Shown here one piece after another: positions 1-58,225 of a stretch of DNA of 58,225 bases (position 1 is the stretch's first letter; each line of letters opens with the position of its first letter). Origin of the DNA: a virus (lineage: Duplodnaviria > Caudoviricetes); the IMG/VR virus record IMGVR_UViG_3300049811_000412, positions 1-58,225 of that record; one strand, 5' to 3'. Below the pieces are notes generated by a model, which had not been told where the DNA came from, searched no databases, and saw nothing but the letters and a program-made list of their open reading frames with translations. Position numbers and translations under genes: made by a program.

Positions 1-155
1 GCCTTGGCCCTTGCTGCTGCTGGGGCCGTTGGGGTCGCCAAAAGTGTAGCCTGATCATCCGCCGCTGGTGTCAGCCATTGGGCCATGACTGGAGACAGCA
101 TCGAGCGAATCATAGGGTAGAACGGAGAGAACCCTGTCCTTTCGGTCACATCCCT

Positions 156-629
156 ATGACGAGTCGTGCGGTCTCCTTTTGGCTTCATTCCCAAGACCTG
201 ACCTTTCAACCTGAACCCGCCTTGCCACCTCAAGCCGACGTTGTCGTGATTGGAGGGGGCATCACGGGCATTTGCACCGCCTACTGGCTGAGTCAGTTGG
301 GCGTCCGGCCTGTGGTCTTGGAGCGAGGCAATCTGTCCTGCGGAGCGACTGGGCGCAACGGCGGGCATTTTGTCTTTGGGGCCAACCAAAGCTTTAAGGC
401 GTCCGTTGAGGATATTGGCCTAGAGGAAACCTTGGCGGTCTGGGACTTTACCCAGCAGAGTAGCCAGCTTTTGCAAGATGTCACGCATCGGCACAGCATT
501 GACTGTGATCTGCGGTTTAACCGATTGGTCGCCTTCGCGATGACGCCCGCCCAGGCCCAAGCCATCCGAGAAAACTGTGACTTCATGGCGTCCCATGGGC
601 TGGAGGCCACCTATTGGAATCAGGAGGAC
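156..629 (+). pseudogene. FAD-dependent oxidoreductase (DAO/PuuB-like), 5' part only, cut by IS605 right end
   Basis: VVVIGGGITG Rossmann motif and GATGRNGG motif; homology stops at WNQED where TTGAC of the IS begins (630); 3' part not in window. Confidence 0.88.
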
Positions 630-645
630 TTGACTACTCCCCGCG

Positions 646-1959
646 CTAAAGCGACGGGGATTCCCCGGAGGGATTACAGCACTTCTGAGTTAGGATCGTT
701 TCACCAGGAAGATCCCAAATTCTCAGACGCCTAGGCGAAGTCAAAACGCCTCTTGCTGGGGTGCGTTGCATCCCAGTTACTTTTGCTTTGCGACCGATAT
801 TCCATGCCCCGTTGCAGTCGGCATTAACCTCAACGCCAGCGGCAGAGCGATAAGTTCCGCGCCGAATGCGTTTGCCTGAAGCCTTCCAACTCTCGGGTTT
901 TTCACCGTAGACGGGGATGGCATCAAGGTCTAACGCTGACGCTTGCGATGTATAACTTTCCTCCTGTTCAACAAACAAAATGCCGTGGGCCTCACAAAGC
1001 TGAGCAATGCGGTTTTTCAGCTTGGCCGTAGGAATCTGGACAAACTTTTGATTGGTCTTGCGGCCCATGCTGGCCTCGCTTTTTTGACCAGGGTTCCAGC
1101 CAAAAACAACCGTGCCAACACCGTACTTCAGGCAGTGGTTGACCACTGTGCGGGCCGCTTTGTTGACAGCATCGCGTATCTGGCGATTACGCTTGCCTGT
1201 CAGCTTATCCAGCAGCTTGCACCAGAAGGCTTGCTCCTTGCCGTCTTTGATGGTTGCAACCCGCTTGTTATAGCCCTGGTTGAGTGCCTTTAGATGCTTG
1301 CCATCAACGATGAAGCTATGGCCTTCGCTGTCTACGCAGGTCAGCCAGTTATCAATGCCGTGGTCAATGGCCAACGACTTCTCAGGGTCTAGCTCAACGG
1401 ATTCAGTGGGCTTGCCCGCACAAATCCAGACGGCATCAAAATAGCCCGCTCTGGGCACAATCTGAAGCTCTCTAACATCGGCCCAGTTGAGGTTGCTGGG
1501 GAAGGGTACAAAGATTTCAGGTAAGCCAAACCAGACCTTGCAGGCCGTTCCCATTGGCACCCTAACTTGGCCATCAACCAACTTAAGCCACCGCCTGGGG
1601 TAGCTGATCTGAAACATGCCACCAGAGCGGCGATAGTTGGGCGGCTTGGGCTTTTCAGTCAGTCCACTACTACGCCATAGCTTCAGCAGTTCACGGTAGC
1701 CCTTGAACGCCTCTCCAACGCTGATGCAGGTTTGCTGTGCAGCGCTGGTATAGAGCGCTTTCATGTGGGCGTTGTGCTTCATCTGGCTGGACAGCCAGCG
1801 ACCATTTGAGAATTTGCCAGCCTTGAAATACAACTGCCTAGCCAGATAAACCGTGCTGTTGTAGAGGCTGTTTGACTCCGTGCATAAATACTCCAGTGCG
1901 GCCCTTAGATCCGGGTCGCTAGGGAGTCGATTGACTTGCGCTGCAAAGGTTTTAGGCAT
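646..1959 (-). CDS. tnpB: RNA-guided nuclease TnpB
   Basis: RuvC-I LAIDHG, EESYTS, NAD-x-NGA motifs; inside IS ends. Confidence 0.93.
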   Translation of the reverse strand: MPKTFAAQVNRLPSDPDLRAALEYLCTESNSLYNSTVYLARQLYFKAGKFSNGRWLSSQMKHNAHMKALYTSAAQQTCISVGEAFKGYRELLKLWRSSGLTEKPKPPNYRRSGGMFQISYPRRWLKLVDGQVRVPMGTACKVWFGLPEIFVPFPSNLNWADVRELQIVPRAGYFDAVWICAGKPTESVELDPEKSLAIDHGIDNWLTCVDSEGHSFIVDGKHLKALNQGYNKRVATIKDGKEQAFWCKLLDKLTGKRNRQIRDAVNKAARTVVNHCLKYGVGTVVFGWNPGQKSEASMGRKTNQKFVQIPTAKLKNRIAQLCEAHGILFVEQEESYTSQASALDLDAIPVYGEKPESWKASGKRIRRGTYRSAAGVEVNADCNGAWNIGRKAKVTGMQRTPARGVLTSPRRLRIWDLPGETILTQKCCNPSGESPSL

Positions 1960-2004
1960 AAAACAAGTATACTAAAATTGTAGATAAATGGGTAGTCATC
2001 AACA

Positions 2005-2409
2005 ATGCGAGATGAGTCAATTAACTACCGCCACGGCAACCACTCGGTAGGGCTGGCCCATGTTCACTTGGTCTGGATTCCGAAGCGGCGGAAAAAGGTT
2101 TTGGTTGGCAGCGTCAAGCTGAGGTTGTCCGCGATACTCAATGAAGTGGCCCTAGAGAATGGTTGGTTGGTTAAGGCTCTAGAAATAGCCCCCGACCACG
2201 TTCACATTCTGGTAGAACATGGCTCCCAGGTTGCCGTCCACCAAATAGTCAAAGCAATGAAGGGGCGTTCATCTCGACTGCTCAGGCAGGAGTTCCCCCA
2301 CCTCTGCAAGCTACCTTCCCTGTGGACTCGCTCATATTTTTACGACACGACGGGGAAGGTGAGCACGGCAAAGATCATGGCCTACATCAACGACCCTCAC
2401 CATGCCTGA
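2005..2409 (+). CDS. tnpA: IS200-type HUH (Y1) transposase TnpA
   Basis: HLVWIPKRRK, PDHVH (HUH), LWTRSYF, C-terminal YI. Confidence 0.95.
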   Translation: MRDESINYRHGNHSVGLAHVHLVWIPKRRKKVLVGSVKLRLSAILNEVALENGWLVKALEIAPDHVHILVEHGSQVAVHQIVKAMKGRSSRLLRQEFPHLCKLPSLWTRSYFYDTTGKVSTAKIMAYINDPHHA

Positions 2410-2485
2410 CGGCGGCTAAAACCGCTGTGTCGCTTTTCCGCCCCGCTCTAAAGAGACGGGGCTACCAAGCTCACGAGTTTTTATC

Positions 2486-3586
2486 GTGTGGAATGATGCA
2501 CTGGCACTGATTAAGTCAACGCCGAAAGGCGAGACGTGGCCCAGTAATGCTGAGTTGCAGAAAATCTGCATCACCCAAGCCAAGCAGGCTGAGGGACGGG
2601 AATGGCTGGCCGAGGTCAGCAACATCCCGTTGCAGCAGTCCATTCAGGACTTGGGCGTTGCATTCAAAAACTTCTTCGACTACCGCAAGGGAAAGAGGAA
2701 AGGATCACGGGTCGGGTTCCCTCGGTTTAAGAAGAAACTCAACCAGCAGTCCGCTCGTTTTCGGAAGGGCGGGTTCTCCATCAAGGCCGGGAAAGTCTAC
2801 CTGGCCAAGATTGGGCACATCAAAGCCAAGTGGTCAAGGCCATTGCCCTCTGAACCTAGCTCTGTCACAGTCATCAAAGACTGTGCAGGACGGTATTTCC
2901 TGAGCTTTGTGGTGGAGGTGGAGCCTATCACCGTCGAACCCAAAAACCAAGGGGTTGGCGTGGATTTGGGCATTGAAACCTTAGCGACCCTCAGTACCGG
3001 GGAGAAAATCAAAGCCCCGGACACTCAATTTCTGGACAAGCACATTCGCAAAGGGAAGCGAAAACTCGCTAGGGCCATGAAAGGCTCGAAGCGGCGTGAA
3101 TCGTTGCGACTGGCCATTGCCAGGATGGAGGCTAAACAGCGCGACATTCGCCAAGACTTCAACCAAAAGCTGGCTTCTCGCCTAGTGCGGGAAAACCGTG
3201 TGGTGGTCTTGGAGGACTTGAACGTGGCGGGAATGGTGAAGAACCGTTCTCTGTCCAGGGCGATTAGTCGGGCTGGATGGCGGCAACTTAGAACCCTCTG
3301 TGAGGGTAAGGCCCACCTGATCCACGACCGGGAGGTAAGAACCATCAGCCGATGGGAACCTACATCCCAAGTGTGTTCATGTTGTGGCTATCGCTGGGGC
3401 AAATTGGACTTATCGGTGCGGTCAGTGTTATGTCTCAACTGCGGGGCCGAACACGACCGAGACATCAACGCCAGCGTGAATATCTTGGCGGCTGGGCAAG
3501 CCGACCCGAATGGGCAAACGCTAAGCTATGTAAGACCCCAATCTGGGGCAGCGGCTTGTTTGTCTACCCATCAGGAGTACGCTTAG
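2486..3586 (+). pseudogene. tnpB: TnpB lacking the first ~28 residues
   Basis: Begins VWNDALAL, aligning with internal VYNDALAI of the 47217 TnpB; GVDLG, VLEDL, DRD and Zn ribbon intact. Confidence 0.88.
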
Positions 3587-3635
3587 TGCGGGCAGACTGG
3601 GAATCCTCGCGCCTTTAGGCCGAGGAGGATGTCAA
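2486..3635 (+). mobile_element. IS200/IS605 element #2, 3' part only
   Basis: Right end GAAT-CCTCG..CGAGG-AGGAT-GTCAA (3601-3635); 5' side abuts IS#1 left end. Confidence 0.88.
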
Positions 3636-4035
3636 CCGTCGATGCAAACCTAAACCGGGTGAATGCGGCGAGTTTCTGTCCAATGGTCAAGCTGCAAAGT
3701 CTGGCCTGAATAAAAGTTTTGCTGATGCTGGGATAGCTGGGTTCCTGAACGAGACCTTGCCTTATGTGGCTGAAAGAGCTGGTAAGCAAGTCGTGAAGGT
3801 CAACCCCGCTGGTACGTCCCAGCATTGTGCAATTTGCCTGAACCGAGTACCGAAGGAGTTGTCAGACCGCTGGCATAGCTGCCCCCACTGTGGAGCCTCT
3901 ATGCCGCGAGACGTGAACTCTGGGGTGCTCATCAAGAAAGTGGGCCTGGGACATCGGCTCACTATAAAACGCGAAGGTCGAAAGACTGGAGAAGCCCGCC
4001 CTCTACGCGAAGCGTGAGGGTCGGGAGTATGTCAC
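3636..4035 (+). mobile_element. tnpB: IS200/IS605 element #3, 3' remnant with tnpB C-terminus (frame 3637-4017)
   Basis: RRCKPK..NGQAAKSGLNKSFADAG..VNPAGTSQHC..CPHCG..RD; right end GAAG-hairpin-GTCAC ending 4035. Confidence 0.85.
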
Positions 4036-4229
4036 GCATAGCGGCGGTTGTTGTAGCGGCTAACCAGGGCGTCGTGAACTTCCTTGGCTTCCTGCATGGC
4101 CTGCTCGGCCCGGTCTTGAGTGGTAAATCCTCCAAGGTATTCGCCATTCCAGTCCCAGGCGTCGTAGGTGGTTTCGGCGCTGTTGATGGTTTTGTCGATG
4201 CGGCCTAGGCGGGTGGTATGAGGTGTAGG

Positions 4230-5612
4230 TCATGGGGAAACCTCAGCCAGGGTGAATCGTGCAGGGGATTGTCCATCGCTAGCAACGGTGCCGTGATCAG
4301 TGGCCATACGGTCTAGGGCAAAGGCTATGTTTTCGGTCGTCAGTTTTTTGAGGTTTGTCGATTGTTGCCGCACTTCGCTAGCCAGCATGGGGGCATTGTG
4401 CTTTTCTAGGATGGCCAGGATCAGGTCAGCAATGTCTTCCACCACTACCGGGGGCACCATCTCAGCATCAGGGTCGAAGTTGGGCACCGCAACCCGGATC
4501 GGCGTGTCCTTTTGCCCTGGATAGTAGATATTGCAGTAGCCCGTGGGTACCGCTTTGCCGCCTTCACCAATGGTGCCGAGCATTTCGATTTCGAGCAACG
4601 ACTGGTCACGTTGGGCGGCTACCCCTGCTTTGCCGCCCAAGCTGGTTAGCGTGCGACCGTGGGCGATGAACAGGCTGTGCATGGCGATCTTGCGAATGTC
4701 GCTCATGCTACTAGCAAAGAATGCGGAGGCATCGGGGCAATGGCTAGACCAGTTGGTGAACTCTTCCGTGACGACGGTTAGGGGCTTGGGGTTGTACTCA
4801 GGGCGCTTGGCTAGTTCGGTGTAGCGGGCCTTCACCAGGGCTGCAAAGTGCTGTAGCCGTTCATTGCAGGCGGCGTAGTCCATCCCAGCCCCAGATACAG
4901 GTAGCCCTTTCCATGCACCATAGGCGGCGTGGGGGTCTAGCACCTCGATCATGTGCCCTGCCTTCATGCGCTCATTGATGAACCACTTTGCCAGGGTGCT
5001 TTTGCCGCTCCCTTGGGGGCCATAGATTAGCACCGCCGGATAAGCTAGGCATTCCCGGAGGATGTCGTGGGCGGTGGCCTCTGGTTTGGGCTCTGGGTCA
5101 TCGTCCCATTCCATCGTTGGCATAGGGGCAACGGGCATCGCCACGGGGGCAACAGGAGCCGCATGGGGCAATTCTTCGACAGACACGGGGGCAGGCTCAG
5201 CAGGGCGCAGGGGTTTCAAGATGCTGGCAATTCGGGCTTTGTTCGCGCCCCCGTTCAAAAACTTTCGCCCAGCCGCTTTGATGGGCAGCTTGCGGGCTTT
5301 GGCCTTGTTCAGTTCCACCAGCACTTGCTCTGGCCCACGGTATTCAACGTAGCTGTCGAACGTGGGGCCATCAAACAAGTGGGCCATAATGCCATCGTCG
5401 ATGGCGGCCAGGTGGTTGCTGGCTTCTTCGTTGCTATTCCACGATTGGAAAAACGATGCCCCCGCCAAGAATGCCCCTGCCACGGGGTTTAGTAGGGCCG
5501 CAACGCCAATCCCGCCAACGCCACCTCCAACCATCCAGATTTTGAACTCATCCTCTGGAATGGCTTTTTCAGCCCTAGCGATCCACTTCACTTCATCCAC
5601 TGTCCACTGCAT
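4230..5612 (-). CDS. FtsK/HerA-superfamily P-loop ATPase with N-terminal TM segment and C-terminal winged-helix-like domain
   Basis: Hydrophobic aa ~25-55; Walker A GPQGSGKS; Walker B-like LTVVTEEF; IRKIAMHSLFIAH like FtsK/HerA Arg-finger plus strand; wHTH-like tail. Confidence 0.7.
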   Translation of the reverse strand: MQWTVDEVKWIARAEKAIPEDEFKIWMVGGGVGGIGVAALLNPVAGAFLAGASFFQSWNSNEEASNHLAAIDDGIMAHLFDGPTFDSYVEYRGPEQVLVELNKAKARKLPIKAAGRKFLNGGANKARIASILKPLRPAEPAPVSVEELPHAAPVAPVAMPVAPMPTMEWDDDPEPKPEATAHDILRECLAYPAVLIYGPQGSGKSTLAKWFINERMKAGHMIEVLDPHAAYGAWKGLPVSGAGMDYAACNERLQHFAALVKARYTELAKRPEYNPKPLTVVTEEFTNWSSHCPDASAFFASSMSDIRKIAMHSLFIAHGRTLTSLGGKAGVAAQRDQSLLEIEMLGTIGEGGKAVPTGYCNIYYPGQKDTPIRVAVPNFDPDAEMVPPVVVEDIADLILAILEKHNAPMLASEVRQQSTNLKKLTTENIAFALDRMATDHGTVASDGQSPARFTLAEVSP

Positions 5613-5623
5613 CTCAAAATCTC

Positions 5624-6409
5624 CTACGCTTTGCGCTTGCTAACAATGACTTGCTGCTTATTCAGGTACAGCACAACCTTCAACATCGCCTCGAAGACAA
5701 ACATCATGGCGACCAACATGCCGATATTTGGCCAGTTCAGTTGTCCCCATCGCCCTGTGAGAATGAGAAAAAAGAACTCTCGCAGTGAATCCGCCGGAGG
5801 GAACACCGTGGCGCACATCACAGCGTCCAATCCATACGCGACCCACATCCACCGTTTAGCAATGCGGATGCTGGAGGCAGAAACCTTGTTGTAGGCTTCC
5901 TTCAGCGCCACGGCTTCGTTGTCGTCGTCACTGTCAATGCTGAGCGAGTCGCCATTTTTGCGATGAGCTAGCAGGTTGCGAATTGCCTCTCGGTCATGCA
6001 GCAACACGACGTAGTAGGTTTCCGCAAACTGGAGTAGGCCCCAACTGGCAGTGCCACAAAACACAGCAACCCAGGCTGCTTGAGGCACCATCATCCCGTT
6101 GCTGGCAGCAAAGTCTTGGCCCATCCGAAACAATCGAATGTACGGCTGGACGTTCCACACACAGACGATGCCACCAACGGTTAGGGCGCAGGCCCACATC
6201 CCCCGCTGGACAAAATTGGTGAGCGATAGCTTTGAAGCCTTAGATGTTGAAAGAGTAGTGGCCATAGGTTTTGCTTTCGGGGGTTTGGCTGATGGTGGCT
6301 TGGGTAGCCCTTCGCTGGGCGGCACTGTAAAAAAGGACTGAGGCACACCCTGGTTTACGCTAAAGGGCGGCTGATTCGGTGGCGGGCTCGACGGGCGCGG
6401 GCTGAACAT
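5624..6409 (-). CDS. Multi-pass membrane protein (3-4 TM)
   Basis: Several hydrophobic stretches; tightly coupled to the ATPase gene. Confidence 0.75.
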   Translation of the reverse strand: MFSPRPSSPPPNQPPFSVNQGVPQSFFTVPPSEGLPKPPSAKPPKAKPMATTLSTSKASKLSLTNFVQRGMWACALTVGGIVCVWNVQPYIRLFRMGQDFAASNGMMVPQAAWVAVFCGTASWGLLQFAETYYVVLLHDREAIRNLLAHRKNGDSLSIDSDDDNEAVALKEAYNKVSASSIRIAKRWMWVAYGLDAVMCATVFPPADSLREFFFLILTGRWGQLNWPNIGMLVAMMFVFEAMLKVVLYLNKQQVIVSKRKA

Positions 6410-6890
6410 TGTTGACCTCCTGGCCGTTTATGAACATGTTTTCTTCAAACTGTGGGAATTGCCGCAGACGGCTGAGCACAACCTCCCGATCTCCCGTGAA
6501 GGCAAACGACTGGGCCACGGGAAGCCCCTCGGCGTTGTGCTGCATGATGGCCGTGTTGCCATTGGCATCACACACAATCGTTCCGGCGGGGATGGGAAAC
6601 TGTGTCTCTGGATCGAGAACCACTTCGTTTTCGACTAGAGACACCCAATCGGTTTGGCCCCAATTCACCACAGGTTGGCAACCCAAAACGGTGTACCGTT
6701 CGTTGGCAATTTCGGCCATAGCCTTAGCCGAATCCTGCTGGAGCATTAGATCGGCATGGGTTGCCATGTCAGCATTAGACTGGTCGCGCATCGACTGAAA
6801 GTCGGCCAGAGTGCTATTAGCATTGCCTAGGCTGGGAATCGCCGCCACAAATGCAACCCCTGCTAGGCCCAAAGTAATCATCTGGTTCAT
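6360..6890 (-). CDS. Membrane-anchored or exported protein
   Basis: GAGAGGGG RBS-like sequence before ATG 6890; N-terminal hydrophobic MITLGLAGVAFVAAI. Confidence 0.7.
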   Translation of the reverse strand: MNQMITLGLAGVAFVAAIPSLGNANSTLADFQSMRDQSNADMATHADLMLQQDSAKAMAEIANERYTVLGCQPVVNWGQTDWVSLVENEVVLDPETQFPIPAGTIVCDANGNTAIMQHNAEGLPVAQSFAFTGDREVVLSRLRQFPQFEENMFINGQEVNNVQPAPVEPATESAAL

Positions 6891-6929
6891 ATCTAGTCCC
6901 CTCTCGTAGACTCCCTGAAAACTCTCTAA

Positions 6930-7027
6930 CGCCCATCTAATGGGCCATCTGGCCATCTCGTAGCTATCTGGCAAGGCATCTGGAAGAGGCAATCTTAGAT
7001 AGGCTTTAGATGCCCTCCAGATGGGCC
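6930..7027. repeat. Intergenic inverted array of ATCT/AGAT cores
   Basis: ATCT at 6935, 6947, 6955, 6966, 6978, 6992 then AGAT at 6997, 7008, 7019. Confidence 0.7.
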
Positions 7028-7072
7028 GTAGCGGGTTCGCTGTGTCCTCCGCCATGGCCCATAGCAAACGGG

Positions 7073-7513
7073 CTACTTGGTATTGCTGCTGTCGGCAGTA
7101 GCGGTCAAGGAGGCCCGTGGCGTCGCCTGTGGTAAGGGCTGATAGGAGATCGGCCTCAAGGTCGGAGTTTGAATGGTCAATTTTTCGCCCGTCGGATGCG
7201 CTGCCATCAGCTGCCCCACATTGCGGGCGATTTGGTTGAAAAAACTGCCACCGCTGAGCACGTCATACAGCAGTTCTGAGGCTTGGTCGGCTACCCGCTG
7301 CGAGGCTTCTTGGTACTCATCCGCAACGGCTTGAATCCCTTGCGCACGGGCGGTTAGAGCCCCGTTGACTTGGTTGCGTAGCTGGGCAATTTCCGCCGCC
7401 ACTTGGGCACGGAAAGCCCGGTCGTCAGACCCCAAAGAAGCTGGCCCAGTCGGTTGCTGGGGCGGGGTTTGGGGCTTGTTGTTGCTGTTGGGGTCGAACC
7501 CTTTGTTGGACAT
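7073..7513 (-). CDS. Hypothetical coiled-coil protein
   Basis: GGAGAAG RBS; helical composition; operon position. Confidence 0.7.
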   Translation of the reverse strand: MSNKGFDPNSNNKPQTPPQQPTGPASLGSDDRAFRAQVAAEIAQLRNQVNGALTARAQGIQAVADEYQEASQRVADQASELLYDVLSGGSFFNQIARNVGQLMAAHPTGEKLTIQTPTLRPISYQPLPQATPRASLTATADSSNTK

Positions 7514-7766
7514 GGTTGGCTTCTCCTAAGAACCGTTGGATGGACTCCTCTGAATACCCTTGCTGAAACCATGCAGCGATTTGAGCCAGGGCCATGCACT
7601 GAAGTTTCGTGAAGGCTTTAAGCCCCGGATCGACGCCCGCTAGGTTGCACCAGCGCCACATGGTTTTTTTCGAGATTTGCCGCCGCTCCCCTGGATACCG
7701 AATCCTCGATAGCTCAGCTATCACAAGGGCTCTGGCATACGTGGGAGGGGAAACAAACGGTTGCAT
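7425..7766 (-). CDS. HTH DNA-binding protein (MerR/excisionase-like)
   Basis: ISKKTMWRWCNLAGV recognition-helix pattern; first gene of leftward operon. Confidence 0.55.
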   Translation of the reverse strand: MQPFVSPPTYARALVIAELSRIRYPGERRQISKKTMWRWCNLAGVDPGLKAFTKLQCMALAQIAAWFQQGYSEESIQRFLGEANHVQQRVRPQQQQQAPNPAPATDWASFFGV

Positions 7767-7769
7767 GGG

Positions 7770-7790
7770 GGTTTCATAGAGGTTTCATAG
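7770..7790. promoter_or_regulatory. Tandem GGTTTCATAG repeat, candidate operator
   Basis: Exact 10-mers at 7770 and 7781 (11-bp period) between divergent genes. Confidence 0.45.
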
Positions 7791-7904
7791 CCTGAGGATA
7801 ACAGTCTTAGGTCACTTATGCAACGCAATTACATCGCTTTTGTGATGAGTTTGATAGAATGCCCGTGATTGCAGATAATTTGAGGATTGTTTATGGGCGA
7901 TGCA

Positions 7905-8120
7905 ATGGCACCGGATCGGAACCAGGTCACGTTGACGCTAAGCGACAGGGCGATGGAAGAATTTACCTTGGTAGCAGACTGGCTGGGAATGCCGCGCAAC
8001 ACGCTGATCCGGCAGGTGGTTGAGGCTCACCACCAGAACCCTAGCTTTGGCAATCTGGTACGCAGAGCAAGGACGGGGGACAAAGCGCCCACTAGCTATC
8101 ACACCGATGATGAGGACTAA
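7905..8120 (+). CDS. Ribbon-helix-helix regulator
   Basis: NQVTLTLSD beta ribbon followed by two helices (LGMPRNTLIRQVVE). Confidence 0.65.
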   Translation: MAPDRNQVTLTLSDRAMEEFTLVADWLGMPRNTLIRQVVEAHHQNPSFGNLVRRARTGDKAPTSYHTDDED

Positions 8121-8216
8121 CCCATGCTCACCGCCCACGTCACCCCAGCCCCACACCGAAGCTACCCGGCCATCGTCGGGCTACCCTTCCACCTCCTGCA
8201 CGAGGGCAACCCCGCC

Positions 8217-8435
8217 CATAACGTGCAGCTAACGGGCACGGCTCCCCGGTGACGCCCCAAGTCCTTGCCCCGTCTGCGGTGCTCCCCACTTTGGGGTAGT
8301 GGGGGTCGTGGGTTCAAATCCCGCCGCTCCGATAGTCAAAAGGCCAGTCCATCAAGGGCGGGCCTTTTTGCTGTGGGTATCGTTGGGTAGCGTTAGGGGC
8401 GGTTGGGCGACGCATAACGTGCAGATAACGTGCAG
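8217..8435 (+). other. attP: core (3' 47 nt of tRNA-Pro GGG, 8286-8332) flanked by arm-type repeats
   Basis: CCACT-TTGGGGT-AGTGG anticodon arm, GTGGGTTCAAATCCCGC T arm and CGCTCCGA, no 5' half; ATAACGTGCAG at 8218, 8414, 8425; integrase about 0.9 kb away. Confidence 0.82.
8338..8369 (+). terminator. Intrinsic terminator after att core
   Basis: AAAAGGCC..GGCCTTTTT hairpin plus U tract. Confidence 0.7.
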
Positions 8436-8457
8436 CAGTTTTTGCTATGCTGGTTAC

Positions 8458-8534
8458 ACCGGGGTGGTGGAACGGATTACCATGTCGGGTTCATACCCCG
8501 AAGATTGCAAGTTCAACTCTTGCCCCCGATACCA
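8458..8534 (+). tRNA. tRNA-Met(CAT), initiator-like
   Basis: ACCGGGG/CCCCGAT acceptor, TCGGG-TTCATAC-CCCGA anticodon arm, GCAAG-TTCAACT-CTTGC T arm, encoded CCA; TATGCT -10 at 8446. Confidence 0.88.
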
Positions 8535-8575
8535 TTTAAAAACGCGCTTAGTGGAGGTAGGTAGCGCACCCTCCA

Positions 8576-8600
8576 AGCCCTGGCTTTTGCTGGGGCTTTT
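8576..8600 (+). terminator. Intrinsic terminator after tRNA
   Basis: AAGCCC..GGGCTTTT hairpin plus U tract. Confidence 0.65.
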
Positions 8601-8899
8601 GTTTTGGGGCCAACGGGAATTCCCGTTGACGTAGGGATTTGCGATTAAGCACCCCAGCCCCCATGCCGCCTAGGTTTGTCGGATCGCAGGGCCAAAAAAT
8701 GGGTTTGCTTTGAAGCACTCGGTATCTGGCTGGACACAAAGGTTGTCCCAAAACGTGACAACCTCGCATACGGTGTATCTAGCCTGTGCAAGCCATGCAG
8801 GGCTGTCAACACCGCACCCATCGAACCGTCAAGGATTCCTTGACGGTTGACACTACCCCCACACCACACCTCCTGCATACTGTGTACTGTATACAATGC

Positions 8900-9250
8900 C
8901 CTTATATAGATAGATATTTATAAATAAATTACTAAGTATTTATTTCCTCCATTGGGGTGATAGTGTCAGTGCTTTTTCTTTTGTCAGCATAGTGTCAGTA
9001 GGGCGCTGACAGAATCAAACCCTTGCTACATCTAGGTTTCAGCTATTCAGTCAATCAGTCAGTGGAATTTCACCCCTAGCCGTTTTTTTAGGTAGTACAT
9101 AAAGCCCCTCTACCCTTATGGAGAAAAATATACCCCTATAGAACGCACTGACTGATTGACTGAATCGGCATGAACCTATGCATGGCAAGGGTTTGGGTCT
9201 GCTGACAATATGCTGTCACTACTGCTGACAGATAAAAACTGCTGACTGAA
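8900..9250. repeat. Candidate replication origin: AT-rich tract plus long imperfect inverted repeat of CTGAC/GTCAG units
   Basis: AT-rich 8900-8945; ATTCAGTCAATCAGTCAGTG at 9045 is the exact reverse complement of CACTGACTGATTGACTGAAT at 9146. Confidence 0.6.
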
Positions 9251-10393
9251 TCAAAACCCCGGCATCTCTGGCCTGTCGATCATGTGGGCGTAGTGTCGAG
9301 CGGTGGTCTCCGGGGTGTTGCCGAGGGTAGCGGCAACTTGGGGGATGGATGCGCCCTGCTCCAGGAGGTGGGAACCGAGGCTGTGGCGTGCCGAGTAGGG
9401 CACACGGTCGATCCCTGCGAGGGCACAAATGCGCTTCCAGATGCGCTGGCTAAAGTTGGAATCGTTGATCGGGTTGCCCCGTGGGGAGAGAAACACCAGG
9501 TTATCGGGCTTGGCATTGTCCGGCCTGCGATTTGTCAACATGGCCACCATGTCGGGATGGAGGGTGATGGTGCGGGCCTTGTTGGTTTTGGTGCCCTTGC
9601 GCTGCCGTGCCCAGCCAGCCGTCTTGCCATCGGGGCCACGGGCTAGGGATTCGGAGATGGTCACTTGCCCTCGCTCAAGGTCAATGTGCCTCCATCGCAG
9701 CCCCACCGCCTCCGAGGGGCGCACCCCCAGGTAGAACAGCGTCATGACAAAATCGTGGTAGGGCGCGGCGTAGCGGTCGGCCTTGGCAGCATCCAAGACG
9801 GTGCGGATCTGTGCGGCGGTGAGGGGTTGGCGCTTGGGGTTGGGTTGCCGTGCGGTCTTGAGGCGCGGGATATCGGCCCAAGGGTTGTTGGCTAGGTGCC
9901 CCTGCTTGGTGGTCCAACGGCCAAACCCTCGTAGGCGGGATAGGTTCTGGTTTGCCACCGTGGGGGATTGCCGGGATCGGAGGTGCTCCACAAAAGCGGT
10001 GGCCTCAGCCTCGGTGGTGATGTTCTTGCCCCATCGGGATAAGTGGCTGAGCAGCGGCTGGTATCCGGCGGTGATGGTCTGGCCGCTGGTTCCTTCCGAG
10101 CGGCGGTAGGCCATGAACCGCTCGAACAGTTCCGCCGTAGTGGCCTGGGGTGGCGGTGCCTCCGGTTCGGGCTGGGGCCGATAGCGCTCTAGGGTTGGGT
10201 CAAACTGTTCCCTCGCAATGTCGCCTTGGATTGTGGCCGCCAGAGCAACAGCGCGTTGATAGTTCAGCGGGCTATCGGGCAAGCCCAAAGCAAGCTGGTA
10301 GGGTTGGCGCTCATGCGTCCATCGCAGTCGCAACATCCCATTGCGGCTGGTGATGGATACACTGCCTTTCTTGGCCCGCCGTGGCCTACGCAC
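9251..10393 (-). CDS. int: Tyrosine integrase with N-terminal arm-binding domain
   Basis: GVRPSEAVGLRW, YSARHS, LGN, HY catalytic motifs; N-terminal LRLRW arm-binding beta domain. Confidence 0.93.
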   Translation of the reverse strand: MRRPRRAKKGSVSITSRNGMLRLRWTHERQPYQLALGLPDSPLNYQRAVALAATIQGDIAREQFDPTLERYRPQPEPEAPPPQATTAELFERFMAYRRSEGTSGQTITAGYQPLLSHLSRWGKNITTEAEATAFVEHLRSRQSPTVANQNLSRLRGFGRWTTKQGHLANNPWADIPRLKTARQPNPKRQPLTAAQIRTVLDAAKADRYAAPYHDFVMTLFYLGVRPSEAVGLRWRHIDLERGQVTISESLARGPDGKTAGWARQRKGTKTNKARTITLHPDMVAMLTNRRPDNAKPDNLVFLSPRGNPINDSNFSQRIWKRICALAGIDRVPYSARHSLGSHLLEQGASIPQVAATLGNTPETTARHYAHMIDRPEMPGF

Positions 10394-10501
10394 GGGGGTG
10401 TCTGGGTATAATGGGCATAGTGACGATCAGTGATTCACCTACCCTCAAGGTTTGCCCGCCTTGGGGGTTCTTTTTAAAATAGACCAACAAAGGACACCCG
10501 A

Positions 10502-11089
10502 ATGATCAAACCCGATTGGTGGATTTCTCAGCAAGCCCAGCAGGGGATGATTACCCCATTCCAGCCCAATTTGATTAGGGGACTAGAGCGGCGGGGGTCT
10601 ATGCGCAAGGTCATCAGCTATGGCGCGTCATCCTACGGCTACGATATTCGCCTCAGTGCCGCCGACTTTCGAGTGTTCCGCCACATTCCCGGCACCGTCG
10701 TAGACCCCAAGAATTTCAGCCCTGCCAACCTAGAAAGCGTTGAACTGCACAGCGATGACCAGGGCGAGTATTTCATTCTTCCAGCGCATTCCTACGGGCT
10801 AGGGGTTGCTGTGGAACGGCTGCAAGTGCCGGACAATGTGACCGTCATCTGCATTGGCAAATCGACGTATGCGAGAGCGGGCATCATTGCCAACATTACC
10901 CCCGCCGAGGCTGGATGGCGGGGGCATCTCACCCTAGAATTTTCCAATTCCTCCAGCGCTGACTGCCGGGTGTACGCTGGCGAGGGCGTGGTGCAGTTGC
11001 TCTTCTTTGAGGGCGAACCCTGCGAGACGACCTACGAGGGCCGCAAGTACCAAGACCAGGAAGAGCGCGTGACGCTGGCTAGGGTGTAG
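10502..11089 (+). CDS. dcd: dCTP deaminase
   Basis: ISYGASSYGYD, GKSTYARAG, TPAEAGWRG, YAGEGVVQ, KYQ. Confidence 0.93.
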   Translation: MIKPDWWISQQAQQGMITPFQPNLIRGLERRGSMRKVISYGASSYGYDIRLSAADFRVFRHIPGTVVDPKNFSPANLESVELHSDDQGEYFILPAHSYGLGVAVERLQVPDNVTVICIGKSTYARAGIIANITPAEAGWRGHLTLEFSNSSSADCRVYAGEGVVQLLFFEGEPCETTYEGRKYQDQEERVTLARV

Positions 11090-11092
11090 ACC

Positions 11093-11272
11093 ATGCTCAC
11101 TGTATCGCTGGAGTACCTGTACCATTTCCGTTGCCACGCCTGCAACCGTTGGTGGTCGGTGGGCGATTTCCCGTGGGGTGAGAGGACTTGGGTGATGTGC
11201 CCCCACTGCGCAGCGGTTCACAATTTACCGGAAAAGCCACTGCTAGCCAAAGACTTTAAGTCAGAGGGCTAG
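11093..11272 (+). CDS. 59-aa zinc-ribbon protein (below ORF-track cutoff)
   Basis: Hand translation with CHAC..CPHC, starting 3 nt after dcd stop. Confidence 0.65.
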   Translation: MLTVSLEYLYHFRCHACNRWWSVGDFPWGERTWVMCPHCAAVHNLPEKPLLAKDFKSEG

Positions 11273-12141
11273 GGTGTAGGCGGCTCCACCCACAGCGAGG
11301 CATCCCAGGCGAAATACTGGGCAGGGTCGGGGGCAACGTAGGCAACGGGGAACGGTGTGCCCTCGGTGGCGGTGCCCCCGGTGGTGAGTTGCCAGGGGGT
11401 AACGGTGAGGGATTGTTGCCCCGCCGCTGGCCACCAGATATTCTCGGCGTAGGCGTCTACCCCTTTGTCGTAGAGCGTCAGGCCGATTAGGTCGCTGCGA
11501 GGAATGACGGCATTGAGGTCGGTGTTGAGGCGAGTGAAGGTGCCAGCAGCCGTAGCCAGCCAGGGGTTGCCGTTGGGGTAAAGGGTCGTGTTGACGCTGT
11601 TGTTGCCTACAAAAATGGCATAGGAAAGGTCGGGGTTTGGGACAACCTGTTGCCTTAACGTGTCCTGAGTTACGTCAAGGCGTAGCTCAGCAAAAACATT
11701 AGGCAGAACAAAGCCTTGGATAAAGTCAGGGCTAGAGCGTGTTCCAGAGGTGCCTTGCGACGTTGCCCAGTAGAACCGATCTATTCCAACATCTGCGGCG
11801 GCGGCAAAATGTCCCGCCATTGAAAAAAAGGCGCTGTCGTTAATTACTGACTCAAACAGGAACCCCGTCGCTCCGTAAAATACAAGGCGATCCAAAAAGG
11901 CGTTATCCCACGCCCAGCCGCCTACGACCCAATCATTCGGCCCTGGCCCGGTGGCGGTGATGCCGTAGAGTCGAATGCGGTTGTAGGTAGGGCTGCTGAG
12001 GGGGGCCACAAACACAGGCTCTTGATTCCAGCCCCCCACATAGTAGCCCTGGTCATCGCCGCTGTACTTTTCCAGCAACAGCTTGAGGGGAAATTCTGGC
12101 AGCGCGGGCGACCCCTGGAAATACACAAAGCGGCGGGCCAT
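11269..12141 (-). CDS. Putative tail-tip or receptor-binding protein
   Basis: Last gene of tail operon; aromatic beta-rich. Confidence 0.5.
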   Translation of the reverse strand: MARRFVYFQGSPALPEFPLKLLLEKYSGDDQGYYVGGWNQEPVFVAPLSSPTYNRIRLYGITATGPGPNDWVVGGWAWDNAFLDRLVFYGATGFLFESVINDSAFFSMAGHFAAAADVGIDRFYWATSQGTSGTRSSPDFIQGFVLPNVFAELRLDVTQDTLRQQVVPNPDLSYAIFVGNNSVNTTLYPNGNPWLATAAGTFTRLNTDLNAVIPRSDLIGLTLYDKGVDAYAENIWWPAAGQQSLTVTPWQLTTGGTATEGTPFPVAYVAPDPAQYFAWDASLWVEPPTP

Positions 12142-12142
12142 G

Positions 12143-12847
12143 CTAGATCCTCCGGGTGGCAATCGACACCGATAGCGGCGGCGGTATGGGGTCGTCTTCG
12201 CCGTCGGGAATGCCGGATAGGGTCAGGGTGATGGTGCCCCCCACTTCCACAGGTTCGCCTACCGCTGGGGCAATGGCAATGGTGTAGTCTACCTCCGGCT
12301 GGTGTAGCGCCTCAATCCGGCAGGGGTAAGCCTGGTATTGGGTGATGGTGTAGCTGCGGTTTTTGGGTTCGTCGATGGCAACGTCGATCTGTTCAATGGC
12401 CAGCACGTTCAGTACATCCCGCTGCGCCGCTTCGATCTGCGAGATGACGTTGCCGCCAGCGCCGCCATTACTGCCAGACGGGGGCGCATTGACCGCACTG
12501 GTTTGAGAATCCCCAAACCGTTGCAGGGGCAAGCGCTTACCGACCAATGCCCCATCGGTCAACGCCTGGGCGCGAATGGTGCCCCCGTCGGGGGTAGTGA
12601 TGAGCCAGTCGCCAGTGACAGGATCGTAGCCCGCAGCGGTGCCTGTCACCGGGGCGGTGCGCTGGGCCTCCTCAGTTTTTGCCTGGGCTATTTTCCCCGT
12701 AGCCGTTGCCTTGTCAGCATTGATAAGCGCCTGCTGACGAGCGGTGATGGTAGTCGCTCGAACCGTTTCGGCTCTAGTTGTTACAGCCTTAGTGGTTACA
12801 GCTTTGTTTGTTGTGGCGCGTGTGGTGGTGGGGCGGATGGTTGCCAT
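12143..12847 (-). CDS. Putative minor tail protein
   Basis: Synteny; Thr-rich 5-aa repeats at N-terminus. Confidence 0.5.
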   Translation of the reverse strand: MATIRPTTTRATTNKAVTTKAVTTRAETVRATTITARQQALINADKATATGKIAQAKTEEAQRTAPVTGTAAGYDPVTGDWLITTPDGGTIRAQALTDGALVGKRLPLQRFGDSQTSAVNAPPSGSNGGAGGNVISQIEAAQRDVLNVLAIEQIDVAIDEPKNRSYTITQYQAYPCRIEALHQPEVDYTIAIAPAVGEPVEVGGTITLTLSGIPDGEDDPIPPPLSVSIATRRI

Positions 12848-13311
12848 TAGCTACCCCTCACAATTACCACAAACTCAGCGGGCAGGTTGAACCCCTCGGC
12901 CATTGTTGCCCAGGTTTCTCGCTGGGCTGGGGATACCTCGGCCAGGGTGCAAATCTGACTATACAAAAAGGCAAACATGGCCGTTTGCCCTGTGCTGATC
13001 TGAGTCATCGCAGCAGGCAGCGCTTCTGTAATTCCAGGGTTAATCCCTCTCACAATAGCGGTTGCCGCTTGCCAATTTGGTTCCAATAAAATTGCCGCAT
13101 TCAGCGCATCCCAGTCTGGCTCTGGCAGTGCAGCGGGTGGCTCCCAAGTTGTTGTAATTTCCCCGGTCTCCCAATCTATAATCCATTCAGAGCGTGGGCC
13201 TGGGGGCAAAGGGTGGTCATCAGGTAGTTTCAAATACCGACCATCGGGAGCGACCCAATCATCCCCCGGCAGTATTAGCTGTGGCCCATTTGGTGTGTCT
13301 AATAGAATCAT
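12847..13311 (-). CDS. Putative tail fibre assembly or accessory protein
   Basis: Directly downstream of fibre gene; size and PEPDW motif. Confidence 0.45.
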   Translation of the reverse strand: MILLDTPNGPQLILPGDDWVAPDGRYLKLPDDHPLPPGPRSEWIIDWETGEITTTWEPPAALPEPDWDALNAAILLEPNWQAATAIVRGINPGITEALPAAMTQISTGQTAMFAFLYSQICTLAEVSPAQRETWATMAEGFNLPAEFVVIVRGS

Positions 13312-13319
13312 TTTTCCTG

Positions 13320-14489
13320 CTAGTAAATGAATAAAACTTGGCCAAGTAAAGCTGAAATCGGACTACTTGGCGCTAAATCTCTCTGATTAAATTTAATAGC
13401 ATTGCCTTCGACCACCACCAGTGGATAAGGCGTGATATTGGCATAATCTATGGTTGCGACTTTCAAAGTCGGACTTGATGGCAAGGCATATGCAGACGTC
13501 CATGAGAAAATGGTACTCGAATCAGTAGGAACGGAGGCTGCACCTACGCAAAACTCGACTATAACCAAGCGTAAAAACTCATTTACTCGGACACGAGTAG
13601 GATGACTCCCGACGAGAACCGGATCAAATTCAGCCCCAAACGTTAACGATAGAGTTGTCCAATTTCCTAGTGCAGGAATGCCTAAACTATCCCGAACTGT
13701 AGCACCTGACTCCGTCACCCAATCCGTACCATTACCCACAATAAAATTGCCATCATTGGGGGTCAATGCTGCAATGGTGGTTAGGTCGCTGTCAAGCGGT
13801 TGAGCACCAATGGCCGTGCGAAAGTCGGCGGCTGACAGGGCGCTGATAGTGTTGTCCGGGTTGACTCGTGGGAACGTGATTGCGCTGGGATTGGTGAGGG
13901 TGAACAGGTTGCTCCCTACCGTTGTGGCCCCTAGGGTTGTTCGTGCGGCGGCGGCGTTGGCGTCGTCAATTAGGCTTTTGCCATAGGTGCTGACGGTGTA
14001 GGTGCCGTAGGTGGTGGCCCCGGTTTTTTCCAGGGTGCCAGAGGTGGCCGCGGGAATAGCCCCGGCGCGGGTGATTTGGTCTGCTGTCCATCCCGACACG
14101 GTGGTGATGTTGGCAGGGACGCTGGTGATAGTTGACCATGCCTGGGTGTGGCTGGTAGGTGCTGCGCCGATGTAGGCGAGGGCGGCGGCGGCATCTGCCA
14201 ACGTCAGCATCCCCCGGCCATATCCTGTAGTCGTGAGGGCGGCAATGTCGGTGAGGTTGGTGTTGAGCGGCTGAGCATCGGTGATGCCAAATCCCTCTAG
14301 GGTAGTGGGCTTGCCGCTGATGCTGCCCCAAGTGACGCCCGTGCGACAGTAGGTGGCTAGGGCGTCAATGTCGATTCGGCCATCGCTAGAGCCGCCCACC
14401 TCCAAAAATTGCCCAGCAGCAGGGGCAACCAAGGCCAGGTCGGTGATGGTGTAGCCCGTGATGGGCAGTGTGGTAATCGGCGTGGTCAT
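13320..14489 (-). CDS. Tail fibre protein
   Basis: WGSISGKPTTLEGFGITDA fibre repeat; AAAARTTLG and AQPL-x-x-x-LT-x-IAAL repeats. Confidence 0.8.
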   Translation of the reverse strand: MTTPITTLPITGYTITDLALVAPAAGQFLEVGGSSDGRIDIDALATYCRTGVTWGSISGKPTTLEGFGITDAQPLNTNLTDIAALTTTGYGRGMLTLADAAAALAYIGAAPTSHTQAWSTITSVPANITTVSGWTADQITRAGAIPAATSGTLEKTGATTYGTYTVSTYGKSLIDDANAAAARTTLGATTVGSNLFTLTNPSAITFPRVNPDNTISALSAADFRTAIGAQPLDSDLTTIAALTPNDGNFIVGNGTDWVTESGATVRDSLGIPALGNWTTLSLTFGAEFDPVLVGSHPTRVRVNEFLRLVIVEFCVGAASVPTDSSTIFSWTSAYALPSSPTLKVATIDYANITPYPLVVVEGNAIKFNQRDLAPSSPISALLGQVLFIY

Positions 14490-16261
14490 AGAATGCGGGC
14501 CTCCCCGGTAGCGGTTACTCGAATGCCTCCAGCCACGGCGCGAACCTCCTTAGAAACCTGAACAGCGGGCGGGCTGATGGTGCCCCCCACAATGCGCCCC
14601 AACTCAATTCCCTTGCCCCCTATCGACGCATCGCGCTGGGTAATCACCAACTGCAACGCCTCTACCAGGTAACTCGTAGTGATTCCGCCTAGGGTAAAGT
14701 CTACGCGCTGCACGGGGTTGAAATTGGTGAGCCATTCGGCAGTAAGGTCTGCGGCCCACTTGATGGGGAACTGTCGGCCCTGACGGATGCGGCCCCAGTG
14801 TTCCGCCATCCGTCGGCATTGGGTATCGCTGATGCCCATCCCTGAGGGCAGTTGCACCGACCACAGCTTTTCGGCAAAGCCACTGCCCGCGGGCGAAGAG
14901 AAACGGGCTTGGCCCTGGAACTGCTTTTCGGTGCGTTGCTTTTCGGCGGGTCGGTAGGATGTAGCCGGGGGCGTGTTGTTGGTAGATGCGCCTCTGCGTT
15001 CGGGTAGAGAGGGCTGGGTCTGGTCAAAGTTGGTTTGGGTGCGCTGGTAGGTGTATTCCTCGGCCCCTACCTTTGTCCAGCGTTCGATGGTGATTTGGGC
15101 CTTAGCCAGTTGTGCCGTATTGCCAGTTCTCACAGAGCGCTCAATAGTCGTCCGCCGTTCCTTGAGGATGTCGTCAAAATCGTAGATGTACTGAATAGTG
15201 GTGCGTTCTGCCTGGATCAGCGAGTCAGGGTTGATGCTGTTGTCATTGGGAAACACAAAACCGATAGGCCGCTCAATAAGGTCAACTTCGGTTGTCAGCT
15301 TGGCATCCAAGGGATTGTAAATCTGAGTTTTGGTCAGCCGACTATCTACGGTCAGGGCATCAGGATTAACCCAGGGAATGTTTGGCATCACCACGCCCAG
15401 TGGTTGCTCTACCTGCTCAATGTAGATAGGCTGATCGGTGCCCCTATCCCGATAGGTAACGGTCGTCCGCACCGTCACCCCGTCTACCTCATCGGTGGTA
15501 ACAAAGCTCTCGTCCTCGACAGCCTCGATCTTATAGGTCGTCCCCTGCACCTTCACCACCTCCGGCGGTTGCTCCCCTGGTGCCTCTGGGATGTAGTCGG
15601 CCTCATTGGTGCCCACGGTGTAAGCGGCTAGGGGCGTGGCCAGGGCATCGAGGTCAAACGGCACCGCCCGGATTGCCCCATCGGCCTGTTGCCAGAGGAC
15701 GTGCTTAGCCGCGTAGGCCACCGATCCGGCGTAGGTCATCCACGAACCGCCCGTGTTTTTTTCTGGGCTGAAGGGCAGGTTCAACCCCGTCACAGTGTCG
15801 CTAAGGGTTGGTGCCCCAGCTTTGGCGAGGGCGCGGTTAATCAGCGTCGTTGCCCCGGTCGGTGTGCCGTACTCATCGGTGCCAGGGTCGCCCTCAGGGG
15901 CGCGATAGTTCAGCAGGTCGGCATCACCGCCGAGGTCGAGGCTGATGGTGGGCTGGCCAGGGTAAGGCCGATTCGGGTAGGCCAGAATCCGTAGGTGCCA
16001 TGGCAGGGGCACCCAGCCCGCCCCCAGGTCAACCGAGATCGCAACCACGGTTCCCGGTGCCCAGCGGGTGGGGTTGTCGCGGCAATCGAAGGACTCCGGT
16101 TGTCCCTCCCAGTAGGCGGCGAGTTCCAACTGCCCACGAGGCTTAAACCATCCGCTTTCGTCCCAGGTGCCCGCCCCAATGGAAAGCTGCACAAAAGCGG
16201 GGGAGAGGTCGAGTCCTCCCACCACCACCTGAACTGGAACGCTGCGAAGGTTAACGGTCAT
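14486..16261 (-). CDS. Tail hub or central tail-tip protein
   Basis: ~590 aa, downstream of tape measure and Dit-like gene. Confidence 0.6.
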   Translation of the reverse strand: MTVNLRSVPVQVVVGGLDLSPAFVQLSIGAGTWDESGWFKPRGQLELAAYWEGQPESFDCRDNPTRWAPGTVVAISVDLGAGWVPLPWHLRILAYPNRPYPGQPTISLDLGGDADLLNYRAPEGDPGTDEYGTPTGATTLINRALAKAGAPTLSDTVTGLNLPFSPEKNTGGSWMTYAGSVAYAAKHVLWQQADGAIRAVPFDLDALATPLAAYTVGTNEADYIPEAPGEQPPEVVKVQGTTYKIEAVEDESFVTTDEVDGVTVRTTVTYRDRGTDQPIYIEQVEQPLGVVMPNIPWVNPDALTVDSRLTKTQIYNPLDAKLTTEVDLIERPIGFVFPNDNSINPDSLIQAERTTIQYIYDFDDILKERRTTIERSVRTGNTAQLAKAQITIERWTKVGAEEYTYQRTQTNFDQTQPSLPERRGASTNNTPPATSYRPAEKQRTEKQFQGQARFSSPAGSGFAEKLWSVQLPSGMGISDTQCRRMAEHWGRIRQGRQFPIKWAADLTAEWLTNFNPVQRVDFTLGGITTSYLVEALQLVITQRDASIGGKGIELGRIVGGTISPPAVQVSKEVRAVAGGIRVTATGEARIL

Positions 16262-16566
16262 GCACCCACCTGCCCCCGCCCCAAAGGTGTGACATTGACT
16301 ATCCCGCAAACAACGTAAATAGGCTTAATTGGCTGTCCTGTTCGCTGGTGGTAGCGATCCACTCGGATAATTACCCTCGGATAATTGCAGCGCAATGTAT
16401 TTCCCGCCTTCTGTTTTGAAGAGGCTCGCCAATACTCAACACAGGCATTAGGGTTGCCATCGGGGGCAACGACCGAAATCACAACACCTTCACCTTCCTG
16501 GGATAGCCGTTCCCAGCGAACCCGTTGACCCATAAGGGCTGCGGCTTTTTTAAGGGTTGATTTCAT
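16258..16566 (-). CDS. Hypothetical basic protein
   Basis: Stop/start overlap with both neighbours. Confidence 0.55.
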   Translation of the reverse strand: MKSTLKKAAALMGQRVRWERLSQEGEGVVISVVAPDGNPNACVEYWRASSKQKAGNTLRCNYPRVIIRVDRYHQRTGQPIKPIYVVCGIVNVTPLGRGQVGA

Positions 16567-16778
16567 AGCTCAACCTCCATCTCCAGATCAATCGCCCTCA
16601 CCAGCGTTTGCTGGGCTTCGGTCAAATCCTGGATGCGGCTTTTGTGCCCTCGGCGTCCAGCACACAGCAGCTTTTTGATCGCATGGGCCGTGGCGGGGCA
16701 AGTCACCCCATAGGCTAGGAGGATGGCGTACACATCGGCGGGGCGTCCGTTGATTTCCACGTTGTAGGGGTTGCTCAT
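16563..16778 (-). CDS. DUF3310-like phage protein
   Basis: HAIKKLLCAGRRGHK..QDL-x-EA motif. Confidence 0.65.
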   Translation of the reverse strand: MSNPYNVEINGRPADVYAILLAYGVTCPATAHAIKKLLCAGRRGHKSRIQDLTEAQQTLVRAIDLEMEVEL

Positions 16779-16930
16779 CACAAACACACTCCATAAACAT
16801 CGCCGCCCCCGCCACCCTGAAGGCGTTTAGGAAATTCGTTTTTGCTAGCGGCCAAGGCAAACAGCGATAGCCCTATCGCTAGAACGACTAGGGCTATCGC
16901 AATCAGATCAGTTTGGCGCAGTGGACTCAT
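16778..16930 (-). CDS. 50-aa single-TM protein (below cutoff)
   Basis: MSPLRQTDLIAIALVVLAIGLSLFALAAS..; preceded by CCGACAAAAGACA leader. Confidence 0.6.
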   Translation of the reverse strand: MSPLRQTDLIAIALVVLAIGLSLFALAASKNEFPKRLQGGGGGDVYGVCL

Positions 16931-17023
16931 GGTGGTTAAGCCTGTCTTTTGTCGGTCGGTTTTAACTGCGCTTAGCCATATTTTGGTATTTACGGCGGCG
17001 CTTTAACAGGGTGCAATGTTGCA

Positions 17024-17200
17024 CTATTTCGCGTTGTCAATCTTATCGTTGAGTTGTTCAAGCTCTCGGAGCAATTGATCGGTTTCGCGGCTCGGCCCCA
17101 TGATGGTTTGATAGGTGTCAAACGCGACAAGGGCGGCACCTACGGCTACTAAAGCTAATGCCGCAATAATGACTTTTTTCTTCGTACTGGTGGTGTTCAT
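17024..17200 (-). CDS. 58-aa single-TM protein resembling the tape measure TM segment (below cutoff)
   Basis: AGGAGA RBS; MNTTSTKKKVIIAALALVAVGAALVAFDTYQTIMGPSRETDQLLRELEQLNDKIDNAK. Confidence 0.72.
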   Translation of the reverse strand: MNTTSTKKKVIIAALALVAVGAALVAFDTYQTIMGPSRETDQLLRELEQLNDKIDNAK

Positions 17201-17208
17201 AGAATCTC

Positions 17209-17700
17209 CTAAATTGCCAATCGTTTTGTGGTTTCGACCAGTTGGAACGTTGCCTTTATCATTGTACCCTTGGAGGTTTGACGCTCTAAGGTAAGGTCTC
17301 CGCTAAACCGCACATTGAACTGCGCCGGATACCGTACTACAGTGCCCACTGTCGCCACCGTTCCCCCCGTGGCCAATGCCCTAGTCCGTGGGGCCAATTC
17401 CGAGTAGTCGCGGCTGTAGTCATGCAACACCAGATCGCCGCTAGCAATCTGCCACAGGTTGAACATGGCCTCCAGGTTGTCGGCGTCACTAAACACCGTG
17501 GGGCTACTGCGCACGTCGCTCACCAGGGCCGAGATTTGCCACAGGTGCGGCGGCTCAAAGGATGTCCCACGCTGAATGGGGGTGCCGTAGGCGGTACGGC
17601 TAATCTCTGGCGTGTCGATGCGTTTGCGGGGCCACGATGCCCCATCAAATCGCGTGAAGGCCACCGATAGCCCTTGGTAGGTTAGTGTCAGTCCGCTCAT
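17209..17700 (-). CDS. Distal tail (Dit-like) protein
   Basis: Immediately after tape measure; size and beta-rich C-terminus. Confidence 0.6.
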   Translation of the reverse strand: MSGLTLTYQGLSVAFTRFDGASWPRKRIDTPEISRTAYGTPIQRGTSFEPPHLWQISALVSDVRSSPTVFSDADNLEAMFNLWQIASGDLVLHDYSRDYSELAPRTRALATGGTVATVGTVVRYPAQFNVRFSGDLTLERQTSKGTMIKATFQLVETTKRLAI

Positions 17701-20700
17701 ACATTTATCCCCGCTGTTTGGGCATTGGCAACATCATTCACAATTCGGCTAGTATCCGCCACGGGGTCGGGAGTCTGTACCGTCAGGTTTTCAATCCGTG
17801 AACCCAATCCCTGCTGAATCAGCGTATCAAGGCGTTGCACGATGGCGAGGTTTCCATCGGTAACGGCCTTGGCCAAATCGAACTCGGTTTGGGCCTCGGT
17901 CAAATTTTGATCCGCCTGAACCAGTTGGTTAATATCCCCCCGTCCAACGGCCTCCAATAGTTGGTTGATGATGGGGTTATTTTGCTGGGCCAATTCAATC
18001 AGTTTGGCATCGTCGCCACTGCTAACGGCCCGGCGTACATCCCTGGTGGCATCGTCAATATTTACGCCCTGGAATAGCCCTGCCTTTTGGGCCGTATCCA
18101 GTCGGTCGCCAATGCGTTCTAGGGAAGCCAAAGAGTCCTCTACCGAAGTATTAGATTCTGCTGCAAGGGCGCTGATAATGCCCCGCCGAGCATCGGCTAA
18201 TTTGTTGCCAGCCTCAGTCAGTTGGTTCTGCTTAATCTGCTCACTGGTGAGTTGTTGTTGCAGGCCAAGCTGTTGCTCTTGAATGCCCAACACCTGATCC
18301 GTAATCACCGCCGAATCACGGGCATAGCCGATCTGTTCCTGGCGCAATGCCGAAATTTCTTCTAGCCCCTGTACTTCTTCGGCGGTGGCCCCTTCAGCCT
18401 TCGCCCGCCGCACCGCAATGTCAGCCTCAATGGCGGCAATCTCGGCGGCCTGAATTGCCCGTTGGGCTTCAATTCTGGCAAGGCGAGAGGTTACCCGCTG
18501 CGAGTCAATCTTGGCTTTCAGTTCATCCTCTGCCGCCTGAATCTGCGACTCTGCCAGATCGGCGGTGATCTCCCGTTGCCCCCGTGCATCGCCTTCTGCC
18601 TTGGCCTGGGCGAGGGCGGTTCCTAGGCGGGTTTGCTCTAGGCTTGACTGAAGGGCAATCAACCCTTGGTTGGCCTCAATCAACCGCTGCTGATTTTGTA
18701 GGGCGGTTTGCTCTCGTTCAAAGCCTGCTTCCTTCTGTTGCTGTAGGCGCTGGAGTCCGGTTAGTTCGGCATCAATAGCTTTTAAAGCAACTTGTTTAGC
18801 AGCTTCATTGGCCTCAATCTGTAACTGAGCACCTTGGATGACCGCTTGGTTTATTTCAGTTTGTAATGCTGTAATTCGGCTAGCCGCATCCTTGGCAGAA
18901 ATTTGTTTTGTGCGTTCTAATTCTTGGACGGCTGCAACTTCCTGTTGCTTTAATGCAATGGTATCTTTTGTTAATTGTTGGTTCGCTTCCCGTGTCAGCC
19001 TTGCCGCTTCGTCTGCGTCAATTTCACCTGATGCCTGAGAGACTGCAATAGTTGCGGTTTTGCCAGTAAGGGATTGTTGTAGTGCATTTAGCGATTCTTC
19101 TGTCGCCCTTTGAGCCTCATCTTGCAAATCTTTTTGAGCCTCAATTTGCAGCTGAACACTTTGTTGACTTGCGTCTGCTATTTCACCTTGCAGCGCTGAA
19201 ATTCGATCTGCAGATTCTTCCGCCGTAATTACTTTGTCTCGCTCTAATGCGCGGACTCCTTCAATCTCCTTCTCTTTGGCTTCAATAGTATCTTTTATTA
19301 GTTTTTGATTGACTTCTCTAGTCTGTCTTGCAGCCTCGTTTGGGTCAATCTGCCCTGAGAGCTGCTGTTCAAGAATCCCTGTAATTTTTGTTGTAGCACC
19401 TTGGTTTAAGGCTTCTTGTGCTTGCTGGGCAGTGCGTTCAAAATCTTCTAGCTGCTCAGCGTTTTTTGTCTTCAGCGTTTCAATAGTATTGTTCGCTAAA
19501 GCAATGCGGTCTTGGGCTAAAGCCTGCTCAAGTCGCAGAATTTCATCATTGGTAGCTTGGACGTCTTCGGGTGTTGCTCCAGACTGATCAAGGTTTTTAA
19601 GTTTATCAAGTGCTTCTTGATTGGCTTTAGTTCTATCTTCAATCGCTTTTTTGTCGGCTTCAGCGATTTTAGTATTGACATTTTCCGGCGTAGTATTACC
19701 CGCTGCCTGCCCTTCTAGTGCTGTGGCTTGTGCTTCAAGGTTTGTTAACTCAATTCCGCCTAGAGTCTCGGATAAAGCTGTTTTGGCTGAATTTAGCTTT
19801 TTACTCAAACCTTCAACTGAATCGCCCAGGTCTTCGGTGCCCTCGGTCAATTCCCCAGTGGCATTGTTGGCATCGCCCATGGTGCCCGTGGTAGCGGTTA
19901 GCCCATTGCGGTAATTCCGCAGGCGTTCGATTTGGGCATCGCGTTTTTTGGTATCTTCCTCACTGAGGTTGATCTGTTGTTCTAGTCCGGCAATGGTCGT
20001 GTCAATGGCCTGAATCGTGGCCGTTACTTGCCCTGGGGGGATTTCAGTGCCACCCTTTAGCGCTGCCCCTAAGTCAATCGCGGCTTGCTCTGTTTCTCCA
20101 GCTTTCAGCGAGATTCGTGCAAAATTTCGCGCTGTACGATTTGCCGCCGCCTCTGCCGCCGTAGGAAGGCCAGGAATCCGATCACGAATCCCGTCTAAGG
20201 CCCGCTGCACTCGATTCAGCGGGACATTGTTTAACTCTGAAATGCCATCCTTAGCCTCTCCAGAGGTCACCGCGACCTCGGCTAAGGCTTTGTCAATATC
20301 CTTGATGCCTTTGTTGGTTCGTCCAGTCGATGCATTGATCGACCGCCAGGTGTCAAACGCAGCCGCCACAGATGCCACGGCACCAACCGCCAAGCCCCCA
20401 ACAACAGCAATCGATCCAACCCCGGCAAGGACTGGCCCCAGTGCCCCCGCCGCTGCGGTTTGAAGCGCCCCAAAGGCTGCCCCGACACCAGCCAGCCCAC
20501 CACCTGCTGCCACAAAGGCCGCTGTAGCCGCCCCTACTGCCGTCGCGATGCCTCCCCATGCCGCCTTGGCAACGTTGCCGACCTTGCCTACCAACCCGCC
20601 CAGCTTGCCCATCACCCCGGCGTTGGCAGCGGTAGCAGCGGTGTTTCCCGTGAGAGCCGCAGTATTGGCCCCAGTCGCCGCCGTTGATGCCCCTCGCGCC

Positions 20701-23700
20701 GCCACACTGGCCACCAAGGATTGGGTCAGGAACTTGGTGACTTGGTCGTTGGCAAACGTCACTGCCGCATTGGCGACCTTGGCCGCAGTGCCAGCCACTA
20801 CCGCCGCTGTCTCGGCAATCTGTGTCCCAACGGCCTGGATCATGCCGATATTCCACACTGCCGTTGCCGCCGCCACAGCGCCCAGCACCCCGGTCAATCC
20901 AATCAGCACCGAGATCGCCCCACTGATGGGGGCTGGCAAGGCTTGGAACCCGCCTAGCAATGCCGCCGTTGCCCGTGCCACTGCTTCCGCCGCAGGGGCG
21001 AACGTGCCAAACATCACCGACGCTGCACCCTCAGCAGCACTACTCAGCAGGTCAAGGGCACCTGTTAGCCCCTGACCCATGGCCTCGCCCGCCCGTTGGC
21101 TGAATCCTTGAGATTCGGCAATGGCCATATTGAGTTGATCGACCTGCTCAGCGCTGGCCCCCATCAGGGCAGTGAAGGCGCGGCCCCCACGTTCGCCAAA
21201 GAGTTGTTGCTCAATGGTTTCTTTTTGCTGAACGGTGAGGTTAGCAAAGTTTGCACGGAGTTGCGGCAGCGTCTCACTAAAATCTTTCAGCGTTCCATCG
21301 GCATTGCGGATATTGACATCTAAAAGCTGAAAAGCCTTAGTTGCATCGTTTTCAACGCCTCTAGCAAGTTCGGCACTGGCTACCTTCAACTCATCAAACA
21401 CCGCCCCCAGGTTGGTACCCGCACGGCTGCCCACAATGCCCGCATTGGCCAGCAAGCCCAACAGTAGGGAGGTGGTTTCGATGGACTGGTTAGAGGCCTT
21501 GGCTTGCCCCCCAACATAGCTCAGCGCCTCGCCTAGCCCCTCCACGTCGGTTGCCGAATTGGAGGCCGTCACGCCCAGCACATCCACAAAACGCAAGGCA
21601 TCGCTACCGCTGGCCTGGAACTGGGTTAGGGCTTTCGCCGCTACCTCGCCCAGCACGCTCATATCAGTGGATGTGGCAATGGCCCCCAACGTGACGCCCT
21701 TCAACGCCTGCTCAATGTTGGACGCTGAAACACCCGCCCGCGACATTTCAACAGCGGTTTGCTGAACTTCAGCAGCGGTGAAGGCCGTTTCCGCCCCCAA
21801 CCGTGCTGATTCCTTGGTAACGGCTTCGATCTCTTCAGCGCTAGCCCCCGCTGCTCCGGCCAAGATAGCAAACTGTTTGGTCTGCTGTTCAAAGTCGAGG
21901 AACGTGTTAGCCCCGAATTTGAACGCCTTACTAATCCCCGTGGCAATGGCACCCCCGGCGATGGCAGTGGCAAAGTTATCGGCACCATCGGCTAGCTTCT
22001 GTTGCTCTCGGTTTGCAGCGGCGAGGGCTTTTTCAACCTGCTTAACCTCGGCCTCACTCAGGCCGTATTCCTGCCGGAGTTTGGCTGCTGTCACCGCTGC
22101 CCGTTGGTTTTCGGCCTGGATTTTCTTAACCGCTGCCTCTAACTGTTGGGCTTGTTTGGGGTCAAGGTCAGCCCCTTCTAGTAGTGCTTTGTCTGCGGCT
22201 TGTTGGGCTTGTAGTCGGGCTTGGGCATCCGCAGCGCGTTCAAATTCACGGGCAAAGTCTTCGGCCTCTTTGACCTGACGTTTGAACGACAAGGCTTCTT
22301 CCCGCTGGGCTAATTTTTCAGCTTGAATCTGTGCCCGTTCTAGGGCTTTGGCCATGCGTTCAGATTCATTGAACTGCCGTTTTAGTTCCAGCAATTCCGC
22401 CTGAGTCTTCAATTTTTCCTGACTCGCCGCAGCCCGATCTAACTCATTGGTGATGAGCTTTAGTTCGTCAATTTGCTTGCGGTAGCTAATATCATCGGCT
22501 TGTTTTTGTCGTCGTTCTTCAGCCTTTGTCGCTGCCTCCAATTCCCGCGACAGTTGCTTAATATCGGCCAGCGCTTTCTCGTAGCTTAGATTCTGCGCCT
22601 GCTCTTTGGCATCAGCGGTTAGCTTAGCCGCCCGCCCCACATCAACGGCCAATTGCTTGATGTCGGACATTGCCGATTCATAGCTCAAATTACGAGCTTT
22701 TTGTTCAGCATCCGCCGTTGCTTTACTGGCTCGGTCTAGGTCTGCCGCCAGTTGTTTGACATCAGCTAGCGCCTTCTCATAGCTAATGTTTCGCGCCTTT
22801 TGATCGGTGTCTGCCGTTGCCTTCCTGGCTGCATCTAAATCCGCCGATAGTGTGCGAATATCTGCCAGGGCAGCTTCATAGCTAATGTTGCGGGCTTTCT
22901 GGTCAATATCCGCCGCTGCATTGGCGGCACGTTCGTTATCTTTGGCTAACTTATCCGCTTCAATGGCAGCTTTCTTAAAGTCAAGATTACGGGCCGACTC
23001 TGCCGCCGCAAATGCCGATTTAGAAGCCTGCTCTGCCTCCCGTGCAAGCTGTGCAGCGTCCGCCGCTGCTTTGCGATAGTCAAGCTCTTGGGCCTGCTGA
23101 TTTAGCTTGGCCTGATAGTTGGCAATACCTTCGGTTTCTTTAACTAGGGCATTGGCTTCCTTGGTCGCATTTTTGAACGTGAACTGTTTTTGCAGTTCGG
23201 TCAATTCACGGGCGGCGACCTGCCCCCGTTCAATGGCATCGGCTAGCGCCAGGGCTTCCCCAGTTTGGCGAGTCAGGTTAAGCCGATCTACAGCGGTGAC
23301 AATGGCCTCAGCTTTTTTCGCCGCTGCGTCTAACCGTTCCTTGAGGGTATTGGCCTGTTCGGTAACAGGCTTAATGTTGAGAGCGCTGGTGACTTCTTTG
23401 TTTTTACCAAGGGAAGTTTTGACCGCATCAAATGCCGGGGCAATGGCACGGGCTTCCTGTAGTATGTCTTTGAAACTGAGGCTTTGTTGTTCTGTCTTGA
23501 GCTCACGAAAAGCGGTGATGCTAGCGTTGATTCGCTCTAGCAACGTCCCGGCATCATTCAGCGCTTTCTCGAAGGTAATCCGCTCGGCGTTGGTGGCCAG
23601 AGTGCCGCTTTTATCAGCGGCGGTGCTGAGTTTGTCCGCAAGGGTTTTTGACTCGTCCGCCTGGGTTTTGAATTTGAAAGAAGCCAGCTTATCGGCGATT

Positions 23701-26700
23701 GTCTTAAACGCATCGCGGGCCTCTTTGAAGCTGGTTGCTAATGCCTTAGCTTCAGTGATTTGTTCCGTCAGGTTAAACGCTGTCTTATTCTGCGCTAACC
23801 ATTGGAACATCCCCGCAACTTTCTCGATGGCCTTATACAGGGAATCCGATTGGCTAAGCTGAGCATCTAGCTTAATTCGCCCTACCGCCCGCTGCATTTC
23901 ATCAATGCGAGTGGCGATGGTCTTATAGGAATCGGCTAGTTGCTTGCTTTGGTCTAGGGGCGTCTTGAGGCTAAATGATTTGATGCTTTCTGCCAGCTTG
24001 GCATAAGCTGTCTGGGCATTCTTTAGCCCTGTTGCCAATCCATCAGATTCTTTTACTGGCCCGGCAAAGCTCACCTCAGCTTTATTTTGGATAAGGAAGT
24101 TCATCCAAGTTGAGGCGGATTTAAGAGCCTCGGCCAGATCCGTCGCCTGCTGGATACCTTTGGTAAAGTCAAGCTTCTCGGCCTTGGTAGAGATGGCAGT
24201 AACGCTATTTCCCGCCGCCTCAAAACGAGCGTCTAGGGTTTGGGCCTCGCTAAGAACGTCCTTAAATTTGATGCCCTTTTGGTTGGTGCTGAGCTTGCCC
24301 GTTGCCGTGGCCATTGTGTTTAGGGCGGTGCCTAGCTCCTTGGCATCCTGAGCGATAGCCGCAAAGCTGATGGTGGCGAGGATGCCCTTAAACTCTTGAA
24401 TGCTGGTTTGAGCTTGGGTCAGCTTGGCAACAAAGGCTTCAGCGCTGGCATTGGGCTTTTCAAAGTTGATGGTAGAGAGTGTCCCCAGGAGGGCTTGGGC
24501 GGCGTTCTCGCTACTCTCTAGGGAAGCCGCAAAGCTAGCCGTAGACTGGGCCTGGCCATCTAACGACAGCCGCCCTTGCCCATCGATGATTTCCCTCAGC
24601 ACTGTTGCCGCTGCTTGCAGTTTGGCCGATAGGTCTTGAACTTCGGCAATGGTGGGGGCAAAGTTCAGCGCCTTCTGCTGGATCACCAGGGTCTCTACCG
24701 CATTGGCAGCGGCCAACAGTGGATCGACTAGGGCAGCGGCAGCGGCAATTTGTTTGGAAAGGTCTAGGCCAGAAATGCCCTCGCTCAACGCCTTCACTTT
24801 GGTGTTGACGTTGGTGAGCTTAGTCGCCATCGAGCCAATCTGTTTCACCGCATCGGTTAGGGCCGTGGCGAGGCTTTGGGCTGCGGCACTGGCCCCAGCG
24901 GCGGCACTGGCGGCGGCTTGGCTGCTTTCCTTGGCCAATCGGTCTAGGTCGGTGAGCGCTTCCTTAAAGTCAATCTCACGAGCCTTCTGGGCGGTGTCGG
25001 CAATGGCAGCGGCGGCGCGTTCGTTGTCATTCGCCAGTTGGTTGATGTCGGCTAGGGCTTGGGCAAAGTCTAGTTCCCGCGCTTTGGCGGCGGTGTCGTC
25101 AGCGGCGGCGGCGGCACGCTCTAGGTCATTGGCGGCGGCTTGCAGTTGGGCTACCTGCTCTAGGTAGCTGAGGGCGGCGGCGGCATTGCTGAGGGCCGTC
25201 TGGGCGATGCTGGCCTTATCTAGGTCGCTGGCAACTGCTTCGATCTGGCCAGCGGTGTCGAGGTAGTTCAGGGAACCTGCCTGATCATTCAGTTGCCCCT
25301 GCGAGGTTGCCGCCTGCTCTAGGTTGCTGGCAACGGCGTCTAGCTGCCCAATGGTGTCGGAGTAGTTGAGGCCATTGGCGCTATCGTTCAACTGGGCCTG
25401 AGCCGACTGGGCGCGTTCTAGGCCATCGGTAGCGGATTGAATGTCGGTGAGGTTTTGCTGATAGTTGAGGGAATTGACCTGCTGGTTAAACTCACCCTGG
25501 GCCGCGCTGGCTTGGGTAAGGTCAGCCGCGACGGCCCCGATCTGCGCCGCTACATCGCCATAGTTCAGCGCCTCGGAGGATGCATTGAGTTGGGCCTGAA
25601 GGTCTACGGCTTGGTTAATCGACTGAGTGACCCCCTCCAGTTGCGCCGCCACGTCGCCATAGTTCAACCCTTCAGAGGATGTGTTGAGTTGGGCTTGGGA
25701 TTCACTGGCCTGCGATAGGTTTTGGGCAACGGTGCCTAGCTGAGCATTGGCATTGGCATAGTCGAGGGTTTGGGCTTGGCTGTTCAGTTCCAGTTGGTCG
25801 CCCTTGGCCTGCTCTAGGTCTTGCCGGAAGGCGGCAACCTGGGCCGTGTTTTCGGCATAGTTGAGGGCGGCAACTGCGTCATTGAGTTGGGCCTGTTCGT
25901 TGCGGGCTTGTTCTAGGCTTTGGGCAGCGGCGGCAATCTGTGCGGTCTTGTCGGCATAATTGAGGGCATTGACTTGATCATTCAGTTGCCCTTGCTCAGA
26001 TCGAGCGCTGGCAATGTCCCGCGCAATGCCTTCCACCTGAACGCCGGGGGCAGCATAGTTGAGCGTTGCCGCCTGGTCGTTCAGTTGAGATTGTTCAATT
26101 TTGGCCCGCTCTAAATCTCGCGCAATGGCTTCCACGTCGGTCGCCTTGCGCTGGTAGTCTAGGCCATCAACCTGATCATTCAGTTGAGCCTGAGAAGATA
26201 CCGCCCGATCAACGTCTTGGGCAATGGCTTCAATAGATGCGGCCTTGTCGCCATAGTTGAGGGCAACGACTTGGTCATTGAGAACGGACTGACTATTTTT
26301 GGCTTGGTCAATGCTATCGGCGGCAGTGCGAATTTCTGCCGTAGCCCTCGCATAATCTAGGGCAGCAGCACCTTGGTTCAGCAACGATTGAGCGTCACTC
26401 GCCCGACCTAATTCTGTCGAGATGGCCAGGATCTCGCCTTGCGGTTGGCTGTAGCTTAGCCCCTGGCTGACCTTGATGATCTGAGTCAGAAAGTTGGTGG
26501 CTTGTCCTAGCTGCTCCGCAAGGGCAAACGCCTCCTGTTCAACCCGCTTATAGCTGAGGGCATCTTGGGTATGGTTCAGCAGTGCTTGGGCATCCCGTGC
26601 CCGTTCCAATTCCTGGGCCAGCCCTGCCGATTCTGCTTTGGCTTTGTCGAAGGTTAGGGCGATAGCTTGGTTGGTTAAACTCTGGGCTTCCCGTGCCGCT

Positions 26701-27020
26701 TTTTCTAGTTCAATAGCAAGCTTTCTGGCCTCACCAACCCCGATGATATATTGCTCGACAAACTTAGCCGCAATGATGGCCGCGCCGTCGGTGGTGTTCG
26801 ACATTTTGACGATGGCTTGCTCAATCGCCGTCACCATCGTGGCTTGGTTTTTGAATTGCTTCCCAAGCTCTGCAATTGCCGCCTCTGCCGCCTCAGTTTT
26901 GAGGGTGACCTTAATCTCGGCGGATTCTTTTTTGAGACGAGCCTGGAGCTTTTTTAGCTGAGCATCAAGGCTGGCTAGGTTTAGCTCAACGCCAAAGGAA
27001 ACTGACCCTACCTGGCTCAT
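17697..27020 (-). CDS. Tail tape measure protein, 3107 aa
   Basis: Ala/Gln-rich helical repeats; TP901-type core (LGAETAFTAAEV..GIVGSRAGTNL) ~21100-21900; Gly/Ala TM region. Confidence 0.95.
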   Translation of the reverse strand: MSQVGSVSFGVELNLASLDAQLKKLQARLKKESAEIKVTLKTEAAEAAIAELGKQFKNQATMVTAIEQAIVKMSNTTDGAAIIAAKFVEQYIIGVGEARKLAIELEKAAREAQSLTNQAIALTFDKAKAESAGLAQELERARDAQALLNHTQDALSYKRVEQEAFALAEQLGQATNFLTQIIKVSQGLSYSQPQGEILAISTELGRASDAQSLLNQGAAALDYARATAEIRTAADSIDQAKNSQSVLNDQVVALNYGDKAASIEAIAQDVDRAVSSQAQLNDQVDGLDYQRKATDVEAIARDLERAKIEQSQLNDQAATLNYAAPGVQVEGIARDIASARSEQGQLNDQVNALNYADKTAQIAAAAQSLEQARNEQAQLNDAVAALNYAENTAQVAAFRQDLEQAKGDQLELNSQAQTLDYANANAQLGTVAQNLSQASESQAQLNTSSEGLNYGDVAAQLEGVTQSINQAVDLQAQLNASSEALNYGDVAAQIGAVAADLTQASAAQGEFNQQVNSLNYQQNLTDIQSATDGLERAQSAQAQLNDSANGLNYSDTIGQLDAVASNLEQAATSQGQLNDQAGSLNYLDTAGQIEAVASDLDKASIAQTALSNAAAALSYLEQVAQLQAAANDLERAAAAADDTAAKARELDFAQALADINQLANDNERAAAAIADTAQKAREIDFKEALTDLDRLAKESSQAAASAAAGASAAAQSLATALTDAVKQIGSMATKLTNVNTKVKALSEGISGLDLSKQIAAAAALVDPLLAAANAVETLVIQQKALNFAPTIAEVQDLSAKLQAAATVLREIIDGQGRLSLDGQAQSTASFAASLESSENAAQALLGTLSTINFEKPNASAEAFVAKLTQAQTSIQEFKGILATISFAAIAQDAKELGTALNTMATATGKLSTNQKGIKFKDVLSEAQTLDARFEAAGNSVTAISTKAEKLDFTKGIQQATDLAEALKSASTWMNFLIQNKAEVSFAGPVKESDGLATGLKNAQTAYAKLAESIKSFSLKTPLDQSKQLADSYKTIATRIDEMQRAVGRIKLDAQLSQSDSLYKAIEKVAGMFQWLAQNKTAFNLTEQITEAKALATSFKEARDAFKTIADKLASFKFKTQADESKTLADKLSTAADKSGTLATNAERITFEKALNDAGTLLERINASITAFRELKTEQQSLSFKDILQEARAIAPAFDAVKTSLGKNKEVTSALNIKPVTEQANTLKERLDAAAKKAEAIVTAVDRLNLTRQTGEALALADAIERGQVAARELTELQKQFTFKNATKEANALVKETEGIANYQAKLNQQAQELDYRKAAADAAQLAREAEQASKSAFAAAESARNLDFKKAAIEADKLAKDNERAANAAADIDQKARNISYEAALADIRTLSADLDAARKATADTDQKARNISYEKALADVKQLAADLDRASKATADAEQKARNLSYESAMSDIKQLAVDVGRAAKLTADAKEQAQNLSYEKALADIKQLSRELEAATKAEERRQKQADDISYRKQIDELKLITNELDRAAASQEKLKTQAELLELKRQFNESERMAKALERAQIQAEKLAQREEALSFKRQVKEAEDFAREFERAADAQARLQAQQAADKALLEGADLDPKQAQQLEAAVKKIQAENQRAAVTAAKLRQEYGLSEAEVKQVEKALAAANREQQKLADGADNFATAIAGGAIATGISKAFKFGANTFLDFEQQTKQFAILAGAAGASAEEIEAVTKESARLGAETAFTAAEVQQTAVEMSRAGVSASNIEQALKGVTLGAIATSTDMSVLGEVAAKALTQFQASGSDALRFVDVLGVTASNSATDVEGLGEALSYVGGQAKASNQSIETTSLLLGLLANAGIVGSRAGTNLGAVFDELKVASAELARGVENDATKAFQLLDVNIRNADGTLKDFSETLPQLRANFANLTVQQKETIEQQLFGERGGRAFTALMGASAEQVDQLNMAIAESQGFSQRAGEAMGQGLTGALDLLSSAAEGAASVMFGTFAPAAEAVARATAALLGGFQALPAPISGAISVLIGLTGVLGAVAAATAVWNIGMIQAVGTQIAETAAVVAGTAAKVANAAVTFANDQVTKFLTQSLVASVAARGASTAATGANTAALTGNTAATAANAGVMGKLGGLVGKVGNVAKAAWGGIATAVGAATAAFVAAGGGLAGVGAAFGALQTAAAGALGPVLAGVGSIAVVGGLAVGAVASVAAAFDTWRSINASTGRTNKGIKDIDKALAEVAVTSGEAKDGISELNNVPLNRVQRALDGIRDRIPGLPTAAEAAANRTARNFARISLKAGETEQAAIDLGAALKGGTEIPPGQVTATIQAIDTTIAGLEQQINLSEEDTKKRDAQIERLRNYRNGLTATTGTMGDANNATGELTEGTEDLGDSVEGLSKKLNSAKTALSETLGGIELTNLEAQATALEGQAAGNTTPENVNTKIAEADKKAIEDRTKANQEALDKLKNLDQSGATPEDVQATNDEILRLEQALAQDRIALANNTIETLKTKNAEQLEDFERTAQQAQEALNQGATTKITGILEQQLSGQIDPNEAARQTREVNQKLIKDTIEAKEKEIEGVRALERDKVITAEESADRISALQGEIADASQQSVQLQIEAQKDLQDEAQRATEESLNALQQSLTGKTATIAVSQASGEIDADEAARLTREANQQLTKDTIALKQQEVAAVQELERTKQISAKDAASRITALQTEINQAVIQGAQLQIEANEAAKQVALKAIDAELTGLQRLQQQKEAGFEREQTALQNQQRLIEANQGLIALQSSLEQTRLGTALAQAKAEGDARGQREITADLAESQIQAAEDELKAKIDSQRVTSRLARIEAQRAIQAAEIAAIEADIAVRRAKAEGATAEEVQGLEEISALRQEQIGYARDSAVITDQVLGIQEQQLGLQQQLTSEQIKQNQLTEAGNKLADARRGIISALAAESNTSVEDSLASLERIGDRLDTAQKAGLFQGVNIDDATRDVRRAVSSGDDAKLIELAQQNNPIINQLLEAVGRGDINQLVQADQNLTEAQTEFDLAKAVTDGNLAIVQRLDTLIQQGLGSRIENLTVQTPDPVADTSRIVNDVANAQTAGINV

Positions 27021-27469
27021 AGTGATGCAAGCTCCATCTCATCTCGGTTAATTTGCCGCACCGCCCATTCAGGCAGCTTCCCTTGGTCGGCTAGGGAAAG
27101 CCAAAGCTTGGCCGTTTCGGGGGTCATGTAGTGGTTGAGCTCTTGCTTTCGCTTCACCACCGCCGCCCAGTTGAACCAGTCCCGCTTTGGCTTTTTCACC
27201 CCCTGGGCACTCAGGAGGGCCACCCCTAGATCGGCTAGGCTGCGACTGTCGTAGTCAATGCGTCGGAGTCGTTCTTCTTCGTAGCTCGCGATGGCTTGCC
27301 CAATGACGTGGACGGGGCATTGTCCAAAGGCTCGGCCTGTGAATCGAGGGTGGTTAGGGTAGTACTGCTGGAGTTGCCAGTAGATGCTGACCCAGTCGGT
27401 GGGTTCTTCCCTTCCCGCTGAAGCCGATACCCCTCTCGTTCTGCGGCGAGGGCCGTGCGGTCGTTTCCC
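27017..27469 (-). CDS. Tail assembly chaperone frameshift extension (gpT-like)
   Basis: -1 frame open from ~27475 to 27017 (PTDWVSIYWQLQQYYP..); G GGA AAC heptamer at 27463-27469. Confidence 0.65.
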   Translation of the reverse strand, partial: GKRPHGPRRRTRGVSASAGREEPTDWVSIYWQLQQYYPNHPRFTGRAFGQCPVHVIGQAIASYEEERLRRIDYDSRSLADLGVALLSAQGVKKPKRDWFNWAAVVKRKQELNHYMTPETAKLWLSLADQGKLPEWAVRQINRDEMELASL

Positions 27470-27852
27470 AGGTTGCTACTGAACTCATCCATGAAGAACA
27501 TGAACACTTGGCTGATGAGAGCCGACGGGAACATTTTGCGAGGGGTGCCATAGCACATCACCTCGTCGAGGGAAGGCAGGCTCCCCTTTAGGGCCACCAG
27601 CTTATCGCCTTTCCACCCGGCAATGCCAAACCGCAACAGCAGCAGGGAGTACACCGCCTCGGTCATAGGGATGAGGGCAGTATTGGCAAGACCATACTGT
27701 TCGTTGTACCAAGCCAGATAGCGGGCCTCATCTACCGACACCGAGCCGAGAATGGGAATCTCAATCGCGATGCCTTCGACCTCAATGCGTTCGGTAATGG
27801 GCGCTTCGTTTTCTTCAGGCAGTTGCCAGGGGACGATAGGTAAACTGGGCAT
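27235..27852 (-). CDS. Tail assembly chaperone (gpG-like)
   Basis: Between tail tube and tape measure; Ser/Thr-rich tail after slippery region. Confidence 0.7.
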   Translation of the reverse strand: MPSLPIVPWQLPEENEAPITERIEVEGIAIEIPILGSVSVDEARYLAWYNEQYGLANTALIPMTEAVYSLLLLRFGIAGWKGDKLVALKGSLPSLDEVMCYGTPRKMFPSALISQVFMFFMDEFSSNLGNDRTALAAEREGYRLQREGKNPPTGSASTGNSSSTTLTTLDSQAEPLDNAPSTSLGKPSRATKKNDSDALTTTVAA

Positions 27853-28060
27853 CGTAGTAAAGCTCCGTAATGTCGGTTGGGATGGTGATGGTTAGCTTCA
27901 ACCCATCGGGCTTTTTGGGTTCCATCACCGTTTGCTCGGTGCCTCTCAGGTCGAGGACTTTGTGGGCGGGGCATTGGAAGATCGCGGCATAGCAAACGTC
28001 GTTCACCAGTTCGCAATCCACCAACACCACCGACTCATTCACCAGGCAGGGAACGTCCAT
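27815..28060 (-). CDS. Hypothetical tail-region protein
   Basis: Fills gap in operon. Confidence 0.5.
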   Translation of the reverse strand: MDVPCLVNESVVLVDCELVNDVCYAAIFQCPAHKVLDLRGTEQTVMEPKKPDGLKLTITIPTDITELYYDAQFTYRPLATA

Positions 28061-28064
28061 CTAC

Positions 28065-28790
28065 CTAGGGCGCAGGGGTCGGCTCAACGCGCCGGAATCC
28101 ACCGTCAACGGTGATAGAGGCCGAGTAGGTCTGTTTGTCGCCATTGGCCCCAGAACGGCTCATGTCCGTCACTTTGCCCACCAACCACTCAATGGGCGGC
28201 TCGCTGAAGGCGTTGGCATCGGGGTTGGATTGGATGTTGATCAGGGTCACATCCTGTTCGTTTTCCTTGGCATACAACAGAGTTCTCGCCCCAGAGTTGT
28301 AGTAGGTTTCGGCCATCGAGAACGACACCGATTGTTCCGATTCACCCCGGCTAGAGTCGGACGTACCGCCGTGGTCAAAACTGCTGAAGGTGTTGGTCGA
28401 AGTGGTGTCGGACGTGCTGTACTCCTGAGCCAGGAAAAGCGGTGTGGGGAACTCAGCAACGGCCCCAATGGGAATGTCCTCTAGGGCAATCCCGCTGAAG
28501 TTGGTTTGAGCCCCCGATGGTTCCAGGGTGGTGACTTTCACCTTGAAGGAACCCGTGGAATGGCGGAACAGCAGCTCTTGACCCACTTGCATCGGGATAG
28601 GCAGAGTAGCGCTGGTAATGGTGATGGACTGGGGTGCCGTGCCACCCGTAACCGCCGTGGTGGCAATCGTAAGGGCAACGGGCTTGGGGACGGTGATGGG
28701 AACGGTGGCGTTGGCGATCAGGGCCACATAGAGTTTCTGGTCGCGGGCTTCAGCCGCCGCCAGAGTGGAACCGAGGGGAGAGGCTGGCAT
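28065..28790 (-). CDS. Major tail tube protein
   Basis: Synteny; C-terminal GKVT..YSASITVDG pattern. Confidence 0.7.
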   Translation of the reverse strand: MPASPLGSTLAAAEARDQKLYVALIANATVPITVPKPVALTIATTAVTGGTAPQSITITSATLPIPMQVGQELLFRHSTGSFKVKVTTLEPSGAQTNFSGIALEDIPIGAVAEFPTPLFLAQEYSTSDTTSTNTFSSFDHGGTSDSSRGESEQSVSFSMAETYYNSGARTLLYAKENEQDVTLINIQSNPDANAFSEPPIEWLVGKVTDMSRSGANGDKQTYSASITVDGGFRRVEPTPAP

Positions 28791-28802
28791 GGGGATAGGC
28801 TC

Positions 28803-29225
28803 CTAGTTGGGGGATTGATAGGCGAACACAAACACCTGTGACTCAAGGTTTTGCAGGCGCACATCTCGGACTAACCGAGGCGATACGCTGCTCACTCTCA
28901 CAGGGATATTCCGCAGGGCTTTGAGAACGACTCTCTCCACACTGCGAAGGCTGGCGGTTACGTCCCACTGGTAGAGGTTCAGCGTCGCAGTTCGGATGGT
29001 GGCAAATTCACCGCCGAACAATTCCTGGTACTCCGTGGACGTATCCAAACTTAGGACAGCTTCAATGCCCGTCACCCGTGGTTGTTCGGGCCGATTATCA
29101 ACACCTTCCGTCACCCAAAATGCAGGGCTAGTGGCACCATTGCTGTAGGTGTAGGTGCCGATCACATCGGTGAGGGCCGTAGCAATGTCGGTGCGAATTT
29201 TGGTGTAGGTGAGGAAGCTAGACAC
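28803..29225 (-). CDS. Tail terminator/completion protein
   Basis: 140 aa directly upstream of tail tube. Confidence 0.55.
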   Translation of the reverse strand: MSSFLTYTKIRTDIATALTDVIGTYTYSNGATSPAFWVTEGVDNRPEQPRVTGIEAVLSLDTSTEYQELFGGEFATIRTATLNLYQWDVTASLRSVERVVLKALRNIPVRVSSVSPRLVRDVRLQNLESQVFVFAYQSPN

Positions 29226-29613
29226 GACGCCTTACCTCCGCTTCAAACTGTTTTGCCAAACCATCTAGGGCAGGGCCGATCCAATCCCGCCCCGGCATTT
29301 CAGAACCGCTTAGGGTGCGGTAGCCGTAGTAGATGTAGGCGGCATACTGGGCATCCCACACAAACCGGAACATTGTTGGCCCCAACCGCTCTGTGCGCTG
29401 GCTGCGCTTGAACTCACCCGTATCGACAATGTTGCGAGGGCTGCTGACAACGCTGCCATTCTGGCGCTGGGTGGTGTTGGGCCAGTCGTAGATTTTGGCT
29501 TCAATCAGCTCTTGAAAAGCATTGGCCAAATCTGCCACCACGGCCTCAAGACTGGCGATCAGAATTTGCTCAATCGCCTTGCGGGTTGCCTGTGGGTTAA
29601 CGATAGTTGCCAT
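29218..29613 (-). CDS. Neck protein (HK97 gp10-like)
   Basis: VDTGEFKRS, YAAYIYYG, PGRDW motifs. Confidence 0.75.
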   Translation of the reverse strand: MATIVNPQATRKAIEQILIASLEAVVADLANAFQELIEAKIYDWPNTTQRQNGSVVSSPRNIVDTGEFKRSQRTERLGPTMFRFVWDAQYAAYIYYGYRTLSGSEMPGRDWIGPALDGLAKQFEAEVRRRV

Positions 29614-29703
29614 GGATTAATCATGGCGGTGGCCACATCTTTCAATGGGCAACTTCCACGATTAGGGGGATAATTGAAACGATGTCTCCCCCAATGGCGG
29701 CGC

Positions 29704-30021
29704 ATGGTTCACGACTTTCGCGGCAAGTTTGCCAAGCCCGTCTGGGAACATCTCAAAGAATTACAAAACCTGTGGGGTTATCGTTACCCAGGGCAAACCC
29801 TAGAACACCTCATTGTTGAGGCCCATCAAAAGTATTTGGCCCCCAGCAGTTGGGACAGCGACGTTCACCGGGCCGTGGCCGTGCTGCGCCGCCTGAAGCC
29901 CACCATGCTACTCACCCCTGCCGACATTGTAGAGGTGAGGGTATCGGCCACCGCCGTCAAAATTCAGGTGAGGCTAGAGGCCGATCTGTTTGTGGTGTCG
30001 CGGAAGGAATGGGATGCGTGA
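29704..30021 (+). CDS. Hypothetical protein, counter-oriented insert
   Basis: Stop overlaps next ATG (TGATG). Confidence 0.55.
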   Translation: MVHDFRGKFAKPVWEHLKELQNLWGYRYPGQTLEHLIVEAHQKYLAPSSWDSDVHRAVAVLRRLKPTMLLTPADIVEVRVSATAVKIQVRLEADLFVVSRKEWDA

Positions 30022-30620
30022 TGACAAATGCACTGGCTAATTCATTTTCAGTCACAAGCGTTTGGGGTGAACAAGTCTCAAAGCTGGCAACAGCGGATGA
30101 TGGTGATTATCGTCTTTTGATCTTGGCCTATATGGCAAAGGTCTATCGCCAATGGTTGCCGGGGCTAAAGATGCCTCGTTTAACAAAAGCCAGAAATGCG
30201 AAACTCAAAGCAGCGGCTCTGGTAGCCCACGAGTTTCTAGCCCTGCTCGATCTGATCCAGCAGGTTTGCCCCCATCACCTCCGAGGGCGGCACCAAGCAG
30301 AATGGCTGGGCGATGCCTTGATGGAGTGGGAAATCCTCGGAAACATGTACTGGCCTGACTTGCCTGATACCTTTAGCTACTTTGAGGCATTGCAAAATAT
30401 GGCCAGAGAAAATCACAGCTTAACAAGCCTCTCTCAAAATCCTTTTGCCAAGCCCACGTCCAAAATGGTCTTTGATGTAGCACTAGCAGCCGTAGCAACT
30501 GGCAGACGAGATTGTTTCACCTCTCAACTTCAATCTTTTGTGAAAGCTCGCCAATCGCTTATCAAATCTTTATCTGACAAGCCTATCCCCAGACTAACTT
30601 CCGCACGTTGCGAAACCTAA
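30021..30620 (+). CDS. Hypothetical protein, counter-oriented insert
   Basis: 199 aa, visibly lower GC than flanks. Confidence 0.65.
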   Translation: MTNALANSFSVTSVWGEQVSKLATADDGDYRLLILAYMAKVYRQWLPGLKMPRLTKARNAKLKAAALVAHEFLALLDLIQQVCPHHLRGRHQAEWLGDALMEWEILGNMYWPDLPDTFSYFEALQNMARENHSLTSLSQNPFAKPTSKMVFDVALAAVATGRRDCFTSQLQSFVKARQSLIKSLSDKPIPRLTSARCET

Positions 30621-31015
30621 CCCACCGACAACAACCCCAATACACTCTGCCCCACACTGGCCAATAGCCCCGCCCCCACAACATGGGGATTAGGCTCTGG
30701 CACCATCAACGCAATGCGGGCAGGACGGCCCCCGTAGGTCAACGTTGCCTCAGTCAGCGCCGCCCGTGGTAGCCCAGCCGGAAACGCACCATCGGCAGTA
30801 GCGGCCCTGACCTTCACCGGAATGCCCACGGCTTTGGTGCCCAGACTGGCTTGCACCTGGGCCAAGCTGGCAGGCGATAGCGGCGTGATAATTGCCTCCA
30901 TCGTCACCAGGGCGCTACCAGGGATGACATTGCCGAGGGGGTCGGTGGTTGTGCCCCCGCTGGCCACGGTAAAGGTGAGGGTCACAGGGGCGGCGTTGAG
31001 CGGGTTCAGCACCAT
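30617..31015 (-). CDS. Head closure or head-tail joining protein
   Basis: TTDPLGN motif, size, synteny. Confidence 0.55.
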   Translation of the reverse strand: MVLNPLNAAPVTLTFTVASGGTTTDPLGNVIPGSALVTMEAIITPLSPASLAQVQASLGTKAVGIPVKVRAATADGAFPAGLPRAALTEATLTYGGRPARIALMVPEPNPHVVGAGLLASVGQSVLGLLSVG

Positions 31016-31087
31016 GGTGTTCGGCGGGTAAGGATACCCCAAGCCTAGCAGGTTAGTCCTGTGCCAGTAGCCTAGGCCACTTTGTTA

Positions 31088-31127
31088 CTTTAATCTGTTG
31101 ACAGTTGCTTTAATCTGTTGGTATATT
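31088..31127 (+). promoter_or_regulatory. Sigma70-type promoter overlapped by 13-bp direct repeats
   Basis: TTGACA 31098, TG-G-TATATT 31119-31127; CTTTAATCTGTTG at 31088 and 31108. Confidence 0.7.
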
Positions 31128-31154
31128 GGGTACATACCAACAGAGGACAGACAC

Positions 31155-31349
31155 ATGACCACCGACCTAGCCCAAATGTTTGAACTGCCCGCCGACTACA
31201 CCGCTCCCAAATCCTGTATTGACTGCCAGAACTGGGGCGCGTGTCTGTTTGACCAAAACACTGACCCCAAGGTTGCCGCATTCACCGCCGACCCTGCCAA
31301 CCACGGCGATGCCGATATGAGCCGTTGCCCTGGGTTCACCCAAGCCTAA
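31155..31349 (+). CDS. Small Cys-rich protein
   Basis: GAGGA RBS; CIDC..C..C. Confidence 0.6.
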   Translation: MTTDLAQMFELPADYTAPKSCIDCQNWGACLFDQNTDPKVAAFTADPANHGDADMSRCPGFTQA

Positions 31350-31457
31350 CTCCCCCCCGTTCCTTTACCGCCCTGGCAACCGCTGGGGCTTTTGCCATGT
31401 CTACCCCACCCTGCCCCCACTGTGGGGCGATACCCAACGTTCACTGAGACTTTTGCC

Positions 31458-31604
31458 ATGCACCCACTTTATGAAATTCGCAAATACGAGCCAGAGGTTA
31501 AGGACGGGCTGTTCCCCCGCCCTGAGCGATGGCGATACATGAATTGCTATCAGTTCAGTCCTGACGACAGGCGCGGCAAACCCCTGACAATTCAAAAAGG
31601 GTAA
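31458..31604 (+). CDS. Small hypothetical protein
   Basis: ORF ending 4 nt before next ATG. Confidence 0.4.
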   Translation: MHPLYEIRKYEPEVKDGLFPRPERWRYMNCYQFSPDDRRGKPLTIQKG

Positions 31605-31608
31605 AGCC

Positions 31609-31938
31609 ATGATCGCTGATGTTGCCAGCGACAGCATGGTTCCGGCTGAAATAATCGGCCTCATTGACAAGGATCGCGAAATGGAGGCAGATCGGTTTGA
31701 ACTTATTACAGATGGGCCGTTGAACCTTGCTATTCCGTATTGCCCCCACTGTGACAGCGGCGATGTCCAACGCTACGGCACCACCACTGCCGGAAGCGTT
31801 CGCTATCGCTGCAAATCTTGCAAGCACACATTTACTCCCAATGCAGCTAAACGCGGAAGGCCCATGATTGGAGATCGCCCTCTAACTCCGACTGAAAAAA
31901 TGCAGCGGCAACGAGCCAAAAAGAAACCCGCTGGTTAG
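31609..31938 (+). CDS. InsA-like zinc-ribbon DNA-binding protein
   Basis: CPHC..G..RYRCKSCKHTF then RGRP..LT-x-x-EK-x-x-R-x-R. Confidence 0.7.
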   Translation: MIADVASDSMVPAEIIGLIDKDREMEADRFELITDGPLNLAIPYCPHCDSGDVQRYGTTTAGSVRYRCKSCKHTFTPNAAKRGRPMIGDRPLTPTEKMQRQRAKKKPAG

Positions 31939-31981
31939 GCGGGCTGTGGGCAGTTAGGAGATTACGCTTCACCGTTTTATT

Positions 31982-32347
31982 CTAGCCAGCGCCCCAACTT
32001 TCAACCGCATCAGGGTCTACCTTGAAGCGCCCAATCAGCAACTCAGGGCAACGCTCCCATACATCGGCTAGGGATTCATAGCCCCCCTCTGGGCGTCGCT
32101 CGATGATGATCCTGGCGGCGGCTTGACCCACCGTTGGGATAATGGCCATGTCGCGGGCTACGTCAGTGCCATTGATGAGCGCAAGGGCATTGGTGATGTG
32201 GTCGGGCTTGGTGGGTAGGGTGTCGTCATCGTCCGTCCCCGGAGATGGCCCAGGCGGGGTTTCAGACCAGCCTAGGGCGATCCAGTTGGTGGCGTCGATG
32301 TCATGGAGTAAAGGGGAGATTTTACCTCCCCTGTAAAGGTGTTTCAT
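31982..32347 (-). CDS. Helix-hairpin-helix protein
   Basis: IPTVGQAAARIIIERRPEGGYESL, ComEA-like HhH. Confidence 0.65.
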   Translation of the reverse strand: MKHLYRGGKISPLLHDIDATNWIALGWSETPPGPSPGTDDDDTLPTKPDHITNALALINGTDVARDMAIIPTVGQAAARIIIERRPEGGYESLADVWERCPELLIGRFKVDPDAVESWGAG

Positions 32348-32361
32348 GGGGGTTCCTGGGG

Positions 32362-32778
32362 CTAGGCAGGCACGATGTAAGCGCCATAGGTCAGGTTGCC
32401 AATGGTGCCGCCCTTGGTCGCTGTCACGCGAATGAAGGCAGCATCAGCGTCCTTGTAGGTGGCCAGTAGGCCAGAGATCGGCAACTCAATCTGGGACTTA
32501 GCGGCGGTCAATTCCCCGGTGCTAACGATGGGGGTGTAGGTGCCGCCCACCACATCAGAAACCTCAACGGTGATTGTCCAGAAGTTGGTGCCAGCCGTCA
32601 GGGTGCCCGTGATGGCGGCGTGGTCAATGATGACCTTGGCCAGATCGAAATCACGAACGGCAAATTCAACCCCGGTAGATGAACCCGTGGCAGATAGGGC
32701 AGCAGCCCCATAGTCTCGCAGTTCTAGGGCTTTATCAAAGGGATAGGCCCGACGGTCGGCCATATTAGGCAGTGGCAT
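32362..32778 (-). CDS. Capsid decoration or cement protein
   Basis: Beta-sandwich-like, immediately after capsid gene. Confidence 0.6.
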   Translation of the reverse strand: MPLPNMADRRAYPFDKALELRDYGAAALSATGSSTGVEFAVRDFDLAKVIIDHAAITGTLTAGTNFWTITVEVSDVVGGTYTPIVSTGELTAAKSQIELPISGLLATYKDADAAFIRVTATKGGTIGNLTYGAYIVPA

Positions 32779-32823
32779 AATGTTGCTCTCAATGAAGGGT
32801 TAGTCGGTCGTCAGCAGGGAGGG

Positions 32824-33774
32824 TTAGGCGGCGGCGGCACCGTCCTGAATGCCATAGAGGCGGGCTACGGAGCGACCGTTGAGAATGGCCATACCGCAAT
32901 CCCAATGCACACGGGTGAGGTAGTTAGGGCTTTCCTGAATGCGGCCAAAGTCTTCAGCGTAGATGCCGTTGACGCCGTTGGATGGCCCCTGAATGCCCGT
33001 GGTCAGCAAGTCGCCAAAGCGGCAAATGTAGACCGATGTGCAATCGGTAGCCGTGGTGCCATCGGGACTAGTTTCGGTGAAGGGTAGAATGGGGTTGCCT
33101 TGCTCATCATCCTCAATGGTGATGATTTCGCAGCCTCGGTAGCTCATGATCTCTTCGCCGAGTTCATTCACCTGGTAGCGAAGCATCCCAGCCCCACTAG
33201 CCCGGAAGAATTGCTCTAGCCGCCGTTTCACGGTGTCGTTGCAGAACATGAACTTGCGGCCCGTGCCAGCCTTCACCTGGTCAATGGCGGTATCCAGGGA
33301 ATTGATGCTCAGAACGTTCCCGGTGCCATCGGCCCCATTCACAATCAACTGGTTGCCCGTAATGCGCCGCTGTAGTCCGTCGAATTCTTCAGGGGATAGG
33401 GAAGCATCGCCCTTGAAAAATGCCTTCTCAAACCGTAGGCGGGCCGCTTCAAGCTTCAGTTGGACATGGCTTTGTCGAGCGGCTTGACCATGGCGATCTA
33501 CCAGGGCTACATCGACTTTCATATCGCCGCCAAACAACTTGAGGGCTTCCGACTGGGGATTCATCACACCCGCGTCATCGTCAAAGCTTTGGTTGATGCC
33601 ACGAAAGCCAATGCCAGGAAGTTTGGCCGTGGTGTTGTAAAACAGACCGCCCCCGGTCACATCGCGGAAGGGGAGAACTTGCAGCAGACGGCTCTGCAAA
33701 AATTCGTTGATAACGAAAACCTGAGTTGGGTTGGTGCTGAGTTTTTTGTACTCCAGCAACGTCATCGTAGCCAT
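32824..33774 (-). CDS. Major capsid protein
   Basis: LLQVLPF, FRGIN, FFKGD..EFDGL, RLYGI; follows scaffold. Confidence 0.88.
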   Translation of the reverse strand: MATMTLLEYKKLSTNPTQVFVINEFLQSRLLQVLPFRDVTGGGLFYNTTAKLPGIGFRGINQSFDDDAGVMNPQSEALKLFGGDMKVDVALVDRHGQAARQSHVQLKLEAARLRFEKAFFKGDASLSPEEFDGLQRRITGNQLIVNGADGTGNVLSINSLDTAIDQVKAGTGRKFMFCNDTVKRRLEQFFRASGAGMLRYQVNELGEEIMSYRGCEIITIEDDEQGNPILPFTETSPDGTTATDCTSVYICRFGDLLTTGIQGPSNGVNGIYAEDFGRIQESPNYLTRVHWDCGMAILNGRSVARLYGIQDGAAAA

Positions 33775-33805
33775 AGGGCAACCTCAAAAAGAGTAAGTGA
33801 ACGGT

Positions 33806-33886
33806 GGCATCTCGCCTGGTTACGGTTTCCCGGTCGGCATCTCGCCTTGGTTCGCATCTCGCGTAAGGGTTGCCCTAGCATCGCGC
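33806..33886 (-). repeat. Four GCG(A/C)GATGC mini-hairpins in capsid leader
   Basis: GGCATCTCGCC 33806 and 33836, GCATCTCGC 33854, GCATCGCGC 33878. Confidence 0.75.
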
Positions 33887-33914
33887 CTTTATGGGCAGGT
33901 AGTTCAATCGTAGC

Positions 33915-34724
33915 CTATCCGCCAAAAATCAACGAACCCAACTGAGATTGACTGAGGCTAGCCAAGTCTTTAGGCAAGGGGGCTGCGTTGCCATTAGGCA
34001 GGCCCGCCCCCATCGCTTTGTTGTAAGGGCTGAAACTGAGTTTCAAAAAATCGCTGTTGGGGATGTCATAGTCTTTGTCTAGCTTCCCAGCGATCAACAG
34101 CTTCATAAATTCACGGGGGGCCGCAGGGCGCACATTGCCGTCATCGTCCTTGGTCGTCACCAATCGCCCCCGCGCGTCCTTCACCTGAAGCTCGCCGGAC
34201 TCCGTGCGGTGGAACAATCCTTGGGAAAGCGTGACAAAGCCATCGAATTTAGTGCCGTCACCATCGGCGGCGTTGAACTCTTTGAACAGTTCAAACGTGA
34301 GGGCCACCTGCTGTTGCTTAGTGCTAAGGTCAGTGTTTTGTTTTCGCAATTCTTCAAGCTGCTGTTGATACTCAGACTTAACGCTATTCTTAGCCTCAAT
34401 CACCAGCTTATCCATCTGTTCCTGCTGCTGCTTAAAGCGCAGGTCAGCTTCTCGCAATTCTTGCAGTTTTTCGGGATTGGTGTCGCCCAGGATGGCCTCT
34501 ACTTTCTTGTATTGCCGTTCAATGTTTCTGGAGTTTTCCAGCGCTTTGTTTTTGTTCTGAAGCTCGGCCTGAAGTGCTGCAAGTTGTGCCATCAATTCCT
34601 CAGAGCTAGGACTTGAACCGCCTTGCGGCTCCCCGCTGCCATCCCCCATCGGGTCAACATCGATATAACAAACACCGTCCCAAAAACCATCGGCTAAGAA
34701 TCGAGATGTCAAACTTTTGTACAT
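33915..34724 (-). CDS. Capsid scaffolding protein
   Basis: Coiled coil plus GAG C-terminal tail upstream of capsid gene. Confidence 0.75.
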   Translation of the reverse strand: MYKSLTSRFLADGFWDGVCYIDVDPMGDGSGEPQGGSSPSSEELMAQLAALQAELQNKNKALENSRNIERQYKKVEAILGDTNPEKLQELREADLRFKQQQEQMDKLVIEAKNSVKSEYQQQLEELRKQNTDLSTKQQQVALTFELFKEFNAADGDGTKFDGFVTLSQGLFHRTESGELQVKDARGRLVTTKDDDGNVRPAAPREFMKLLIAGKLDKDYDIPNSDFLKLSFSPYNKAMGAGLPNGNAAPLPKDLASLSQSQLGSLIFGG

Positions 34725-34752
34725 AATTTGCCGCCATGAAACTACTTCAATT

Positions 34753-35550
34753 CTAGCCGCCCTTTGGCCAGGTGCTTTGCCATCGGGTTTCTACTTCAGA
34801 CTGAAATGCAGCCGCCCGTTCTACACGGTTTGCCAGTGTGCCCCCGGTCATTTCCTCCAAGGCCCGCTGGGGGTTGAAGCGGGTTTCTACTCGGCATTGG
34901 CAGAAACTTTGGCAGAGGCACAACGTCGCCACCGGAACAATCTCAGTGAGGGGCACCCAGTCTAGTCGTTCATAGTCTGGACAATTTGGGCAAGGGTGAA
35001 CACTGCCCAGCATTCGCCGCCCTTCATTGGCTACCCCAGAGGCAATCAAAACGGCGTGTTTGGTGCGCTCATAACTGCCACGCATGGCATTAGAACGACG
35101 CTGCAAAATAGCCAGAATTTGGCCTGGGGTTTTGCGAGCCAGGGCAATTTGTTCGGCGTTATATTGCACCGCTCGAAGGTCAGCGATCAACGACGCCTTG
35201 GTGAACTGGAGGATGCCCCTAGGGTTAAACTGCGACCGAAGGCCAGCCACACCACCGACGCCGATCAATAGCCCCAGCAAAACCGCTGTCACCACAGAGC
35301 CGGAAATCGCCTGTTCCCAATCGGCAATGGCCGCGCCACCGTCTAGTATGGCCTGGGTTGGATGTAGCATTTCCTCGTACAGGGCTAACTGATAGGCCAC
35401 GGCAAAATCGTCCACCGCTGCACCATCGGGTAAAGCGTTCTCAATCTCAACTCGTGACAATGCCGCCAGGGTGATAGCTGTCATGGCGGCGTAGTCGTCT
35501 TCCGACATTCGGGACTGTTGAGATTCAGTCGGGGTAAACGGTTCGATCAC
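34753..35550 (-). CDS. Minor head morphogenesis protein (Mu gpF-like)
   Basis: HPCPNC..CLCQSFCQC motif; synteny. Confidence 0.65.
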   Translation of the reverse strand: MIEPFTPTESQQSRMSEDDYAAMTAITLAALSRVEIENALPDGAAVDDFAVAYQLALYEEMLHPTQAILDGGAAIADWEQAISGSVVTAVLLGLLIGVGGVAGLRSQFNPRGILQFTKASLIADLRAVQYNAEQIALARKTPGQILAILQRRSNAMRGSYERTKHAVLIASGVANEGRRMLGSVHPCPNCPDYERLDWVPLTEIVPVATLCLCQSFCQCRVETRFNPQRALEEMTGGTLANRVERAAAFQSEVETRWQSTWPKGG

Positions 35551-35939
35551 AGCGTTTGAATTACCCGCCCTGTAAGGATGAACGGTTGTAGCTGGTCATG
35601 CTCATCCAGGTATTTGAGGATGGTGTTGATATAGCCCCGACGTTGCCCTTGGGTCGCGGCGCTGAATGCCCCCGGTGAGTGGGTTGAGATTCGCACCTCA
35701 TTGTCAATGTCGATCACGTTGTAGCCGTCCTGCTGCTGTAGCGCGGGCAATGCGGCTGTAGCGTCCTCCCATGCCCCCAGGGCGTCCAGAACTCCCGTGA
35801 CTAAGGTTGCCCCGTGGGCGGCATCAAAGGCCGCTAGGTCGGCCATCAAGGTCGCCAGAATCGAGCCGTCTTTCAACTGGTCTTTGGTGAGGTTTAGGCA
35901 CGTCACCAACCGCTGTCTATCGCCCGTAGCAAAGGCCAT
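35547..35939 (-). CDS. Putative head-tail adaptor
   Basis: Helical 130 aa after portal. Confidence 0.45.
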   Translation of the reverse strand: MAFATGDRQRLVTCLNLTKDQLKDGSILATLMADLAAFDAAHGATLVTGVLDALGAWEDATAALPALQQQDGYNVIDIDNEVRISTHSPGAFSAATQGQRRGYINTILKYLDEHDQLQPFILTGRVIQTL

Positions 35940-37414
35940 TAGATGATTACCTCATTGGGGTCGGTGGGTAAGGTTTGGGGCAGCGCAGGCGGTGCCAATT
36001 CGGGGGCCGCTGGCATAAATTCGGCCTGCTCAAAATCTTCTTTGGTGAACAGCCCTTTGCGAACCATGGCCGCGATGACGGCATTCTTAGGCAAACCCCG
36101 ATCTATCGCCTGCATGAAGGGGATAATATCTGCCGGATTGGGCGGTGCATCTAGGGCCGTATCATCAATGATGATGCTGCCAATGTCGTCCGAGGGCGTT
36201 GGATTGGCTAGGTATTCCCAGATGGTGAACAGGTCTTGGTAGGCGCTTTCAACCAGGGCTTTGATTAGGGGTAAACCAATTTTGGCTTTCTGGTTTTCGA
36301 TGTCGGCCTCCGTGGCCGTCATTGACCTACCGCTGTGGAATAGTTTGTTGTCACGCTCCTTAATTTTTCGCTCGGTATCCTCCACGCCCGTCCGCAATTC
36401 GGGCATAGATTGACCTTTTAGTTCTAAATATTCAACCCGTGAACCTTCGTTGTAGTCCTGGGTTTTGCCACTGCCTGCGTAGAACGGCGGCGGCGATTCG
36501 GGCACCCCTGGCGACCAGTAGCGAATCACCGTAGGGCAAGCGGTCTTGCGGCGAATGGTGCTGAGTTCGGAAGACTGGTTATAGTGCTTGATATTAAGGC
36601 TAAGGATGTCAGCAAAGGGCGACATAATCAGTCGCTCGGCGTCCATGTTCAGGTCGCCCAAAAAGCAAAATTTATCACTGAAGGGAAGTCGAGATAGGGG
36701 CTGGTTCGCCGCGTCAATGAGGGGCTGTTGTTCGCCCTGGATGAGCTTGCCTTGGTCGTCTTCCTGCCAAAGGGTAAGCCAGCATCGCCGCTGTTCGTCT
36801 AGCTCATAAACCCAGAACTGAGACCGCAGTTGCAGCGCCCCATCATTGCTCAGAGTGTTGATAGTTTTTCGGATGGCACACCGAGCAAAAACAGACACGC
36901 CATCAAAGCTGCGATATTCCACCCAGTACACATCCCGTAAGGGCACCCACAACAGGCGAGGGCGGCGTTCGCCTTGCACCACCGCACGGTCAATGTCGGC
37001 CCCCAGCAATGCCCCGCCATCGCGGAATAAGGCCCGCAATGGTTCAGCGCTCCACTGCCATAGATCGGCCCCTTCTAGGTTCACATTGTCCTGATGTTCC
37101 TTGAGGGATTCAGGGGCATTTTCAGCAATCTCAAACTGAGTAAAGATGCTGGCATGATCTGAAACGGCATCTTTGAAAAATGGCTCCGGGTCTTCGGCCA
37201 TGATGCGGGAACGACGATCTTCCAAAAACTCCCCTGGCACCTCGCACAGGTAAAGATTTTTGAAGTCTGGATCGTCCAGGAAGCCACACCAGTCTAGGGT
37301 CTTTTGCCAATGCTCTACCGACCGTCGCCACCAGGCAGGGCGATAGTTGGGCTGGGACGGATCGCTGTAGTTATCTGAGGCCCGTCGCGTGTTGACAAAA
37401 GAAGAATTTTGCAT
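35939..37414 (-). CDS. Portal protein (DUF4055-like)
   Basis: Follows terminase; LNIKHYNQSS and TATEA motifs. Confidence 0.82.
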   Translation of the reverse strand: MQNSSFVNTRRASDNYSDPSQPNYRPAWWRRSVEHWQKTLDWCGFLDDPDFKNLYLCEVPGEFLEDRRSRIMAEDPEPFFKDAVSDHASIFTQFEIAENAPESLKEHQDNVNLEGADLWQWSAEPLRALFRDGGALLGADIDRAVVQGERRPRLLWVPLRDVYWVEYRSFDGVSVFARCAIRKTINTLSNDGALQLRSQFWVYELDEQRRCWLTLWQEDDQGKLIQGEQQPLIDAANQPLSRLPFSDKFCFLGDLNMDAERLIMSPFADILSLNIKHYNQSSELSTIRRKTACPTVIRYWSPGVPESPPPFYAGSGKTQDYNEGSRVEYLELKGQSMPELRTGVEDTERKIKERDNKLFHSGRSMTATEADIENQKAKIGLPLIKALVESAYQDLFTIWEYLANPTPSDDIGSIIIDDTALDAPPNPADIIPFMQAIDRGLPKNAVIAAMVRKGLFTKEDFEQAEFMPAAPELAPPALPQTLPTDPNEVII

Positions 37415-37442
37415 AGGTCAAATATAACAGTTAGCCCACGAA

Positions 37443-38942
37443 TCACCAGTGAGCGCGGGCCTCCCCAAACTGCCGGACGCTGTCCATCAATTCAGTGATT
37501 CCCCAAACCAGCGCATCAAGACGGTTAGGTGAACTTTGACCAACCTGCCAAGTGCAAAGCTCCCGTTCCAAATCTGGGAATACCCCGCAATGATGCACCC
37601 GCCCCTCCTGGTAAAGCTGATGAACAGGCTCTGCCCGAATCAGTTTGCCTCGGCTGGCCCGCACCTCCTTCACCCCCACCCGTGGGTCTAGGCTGCGAAT
37701 CCCGGCTTTGACCATATCACCGCCAAAGTTGGTTTCCACCACCAGGGTATCGGCGTTCAGTTCCCAGTACCGCTCCACCGCTCGACGCATCCACTCGGCA
37801 GGGGTGCCTAGGCCAGAGTCATCCTTCAGCACGTAGAAATGGCCGTCATGGGTTTTGCCCACCGCCACAATGCCCGCTTCAGTTGCACCGCCTGGGGGGT
37901 CAATGCCAATCACGATTCGGGCAAAGCGTTCGGGGGCTGTGGCGACGCGGAAGGGGTCAATGTCTCGCTCTCGGTTCCACAGGCCACCGTCGGGTGCGTC
38001 TTCGTTCTGGGCCTCCTGGAGAAACGCCATCAACTGCCAATCGTTGATCTGTCGCTCAATCACCGATAGCCCTTGCCCCTCTGGCCAGCTTGGGGTGCCC
38101 CCGGTGACGTGATAGCGGGGCATTCCATCCTCGGCAATGGTGCGCTCCCAGGTCAGGTCTTTAGCGGCGTTAACCTGCGTCCGGCTGGCCCCTAGCAACA
38201 CCTCGGCACGACCATCGGCTACCTGGGCGATCACGCTGTCTTTGTGGACTCGGTTTTGCACAAACAGCACCACCGCGTCTTGGCTGCCAGCGGGGAATAC
38301 GGCTTTGGTCAGCAGGTCAAGTTTTTTTGCCGTGGCGGCTTTGCTATCGGTGGCCTCGTCGATGTCGTCCACGATGATAAGGTCTGGGCGAAACTGGCCC
38401 AACCGCGCCCCCCGAATCCGTGCATTGAGGCCCACCCCCACGATGCCAAAACCATTGGAGGTTTGCAGGCGTTGGGCTGTCCAGTTGACCGAGGCACTGT
38501 AGGCATTGACGGCACGGGGCACGCCCATCTGTTCCAGGATGGCGGCGATGCTTTGAACGTGGAGGTTTGCCTGGTCTTGGGTGCCACAGACGTACAGGGC
38601 GAAGCGACGTTGCAGAGTGCAGGCGAGGTAAGCACAGACCTGTTCTGCCATCGTGGATTTACCTTGACCCCGGCCCCAGATCTCCACGCGGCTTTGGGCG
38701 GGCTGGCCCTGGCACAGAGTTGCTGCCCAATCCCAGACGGCATTGTGGTGAGGGCCACGGGGTATCTGTAGCCCTGGCAGTATACGAGCCAGGAAATTGG
38801 CGGGGTGTTCGGTGGGGGATGGGGTGAGGTGAGGAGGGAGGCGTTGGGCCAAGGCGTTGCCCCCGCTGGCCATGACAGCTTTGGCGACTCGGTCATTTTG
38901 ATAGCGGCTTTTTAGATAGGACAAACCTCGGTTATTGGCCAT
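37443..38942 (-). CDS. terL: Terminase large subunit
   Basis: GRGQGKST, IRG-x-R..RPDLIIVDD, GIDP, ETNFGG, NRLDAL. Confidence 0.95.
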   Translation of the reverse strand: MANNRGLSYLKSRYQNDRVAKAVMASGGNALAQRLPPHLTPSPTEHPANFLARILPGLQIPRGPHHNAVWDWAATLCQGQPAQSRVEIWGRGQGKSTMAEQVCAYLACTLQRRFALYVCGTQDQANLHVQSIAAILEQMGVPRAVNAYSASVNWTAQRLQTSNGFGIVGVGLNARIRGARLGQFRPDLIIVDDIDEATDSKAATAKKLDLLTKAVFPAGSQDAVVLFVQNRVHKDSVIAQVADGRAEVLLGASRTQVNAAKDLTWERTIAEDGMPRYHVTGGTPSWPEGQGLSVIERQINDWQLMAFLQEAQNEDAPDGGLWNRERDIDPFRVATAPERFARIVIGIDPPGGATEAGIVAVGKTHDGHFYVLKDDSGLGTPAEWMRRAVERYWELNADTLVVETNFGGDMVKAGIRSLDPRVGVKEVRASRGKLIRAEPVHQLYQEGRVHHCGVFPDLERELCTWQVGQSSPNRLDALVWGITELMDSVRQFGEARAHW

Positions 38943-39420
38943 GACCGATTTGCTTCATCAGGTCATCCACGGCCAACGCCTCGCCCCAGTTGTTCAGCCC
39001 TTTCTCAATGGCGGTATCCCCAGCCTGGAACAACCGCACGGCATCGGCTGCGGTCAGGGCTTCCTCTGGCAAATCCTTCAATCGCCGCATGGCCTTTTCC
39101 ATCATTTCCCGCCCACGGACTAACCGCTGCTTTTGGACGTTGACAAGCGCTTGGTGGTAGGCCGCAAGTTCTTCTTTGAGGTTGGCTACGTCTTTGTCGA
39201 TTTGCTCGTCGGCGGCCTCCTGTAGCTTGGCCTCGGTGCGCTGGCGGCGGCGTTCAATTTCAGCATTGAGGGCAGCGGCGAAGTCTTCGTTCTGGCACCA
39301 TCGGCTGATTGTCTTGTTGCTGCATCCGATGGACATTGCCACGTCTTTTTTGGACACGCCATCCGCCAACAATGCGATTGCACGGCTTTGTAATTCAGGT
39401 CTGGCAATGGCTTCGGGCAT
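38932..39420 (-). CDS. terS: Terminase small subunit
   Basis: N-terminal HTH (GCSNKTISRW) plus coiled coil; overlaps terL start. Confidence 0.75.
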   Translation of the reverse strand: MPEAIARPELQSRAIALLADGVSKKDVAMSIGCSNKTISRWCQNEDFAAALNAEIERRRQRTEAKLQEAADEQIDKDVANLKEELAAYHQALVNVQKQRLVRGREMMEKAMRRLKDLPEEALTAADAVRLFQAGDTAIEKGLNNWGEALAVDDLMKQIGHGQ

Positions 39421-39482
39421 TGGACATTCAAAGACAACGGCGGGACATTATGCCCTCATTATGCCCCGTAATCAGGGCTTAG

Positions 39483-40755
39483 CTATAGATGGCCCGCCAG
39501 TTCGGCCACGCCCCCGGTGAATTGTTCCCAGCGACGGCAGATAACCTCGATATAATCCGGTGACAACTCAAAACCGTAAACCGTGCGGGTGCCTTCCATC
39601 TTTTCTGCGGCGATGAGGGTTGATCCGCTGCCTAAAAATGGTTCAAAAAGAATAGATGCCGAATGAGTTGAATTTATCAACATGGCTTCAATCAACTCAA
39701 GAGGCTTCATCGTCGGATGCTCACCATTGCGGGAAGGCTTGTCAACTTCAAAAACAGAATCCTGGCTGTTGTCCCCATGCCAGTTATCACCGCCCCGTCC
39801 TCTTCGCCCCTCCCCTCCGTTGGTATAGCCAAACAATATCGGTTCGTGCCTGTAGTGATAGTCGCTTCTTCCCAATGCAAACGTGTTTTTCACCCAAACA
39901 AGCTGCTGCCTTAGCGAAAAATGTTCAACAAAAGCATTGACAAAGACCTGCTGTAGCGCACCCGCCGGGTGCGCTACATAGACCGCGCTTCCTGGCTTCA
40001 ACGCAAGGTCAACAGCTTTGAATGCGGCGGCAATAAAAGCTGGTAAGTCTTTTGCCCCATCATTTTCAATCGTCAATGCGTCAGCAGTCTTGCCCACATA
40101 CGACACCCCATAAGGAGGGTCTGTCCAGCAGCAGTCTGCTAATGCCCCCCCCCAGCAGCTTCCTAACATTCTCCTCATCGGTGCTATCCCCGCAGACGAT
40201 GCGGTGCCGCCCTAGCTTGATGATGTCGCCCAGCTTAAACCGGGGTTCTATCTTGCCCTGCTCGGCATCCTCTATCAGATCTGCGGCGGTTTCCTCGTCT
40301 TCTTCTTCGCTGGGTGAATCCCAGTCGCTAAGCTCTACATCCCACCCCGCTATTTCCTCCTCGGTGAACCAGTCGCTTAGCTCAATGTCCTGGGCAAGGT
40401 CTTGGAGAACGTCGGTATCCCAGGCTAGGCCCAATTCCCCCGCTCGGTTATCGGCAATGGCAAGCTCTTTGGCCTTGGCATCGGTGGCTAGGTCAAGGTC
40501 AGTCCGTTGCACCACTACCAACTTCGTGCCATCGGTCGGAACAATGATGGCATCTTCAAGGCCCATCTCATAGGCGGCTTCAGTCGTCTTATTTCCGGCA
40601 ATCAGGACTCCATGCTTATCCACCAAAACGCTACGGCCCGCCCCTAGCTTTTCTAGGGAGTGACGCACCATGTACGCCCCTCGTTCGGTACCCTTGTTGG
40701 CATTCTCTGGGTCGGGCACAAGCTCTGATAATTTGGCATTGCGGATCTCAACCAT
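39483..40755 (-). pseudogene. ParB-like plus N4/N6 DNA methyltransferase, frameshifted at a G9 run (40145-40153)
   Basis: 5' ORF IADNR, HRIVCGDS; 3' ORF TDPPY, HPTMKP, EPFLGSGST; G8 would fuse them. Confidence 0.85.
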
Positions 40756-40797
40756 CTAAATACAATTCCCTAAAAACAACTTGCCCCTTCCACCACT

Positions 40798-40980
40798 TTA
40801 ATGCGCCCTCGCCTGGGTCGGGTCGAAGCTAACCGTGCATTGGGCCAGAGGAATTTGAAACCACTCCCCGGTAGATAGCTCATTCCCCGCCAGGATCTCG
40901 CCCTGGGTAACAACGTTTGCAACAAAAGCGTACCAAGAGTCCTCCCATTGAAGGGTCACTATCGCCAGCCTAGGAATCAA
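40798..40980 (-). CDS. Hypothetical protein
   Basis: Overlap-coupled ORF. Confidence 0.45.
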   Translation of the reverse strand: MIPRLAIVTLQWEDSWYAFVANVVTQGEILAGNELSTGEWFQIPLAQCTVSFDPTQARAH

Positions 40981-41213
40981 TTGTTGACCTCACTACGAAA
41001 CGCATCAATAGCCAGCCCATGGTCTCCCTCCAGTTGGCATCGCTCACCTTTGGTTAGCCGCATCCACACCCGCTGCATATCGGCGGAGGCCAGCAACAGC
41101 ACTAGGGCATGGGGTTGTTGCTCGTTGATCAGTAGCAACGCTATCGCCGCAGCCGTGGCGTCAATCGTTTTGGTGGCCTCGTCCCGATTGTCGGAGATGT
41201 GATGGGTCATCAT
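40977..41213 (-). CDS. Hypothetical protein
   Basis: Overlap-coupled ORF. Confidence 0.5.
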   Translation of the reverse strand: MMTHHISDNRDEATKTIDATAAAIALLLINEQQPHALVLLLASADMQRVWMRLTKGERCQLEGDHGLAIDAFRSEVNN

Positions 41214-41388
41214 TGCCCCTTAGCATTTGCACGGCAAGGTCAGTCAGGCGGTTGTAGCATTGGCCATCCTCAACAACCGGGGTCAGCCATAGGTTCCCCT
41301 TGGCCTGGGTGTACCGCAGGCAGGAAGACCGATAGGGGCAAGGTTCGTCTTCAGGGAAGTAGCCAAGGCAGCGGGCGCGTAGGGTCAT
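41161..41388 (-). CDS. Small Cys-rich protein
   Basis: C..CP-x-R-x-x-C-x-RY..C pattern; ATGA overlap. Confidence 0.5.
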   Translation of the reverse strand: MTLRARCLGYFPEDEPCPYRSSCLRYTQAKGNLWLTPVVEDGQCYNRLTDLAVQMLRGNDDPSHLRQSGRGHQND

Positions 41389-41990
41389 TGGTGCTTAATC
41401 CACTCAATTGCCAACACCACTACGCTACCCACGCTAGCCAGAAACAACCACCACAGCCAGTTTGCCGTCGTCTTTGGCCCCGTCAGCACCAATGCAGCAA
41501 TGTCCCACACACTAACGGCCTTGGGCTGCTCTGGGGCTGGGACGGGGGGCTTGATATCGGTAGGGGTCAACTGCTTGCCCTCGGCATTGTCAGTATCGCC
41601 ACCCTGGGCGGTGAAGTGGCCATCAAAACTGAACTGGAGATGGGACTGGCCGATCATGATTTTGTCGTCCTCCTCAATCACAATCCACGGGCTAGGGTGC
41701 CCTCGCTTGCCCACCAAGATGCCCGCCTGGTACGTGCCATTGGTGGAGCCACAGTCTTGCAGCATCCACAGCGTTTTGGGTGTGCCGTCGGAAAGGGTGT
41801 TGTTCGGGCCATCCATGGGCGCAGCGCGGATCACCAAGTGGTGAGCACTTACCCAAGTATCGGCAATCCGAACGGCACAATCCGAGACACGACCTACCAC
41901 CCAGTGCTGAGGGCGGGTCGGGTCGTCCATCTTCAGCACCGTGGTTTTGTCGTTCTCAACAATGCGGATCACCAGTTGGGGCGGGGACAC
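41385..41990 (-). CDS. FHA-domain protein with C-terminal TM anchor
   Basis: GR..VS-x-x-H..D-x-GSTNGT FHA signature; hydrophobic C-terminus. Confidence 0.85.
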   Translation of the reverse strand: MSPPQLVIRIVENDKTTVLKMDDPTRPQHWVVGRVSDCAVRIADTWVSAHHLVIRAAPMDGPNNTLSDGTPKTLWMLQDCGSTNGTYQAGILVGKRGHPSPWIVIEEDDKIMIGQSHLQFSFDGHFTAQGGDTDNAEGKQLTPTDIKPPVPAPEQPKAVSVWDIAALVLTGPKTTANWLWWLFLASVGSVVVLAIEWIKHQ

Positions 41991-41998
41991 GGGGATAG

Positions 41999-42391
41999 CT
42001 ATAGCGACCTTAATTGTAGTTGCTGGGGGTCAGAATCCTCAGGGTGCAACGTTGCAGAGCCAGCGCCCAAAACGTTGTAAGTCTGCCGGATCGATAGCCG
42101 ATGCCTTCGCGCCAACTGTGGCACCGACATTCCCGCCGCTCGATCCGCACGGATGGCCTGATCACGGAACTCTCGCGCCAACTGCCGACTGAGAGGAAGC
42201 ACCAACCGCAATCCCCCAAACCGCTCACACAATGCCCTAGCCGCGTCCTCTCCCAGTAGGTCGGCCAGGGGATGGCCATAGGGGGTTTTTGGGACATAGA
42301 GAATCCCGCCCCCGTGGCGTTCAATCAGGATGCGGGTAGCATCATCGCCAATGGTTTGGCGTAGTTCGGCGGTCAGTGTCCCCTTCGGCAT
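41999..42391 (-). CDS. Mor/C-family transcription activator
   Basis: GGGILYVP, FGG, RDQAIRA..G-x-SV-x-x-LARRH-x-LS-x-R. Confidence 0.85.
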   Translation of the reverse strand: MPKGTLTAELRQTIGDDATRILIERHGGGILYVPKTPYGHPLADLLGEDAARALCERFGGLRLVLPLSRQLAREFRDQAIRADRAAGMSVPQLARRHRLSIRQTYNVLGAGSATLHPEDSDPQQLQLRSL

Positions 42392-42495
42392 GATCAGGCT
42401 TTTGTTGGTGCCTCTAGGCTATCGCACAGCACTACCGAGTGGCACCGCCTTAAGCCAAGCATCGGCCTCTGGGGGCCATAGGGGAGCACGGGCCA

Positions 42496-42768
42496 TCAGC
42501 GCACCTCCTGCGGGGCTGTAGCGCGCTCCAAGGCCAAGGACGACAGATTCTCCCTGAGTGACTGTGCAACGGCCCCTGCGGGCGGCAGGGCGTCACTGAG
42601 GGCACGTAACGCCTTGGGGTCGAGGTGGCGTAGGGCGACGGCCCAAACTTGCTGGCAAGCGGCGGGATCTAGATGGTACAAAGCGGTGGCCCATAGATGC
42701 TGTCCTACGGCAGGGTCAATGTGACCTAAGTGGGCAAGCTGGGCACTGAGGTGGATGGGGTTGGTCAT
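42496..42768 (-). CDS. Hypothetical protein, paralogue of 48839-49063
   Basis: Shared AHLGH-x-DP..LWATAL..GAVAQSLR..LSSLA-x-ERAT. Confidence 0.7.
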   Translation of the reverse strand: MTNPIHLSAQLAHLGHIDPAVGQHLWATALYHLDPAACQQVWAVALRHLDPKALRALSDALPPAGAVAQSLRENLSSLALERATAPQEVR

Positions 42769-42770
42769 GG

Positions 42771-43109
42771 TTAGCCTCTGATTTGAATGACTTGCAGATT
42801 TTCGCGGTCGCCAATGGCAGCAACAGAACTTAGCCCGGTGTGACAGCGATGCCCGGTCGGGTCGAACATATCCACCCAAAAGGCAGGGGGTAGTTCGCTG
42901 GCCAGTTCTAGCAGGGGTGCTAGCCATGCCTCGCTAAAGCGCTGGGTAAGCCACTGACGAGCGGCGGGTTGGTCGGGGTAGTCGAGTAGGGCGGTGATGG
43001 CTTGCACGGCGGCAAGGGCATCTCCAGCGGTGTTGATGTTGGCAACAGGAATAGAAGCATAGGGGCCGTCTGCGGTGCGAACGATGAGTGTCCAGGGTAG
43101 GGCAAACAT
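42771..43109 (-). CDS. Hypothetical protein
   Basis: Coupled ORF. Confidence 0.6.
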   Translation of the reverse strand: MFALPWTLIVRTADGPYASIPVANINTAGDALAAVQAITALLDYPDQPAARQWLTQRFSEAWLAPLLELASELPPAFWVDMFDPTGHRCHTGLSSVAAIGDRENLQVIQIRG

Positions 43110-43591
43110 TAGGCAGCAATCTCCAAAACACGTTGAACAGATGGACGGGACAACACAGCACAGGCGCTTAGGGGTAAAGCATGGGAGCCTGAGAACTTAG
43201 CCCCGGTGACGGTGGCGAGTTCAGCTTTGATCGACTGAATCGTGAACTTGCCATAGAGCCAGGAGGAAGGATTGTTGTAGGCTTTGAACGCCTTTTCGAT
43301 CCGCTTTATGGCGTGTTCATCCTCGGCGGCTTTGGCATCCTCCCAATGGCAGGTGAGCCAGCGCTGATAGATCGCAGGGACTCCGGTGCAGAGGTCGCCC
43401 ACGGTAGGCCACCAATGGCAAGCCTCAACCATCTCTAGAGTTTCGCCCCCGTCTGGGGCTTGGAGGCGTAGCAGGACTTGGCCGTATTCGTTGCGGGTGC
43501 GGCGGAGGACTAGCAGCGGTTCGCCATAGGTGAGGCATACCGTATCGCCAGCCTTGGGTAGGGCGTCGGGGGGGTAGGTGGAGAAAAGCAT
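43109..43591 (-). CDS. Hypothetical protein
   Basis: Start chosen after CCAACAAAAGACA leader at 43598-43610. Confidence 0.6.
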   Translation of the reverse strand: MLFSTYPPDALPKAGDTVCLTYGEPLLVLRRTRNEYGQVLLRLQAPDGGETLEMVEACHWWPTVGDLCTGVPAIYQRWLTCHWEDAKAAEDEHAIKRIEKAFKAYNNPSSWLYGKFTIQSIKAELATVTGAKFSGSHALPLSACAVLSRPSVQRVLEIAA

Positions 43592-43617
43592 GGTTACTGT
43601 CTTTTGTTGGTTGGTAT

Positions 43618-44139
43618 TCAAAACTCCTCACACTGCGCGAGGGCATTTTCTAATCCCCCATGCAGCGCAATCCATTCCGCCACACTCTGGGGCGGCGAGG
43701 TATGCCCCCGTGCCCTGCGGCGCTGTTCCGCCCAGCCCCGTTCTCGCTGGGCAACCTTGGCCTTCCATGAGTTCATCCAGTCGAAAAACTCCCAGGCATT
43801 CATGGGGGGTAAACCCAAATCCCTGAATGCCTGATTGAACGACCTCCAGATATTCCGCTCTGGCAGGGTGAGGTTATCCAGGGCAAAACCTTTCTCTTCA
43901 GAGATGTAGATTTTTTTACCCCTACCCCGTTCCTCCACATGGCGGTTGTAAGTCTCTACCACCTGTTGATGGGTGCTGGCCTTGCGGCTGGCCTTAGCGG
44001 CCTCATATTGGCGCTGTAGCTCGTGGAACGCCCAGGCTTCCCCGCCTGCATCCGGGTGCAAGATAGCGTCGTAACCCCGATAGGTGGCCTTGACTTCCGC
44101 CACCGTATTGCATTGAGAAAATAAGGTTAGATCCTTCAT
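43618..44139 (-). CDS. J-domain-like protein
   Basis: EVKATYR..LHPDAGG..FHELQRQYE. Confidence 0.7.
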   Translation of the reverse strand: MKDLTLFSQCNTVAEVKATYRGYDAILHPDAGGEAWAFHELQRQYEAAKASRKASTHQQVVETYNRHVEERGRGKKIYISEEKGFALDNLTLPERNIWRSFNQAFRDLGLPPMNAWEFFDWMNSWKAKVAQRERGWAEQRRRARGHTSPPQSVAEWIALHGGLENALAQCEEF

Positions 44140-44141
44140 TT

Positions 44142-46802
44142 CTAAAACTCCTCAAACCCAAAATCTTCCTCTGGCCGATCCGGGGTTATCGCCGAATAGT
44201 CCGGGGGCGCTTCGGGGTGGTGGCCATTGGAGGAATCCCCAGTGATAGGGATTGAGTCAGTAAAACTAAAATCTTGCCCCAAATCCTCAGAACCCTTATT
44301 CCTCGTGTCTTTTAGGGTTGTGTCAGTGATTGAGTCAGATTCAGTCAGAGGGTCACTGACCATTCGTAACCCTTGGTGTTCAAGGGTTTGAGTCGATTCA
44401 GTCAATGAGTCAGTGGAATTTGAGCAATGATTTTTATCAGCGTAGTAGGTCACTCGTTTGTGACCCTTGGGGCCGATGGTTTCCTGAAGCTCACCCCAGC
44501 CGTTGTCTGCCAGCTCCTGGAACAGCTTTAGGCAGAAAGCGGCGGGCTTCATGCCTTCGGCCCGTGCCAGCTTGTCCACGCGGCTCCCAGCGGCTCCTCG
44601 GGCAATATCCCTGGGGGTGATGCCGTCGCCCGTGCAGCAAGCGGCCTCTTGAATTTTGGCCAGTACGCCTTCTAGGCCATCGGTGGCGGTGGCCCCCATT
44701 AGGTAATAGAAATGGCGTTGGTAGTGCTGGGCCATGTGGTAGGCCCGTGCCAGTGTGTCAGCGGTGAGGGTCTGGGGTGCCTTGGTGCGGTCGTAGTAGC
44801 ATTCCAGGGCATGAACCGCCATGGCGAGGCGTAGGGTGTGCCCTGGTAGCTTCAGGAGCCACGGTTGAGCATTGCGGGTCGGCGCGGTTTGGTTCTTGAA
44901 GGTTTCTGCCACCTCGGTAAACAGATCGTCGGCGGCGTCAGTGGGGAGGATAGTACCCCAGTCTGTGGAGTCGACGAACTGGTAAACCTTGGTGAGTTCG
45001 GCGGGTAGCAGGGAAGCACCCTTAAACCGCTTGTAGGGAATCTCAGAGAGTACAACGCAAAGGAACCGCCCCAGGTGCCCTTGGGCATCCTCCGAAGTTT
45101 CAAAGGTCTTGGAGAAGATGCCCGGTTGAATGCCCCCGGCTAGGGATAGGCGGGTCGCCTCAACGGCGAAGGACTTGTCTTCATCAGCCCGATCCACCAG
45201 CAGCCCTTTGCCGCCCCAGGTTTCTAGGAGCATTTCGGGGCCGTCACCTTTCCCGTTGCTGTATTGAGTCAGTCCTTTGACAAACCCGGCAAACTCGTCA
45301 CGGTAGGCCAGCACCCCATTGTTCTCTTGGTCTGAGAGGCGCTTAACAATCCCCTCCGGGGTGGACTGACTGATTAGGTAGCGGCGGCATTTGGGTTTAG
45401 GGTCAGGGCGCACATCGTCGGATTTGTCTTTGGCCTTGGCCCGTTCCTGTTCGGCCCAGTCCTCTACTCGGAGCTTCCAGTTTTCAAACTCTCGTAGGTT
45501 CCACTTTTCCAGGGGGGACAGTACCAGGTCGAGCGCCCTGGATTTCCCAGCACCAGACTGCCCAATCAACAACGACCAGGCGACATTGGGTTCTTTCCAA
45601 CCGCTCATGTCTAGCCAGGTATCCCGCCCCATTAGCGACAGGGTAGCGGGCAGTAGGTAAGCCCAGATTGCCATGGGGTCAATGCAGTTGCGGGCCGCAT
45701 CGGTGCGGGCCATCTTGGCAAGGCGTTCTGGCAGCCACAGGAAGGGATCAAAGCTGCCGGGGGTAGTCATGGCCCTGGCAAACCGCGCCCATTCTTGGTC
45801 GGTGATCAGGTTCTCTTCAGGGTTATTTTCTGAAATATCCCCCTTAGAAGTCACTGACTGATTGACTGAATCACTAGAACCCTTGCTGTGCTTGGGTTTG
45901 GTTCTGTCAGAGGGGGTCTGACTGCTTGTGACTGAATCCCTGACTGAATGCCAGCCGTGCTTTTTAGCGAGGTGGCCCAACGTCCCCATGCCACGCCCAG
46001 AACGCTTAAAAGACTTCCACTTCAGGGCGCAAGCATTGGGGTCGTAGTTGGTGGCCCCTTGGCTCCAGTCCTCCCAGTCCTCCAATAGATCGGGGCTGGC
46101 ACTGTGCAGGGCCATGCCAATGTGAAGCCAGGTGTCGTAATCCTCGGTTGGCGGAATGGCGGCTAGATATTCCCGCGCCCAGTCGGCATCTGTTTTGGGG
46201 GCTGCGGTGGGTCGACTGGGTTTCTTCGGGGGTGCTGGCATTGGGTCTGGTGCGGCTCCCAACATCTGCTCAATCATCCACAGTGGGGCGGCGGTGATAG
46301 CGTCAGCGTCGTAAAGCCACTGATACCCTGATGTGGTTGGGTGCGCCCCCATCACAATGCTTTGGCATCCATCCCAGCGAAACTCTAGTTGCTCTGGTTT
46401 GCCGTCATCGCCCTTTTCCCCTGTTGGGATCTTGTGGGTTGCGATGTCGCCCCAAAACATTTCAGGGACACGATAGACGTACTGGGCACGACCTGGGCGA
46501 CCACTGGAAATGACCAACGTCTGAGGCAAGGCATCCTCCACCGCCTCGCCCGATAGCCGCCCTACCAGTGCCGTGCAGCTAGGGCCATCGTGGTCAAGGA
46601 ACAATAGCCCACCCGATGGAGTGCCACAGAGAACACCAACGGCATGGCAACGTCCGGCGTTGATTTCGGCTTGGATCTGTGCAGCCGTTCGAGGATTCTT
46701 TTGCCACTGCTTTTGATAGGGTTGCTTGCGATTCCCGCAAGCAACCAACCCCCAATGAGAGGGCAGTAGATTGAGATTGATAATTCCAGGTTGGAGGTTC
46801 AT
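44142..46802 (-). CDS. Prim-Pol plus PriCT-2 plus DUF3987-type P-loop replication protein
   Basis: GVLCG..LDHD AEP core; YDTWLHIGMAL PriCT-2; GQSGAGKS, TPEG, RDE, GGIQP. Confidence 0.88.
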   Translation of the reverse strand: MNLQPGIINLNLLPSHWGLVACGNRKQPYQKQWQKNPRTAAQIQAEINAGRCHAVGVLCGTPSGGLLFLDHDGPSCTALVGRLSGEAVEDALPQTLVISSGRPGRAQYVYRVPEMFWGDIATHKIPTGEKGDDGKPEQLEFRWDGCQSIVMGAHPTTSGYQWLYDADAITAAPLWMIEQMLGAAPDPMPAPPKKPSRPTAAPKTDADWAREYLAAIPPTEDYDTWLHIGMALHSASPDLLEDWEDWSQGATNYDPNACALKWKSFKRSGRGMGTLGHLAKKHGWHSVRDSVTSSQTPSDRTKPKHSKGSSDSVNQSVTSKGDISENNPEENLITDQEWARFARAMTTPGSFDPFLWLPERLAKMARTDAARNCIDPMAIWAYLLPATLSLMGRDTWLDMSGWKEPNVAWSLLIGQSGAGKSRALDLVLSPLEKWNLREFENWKLRVEDWAEQERAKAKDKSDDVRPDPKPKCRRYLISQSTPEGIVKRLSDQENNGVLAYRDEFAGFVKGLTQYSNGKGDGPEMLLETWGGKGLLVDRADEDKSFAVEATRLSLAGGIQPGIFSKTFETSEDAQGHLGRFLCVVLSEIPYKRFKGASLLPAELTKVYQFVDSTDWGTILPTDAADDLFTEVAETFKNQTAPTRNAQPWLLKLPGHTLRLAMAVHALECYYDRTKAPQTLTADTLARAYHMAQHYQRHFYYLMGATATDGLEGVLAKIQEAACCTGDGITPRDIARGAAGSRVDKLARAEGMKPAAFCLKLFQELADNGWGELQETIGPKGHKRVTYYADKNHCSNSTDSLTESTQTLEHQGLRMVSDPLTESDSITDTTLKDTRNKGSEDLGQDFSFTDSIPITGDSSNGHHPEAPPDYSAITPDRPEEDFGFEEF

Positions 46803-47032
46803 GCCACACCCCCTTGAAACGCTGGGGATGCTGCCACAAACCATAGGCACACTGGCCTGAAATGCAGTAAAATATTCATAATTTCCTTGTTACGAAATTG
46901 TCTTTTGCTGGGTTTGCTGACTGGTAATCAGCGTCCTCTAATTCTACCCTGCTACTCTGTCTGGTTCCCCCCTTGGCTCATCACCGAGGGGGGTATTTTT
47001 TTACCAAAAACCTGGGTCTAAAGCCCCGTCCT

Positions 47033-47173
47033 TCAGGACGGCTTTTCTTCTTGCAACCGATCTATCCAGTCCTCCACAAGCTGGGTCATCGTTTTTTCTC
47101 TCTGTTCAGCAACGCGCCTAAGTTTTTCTAACCTAGTGCCGGACACCCTTAGATTAAGCCTTTCTTTTGCCAT
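47033..47173 (-). CDS. 46-aa ribbon-helix-helix protein inside IS#4
   Basis: MAKERLNLRVSGTRLEKLRRVAEQREKTMTQLVEDWIDRL. Confidence 0.75.
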   Translation of the reverse strand: MAKERLNLRVSGTRLEKLRRVAEQREKTMTQLVEDWIDRLQEEKPS

Positions 47174-47216
47174 TGTGCCTACACATTGTCTACCCATTCA
47201 TGTTATCATGGATGAC

Positions 47217-48428
47217 ATGAAAGCACGATACCAGTACCGAATTTATCCAACACCGCAGCAGGTCAAAGGGCTAAATCAGCTTTTTGGGTGCTGCCGAGTT
47301 GTGTACAACGATGCCCTGGCGATTGTGCGGTCAGTACCGCAGGGCGAGAAGTGGCCTAGCAATGCTGAACTGCAAAAGCTGGTGATCACTCAAGCCAAAA
47401 AGACGGCTGAACGGGAATGGTTGGCCGATGTGTCAGTCGTTCCCTTGCAGCAGTCGGTTCAGGATTTGGGTGTCGCCTTTAGGAGCTTTTTCGAGAGCCG
47501 TAGCGGCAAACGAAAAGGGCCAAAGGTGGGCTTCCCTCGATTCAAAAAGAAGCTGAACCAACAGTCGGCACGATTTGTTCGGACGGGATTTTCTCTCAAG
47601 GGCAATAAGCTTGAACTGGCCAAACTAGGTCGATTCAAGGTGAAGTGGTCAAGGCCACTGCCCTCTGAGCCTAGTTCTGTGACCATTCTCCGTAATGCGG
47701 CTGGGCAATACCACGCCAGCTTTGTGGTGGAGGTTGGCCCCATCAGCATTGAGCCACTACGGCCCGCGATTGGGGTGGATCTGGGCATCAAAACCTTTGC
47801 CTTTCTAAGTACAGGTGACAGAGTAGAATCCCCTGGCTATAAGCGTTTAGACCGAAAGACAAGGCGATTTCAGCGTAAGCTGGCCCGTCAAACCAAGGGG
47901 TCTAAACGTCGTGAAAAGACTCGGCTCCGCATTGCAAAACTGAAGCTAAAAACGGCCAATATTCGAAGAGACTTTCTGCACAAGACCACGACCCAGCTAA
48001 TCCACGAAAACCAAGTGGTGGTGTTGGAAGACCTGGCTGTGAAGAATATGCTTGGAAACCGGAGTTTGGCACGGGCGATCAGTGAGCAAGGCTGGGGCAC
48101 CACACGGACGATGTGCGAGGCCAAGGCCAACATGGTCAACGACCGAGAGGTCAGGATCATCAGTCGGTGGGAACCAACCAGTCAGGTTTGTTCTGATTGC
48201 GGATTCCGATGGGGCAAGGTTGATCTATCGGTTCGTTCCATCCTCTGTGTGAGTTGTGGAACCGAACACGATAGAGATGGCAATGCTGCCAAAAATATCG
48301 AAAAGTCTGGGTTGGGGCTAACCCAAGACTCTAAATGGATAAAGAACGGGCATAAGACCAGGGTTTCTGGCAATCCGACTGCTTTGTCTAGCCAACCGTA
48401 CAGCGAACAGCTTGGACTGTTCGCCTAG
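47217..48428 (+). CDS. tnpB: RNA-guided nuclease TnpB, intact
   Basis: YRIYPT, GVDLG, VLEDL, Zn ribbon, DRD. Confidence 0.95.
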   Translation: MKARYQYRIYPTPQQVKGLNQLFGCCRVVYNDALAIVRSVPQGEKWPSNAELQKLVITQAKKTAEREWLADVSVVPLQQSVQDLGVAFRSFFESRSGKRKGPKVGFPRFKKKLNQQSARFVRTGFSLKGNKLELAKLGRFKVKWSRPLPSEPSSVTILRNAAGQYHASFVVEVGPISIEPLRPAIGVDLGIKTFAFLSTGDRVESPGYKRLDRKTRRFQRKLARQTKGSKRREKTRLRIAKLKLKTANIRRDFLHKTTTQLIHENQVVVLEDLAVKNMLGNRSLARAISEQGWGTTRTMCEAKANMVNDREVRIISRWEPTSQVCSDCGFRWGKVDLSVRSILCVSCGTEHDRDGNAAKNIEKSGLGLTQDSKWIKNGHKTRVSGNPTALSSQPYSEQLGLFA

Positions 48429-48464
48429 CCGGAGAATCCCCGCACCTTTAGGTCGGGGAGCGTG

Positions 48465-48665
48465 TCAAATCACCGCCTTGCTGCTAGGTAAGCTGGCGAG
48501 GTAAGCCAGCACCGCCTTTTGGTGAACTTCCGGGGCGTGTTGATTCGCCACAAAGTCCAGCATCAGATCGCGGTGAAATAACACCTGTCGGCTGCTGGGC
48601 CGCGTCCAGTGTGCGCCCTGGATTAGGCGGGGCTGCAACTTGTGGCCTTGGCCCAAACGCCACAC
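48465..48665 (-). CDS. Excisionase-like small protein, possibly N-terminally defective
   Basis: LIQGAHW..HQKAVLAYLASLPS resembles cyanobacterial mobile-element proteins; HTH start unclear. Confidence 0.4.
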   Translation of the reverse strand: MWRLGQGHKLQPRLIQGAHWTRPSSRQVLFHRDLMLDFVANQHAPEVHQKAVLAYLASLPSSKAVI

Positions 48666-48826
48666 CTTCTTCGCTCAGCACGGGCGACCATTTCAGGGGG
48701 GTGCTGGTCGGGGTGGGCGGTGATGTAGGCCGCGATGGCCAACGCATCCTCTAGGCGATGGCTGGCACGGCTCAGTCCCTTGGTGAGGGCTTCGCCCGCG
48801 GCGGGGGATAAGCTGAGGTTTTGCAT
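48623..48826 (-). CDS. Hypothetical protein
   Basis: AGGAG RBS. Confidence 0.5.
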   Translation of the reverse strand: MQNLSLSPAAGEALTKGLSRASHRLEDALAIAAYITAHPDQHPPEMVARAERRRCGVWAKATSCSPA

Positions 48827-48838
48827 GTTGGTGGTCTC

Positions 48839-49063
48839 CTAGGCGGTTTTCTGTGGGCTGGTAGCGCGTTCCATGGCAAGGCTGCTGAGTTGATCGCGCA
48901 GGGATTGAGCAACGGCCCCGGTGGGCGGCATGGCCTCGGCTAGTGCGCGAAGGCCACGAGGGGGAAGATGCTGCAAGGCAGTGGCCCAAAGTTGTTGAGC
49001 AGCAGCAGGGTCGGTGTGGCCAAGGTGGGCAAATTGGGCGGATGCATGATTGAGGTTGGCCAT
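48839..49063 (-). CDS. Hypothetical protein, paralogue of 42496-42768
   Basis: Aligns end to end with the paralogue. Confidence 0.7.
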   Translation of the reverse strand: MANLNHASAQFAHLGHTDPAAAQQLWATALQHLPPRGLRALAEAMPPTGAVAQSLRDQLSSLAMERATSPQKTA

Positions 49064-49067
49064 GGGT

Positions 49068-49247
49068 TCACGGGGTAGGGTTTACGGGTTGGGCCTTGGC
49101 GACCCACAGCGTCCATCGGTTGCAGAAGTCGCTAGGCGCGGTCTGGGCCTGGGTGATGGCACACTTGGCCGGATTGATGCTGAGGTAATAAAGGCAAGTT
49201 CCACAGGTCGCGGGGGCGGTGTTGTAGTCGGCGGGGTATGGGGTCAT
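49068..49247 (-). CDS. 59-aa Cys-rich protein (below cutoff)
   Basis: GGAGG RBS; PADY..AP..CGTC..C..C; ATGA overlap. Confidence 0.6.
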   Translation of the reverse strand: MTPYPADYNTAPATCGTCLYYLSINPAKCAITQAQTAPSDFCNRWTLWVAKAQPVNPTP

Positions 49248-49651
49248 AGGGTGGCCTCCTGCTGGGCAGCGTGGGCAAGGGCATATTCGTATTCCGGGAT
49301 AGGCGCTACAGGCAACGTCAGGGTTAACTTTGGTCTGCCCCAGTGGTAGCGATCCTCAAAATTGAGCATGAAATCATCGGTCGGTGGTACCCAAGGGCGC
49401 AGTTCAGCCGCCACCTCGTAGCGGCGCATGGCGACAGGCACCCATTGGATGATGTAGATGGCAAACTTGCCTGACGGTGCAATGCCTAGGGGGCGTCGCC
49501 CTGGGTAATTGTCCGACCAACGTGGTTCCATGATTTGCCCCTTTTGCTGAAAGTCGAACCGCATCAGCATTTCCCTGTGTGTGGGTTTGCCGTAATAGTC
49601 CAAAAAACTGTGAGGGCGCGGGGTAATAAATTTGCCTTGGAGCGAAACCAT
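49244..49651 (-). CDS. Hypothetical protein
   Basis: GGAGG RBS; TGATG overlap. Confidence 0.6.
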   Translation of the reverse strand: MVSLQGKFITPRPHSFLDYYGKPTHREMLMRFDFQQKGQIMEPRWSDNYPGRRPLGIAPSGKFAIYIIQWVPVAMRRYEVAAELRPWVPPTDDFMLNFEDRYHWGRPKLTLTLPVAPIPEYEYALAHAAQQEATL

Positions 49652-50880
49652 CAGCCCACCTCCCACAGCAGAGGTTGCACGCTGCCATCTTCGTAAAAAG
49701 TAGGGAACCACTGTTGCCCGCCTGGTTCGTCTCCGTCCCACCGATCCGGCCAAGTCCCTGACCCAATCGCAGAGCGGATAAACAATTCTTCCGCTGAATT
49801 GATCAGGCTGACTTGAGGGCGACCTAACGTAATTGCCGCCTCATTGACGCGCTGCTGAATGCTCAGCACTTGCTCCAGAATTTCCAGTCGTTTCTCTAAC
49901 TTGATCGGCCCAAAACGACCCTGATTTTTGACTAAGCTGCCATCTTTGCGGGTCTCCCCTGGGGGCTTCCGTAGGCGGTTGTTGAGGTCGCGAGTTTGAT
50001 AGTGCAATGCCCGAACTTCTAGCAGCGGTGCGAGGTACGCCCACTGGGGTTGTTTGCACACTTGGGCCAGGGCCGTATCTTGAGTGCTGACCAACGGGCA
50101 TCCGATGCAGCCTGTACGGGTGGCCAAGGGTTCTTCCCCTGCTTCAATGCTCTCGGTCATCGAGTACGCTTCAGCAACCGCCATGGTGGGATAGCCGTGT
50201 TCAATGTCGGCTTGCACTAGCCAGTCCCACACATGGCACACCCGCCAATGGAGGATGGGGGCAAGGGTGTCTACGCTGCACAGGTCGTCGGTGCCGTGGA
50301 CGGTCATTTTTTGGAACCAGCCCTGACCGCATTCGCCGCCATCCTTGGAGCAGCTAACGGAGATCCGTTGGTCACGGGCTGCACTCTCGCCCAGGCGAAC
50401 TCCGGTCAACATCAGCAGCTTGCCACTGGGGCCAATGTCGCGCCGTAGCGTTTCAAGGGCGGCGGTCATGGGGTCTACCTTGATTTGGCGAGTACACCAG
50501 CGCATGGTGCCGTTTTGAGGGCTGGGCACCCCTCGGCCTAGGATGTACGGCCAAAACCGTTTTTCCATAGGGGCACACACCACTTGGGCTTGGCACCCTA
50601 ACTCGCGGGCCTTTGCCAACATGCCCATGGCCGCAAAGTGCAGGGGCGGTAGTTCCTGGCGGGTATCGGCATAGAGGACGGTGATACTCTTGGGCCGCTT
50701 TACTTGCCCCTGCTCAATCAGCAGCAACACCAGGGAGAGGACGGTGGTGCTGTCTTTGCCGCCCGAAAATGCGACACACCAATGGTCGTAATCGGCTCCG
50801 TAGGCGTTCAGGCTTTGGGCTGTTAGCTCGATGGATCGCTCCATTGACAGGCGCTCGGAATCAAATAGGGTTTTCATCAC
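49651..50880 (-). CDS. PAPS-reductase-family (DndC-like) protein
   Basis: SGGKDS PP-loop, RWCT-x-x-x-K, GVR-x-x-ES-x-x-R, RTGCIGC. Confidence 0.85.
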   Translation of the reverse strand: MMKTLFDSERLSMERSIELTAQSLNAYGADYDHWCVAFSGGKDSTTVLSLVLLLIEQGQVKRPKSITVLYADTRQELPPLHFAAMGMLAKARELGCQAQVVCAPMEKRFWPYILGRGVPSPQNGTMRWCTRQIKVDPMTAALETLRRDIGPSGKLLMLTGVRLGESAARDQRISVSCSKDGGECGQGWFQKMTVHGTDDLCSVDTLAPILHWRVCHVWDWLVQADIEHGYPTMAVAEAYSMTESIEAGEEPLATRTGCIGCPLVSTQDTALAQVCKQPQWAYLAPLLEVRALHYQTRDLNNRLRKPPGETRKDGSLVKNQGRFGPIKLEKRLEILEQVLSIQQRVNEAAITLGRPQVSLINSAEELFIRSAIGSGTWPDRWDGDEPGGQQWFPTFYEDGSVQPLLWEVG

Positions 50881-51449
50881 GCCACCTCCAACAGGCTCAA
50901 CTGCTTACCTGCGCTGGGGTAAACAAACGGATCCATCAACCGCCGATGCTTGCCCCAGATAAACCAGGCGGTGGCCACCATGGCAGTGTTGCCGTCCCCG
51001 GTAAAGCTCGCTCGTTTGGGCAAAAACACGATGCTCATGCGGTCTTGGTGCTGCTCAAGCCACTGGCCACGATTGGCGCATGGCTCTAGGTAGCTCAACG
51101 GCAACAACATAATCACGCCTTTGGTGCAGCGCTCCATCGCCAGCGGCAGGATCTGGCTCGCCTGGTTAAAGGGCGGGTTGGTGATGCACCATGCGGGACG
51201 CGCTCCCATAAACAGTTCAAAAACATCCCAGGTTTCCGGGTCGGTTGCATCGCCGTAGAAATCGGCATCATGTTCGCAGTCAAGGTCGTTCCTGAACCCC
51301 GCGTAGCCAGCTTGCTCTACCATATCGGCAATGTCGCCGCTGCCTACGCAAGGCTCCACCCAAGGGTCGGTAATGGCGAAAGGGAGATGGCTCAGCAGGT
51401 GAGCGGTGGCCCACCGGGGCGTAGGGTAGTAGTCGTTTTCGCGTCTCAT
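50877..51449 (-). CDS. Small amino-methyltransferase
   Basis: DYYPTP, EPCVGSG, ITNPPF. Confidence 0.85.
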   Translation of the reverse strand: MRRENDYYPTPRWATAHLLSHLPFAITDPWVEPCVGSGDIADMVEQAGYAGFRNDLDCEHDADFYGDATDPETWDVFELFMGARPAWCITNPPFNQASQILPLAMERCTKGVIMLLPLSYLEPCANRGQWLEQHQDRMSIVFLPKRASFTGDGNTAMVATAWFIWGKHRRLMDPFVYPSAGKQLSLLEVA

Positions 51450-51646
51450 GATCTACCTCCCACGGCCTGCGTCTGACTTAGTCGGTCATGCTCTGCCCAC
51501 CCAGCGCGGGTGAGGCTCATGTAGGGCCAGCCATGGTGCTGAATCAGGCCACCCAATTTACCCATCGTTGTATGGCTACATGCCCCTGGGGCTTTCTCTT
51601 TCTGGGCGATGTAGCGCAGCAGTTGCAGCTTTTCAAGGTCTGTCAT
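51446..51646 (-). CDS. Hypothetical protein (wHTH-like)
   Basis: GGAGG RBS; LGGLI..LTRAG. Confidence 0.5.
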   Translation of the reverse strand: MTDLEKLQLLRYIAQKEKAPGACSHTTMGKLGGLIQHHGWPYMSLTRAGWAEHDRLSQTQAVGGRS

Positions 51647-51701
51647 AATTCCTCCCACAAAAACAGGGCCACACCGCAGCGCAGCCCCAGAACAAAAATC
51701 T

Positions 51702-51950
51702 TTAGAACTCGGCAAAGGGCTTGCCAGCTTCCACCCAGTCAATCAACTCCCAACCGGGGTAATGCTGGGCAACGTGGGCCGCTAGCGCCCCCGCTGCATC
51801 CCCAGCCGGAACAATGGCCTCACCGTTGATGCTGTCGATTACGTCGTAACCATAGTCATCAATGGCCGGAATGCCGACCTGGAAGAAAACTCGAACTTGT
51901 GCCAAATTGTCGCAAACTTTATTTGCGGTTGGGTTGTGTTGGGTAATCAT
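51702..51950 (-). CDS. Hypothetical protein
   Basis: ORF downstream of leader motif. Confidence 0.55.
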   Translation of the reverse strand: MITQHNPTANKVCDNLAQVRVFFQVGIPAIDDYGYDVIDSINGEAIVPAGDAAGALAAHVAQHYPGWELIDWVEAGKPFAEF

Positions 51951-52036
51951 CGGTCACAGTGGTGTTGTTACAAATTGTCTTTTGTTGGTCGGCGTAGGTG
52001 CTGGGGTGGTACCCAGCGAGTCCCTACGCCGCTTTT

Positions 52037-52198
52037 TTAGTCTTCGCTGTCGTCGCCTTCGGGCACCTCCCCACGCCCGTTGCAGGTTTCGCATTCCTGG
52101 CGTTCGTTGCGGTTGCCGTGGCCAGATGGGCCAAAGGTGTCCCGCTCCAATGTAACCTCGCCCCAACCGTCACAGTCGGGGCATTCGCGGTAGTCCAT
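52037..52198 (-). CDS. 53-aa DnaJ-type zinc-finger protein (below cutoff)
   Basis: CPDCDGWG and CETCNGRG (two CxxCxGxG). Confidence 0.7.
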   Translation of the reverse strand: MDYRECPDCDGWGEVTLERDTFGPSGHGNRNERQECETCNGRGEVPEGDDSED

Positions 52199-52380
52199 TA
52201 GCCTCGCACCATCATCGCGCCGATCATGCTCGGAAATAGGCGGCGCAACTTTGCCGCCTCACCTCCAACCCCTGGCTCGTAACCTTGGGGAATGGTAACG
52301 GTGGTCATACCAGTAGGTAAGGTGACTTTATAGGTGCGGGTAATGCGGCTTGCGCCACGTCTGTCGTCAGTATTTTTCAT
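52198..52380 (-). CDS. Hypothetical protein
   Basis: ATG after CCAACAAAGACA leader. Confidence 0.5.
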   Translation of the reverse strand: MKNTDDRRGASRITRTYKVTLPTGMTTVTIPQGYEPGVGGEAAKLRRLFPSMIGAMMVRG

Positions 52381-52433
52381 TGTTACCTGTCTTTGTTGGT
52401 CGGGGCTGGTTGGGTGCCCTTGGGTTCTATTGT

Positions 52434-52461
52434 AGCATGGATGCTGCGATGCTAGCATCGC
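52434..52461. promoter_or_regulatory. Adjacent palindromes between divergent genes, candidate operators
   Basis: AGCAT-GG-ATGCT 52434-52445 and perfect GCGATGCTAGCATCGC 52446-52461. Confidence 0.6.
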
Positions 52462-52507
52462 GCCTTGTTGGATTCGTGCTAAAATCGGAAAGTGATAAGT
52501 TGGAGGC

Positions 52508-52753
52508 ATGAAAGTGAAAAGCCACCTTGCCAAATTGATGGAGTCAGCGGGGGTCGATCAAAAGACCTTGGCCATGGAGACTGGACTAAGCCCTGCCACG
52601 GTGGGTAAGCTTTACCGTGGTCATTTCAACCGCATCGACAACCACACGGTTACGGTGCTGTGCAAATGGTTCCGGTTGTCGAGTATTGCTGAGTTGATCG
52701 AAATTGTTTGGGAACCTGAAGACGGGGAGGCTCCAAGTGATTGCCATTCCTGA
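52508..52753 (+). CDS. XRE/Cro-CI HTH regulator
   Basis: GGAGG RBS; QKTLAMETGLSPATVGKLY..RID. Confidence 0.88.
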   Translation: MKVKSHLAKLMESAGVDQKTLAMETGLSPATVGKLYRGHFNRIDNHTVTVLCKWFRLSSIAELIEIVWEPEDGEAPSDCHS

Positions 52754-53345
52754 CATTGATCCGCTTGCGTTGCCGTCGGTCGCTTTAGAAAATGCTAACC
52801 GTTTGCCATTGGAGTCGGGCATCTACTTTGCCCTTGATGGCCAAAACACTGTTCAGTACATTGGGCAAAGCCAAAACCTTCGGCGGCGATGGGCTGGGCA
52901 CGCCCAAAAACAGCATCTAAAAAAGATGACTGGTGTTCGCATTGCTTACTTGCCAGTTCAGCCTAGTTTGCTGGCTGGGATTGAATCAGTCCTAATTGAG
53001 AAGCACTGTCCTCCCCTGAACTGTCTTGACCCTCAAGCTCGTCAAATGGCAGGGGTTAAAGCCTATCGGGCCAAACTTAAGGATGCGACTCCCCCTTCAG
53101 GCTTTCAAATGCGAGTAATTCAGACCAAGCAATGGAGGGTGCAAAACTTACCTCTCGCCTTGGCTGAATCGCAAAAAGCCTCCTCTAAAGACGTTTCTCA
53201 GCTTTGCCGTGAAGCTGGCATTGGCGAAGATACTTGGTATCGCTTAATTGCGGGCGGCAGTTCAACCATCCCGCTTGCCACGCTTTCTCGAATCTGCAAT
53301 GCCCTGGGTATCTCTCTAGAGTCCCTAGGGCTGAATCCCGACTAA
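52737..53345 (+). CDS. GIY-YIG domain fused to XRE HTH
   Basis: SGIY..QYIGQSQNLRRRW..E..P-x-LN; C-terminal LCREAGI..TLSRICNALG. Confidence 0.82.
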   Translation: MIAIPDIDPLALPSVALENANRLPLESGIYFALDGQNTVQYIGQSQNLRRRWAGHAQKQHLKKMTGVRIAYLPVQPSLLAGIESVLIEKHCPPLNCLDPQARQMAGVKAYRAKLKDATPPSGFQMRVIQTKQWRVQNLPLALAESQKASSKDVSQLCREAGIGEDTWYRLIAGGSSTIPLATLSRICNALGISLESLGLNPD

Positions 53346-53372
53346 CCACCAACAACAAAAGACAAAGTAACC

Positions 53373-53837
53373 ATGACCAAACACACCCCACCCCCGTCAG
53401 ACGACGAGCTGCGCTCTTTGGCGCGAGGCTACAGAATGGAATGCCAGCGGCTAGGCCAGCGCGTGACGTTGGCGGAAATGTCGCGCCGCTTGGGCCGTGC
53501 CTCGTATTGGCTGGCCGATCCGCGAAACCAAACAGCCGTGCGCTGTAGGGCCATCATCGTCAGCGAGTGGATCGCCATTGCTGCCGAAATCCCTAGCTTC
53601 CTGCCGCCGTCCGACCTGGGGCAGTCAACCGCCCCTGCATCCCTCGATGACCTCGACATTGGCACCGCTTATCCCGCAGGGGACGACCTGTTGCGAGTGC
53701 TGAACCACCCAGGGCGGCTTGCCCAGTTTTGCAGCCTGGTAGAAACGGCTGGGCCTAGTGGAGCATTCCGCTACGCCCAACAAGTCCACAGCTTCTACCA
53801 AGCCAATGCCGCCAACCGTACCGAAAATGCAGCGTAG
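53373..53837 (+). CDS. Hypothetical protein
   Basis: Leader motif; ORF. Confidence 0.6.
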   Translation: MTKHTPPPSDDELRSLARGYRMECQRLGQRVTLAEMSRRLGRASYWLADPRNQTAVRCRAIIVSEWIAIAAEIPSFLPPSDLGQSTAPASLDDLDIGTAYPAGDDLLRVLNHPGRLAQFCSLVETAGPSGAFRYAQQVHSFYQANAANRTENAA

Positions 53838-53845
53838 GGGGAGCC

Positions 53846-54094
53846 ATGAAATTTGACCCAAAAACCGGACGCGCCGAACTCACCCACGGCGAACCCAAGC
53901 GAGAAAGCAGTGCCGCCATCAACCGCCCTGGCAACCGTGCCTCACGACAGGCTAGCCACCATGCCAGCCTGCACGGGGCCATCAAGCGACTAGAAGATCG
54001 CCGCAAGCAACTGCGGGCTGAAATCAAAGCACTAGAGGCCACTCGCAACGCTTTGACCCAGGAAGTCGCCGCCCTGCGGGATTCGCTACCCTAG
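53846..54094 (+). CDS. Hypothetical coiled-coil protein
   Basis: GGGAG RBS; followed by terminator. Confidence 0.6.
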   Translation: MKFDPKTGRAELTHGEPKRESSAAINRPGNRASRQASHHASLHGAIKRLEDRRKQLRAEIKALEATRNALTQEVAALRDSLP

Positions 54095-54121
54095 GGGCAT
54101 CTCCTAAATTCTGTAGAGTCT

Positions 54122-54146
54122 ACCCGCTGGCAACGGCGGGTTTTTT
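54122..54146 (+). terminator. Intrinsic terminator between convergent operons
   Basis: ACCCGCTG-GCAA-CGGCGGGT-TTTTT. Confidence 0.7.
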
Positions 54147-54220
54147 GTGGCCATGCTCAAGCGCAAAAAGAACCCCCAGCACAGGCCGGGGGGGTGAGTA
54201 GTGCAGTGTAGGTTGTGGTT

Positions 54221-54688
54221 CTATTGTGCCGCGATAAATTCGCGTCGGCCCATCTCAGCTAGGCACAAGGCATCGGCCATCCCGTCATGGGGTTTACGGC
54301 ACCGGGGCAACACCAGTTCCACCGTGGGGAATACCCTGCGGCAGTAGGCAATGGCGGCGTCTTTGTCCTTGGAGGTTCCGGCCAACACCTTTCCCTTCCA
54401 GCGTTGGGGCGTGACTAGCTCTGTGGGGATGTCGAGGGCAGCAAGGATGCCCAGGATAGAGCCGTAGCCTTTCCCAAACTTGAACGTGCTGGCGACTCCC
54501 TGACCGGGCATAGATCCGACCTTTTCCACTACGGCAAGGCGGGGTTGAGCCTGGTGAATGATGTCGCGGATCTGGCCAAGGTCGAGTTCTTTTCCAGCAA
54601 GGGGCATGGGATAGGCGAGGGCATGGCGGTCAGCGATAACGGCAATGCCTCCAGAGAGGCCAGGGTCGATTCCGACGACAGTCACCAT
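54221..54688 (-). CDS. RuvC-like Holliday junction resolvase
   Basis: GIDPG, VEKV, P-x-x-WK, DGMADAL. Confidence 0.88.
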   Translation of the reverse strand: MVTVVGIDPGLSGGIAVIADRHALAYPMPLAGKELDLGQIRDIIHQAQPRLAVVEKVGSMPGQGVASTFKFGKGYGSILGILAALDIPTELVTPQRWKGKVLAGTSKDKDAAIAYCRRVFPTVELVLPRCRKPHDGMADALCLAEMGRREFIAAQ

Positions 54689-55059
54689 TGGATCATCACC
54701 CCTTCAAACGGCAGTCTGTCCTCGAAAAACTCGGCAAACTCAGCAAGGGATTCAAACCCGTCTGCTTTGGCCAAGGCGTCAGCGCTGGCGGCATCAAGGG
54801 CAACATCTGAACCCCTAAGGTAGATGCTCAAGCCCGTCATTTGTTCATTCAGTTCATGGGAAATCATCCTGATCGGCGTGGCATTGGTGCAGACTGCATC
54901 TAGCAGCTTCTGACAGTTGCGAGTCCGCTGTCCGGTGTATAACTGCAAAGCATCTCCTGATGCAGCATGGCGACGCTTGCCCAATGCTCGGATGGTTTGG
55001 CGCTTTTGACCAGACGTTATCAGCGGTGCGAATTGAGGCTTGAAGTTATAGGCAACCAT
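54682..55059 (-). CDS. ASCH-domain-like protein
   Basis: SGQKRQTIR..GD-x-L..A-x-ADGF. Confidence 0.7.
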   Translation of the reverse strand: MVAYNFKPQFAPLITSGQKRQTIRALGKRRHAASGDALQLYTGQRTRNCQKLLDAVCTNATPIRMISHELNEQMTGLSIYLRGSDVALDAASADALAKADGFESLAEFAEFFEDRLPFEGVMIQW

Positions 55060-55131
55060 GGTGTTTTAGTGTCTTTCGTTGGTAGGTACAAAAAGCCCCC
55101 AGCCGTAGCCAGGGGCGGGGTATGGTGTGGG

Positions 55132-55533
55132 TTAGAAGGGAATTTCTTCGTAGTTGGCCGCAGGTTCTTGGGGCTGTTCTTGGGGTTTGGGTTGCCGCTC
55201 AATCTTGGCAACTTCCCAAGCTAGGCAATAATCCTTGGTGCGATTGGCCCCGGTTGCCCGGTCTTGCCAGGTGTCTTGGCTCCACTGGCCACGGACAACC
55301 TGGAGGCGGTCGCCCTTGCGTAGTTTTGCCAGTTCGTCGGCGCACTGGTTCCAAGCCTTGACCGTAATCCACATCGGGGGTTTGGGATCCCCAGTGGCTT
55401 TATCCTTGCCGGTGTAAACCGCAATACGAACTTCGGTAACAACGGAGCCGGACGCAAAATATTTCACATCAGGATCGGCCCCCAGGTTGCCGATCAGTTG
55501 GACTTGATTATAGGCTTCAGCTTCAGCAGGCAT
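55132..55533 (-). CDS. ssb: Single-stranded DNA-binding protein
   Basis: NQVQLIGNLGADP, acidic EEIPF tail. Confidence 0.93.
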   Translation of the reverse strand: MPAEAEAYNQVQLIGNLGADPDVKYFASGSVVTEVRIAVYTGKDKATGDPKPPMWITVKAWNQCADELAKLRKGDRLQVVRGQWSQDTWQDRATGANRTKDYCLAWEVAKIERQPKPQEQPQEPAANYEEIPF

Positions 55534-55597
55534 GGTATCACCGTGTCTTTTGTTGGGTTTGCAGTGGGCCTTTTACCGCCATGCCCAGGGCGGGGGA

Positions 55598-56425
55598 TTA
55601 AGCAGCTTGCTTTTCGTAGAGTGCGGCGATCTCGTCTTGGAGAAGTTGAGCCAGGGTGAACACCTGGTCACGGGTGGAAAAGTCAGCAGCAGCAGTAGGC
55701 AGGTTGTTGGCGGTGCAAACTTCGCGGATGCGCTCCACCGTTAGCCCCTCGGCCATGGCTTCCTTCACCAGGGTCTTTGCCTCGGCCTCCAGTGGGGTGG
55801 TTGCAGCCTGCTTAGGGGCTGCGGTCACAGCATGAGGGCCATCGTAGGCAATAGGCGTGGTCTGCACCACCTCCACATCCACGTAGTTTCCTTCTTCATC
55901 CACAGTGGCCCCCAGTTCCTCAGGCGTGTACACGGGCGAGTCGAACACATCAGGGCAGTACCACTTGACGCCGTTGCTCATGGCACGGGCAAACAGCATA
56001 TTCCGGGCGAACTTATCCAGGTTTTGGGTTCCTGCTTTCTTGGCATCGGCTAGGGTAAATTCGCTGACTCCAACCTGTTCCAGCTTGCCATCCCAGCGCT
56101 CATAGAAGGCAATCCGACACACCTCAGCGGTGTGCTCTAGCACCCGATAGTTGTAGTTTGGGTGGCGCTTCACCGCAGCCGCCATGAGGTTGGCCCCGAT
56201 GGACGGCTTACCTTTGATGATGTGGATTCCGGTCATGCTGGCAAAGGCACCAAAGCCCATCTCTGTGCCCGCCAGCACCTTCACCCCACACTGGGCAGCG
56301 TCAATGGCATCGTTGAAAAACTTGGACATAGCCAGCATCTTAGAAACCCGGCTTAGGTCATCCATCGTGCGGATCTGGAGACCACCGGATACGGCCCCTT
56401 CATGCAGCGTAATCTCATCAGTCAT
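55598..56425 (-). CDS. RecT-like single-strand annealing protein
   Basis: IHIIKGKP, MLFARA..CPD..YTPEE; adjacent to ssb. Confidence 0.7.
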   Translation of the reverse strand: MTDEITLHEGAVSGGLQIRTMDDLSRVSKMLAMSKFFNDAIDAAQCGVKVLAGTEMGFGAFASMTGIHIIKGKPSIGANLMAAAVKRHPNYNYRVLEHTAEVCRIAFYERWDGKLEQVGVSEFTLADAKKAGTQNLDKFARNMLFARAMSNGVKWYCPDVFDSPVYTPEELGATVDEEGNYVDVEVVQTTPIAYDGPHAVTAAPKQAATTPLEAEAKTLVKEAMAEGLTVERIREVCTANNLPTAAADFSTRDQVFTLAQLLQDEIAALYEKQAA

Positions 56426-56492
56426 CGTGTCACCTGTCTTTGTTGGGTTTGCATTGCCCTCTCTAACGCACGTGGGCGGGCAGCGGGGTGGG

Positions 56493-56771
56493 TCAAGCCA
56501 GCTTTACGCTAAGCACTGGGGTTTCTTCAAAGGTAGCGGCCCCAGTCTTTTCTTCGGCTTTTTTCATGCCTTTCAACATTTCCTCAGCCTCGATCACCGC
56601 ACTGGTATACGTCCACTTTTTGCGCTAACTAATGCTGAACTGAGAGCCGTCAGCAGCGGTGTACTTGGCATCCGGCATCTCTGCCATGACAACGGGCTTG
56701 AGGACTTCGGCCTGGGCCTGTAGGGCTTTAATTTGGCGCTGAAGCTCGGCGTACTGCTCAAAAGTGTTCAT
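56493..56771 (-). pseudogene. 92-codon ORF with one in-frame TAG (56625-56627)
   Basis: MNTFEQYAELQRQIK..SIS*RKKWTYTSAVIEAEE..VKLA in one frame. Confidence 0.55.
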
Positions 56772-56833
56772 AGCGTTATAGGTAGTGGTTTACAGTGCCC
56801 TGGTTAGTTCCCTCCCAGTGCGGTGAACGGTCG

Positions 56834-57319
56834 TTAGGCGTGGGCCAGTAGTGCCGCCTCCATTTCGGCATTGCTCATGTGCTTGGTGCCGTGGGCATTG
56901 CGCCATTGAATCCCCTTGGCGCTGCATTCCTTCCGCAGGCGTTGGGTTTTGGTGATCCGACGTTTGGCGGGGCTTACCTTCACCGTCTGCGTAGCCACCG
57001 GAGCCATGGCAGCGGCCACAGCGGCGAGGGCTTGGGGTTGGTCGAAGGGGTCAGCCTCTACCAGTTGAGGTGCGGGTTGGGCGATGCAGCTTTGCACCTC
57101 GGCCTCGGCCCAGCGCTGGGTGTAGAGGACAGCCAGGGCAATCAGGCACCCCAGCATTTCCCCGATCCACTGATAGCGCTGTTGGGCCTTGGCAGAGAAG
57201 AAGGTAGCGACGTACCAGCGGTACACCTTGGCGGTGTCGTGGCAGGCGCGATCCGAAAATTCGTACCAGGTGCTCCATGCAGTGTTGGCGGTGATAAAAA
57301 GTTGAGCAGCGTAAGTCAT
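56834..57319 (-). CDS. Hypothetical protein
   Basis: GGAGAACACC-ATG leader; C-terminal LRKEC..GI-x-W motif. Confidence 0.65.
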   Translation of the reverse strand: MTYAAQLFITANTAWSTWYEFSDRACHDTAKVYRWYVATFFSAKAQQRYQWIGEMLGCLIALAVLYTQRWAEAEVQSCIAQPAPQLVEADPFDQPQALAAVAAAMAPVATQTVKVSPAKRRITKTQRLRKECSAKGIQWRNAHGTKHMSNAEMEAALLAHA

Positions 57320-57470
57320 GGTGTTCTCCAGAATGTTGTAGGTGGTGCCCCTGTAGCGGTGGGGCGGTTGCCGTGGCTGCTGCTGTTCCAGCCTGTCACC
57401 CTATTTGGTATCCCGCCGGGGGGCGGTGGGCGTTCAGCGCCTTGATGGGCATCAATGATGCCCACGTTGA

Positions 57471-57674
57471 TTACTGGTAAATCGGGTTGTCCATGATCTC
57501 GTCGGCTGCTGCAAACAGTCCGGCAAGGGCATCGCCCGCCTTAGCCAGTGCCGAGGAATGCGCGGTGTATTCCGCCTCAATCTCAGCAAACATTTGGTCA
57601 AGCAGTGCGTTCGCCTTTTCCCGGTCGCCGCTGTCAACGGCAGCCAAGTAAGCATCAGTACGTGCTTTGTCCAT
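57471..57674 (-). CDS. Hypothetical acidic helical protein
   Basis: Same GGAGAACACC-ATG leader. Confidence 0.65.
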   Translation of the reverse strand: MDKARTDAYLAAVDSGDREKANALLDQMFAEIEAEYTAHSSALAKAGDALAGLFAAADEIMDNPIYQ

Positions 57675-57792
57675 GGTGTTCTCCTTGTGGTTTGGTGTCC
57701 ATCAAGAAGCTGAACGTTCGTTCTGCGTTTCTCCCCCCGCCGGAAGCTTTGACTGTGAGAGTGCAACTCACTGGCGTCCTGCGCCTCATGTA

Positions 57793-57825
57793 AATCAATA
57801 TAGCGCCATTGATTGGGTATGTCAA
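57793..57825 (-). promoter_or_regulatory. Consensus sigma70 promoter with overlapping inverted repeat
   Basis: TTGACA-17-TATATT on minus strand; AATCAAT-N8-ATTGATT 57793-57814. Confidence 0.8.
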
Positions 57826-57915
57826 TAGGATTCAGGAAATATTTTTCAAGGGTTGTATCGTTTGTCATATCCAATGCTAAGGCGTAGGATATAGGGGATG
57901 TAATGAGGGGTTTTT

Positions 57916-58098
57916 ATGCCGTGGCCAAAAGGAGTCGGGAAGCCGGATCAGCGACGAGGGCCAACCCGTAGACCGTCGCCCATTAGCAAAGCCTTGTACG
58001 ACCGCTTGGTGGAGCATTGCCGAGAGCGCGGCCTAACCATGCGAGAGGTCTTGGAAGACGCAATAAAAAAAGAGCTGGAATACTGGCCACAAGTTGAA
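57916..58098 (+). CDS. Ribbon-helix-helix regulator, 3' end cut by IS
   Basis: ISKALYDRLVEHCRERGLTMREVLEDAI; native sequence ends at IS junction. Confidence 0.65.
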
Positions 58099-58225
58099 TT
58101 GACTACTCCCCGCGCTAAAGCGACGGGGATTCCCCGGAGGGATTACAGCACTTCTGAGTTAGGATCGTTTCACCAGGAAGATCCCAAATTCTCAGACGCC
58201 TAGGCGAAGTCAAAACGCCTCTTGC
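58099..58225 (-). mobile_element. Right end of a second copy of IS#1 (runs off window)
   Basis: 127 nt identical to 630-756. Confidence 0.95.

Follow-up and report, generated by a model that had tools for sequence, protein, structure and literature searches.

The closest described counterparts of the locus analyzed here are the TraB and Spd proteins of conjugative Streptomyces plasmids and AICEs (pSVH1, pIJ101, pSAM2). In these systems, a single FtsK-like ATPase, associated with the membrane and recognizing DNA through its C-terminal domain, is encoded in one operon with polytopic (4-TM) and small membrane proteins, next to a divergent gene for a small GntR repressor; no relaxase or T4SS is involved, and the carriers are small plasmids and integrase-bearing elements of multicellular, filamentous hosts. 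According to the sections of PMC4447253 that deal with it, TraB works without a relaxase, its C-terminus binds clt, and SpdB2, a 4-TM pore-former, co-purifies with it; TraB homologs were confined to Actinobacteria in the part of a 2012 survey that covers them (PMC3548315). A precedent for such genes in phages of mycelial hosts comes from excerpts of the literature that mention SpdB2 homologs on some actinophages (PMC4447253) and FtsK-like genes in Streptomyces phages Geonosis, Mandalore, and Naboo; these genes were annotated singly, in another phylum, and are likened to the present ones by description only. Two further points of reference are the FtsK/SpoIIIE family of septal DNA translocases (PF01580), with its order of anchor, linker, RecA-like motor, and winged helix, and TcpA, an FtsK-like coupling protein of Clostridium perfringens pCW3 (also ICEBs1 and Tn916), which has an N-terminal membrane anchor, resides on mobile elements and, in the relevant passages of PMC3548315, has a VirB4-type ATPase, a MOBT relaxase, and further Tcp proteins as its partners; these partners are missing here.

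The window, that is, the whole stretch of 58,225 nucleotides analyzed here, is the record of a temperate, siphovirus-like cyanobacterial phage that carries a comparable module near its integration site; the record is linear and ~70% complete. Five collinear minus-strand ORFs and one divergent plus-strand ORF are located where the sequence-only reading had placed them (Table 1), and these genes are real. For the ATPase, the 4-TM protein, the anchored protein, and the 146-aa protein, the codon-usage score is 0.18 to 0.33 in the annotated frame and negative in the other frames; it is weak for the 113-aa ORF (0.006-0.058) and the RHH-like protein (0.089). The 113-aa ORF, the first of the operon, overlaps the 146-aa ORF by 89 nt, and therefore one of these two gene boundaries is wrong. 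Two of the starts listed earlier had to be corrected. The ORF of the 4-TM protein extends to 6409; eight homologs start at the equivalent of M49 (alignment A3), the extension has a codon score of -0.30, and translation probably begins at M49 (6265), leaving the extension untranslated. Likewise, the 235-aa ORF of the anchored protein extends to 7067, with a hydrophobic helix at residues 63-81; the Atlas entry begins at residue 60, homologs in five related loci (L001-L005) are 156-184 aa long, codon scores agree with a shorter gene, and the start is probably M60 (6890).

Table 1. Features of the module and of the adjacent attachment site
Feature	Position	Strand	Description
460-aa ATPase	4230..5612	-	AF2 model, pLDDT 80.7
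ATPase N-domain	residues 1-131		helical, hydrophobic segment at 32-50
ATPase linker	residues 132-170		disordered, P/A-rich
ATPase P-loop motor	residues 178-390, about nt 4443-5081		FtsK/TcpA-like
Walker A	residues 198-205		GPQGSGKS, invariant motif
Walker B	residues 282-285		TEEF, invariant motif
ATPase winged helix	about residues 391-455, about nt 4248-4442		C-terminal
4-TM protein (TM213), about 213 aa	5624..6265	-	polytopic; four hydrophobic helices by eye; conserved charged loop HDR...LKE.YN
Anchored protein (p176), about 176 aa	6360..6890	-	N-terminal signal-anchor, roughly 150-aa C-terminal domain
146-aa protein (cc146)	7073..7513	-	Ala/Gln-rich, predicted helical from its sequence; codon score 0.27-0.33
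113-aa ORF (hth113)	7425..7766	-	earlier read as HTH; weak codon score
Tandem repeat	7759..7790		2.9 copies of GGTTTCATAGA, over operon start; Tandem Repeats Finder score 43
77-aa RHH-like protein	7887..8120	+	divergent; candidate repressor
Left 22-nt repeat	8217..8238	+	candidate arm-type integrase site, P arm; repeat family D2
attP core	8286..8340	+	3' 47 nt of tRNA-Pro(GGG) plus a few bases, then hairpin (inverted repeat I6)
Right 22-nt repeat	8413..8434	+	candidate P' arm
tRNA-Met(CAT)	8458..8534	+	element-borne; ARAGORN
Tyrosine integrase	9251..10393	-	Phage_integrase E 3e-24, Arm-DNA-bind_2 E 2.3e-5; transcribed towards attP

The product of the last gene is, according to structural modeling, a motor of the FtsK/TcpA type that is anchored in the membrane and ends in a winged helix, the architecture that the sequence-only reading had proposed. 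No Pfam, NCBIfam, PHROG, or PADLOC family matched it above the cut-off, and PF01580 gave no match even at E<=10. By structure (VIA-align), the motor is closest to TcpA (Z 16.8, rmsd 3.0-3.4 A, 190-192 residues aligned at 13-16% sequence identity) and FtsK (Z 15.3-15.8, 16-20% identity over 195-199 residues), followed by EccC/EssC (Z 13-14) and HerA (Z about 12.5); the TcpA and FtsK matches stand ~3 Z units above the HerA, PilT, and RecA-type rows. Foldseek returned FtsK as the best match of the model (E 2e-6). Folded in isolation, the C-terminal 80 aa (pLDDT 80.5) retrieved winged-helix DNA-binding domains in all 50 of the top 50 rows, at Z 7.9-9.9 with 58-77 residues aligned and an rmsd of 1.4-3 A for most rows (maximum, 5.0). 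The order of domains is that of FtsK/SpoIIIE; unlike those proteins, which have four hydrophobic helices, the ATPase has one or two, shows no evident alpha domain, and is encoded on mobile elements.

The anchored protein and the multi-TM protein announced upstream of the ATPase are present, and their homologs are syntenic in related loci. Directly upstream of the ATPase, a protein of 93-275 aa with at least two predicted TM segments is encoded in 27 of the 31 loci for which upstream sequence is available. The predicted complex of the ATPase N-domain with the 4-TM protein (pLDDT of the partner, 77 or higher; 87% or more of the contacts shared between runs) reached an ipSAE of 0.58, against 0.00 for the best of three controls, a value in the band that the tool labels [quoted passage not shown]; it lends weak support to a contact between the two. 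In three Nodosilinea paralogs, the P-loop domain has been swapped and the N-domain and its 4-TM partner are still conserved.

The small ORFs are less readily assigned. The 146-aa protein, the putative coiled coil of the sequence-only reading, has no family match and no homolog in the fetched loci. The helix-turn-helix claimed for the 113-aa ORF found no backing in Pfam, PHROGs, NCBIfam, or PDB sequences; a role as excisionase would suit its place beside attP. The claim of a divergent RHH protein held in part: the divergent ORF is there, and its score against RHH_1 (E 0.0018, 18.6 bits) lies under the 20.5 cut-off. Its position backs the RHH identity because in pn5 and pNPUN05 the operon faces a divergent gene annotated as ParG; a weak homolog is encoded in locus L027. 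The tandem repeat of GGTTTCATAGA is a candidate operator, and a promoter-like site at 7851-7879 scored no better than chance.

As proposed earlier, the att site adjoins the module. Its core is 100% identical over 48-56 nt to cyanobacterial tRNA-Pro(GGG) genes, with matches in 194 of 301 genomes, and is flanked by two 22-nt repeats, 91% identical and 196 nt apart; the attP beside the module is apparently intact, with the module on one side and the integrase on the other. Whatever its function, the module might be foreign to the phage, either as a tandem integrative element at tRNA-Pro or through a contig mis-join at repeats, which we consider somewhat unlikely. Relatives of the module were found neither in IMG/VR (0) nor in INPHARED (0), and related contigs have only a triad of module genes in common with this phage, so that "phage-borne" holds for this record alone; the absence from other phages also speaks against a translocon. 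In three related loci (L009, L012, and L027), the ATPase is directly followed by the element's own integrase, in place of which there is IS200/IS605 debris here. A truncated DAO-type oxidoreductase gene occupies the left end of the record, and the right end falls in a repeated IS (58096-58225 equals 627-756 at 99%); such ends, in a linear and incomplete record, would suit either variant. Against both stand a tRNA-Pro that is represented between module and integrase only by its 3' fragment, with no whole tRNA, and the 22-nt repeat on both sides of the core, as in an intact attP; chance would produce such a flanking pair about 1e-5 times by a rough estimate rather than a computation. Furthermore, the DNA to the right is not host-like (tRNA-Met(CAT) had no close match in any of the five cyanobacterial genomes searched; best 76% over 50 nt, E 0.0055), no tRNA-Pro was found at the other module-bearing loci, and the DAO-like gene, present in one of 201 genomes, is rare.

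Relatives of the module are found on integrase-linked elements and on 24 plasmids of cyanobacteria, pCC7120delta and pNPUN05 among them. In pn5, pCC7120delta, and pNPUN05, the ATPase is again the final gene of its operon, and RHH/ParG and rep genes are located divergently or close by. Every named relative is cyanobacterial, and every one with a genus or order name is filamentous, as the phyletic check suggested by the sequence-only reading would have it: of 32 genome loci, 28 belong to filamentous genera or orders (the other four are named only as cyanobacteria), and all 24 plasmids come from filamentous genera. This restriction derives from name lists, search patterns of filamentous origin, and related plasmids (14 of the 24 are from Nostoc). 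The counts refer to named loci and plasmids; 896 relatives from a deep search carry no taxonomy. The 246 plasmids of the CyRepA1 comparator include those from Acaryochloris (22), Synechococcus (17), Picosynechococcus (9), and Synechocystis (8); genera were classed as filamentous or unicellular by their accepted morphology.

The locus resembles the Streptomyces systems in its single ATPase with a C-terminal domain predicted to recognize DNA, its 4-TM and small membrane proteins, its divergent gene for a small candidate repressor (RHH-like here vs GntR), and its carriers and hosts. MOB-suite types pIJ101 itself as non-mobilizable, a class shared by six of the 24 cyanobacterial plasmids. As claimed earlier, the window, at ~70% completeness of the record, encodes no relaxase of four families (PF03432, PF01076, PF08751, and PF02486) and no VirB4 (PF03135), and among the relatives there is no constant co-occurrence with T4SS or defense loci. 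The assignment to TraB failed at the level of sequence: hhalign of the ATPase family profile with pIJ101 Tra aligned 36 P-loop columns only (probability 68%), and the 4-TM protein does not resemble SpdB in sequence. At about 210 residues, the motor is short. Repeat searches found no clt-like array of short direct repeats, such as the 8-bp repeats of clt; the only short repeats are those on either side of the att core, which could equally well be integrase arm sites. The last position of the ATPase, as opposed to the first position of tra in pIJ101, speaks against a translocon, as do the relaxases of many plasmid relatives and the ParM-type first genes of plasmid operons.

These first genes point to segregation. 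The ATPase could be an FtsK/SpoIIIE-like pump that, with ParM and RHH proteins, clears or pumps plasmid or episomal prophage DNA through the closing division septum, letting each daughter cell inherit the element, with no transfer to element-free cells. This explanation, which we regard as unlikely, accounts for plasmid operons that open with ParM or actin-like genes (ParM homologs in L019, L021, L023, and L028) and face an RHH gene annotated as ParG, as well as for the FtsK-like architecture. Also in its favor, PF01580 detected no canonical FtsK in a Nodosilinea genome (G001) at E<=1e-5, a threshold passed by eight of 14 control genomes and missed by the Synechococcus elongatus control. However, the operon in the window has no ParM homolog and no Pfam hits, an anchored extracytoplasmic protein is unexpected for a purely cytoplasmic task, and integrated elements, which are copied as part of the chromosome and do not require a septal pump, still carry the module beside integrases.

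Relaxases were detected in 17 of the 24 plasmid relatives (typed mobilizable, against 63 of 246 in the CyRepA1 set), and a relaxase-coupled role is therefore a live rival, albeit quite an unlikely one. The ATPase would then be a type IV coupling protein resembling TcpA and belonging to an unrecognized minimal conjugation apparatus that exports relaxase-bound ssDNA, and the phage copy, a remnant or a component acting in trans. TcpA is indeed the top structural match, the plasmid relaxases (MOBP or MOBV) come without a recognized mating-pair apparatus, with a single plasmid typed conjugative, and pNPUN05 carries a relaxase together with MobC. That relaxase, however, has no homolog in any other fetched locus, six of the 24 plasmids are typed non-mobilizable, the window has none of the four relaxase families, and neither a VirB4 nor any other second ATPase is encoded in the operon or the window. 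TcpA-type coupling proteins are not known to have a winged-helix tail. The sections of PMC3548315 concerned report TcpA homologs from no phylum other than Firmicutes and give 63% as the share of TcpA hits that colocalize with VirB4. Improbable, too, is a role in defense or superinfection exclusion, with the ATPase sensing or expelling foreign DNA: in a lysogen, the module would occupy the usual accessory-gene site at the prophage end by att, and HerA-family ATPases of defense complexes appear in the fold list (Z about 12-12.7), but PADLOC found no defense family (best mad8, 18 bits, P-loop only), none of the six ORFs has an effector domain in Pfam, PHROGs, NCBIfam, or PADLOC, and the module belongs to small-plasmid backbones beside rep/par genes rather than to variable cargo.

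Alongside the observed gene order, domain architecture, fold relationships, synteny, and distribution, we tentatively place a dsDNA translocon that resembles TraB and FtsK, has a divergent FtsK/TcpA/TraB-type motor, and would move the element from cell to cell or across septa, a realistic possibility short of a probable one. Under this scenario, the ATPase would oligomerize at the membrane, anchored by its N-terminal domain docked on the neighboring 4-TM protein; the anchored extracytoplasmic protein and the small, probably helical protein would complete the complex; the winged helix would bind and select the element's own double-stranded DNA; the motor would pump it outward through the membrane or septum into the adjacent cell; and the divergent RHH protein would repress the operon, an arrangement analogous to that of TraB with the Spd proteins on Streptomyces plasmids and AICEs. 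Plasmids and integrating elements in filamentous cyanobacteria carry the same type of operon, which may move their DNA between cells. Since the module lies on the far side of attP from the phage integrase, it would, by pure inference, offer the phage genome a virion-independent route along filaments.

The six open reading frames (ORFs) of the putative translocation module are all present as the sequence-only reading had described them, and codon usage, scored with nine clear genes of the window as the training set, favors the annotated frames: cc146, the anchored protein, the TM protein, and the ATPase score 0.18–0.33, and every alternative frame is negative. The score is weak for the first ORF of the operon, hth113 (0.006), and for the divergent RHH-like gene (0.089). 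Comparison with homologs indicates that the listed starts of two of these ORFs are too long. For the TM protein, homologs start at the position corresponding to M49, and the codon score of the upstream extension is −0.30; for the anchored protein, the Atlas entry starts from residue 60, and the homologs are 156–184 aa. Searches of the six ORFs against Pfam, PHROGs, NCBIfam, and PADLOC yielded sub-threshold P-loop matches for the ATPase and no match above the cut-off for the others. The helix-turn-helix that had been assigned to hth113 was not recovered in Pfam, PHROGs, NCBIfam, or PDB sequences, where phmmer gave nothing meaningful. In the ESM Atlas, the anchored protein had no usable feature match (structure TM scores 0.24–0.33), and the best feature score of the 4-TM protein was 0.77, under the lead level.

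Coordinates of the module ORFs, other features of the phage record, and motor-swapped relatives (window positions unless a locus is named)
Feature	Coordinates	Strand	Remarks
DAO-type FAD oxidoreductase	78-734	+	5' part of gene, IS-cut
TnpB, IS200/IS605	646-1959 and 2486-3586		left 4.2 kb of window
TnpA, IS200/IS605	2005-2409		left 4.2 kb of window
TnpB-like C-terminal fragment	3757-4017		by eye
ATPase	4230-5612	-	ORF, 460 aa
TM protein	5624-6409	-	261-aa ORF
Anchored protein	6360-7067	-	235-aa ORF
cc146	7073-7513	-	ORF
hth113	7425-7766	-	ORF
RHH-like protein	7887-8120	+	ORF, 77 aa, divergent
tRNA-Met(CAT)	8458-8534	+	sole tRNA of window
Tyrosine integrase	9251-10393	-	
dCTP deaminase-like gene	10502-11089	+	adjoins integrase; DCD, E 6e-25
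Tape-measure protein	17697-27020	-	single ORF, 3,107 aa; tape-measure families hit in the middle part only (about residues 1415-2983; phrog_1533, E 4e-56)
Major head protein	32824-33774	-	
Portal	35939-37414	-	
Large terminase	37443-38942	-	
Primase-helicase	44142-46850	-	
Transposase	47136-48428		among replication genes; phrog_506, E 4e-105
PAPS-reductase-like gene	49651-50880	-	phrog_12882, E 4.5e-148
GIY-YIG nuclease fused to Cro/C1-type HTH	52704-53345	+	HTH_26, E 6e-9
Triad with swapped motor, G001	L045 7055-8506		Walker A AGSREGKS, Walker B FDEA
Triad with swapped motor, G001	L046 7783-9288		Walker A AGSREGKS, Walker B FDEA
Triad with swapped motor, G001	L047 7900-9363		Walker A AGSREGKS, Walker B FDEA

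The best specific sequence match of the ATPase is DUF87/HerA (Pfam; E 0.002, sub-threshold), and phmmer against PDB sequences returned P-loop-only matches. An AlphaFold2 model made from the family alignment A1 (35 of the 48 homologs; 13 fragments or near-duplicates were left out) has a mean pLDDT of 80.7 and consists of helices to residue 131, a disordered stretch (132-170), an alpha/beta core (181-375), and a C-terminal H-(strand)-H-H-hairpin unit. The proposed FtsK/HerA-like motor is borne out by this model: an FtsK motor ranks first in Foldseek (E 2e-6), and in VIA-align the nearest folds are TcpA, the coupling protein of pCW3 (Z 16.1–16.8), and FtsK motors (Z 15.1–15.8, rmsd 3.2–3.3 A, 16–20% identity over 195–199 residues), followed by EccC/EssC (Z 12.6–13.8), HerA complexes (11.9–12.7), and PilT (about 12). 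Both Walker motifs are present; G198, G201, G203, and K204 of Walker A and E284 of the TEEF Walker B are invariant in the 35 sequences of A1, as are D226-P227-H228, D305-R307-K308, and H318, of which we take the last two to resemble the arginine-finger and sensor region of FtsK.

The N-terminus of the ATPase contains one hydrophobic segment (residues 32-50, Kyte-Doolittle scan), and at least one such segment was found in 25 of the 34 relatives at a threshold of 1.5, a value that the glycine-rich segment found in the Nodosilinea group does not reach. Modeled on their own with eight homologous tails, the last 80 residues (pLDDT 80.5) are predicted to form the winged helix that had been proposed; the contrary possibility, that the C-terminus is not a wHTH, fails because all 50 matches listed for this lone model are winged-helix domains (Z 7.9–9.9), namely, Z-alpha, IclR/TtgV, Rrf2, ArsR, Fur, MarR, SelB, and Rpc34. 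FtsK gamma is absent from the matches listed. The Foldseek E-values for the tail are weak (0.02–0.2), with TM scores up to 0.86 by target.

By sequence, the ATPase is neither TraB nor FtsK. PF01580 (cut-off 24 bits) has no match in the window even at E ≤ 10 and none for the ATPase at E ≤ 0.1; a plasmid relative, in locus L033, reaches 16.3 bits (E 0.0068). When A1 is compared by hhalign with Tra of the Streptomyces plasmid pIJ101, only 36 columns around Walker A align (probability 68%, E 4.6e-5), and the 4-TM protein shows no sequence similarity to pIJ101 SpdB (probability 0.06%), its likeness to the Streptomyces SpdB2-type proteins being one of position and topology only. No array of direct 8-bp repeats resembling clt, the Streptomyces recognition site, was found in 3500-9300; TAACGTGCAG has three copies beside the att core, and a window-wide count of three is at chance level, reached in 47 of 100 shuffles.

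What is conserved around the ATPase is a triad with the 4-TM protein and the anchored protein. Homologs of both are encoded directly upstream of the ATPase in five loci (L001-L005), with a weak match in L032, and the same searches (tblastn, jackhmmer) found no homologs of hth113 or cc146 in the fetched loci. Upstream ORFs were scored in 34 loci (32 genome and 2 plasmid), three of which had no upstream sequence. The ORF directly upstream of the ATPase (93–275 aa) has at least two predicted TM segments in 27 of the 31 others; in the remaining four loci, there is one segment in two, none in one, and, in L030, a 3-TM ORF 320 nt upstream. The next gene upstream encodes, in loci of the Nodosilinea type to which the window belongs, a 156–184-aa anchored protein and, in loci of the Nostoc/Microcoleus type, a 220–254-aa soluble protein that looks Gln/Lys-rich and helical; a profile of the latter proteins matched no PDB sequence at E ≤ 1.

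One Nodosilinea genome, G001, encodes four triads, three of which, paralogous to one another, keep the N-domain and the 4-TM protein but have a very different P-loop domain in place of the usual one. Locus L055 (70% identity) is the converse, with the same motor, another N-domain, and no phage genes. These comparisons point to domain swapping inside the ATPase family, and because the N-domain and the 4-TM protein are both kept while the P-loop domain is replaced, the two probably work together. Complex prediction for this pair gave an ipSAE of 0.58 (best of three controls 0.00), in the range up to 0.60 where the tool rates passes as weak, with the partner at a pLDDT of 77 or higher and no fewer than 87% of the contacts common to the runs, a weak indication that the N-domain may contact the 4-TM protein. 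The Nodosilinea triad of L046 is followed, about 3.7 kb downstream, by a gene for a 776-aa amidase-LysM-M23 peptidoglycan hydrolase (13016-15346).

In the cyanobacterial plasmids pn5, pCC7120delta, and pNPUN05, the ATPase gene is the last of a 7–9-gene operon near replication genes, which in pNPUN05 and pCC7120delta opens with a ParM or actin-like gene. The RHH claimed for the divergent gene of the window is supported in part: the RHH_1 match (E 0.0018, 18.6 bits) is under the 20.5 cut-off, but the assignment is backed by position because small ParG-annotated (RHH) genes face the homologous operons, in the same divergent arrangement, in pn5 and pNPUN05. Elsewhere, pNPUN05 encodes a relaxase and MobC, and this relaxase has no homolog in any other fetched locus. 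A tyrosine integrase gene directly follows the ATPase gene in L009, L012, and L027; Dam and DUF5131 genes lie upstream in L012, and a host-type M20 peptidase gene comes next after the integrase in L027. This setting, on plasmids and beside integrases, implies that the module is a backbone part of plasmids and integrating elements. Two contigs with the closest named relatives, G001:C36 (61 kb) and G004:C36 (90 kb), have only the triad in common with the window. None of the 11 whole small module-bearing contigs (1.5–16.4 kb) has terminal overlaps, so these cannot be called small circular replicons.

A word-indexed search found 48 proteins of the ATPase family at E ≤ 1e-3, the names among them being Phormidium tenue, Nodosilinea, Microcoleus, Limnothrix, and 'Cyanophyceae', and an exhaustive search of representative clusters found 896 at E ≤ 1e-3, 321 at 1e-10, and 121 at 1e-30. 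Among one-genome-per-species contigs, 32 of the 77 pattern matches were confirmed, all cyanobacterial, 28 named to filamentous genera or Oscillatoriales and 4 only as cyanobacteria. The 24 matching plasmids in PLSDB (all below 60% identity, none covering 80% of the query) come from Nostoc (14), Calothrix (3), Microchaete (2), Tolypothrix (2), Scytonema (1), Kovacikia (1), and Pseudanabaena (1). The comparator query, CyRepA1 of pn5, matches 246 plasmids, including those of Acaryochloris (22), Synechococcus (17), Picosynechococcus (9), and Synechocystis (8), which are unicellular genera. Because the comparator reaches such genera, the proposed restriction of the family to filamentous hosts is suggestive; the relatives named to genus or order are filamentous, but the patterns of the genome scan were drawn from filamentous sequences, with no phylogenetic correction. 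Sampling across the phylum gave a match at E ≤ 1e-10 in 20 genomes out of 301; these 20 are 5.2–8.5 Mb in size and come without taxon names, so that the result has no bearing on morphology.

The window covers the whole IMG/VR phage record (58,225 bp), which is linear, with a CheckV completeness of about 70%, no terminal direct repeat, and a siphovirus-type gene set on the minus strand. Its tape-measure protein is unusually long for a siphovirus, and the family match leaves the N-terminal 1,400 residues uncovered. Directly downstream of the ATPase gene lies the IS200/IS605 gene cluster (646-4017). The DAO-type gene has a relative in one of the 201 cyanobacterial genomes searched, that of G001 (67% identity, 238-aa frame). 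The last 130 bases of the window (58096-58225) repeat 627-756 at 99%; thus, the contig stops inside a repeated IS.

An attP beside the module had been claimed, and it was found: between the RHH gene and the integrase, 8286-8340 corresponds to the 3' 47 nt of tRNA-Pro(GGG) (100% over 48–56 nt), with a tRNA-Pro match in 194 of 301 cyanobacterial genomes and no 5' half of this tRNA in the window, and is flanked 48 nt to the left and 73 nt to the right by copies, 91% identical, of a 22-nt repeat. The arrangement looks like an intact attP with arm-type sites. The tRNA-Met(CAT) has no close match in any of the five cyanobacterial genomes searched (best 76% over 50 nt) and looks element-borne rather than host-derived, so that the side right of the att core is apparently not host DNA. 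Given these two features, the record probably shows the phage in its unintegrated state, a single molecule carrying both the module and the integrase; the lysogen would then have the module at the prophage end opposite the integrase. That the module instead belongs to a tandem integrative element, or was joined to the phage by misassembly, is a minority possibility. Weight is lent to it by the IS remains that follow the ATPase, by the truncation of the oxidoreductase gene, and by the lack of another phage with the module: INPHARED gave no DNA or protein match to the module, and none of 567 pattern stretches in IMG/VR was confirmed as a relative. Between the tRNA-Met and the stop codon of the integrase (8950-9260), repeats are dense: a GCTGACAGAATCAAAC-like motif occurs three times (9005, 9224, 9241), and an AT-rich stretch contains an inverted repeat with perfect 20-nt arms (9045-9064 / 9146-9165). 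These repeats are farther from the att core than usual arm sites.

The best-supported reading of the module is a membrane DNA translocon because its motor is structurally a member of the FtsK/TcpA/EccC group of pumps that drive macromolecules across membranes, the predicted winged-helix tail suggests a DNA substrate instead of a protein one, the putative anchor and the conserved polytopic partner would place the motor in the membrane, and the carriers are mobile elements. The motor, held in the membrane through the anchor and the partner, would move DNA that the winged-helix tail would recognize. As the role of such a translocon, we tentatively propose intercellular transfer or spread. A septal segregation pump, which appears unlikely, would agree with the ParM/RHH context on plasmids and with the result for Nodosilinea G001, where PF01580 found nothing at E ≤ 1e-5; likewise, the control Synechococcus elongatus was missing from the 8 control genomes, out of 14, that passed the PF01580 cut-off (E ≤ 1e-5). 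Because no canonical FtsK was found with PF01580 in G001 or S. elongatus, this role would also be of interest, and mobile-element ATPases may be the only FtsK-like motors of these cells.

A relaxase-coupled, TcpA-like role is improbable. In its favor, 17 of the 24 plasmids are relaxase-typed as mobilizable (6 are non-mobilizable, 1 conjugative) versus 63 of 246 in the comparator (135 non-mobilizable, 48 conjugative), counts that are not independent because 14 of the plasmids are from Nostoc. Unlike TcpA-type systems with an MPF-FA T4SS, the window contains no VirB4-type ATPase (PF03135) or MOBT relaxase (PF02486); the absence of relaxase and T4SS noted earlier holds for the four relaxase families searched and VirB4 in this record, which is about 70% complete, and no second ATPase was detected in the operon with Pfam. 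A defence role of the HerA type seems quite improbable: in PADLOC, the ATPase matches mad8 best, at 18.1 bits and only in the P-loop, the remaining five ORFs match no family, and no linked effector (SIR2, nuclease, and the like) was found among the six ORFs. Further readings were rejected: an additional terminase or a packaging ATPase, because the phage has a normal TerL and portal; a VirB4, for want of a match; and a transposition ATPase, for which the only match, to phrog_296, is in the P-loop.

The precedent for intercellular transfer comes from Streptomyces, where, according to PMC4447253, plasmid dsDNA moves between hyphae and across septa without a relaxase, using a TraB hexamer whose C-terminus binds clt and the pore-former SpdB2 (4 TM), which is co-purified with it; other small Spd proteins and a divergent repressor complete the set. 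The same paper mentions SpdB2 homologs on some actinophages, and FtsK-like genes have been annotated in Streptomyces phages. In a 2012 survey of conjugation ATPases, TraB homologs are found only in Actinobacteria and TcpA only in Firmicutes (PMC3548315).

We found no description of an FtsK/TraB-like transfer module in cyanobacteria or cyanophages in the full-text literature, with few subscription journals covered. To our knowledge, mycelial Actinobacteria are so far the only organisms in which a single FtsK-like motor conjugates dsDNA. The family is a branch, new and unannotated, of a known superfamily, and its role is plausibly analogous: with 896 representative clusters (E ≤ 1e-3), it occurs on mobile elements of the other great filamentous multicellular group and combines the same architecture with a conserved membrane partner. 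In a farther-reaching scenario, which we consider doubtful, filamentous cyanobacteria would have their own TraB-like, relaxase-independent system of dsDNA conjugation or spreading, independent of the actinobacterial one in its origin or divergence and carried by plasmids and integrative elements, and this tailed temperate phage would have captured it, its genome spreading along the filament without virions. Two model strains have copies on plasmids, Nostoc PCC 7120 on pCC7120delta and N. punctiforme on pNPUN05, which makes the hypothesis directly testable. If true, it would account for the movement of cyanobacterial plasmids typed as 'mobilizable' or 'non-mobilizable' and would provide the phage genome with a virion-independent route.

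Follow-up and report, generated by a model that had tools for sequence, protein, structure and literature searches.

How the tape measure protein (TMP) of a siphophage opens a DNA channel in the inner membrane, and how HK97 gp15 or T4 Imm block this opening, is poorly understood. The locus described here raises a question close to this problem, namely, what a very small gene for a membrane peptide reminiscent of one helix of the phage's own TMP is doing among tail genes. The gene lies on the minus strand at 17024-17200 of an IMG/VR virus record of 58,225 bases, classed as linear and ∼70% complete, which is referred to below as the window. It is an ORF of 177 nt with an ATG start, and its 58-aa product is predicted to be a single-pass membrane peptide.

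Several features lead us to interpret the source as a temperate siphophage captured in the prophage state. A tyrosine integrase gene (9251-10393, minus strand) adjoins a tRNA-Met gene (8458-8534, plus strand), the region from 8458 to 10393 being the probable attachment site and prophage end. The left flank of the window contains IS200/IS605 transposase genes and a fragment of an FAD oxidoreductase gene, and on the minus strand is a module of siphovirus structural genes, which encode the small and large terminases and the portal, scaffold, major head, neck, and major tail proteins. The replication/early region encodes a Prim-Pol/PriCT-2/DUF3987 primase-helicase-like protein (44142-46850, minus strand), a PAPS-reductase-domain protein (49651-50880, minus strand), and a protein with GIY-YIG and HTH domains (52704-53345, plus strand). 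IS200/IS605-type elements occupy 646-3586 and 47136-48428, with TnpB-like ORFs at 646-1959 (minus strand), 2486-3586 (plus strand), and 47136-48428 (plus strand), one copy being located inside the phage region, and with a Y1 TnpA gene at 2005-2409 (plus strand). The only named relative of the tail genes of the window belongs to a MAG of the cyanobacterium Tildeniella torsiva, and of 401 genomes sampled from the class of T. torsiva, 15 contain matches to a profile of the 163-aa tail protein described below. Based on these relatives, the host of the phage is most likely a cyanobacterium. Among phage records, no DNA relatives of the tail region were found.

The TMP, a protein of 3107 amino acids encoded at 17697-27020 (minus strand), was recognized by its PhageMin_Tail domain (PF10145, residues 1736-1942, E = 1.8e-34) and by tblastn matches to annotated TMPs, the best of which was that of cyanophage PSS2. 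After this domain comes a hydrophobic stretch of ∼270 residues, which extends to about residue 2226. Its last hydrophobic helix and the A-F-D-T-W exit that follows (residues 2210-2244; 20289-20393, minus strand) form the segment that the peptide resembles. The TMP is unusually long, and its residues ∼130-640 carry many protein repeats of ∼33 residues (Q-L-N-D/S ... L-N-Y); TRF detected no DNA tandem repeats in the gene, so the repeat copies must have diverged.

The 163-aa tail protein (17209-17700, minus strand) is encoded directly upstream of the peptide gene and overlaps the end of the TMP ORF. Its structural model (pLDDT 83) has a tail-tube/Hcp-like fold, and the best Foldseek rows were phage baseplate, tube-initiator, and tube chains, although these matches were weak (best E = 0.013, TM score 0.47). 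A search of its profile against PDB sequences gave nothing meaningful. The model and the position of the gene suggest a distal tail (Dit-like) or tube-initiator protein. Further downstream is a conserved tail gene of 607 codons (14486-16309, minus strand), hub-like by its position, whose product has no Pfam, PHROG, or PDB sequence match. It is followed by the gene of a 389-aa protein (13320-14489, minus strand) in which short motifs recur and whose PHROG hits are weak (E = 5e-4 to 9e-4); this protein may be a fibre or receptor-binding protein.

The architecture claimed for the peptide in the original prediction, which had been made from the DNA letters alone, proved correct in its basic elements. 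The ORF and its ribosome-binding site are present, an AGGAG Shine-Dalgarno-like sequence (17206-17210, minus strand) being located 5 nt before the ATG and overlapping the TAG stop codon of the 163-aa gene, from which the peptide gene is separated by an 8-nt gap. The proposed KKK topology signal corresponds to K7-K9, ahead of a predicted transmembrane helix at residues ∼10-27 (17120-17173, minus strand) with a Kyte-Doolittle 17-residue maximum (KD17) of 2.91. The helix ends in an F-D-T-Y membrane-exit motif (F27-D28-T29-Y30; 17111-17122, minus strand). An AlphaFold model based on a five-row alignment (mean pLDDT 74) consists of helices 3-34 and 39-57 and has no globular domain; the second helix (17030-17086, minus strand) is amphipathic, net acidic, and predicted to be periplasmic. 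Following the positive-inside rule applied to K7-K9, we infer that the peptide is a single-pass inner-membrane protein of N-in/C-out topology, and the combination of a basic N terminus with a strongly hydrophobic helix leads us to expect its insertion in the membrane of the producer cell. A signal peptide or lipoprotein was ruled out by the lack of any cysteine and of an A-x-A site conserved in the family. The GC content of the peptide gene is 0.48 compared with 0.58 and 0.60 for the flanking tail genes, a difference to be read with the gene's length of just 177 nt in mind.

Searches with the peptide itself were unproductive. Homologs were found neither in phage GenBank records (tblastn, E ≤ 10) nor in IMG/VR (pattern search and tblastn), and a word-indexed search of 5.8 billion proteins returned the peptide alone. 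Against 1.84 billion representatives, phmmer returned no accepted homolog, the only match besides the peptide being a 508-aa repetitive fibre-like protein (E = 9e-4) that we dismissed as a low-complexity match. A protein atlas search gave a single feature hit of 0.76 and no family. The neighboring genes were more informative. The 163-aa protein had no tblastn match in phage records, and IMG/VR yielded no relatives with this protein, with its profile, or with TMP residues 1950-2350; in protein searches, 36 proteins were retrieved at E ≤ 0.001, itself included, i.e., 35 relatives. A profile built from 34 of these 36 rows, two fragments (P0026 and P0033) being left out, identified four short metagenome contigs (L003 to L006; 1.1 to 1.8 kb, ending short of the TMP transmembrane region) on which the 163-aa protein is 60 to 74% identical to that of the window.

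All four contigs carry an ORF of 55 to 59 amino acids at the position of the peptide gene (that of L004 is truncated by the contig end), which starts at the stop codon of the 163-aa gene or a few bases from it; in L003 and L006, its stop codon overlaps the start of the homolog of the 607-aa gene, which thus follows directly. Each of the four peptides has a basic N terminus, a single strongly hydrophobic helix (KD17, 2.3 to 2.9), an exit motif of the form W-D-T-Y, W-N-T-Y, or S-T-Y, and then a Ser/Thr-rich linker and an acidic tail. In the resulting family of five members, K8, I12, A13, L15, A19, T29, and Y30 are invariant. The dN/dS ratio is ∼0.3 in the least saturated pairs (0.29 for L004/L006 and 0.34 for L004/L005) and spans 0.24 to 0.36 in unsaturated pairs, the other pairs being saturated at synonymous sites or ranging from 0.22 to 0.53. 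By these sequence comparisons, the peptide gene is genuine, conserved, and under purifying selection. It exemplifies a conserved small gene that sequence searches miss altogether (0 homologs in sets of 5.8 and 1.8 billion sequences) and that synteny can nevertheless recover.

In the more distant relatives that we examined, the gene is missing. We examined 18 places in cyanobacterial prophages (16 places in 15 genomes and 2 more) that encode more distant homologs of the 163-aa protein, and the peptide was present at none of them. In 11 of the 18, the homolog of the 163-aa gene is followed directly by that of the 607-aa gene, and the remaining 7 have other or no clear genes downstream. At none of the 18 places does a small ORF encode a helix of similar hydrophobicity (KD17 of small ORFs, at most 1.85), and the family HMM found no further member in all the loci that we fetched. 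Presence in 4/4 close relatives and in 0/18 distant places indicates a lineage-specific insertion, and absence from the distant places argues that the peptide is not part of the core tail machine. The peptide has also diverged faster than its neighbor, with 30 to 38% identity versus 60 to 74% for the 163-aa protein. In the window, an additional block (16258-16930, minus strand) separates the peptide gene from the 607-aa gene; it holds three small ORFs, of which the 50-aa one is hydrophobic, the product of the 74-aa one matches phrog_2452 (E = 4e-24), and the third encodes 102 amino acids. It is absent from L003 and L006 and must represent an extra insertion, given that in these contigs the peptide stop codon overlaps the start of the 607-aa homolog. 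From these comparisons, the junction between the Dit-like and hub-like genes looks like a hot spot for the insertion of accessory genes.

Insertion between genes that are adjacent in relatives is the positional hallmark of a moron in the Hendrix/Juhala sense, and the available part of PMC3594210 describes morons as having their own promoter and terminator. The peptide gene fits a moron by its position, without such signals of its own: a consensus scan of the minus strand detected no sigma-70-like promoter near the gene, and the only terminator-like sites on this strand are at 16881-16862 and 16220-16201, in numbers at or below those of shuffled sequences. The overlaps of start and stop codons with the flanking tail genes in the relatives rather point to late coexpression of the peptide with the structural genes than to its expression from the prophage.

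The most distinctive claim made for this gene was that its product resembles the transmembrane exit of the TMP. The proposed TMP site (about 20285-20390) agrees with the computed one (20289-20393): residues 15-49 of the peptide align without gaps to residues 2210-2244 of the TMP, with 10 of 35 positions identical and a BLOSUM62 score of 53. The best ungapped score between the two proteins, 59, is on this same diagonal, and the suggested comparison with shuffled sequences was favorable, since the alignment score exceeded those of all shuffles. None of 300 shuffles of the whole peptide reached 59 (mean 37.0, standard deviation 4.4, maximum 55), nor did any of 300 in which residues were shuffled within the N terminus, the transmembrane segment, and the C terminus (maximum 53). 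Of the features said to be shared, the transmembrane helix and the F-D-T-aromatic exit stand, whereas the common heptad tail is weak, the tail of the peptide being net acidic and that of the TMP net basic.

Other comparisons converge on the same segment. When the peptide was compared by phmmer with the six frames of its own record, 20289-20408 (minus strand) was the sole match besides the gene itself (E = 0.003). Over the 35 aligned codons, 56 of 105 bases are identical, which ranks first among 3073 in-frame TMP windows (mean 28.5, standard deviation 4.6). The codons of A-F-D-T are identical in the peptide and TMP genes, within a 13-nt exact match (17113-17125 and 20348-20360). Such a repeat is not significant alone, as we estimate that tens of pairs of 13-mers are expected in 58 kb, and it was therefore counted only within the in-frame nucleotide identity. 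Identical A-F-D-T codons across this match make a related origin of the peptide and the TMP exit plausible. BLASTP with compositional adjustment did not report the alignment of the peptide with the TMP.

An independent test was provided by an HMM built only from the peptides of the four relatives, which owes nothing to the sequence on which the prediction was made. Within the TMP, this relatives-only HMM gave a single positive domain, at residues 2210-2246 (9.9 bits), and the HMM of all five sequences matched residues 2210-2244 (14.7 bits). Decoys were then prepared from TMP residues 1950-2300 by block shuffling, with block lengths of 12, 20, or 35 residues. In this context, the relatives-only HMM scored 13.5 bits, a value reached by 1, 0, and 0 of 3000 decoys, respectively, and the five-sequence score of 18.0 was never reached. 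As a natural control, 800 kb of sequence was taken from two cyanobacterial genomes, in which 920 stop-to-stop frames of at least 120 amino acids comprise 268,893 residues and ∼721 hydrophobic segments. One of these frames scored at or above 9.9 bits with the relatives-only HMM (10.4 bits), and none attained 14.7 bits with the five-sequence HMM (maximum 11.7 bits). Scaled to a target of 3107 residues, this natural background gives a p value of ∼0.01 for the TMP match. The likeness originally noticed for one peptide thus extends to the whole family, as judged by the relatives-only HMM, the block shuffles, and the natural control.

We also asked how the family HMMs score other phages. The DNA upstream of 16 further homologs of the 163-aa protein, together with a Tildeniella locus (L008), gave 17 loci, in 14 of which the longest ORF has at least 900 codons; we presume that these ORFs encode TMPs. 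One of the 14, in locus L080 (G349:C1:4784800-4797300), was matched (13.2 and 11.8 bits) at residues ∼1458-1500, corresponding to its last hydrophobic helix and a D-T-Y exit, and the other 13 scored at most 0.4 bits. When 6500 six-frame ORFs from the window and from all phage loci were searched together, the TMPs of the window and of L080 ranked highest outside the family, both at the exit of the last transmembrane helix. In the L080 prophage itself, the 163-aa homolog (L024) is not followed by a peptide gene. Altogether, these sequence comparisons indicate a position-specific similarity of moderate strength between the peptide family and the last transmembrane exit of the TMP, and the resemblance is probably real and specific to one type of TMP helix.

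Two other presumed TMPs, those of L070 and L077, have a last-helix exit like that of the window TMP, in which small hydrophobic residues are followed by E-S/T-x-R-S/A-I/V-G-E. This suggests that an exit signature with acidic, hydroxyl, and R-S-I elements is conserved in a subset of cyanophage TMPs. A protein search with TMP residues 2040-2340 among candidates of near length gave no scored match, the TMP of the window being itself left unscored. A complex prediction for the peptide with TMP residues 2150-2270 scored 0.00, against a mark of 0.32, a result that counts neither for nor against an association.

Phage proteins that act on injection provide the closest functional parallels, and a block to genome entry is the effect best documented for such proteins. 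Pfam searches with all five family members at E ≤ 1 detected no YebO, Imm, holin, or other family, and the PADLOC-DB models gave 0 families for the peptide at the same threshold. In the available part of PMC3594210, HK97 gp15 is presented as a small, moron-encoded inner-membrane exclusion protein of the YebO family, whose gene is flanked in the tail operon by those of the tail chaperone and the TMP. The exclusion that it confers depends on the tail region of the incoming phage. Like gp15 as described there, the peptide is, by prediction, a small single-pass inner-membrane protein of a temperate siphophage, and its accessory gene lies within the tail operon near the TMP gene, inserted between genes that are adjacent in relatives. 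In contrast to that of gp15, however, the peptide gene follows the Dit-like gene and is translationally linked to its neighbors, and its product has no YebO or other Pfam match; conversely, the same part of PMC3594210 does not report gp15 as resembling the TMP.

T4 Imm, according to the accessible text of a preprint (bioRxiv 10.64898/2026.03.06.709160), acts at genome translocation and copurifies with the TMP gp29, which it binds directly. Imm and the peptide are both small phage-encoded inner-membrane proteins, the latter by prediction, but Imm as described there is a multihelix protein of 83 to 94 residues from a lytic myovirus that binds the helical bundle domain of the TMP, whereas the peptide has a single transmembrane helix in its model, would mimic a transmembrane helix of the TMP, and has no sequence match to Imm. 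The same text compares the TMP/Imm pair with a system in which membrane proteins obstruct, inside the membrane, a helical domain that forms pores; these proteins are unrelated to the peptide and belong to a different biological system, so that the parallel is an analogy only. Another prophage exclusion protein, Ltp of Streptococcus phage TP-J34, has the TMP as its identified target, as cited in the portion of PMC11480721 available to us, where it is described as a lipoprotein with a folded extracellular domain that acts electrostatically on the TMP C terminus. The peptide, unlike Ltp, has neither a cysteine nor a lipobox, and its model comprises just two helices.

Its accessory status, the temperate lifestyle of the phage, and its likeness to a TMP helix that is presumed to become embedded in the membrane together suggest that the peptide engages the TMP transmembrane region during injection. 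The reading that we favor, with a probability of roughly 35%, is that of an accessory inner-membrane protein that would engage this region and block injection, by analogy with HK97 gp15 or T4 Imm. The peptide would reside in the cytoplasmic membrane of a cell that harbors the phage or expresses it, where its transmembrane helix and periplasm-side F/W-D/N-T-Y collar would copy the last transmembrane helix and exit of the phage's own TMP. It would then pair with the transmembrane helices by which the TMP, once inserted, forms the DNA conduit, and the most likely outcome would be that related incoming phages fail to complete their channel, i.e., superinfection exclusion at the injection step. Several observations count against exclusion. 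The main one, which concerns exclusion from the prophage state, is the operon structure: no promoter or terminator of its own was detected for the gene, which is coupled to both neighbors in the relatives. In addition, the L080 prophage has a matching TMP exit motif yet lacks the peptide, and no known exclusion family is related in sequence to the peptide, to which the natural-background p value of ∼0.01 and the BLASTP miss must be added.

The original prediction proposed a TMP-derived decoy giving dominant-negative superinfection exclusion, or else a channel helper. In the decoy version as we conceive it, the last helix and collar of the TMP would have been copied into a free peptide that intercalates among the TMP helices of a related incoming phage, competes with them, or competes for their host membrane partner, thereby poisoning channel assembly, which would amount to a self-derived form of exclusion. 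We consider this version rather unlikely. Our searches of the full-text literature for a TMP-mimicking membrane peptide or a self-derived dominant-negative exclusion found no description of either.

Other explanations have to be weighed against an injection block. That the ORF arose by chance in an intergenic or overlapping region and is not a functional gene might be argued from the lack of sequence homologs in two very large protein searches, but this is very improbable given the strong Shine-Dalgarno sequence, the dN/dS values well below 1, and the preservation of position, length, topology, and motifs in 4/4 relatives. The peptide may instead be a positive helper of its own TMP that is made late with the tail-tip proteins, either as an extra helix for the TMP channel upon ejection or as a factor handling the TMP hydrophobic region at the membrane during tail-tip assembly. 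Such a role would agree with the TMP likeness and with conservation in 4/4 close relatives, and the operon structure (start/stop overlaps with the Dit-like and 607-aa genes in relatives, the 8-nt gap with an overlapping Shine-Dalgarno sequence in the window, no promoter of its own) would suit a late-made helper equally well. Nevertheless, we judge it doubtful. The peptide is absent from all 18 distant prophages with the same flanking tail genes, and its basic N terminus and helix (KD17, 2.9) should direct it to the membrane of the producer cell and not to the tail lumen. To our knowledge, a free small transmembrane subunit is without precedent in siphophage tails.

A membrane role without relation to the TMP, such as timing lysis in the manner of a holin or antiholin or modulating the membrane in some other way, is a tentative alternative that we hold to be possible but not probable. 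The TMP likeness would then be due to chance or to convergence between Ala/Val/Gly-rich helices with an aromatic interface collar. A small protein with one transmembrane helix and a charged C terminus has the general shape of a holin, the weak, topology-level PHROG hits of the peptide include an Rz-like spanin (E = 0.031), no endolysin or holin was recognized elsewhere in the window (the record being ∼70% complete), and the failure of BLASTP with compositional adjustment to find the TMP, like the natural-background p value, leaves room for coincidence. However, 0/5 members match a holin family, and the neighbors are tail genes, a tail-tip neighborhood being unusual for lysis genes. Chance or convergence would also have to account for the identical A-F-D-T codons and for the relatives-only profile, which picks the same TMP helix and the last transmembrane helix of a second TMP, whereas a match of this quality occurs at most once among 13 other long ORFs and the ∼721 hydrophobic segments of the natural control.

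A natural peptide family that resembles one specific TMP helix would single out this helix, together with its D-T-aromatic collar, as a place of functional contact. The peptide would also offer a simple and mutable probe of the transmembrane-transmembrane interaction involved in injection or exclusion.

Metagenome runs from wastewater and ponds, none of which is recorded as RNA, contain the window at small shares (0.06 to 0.14). Among the short Logan contigs of these runs, near-identical pieces cover the peptide gene in two of them (record 4 of X1 and record 11 of X2), and none joins it to the TMP exit. For the window region 13000-27100, the wastewater and pond runs X1 to X4 contain short contigs that match portions of the tail region with 80 to 100% identity. 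By these sequence matches, the phage or its close relatives are present in several wastewater and pond samples.
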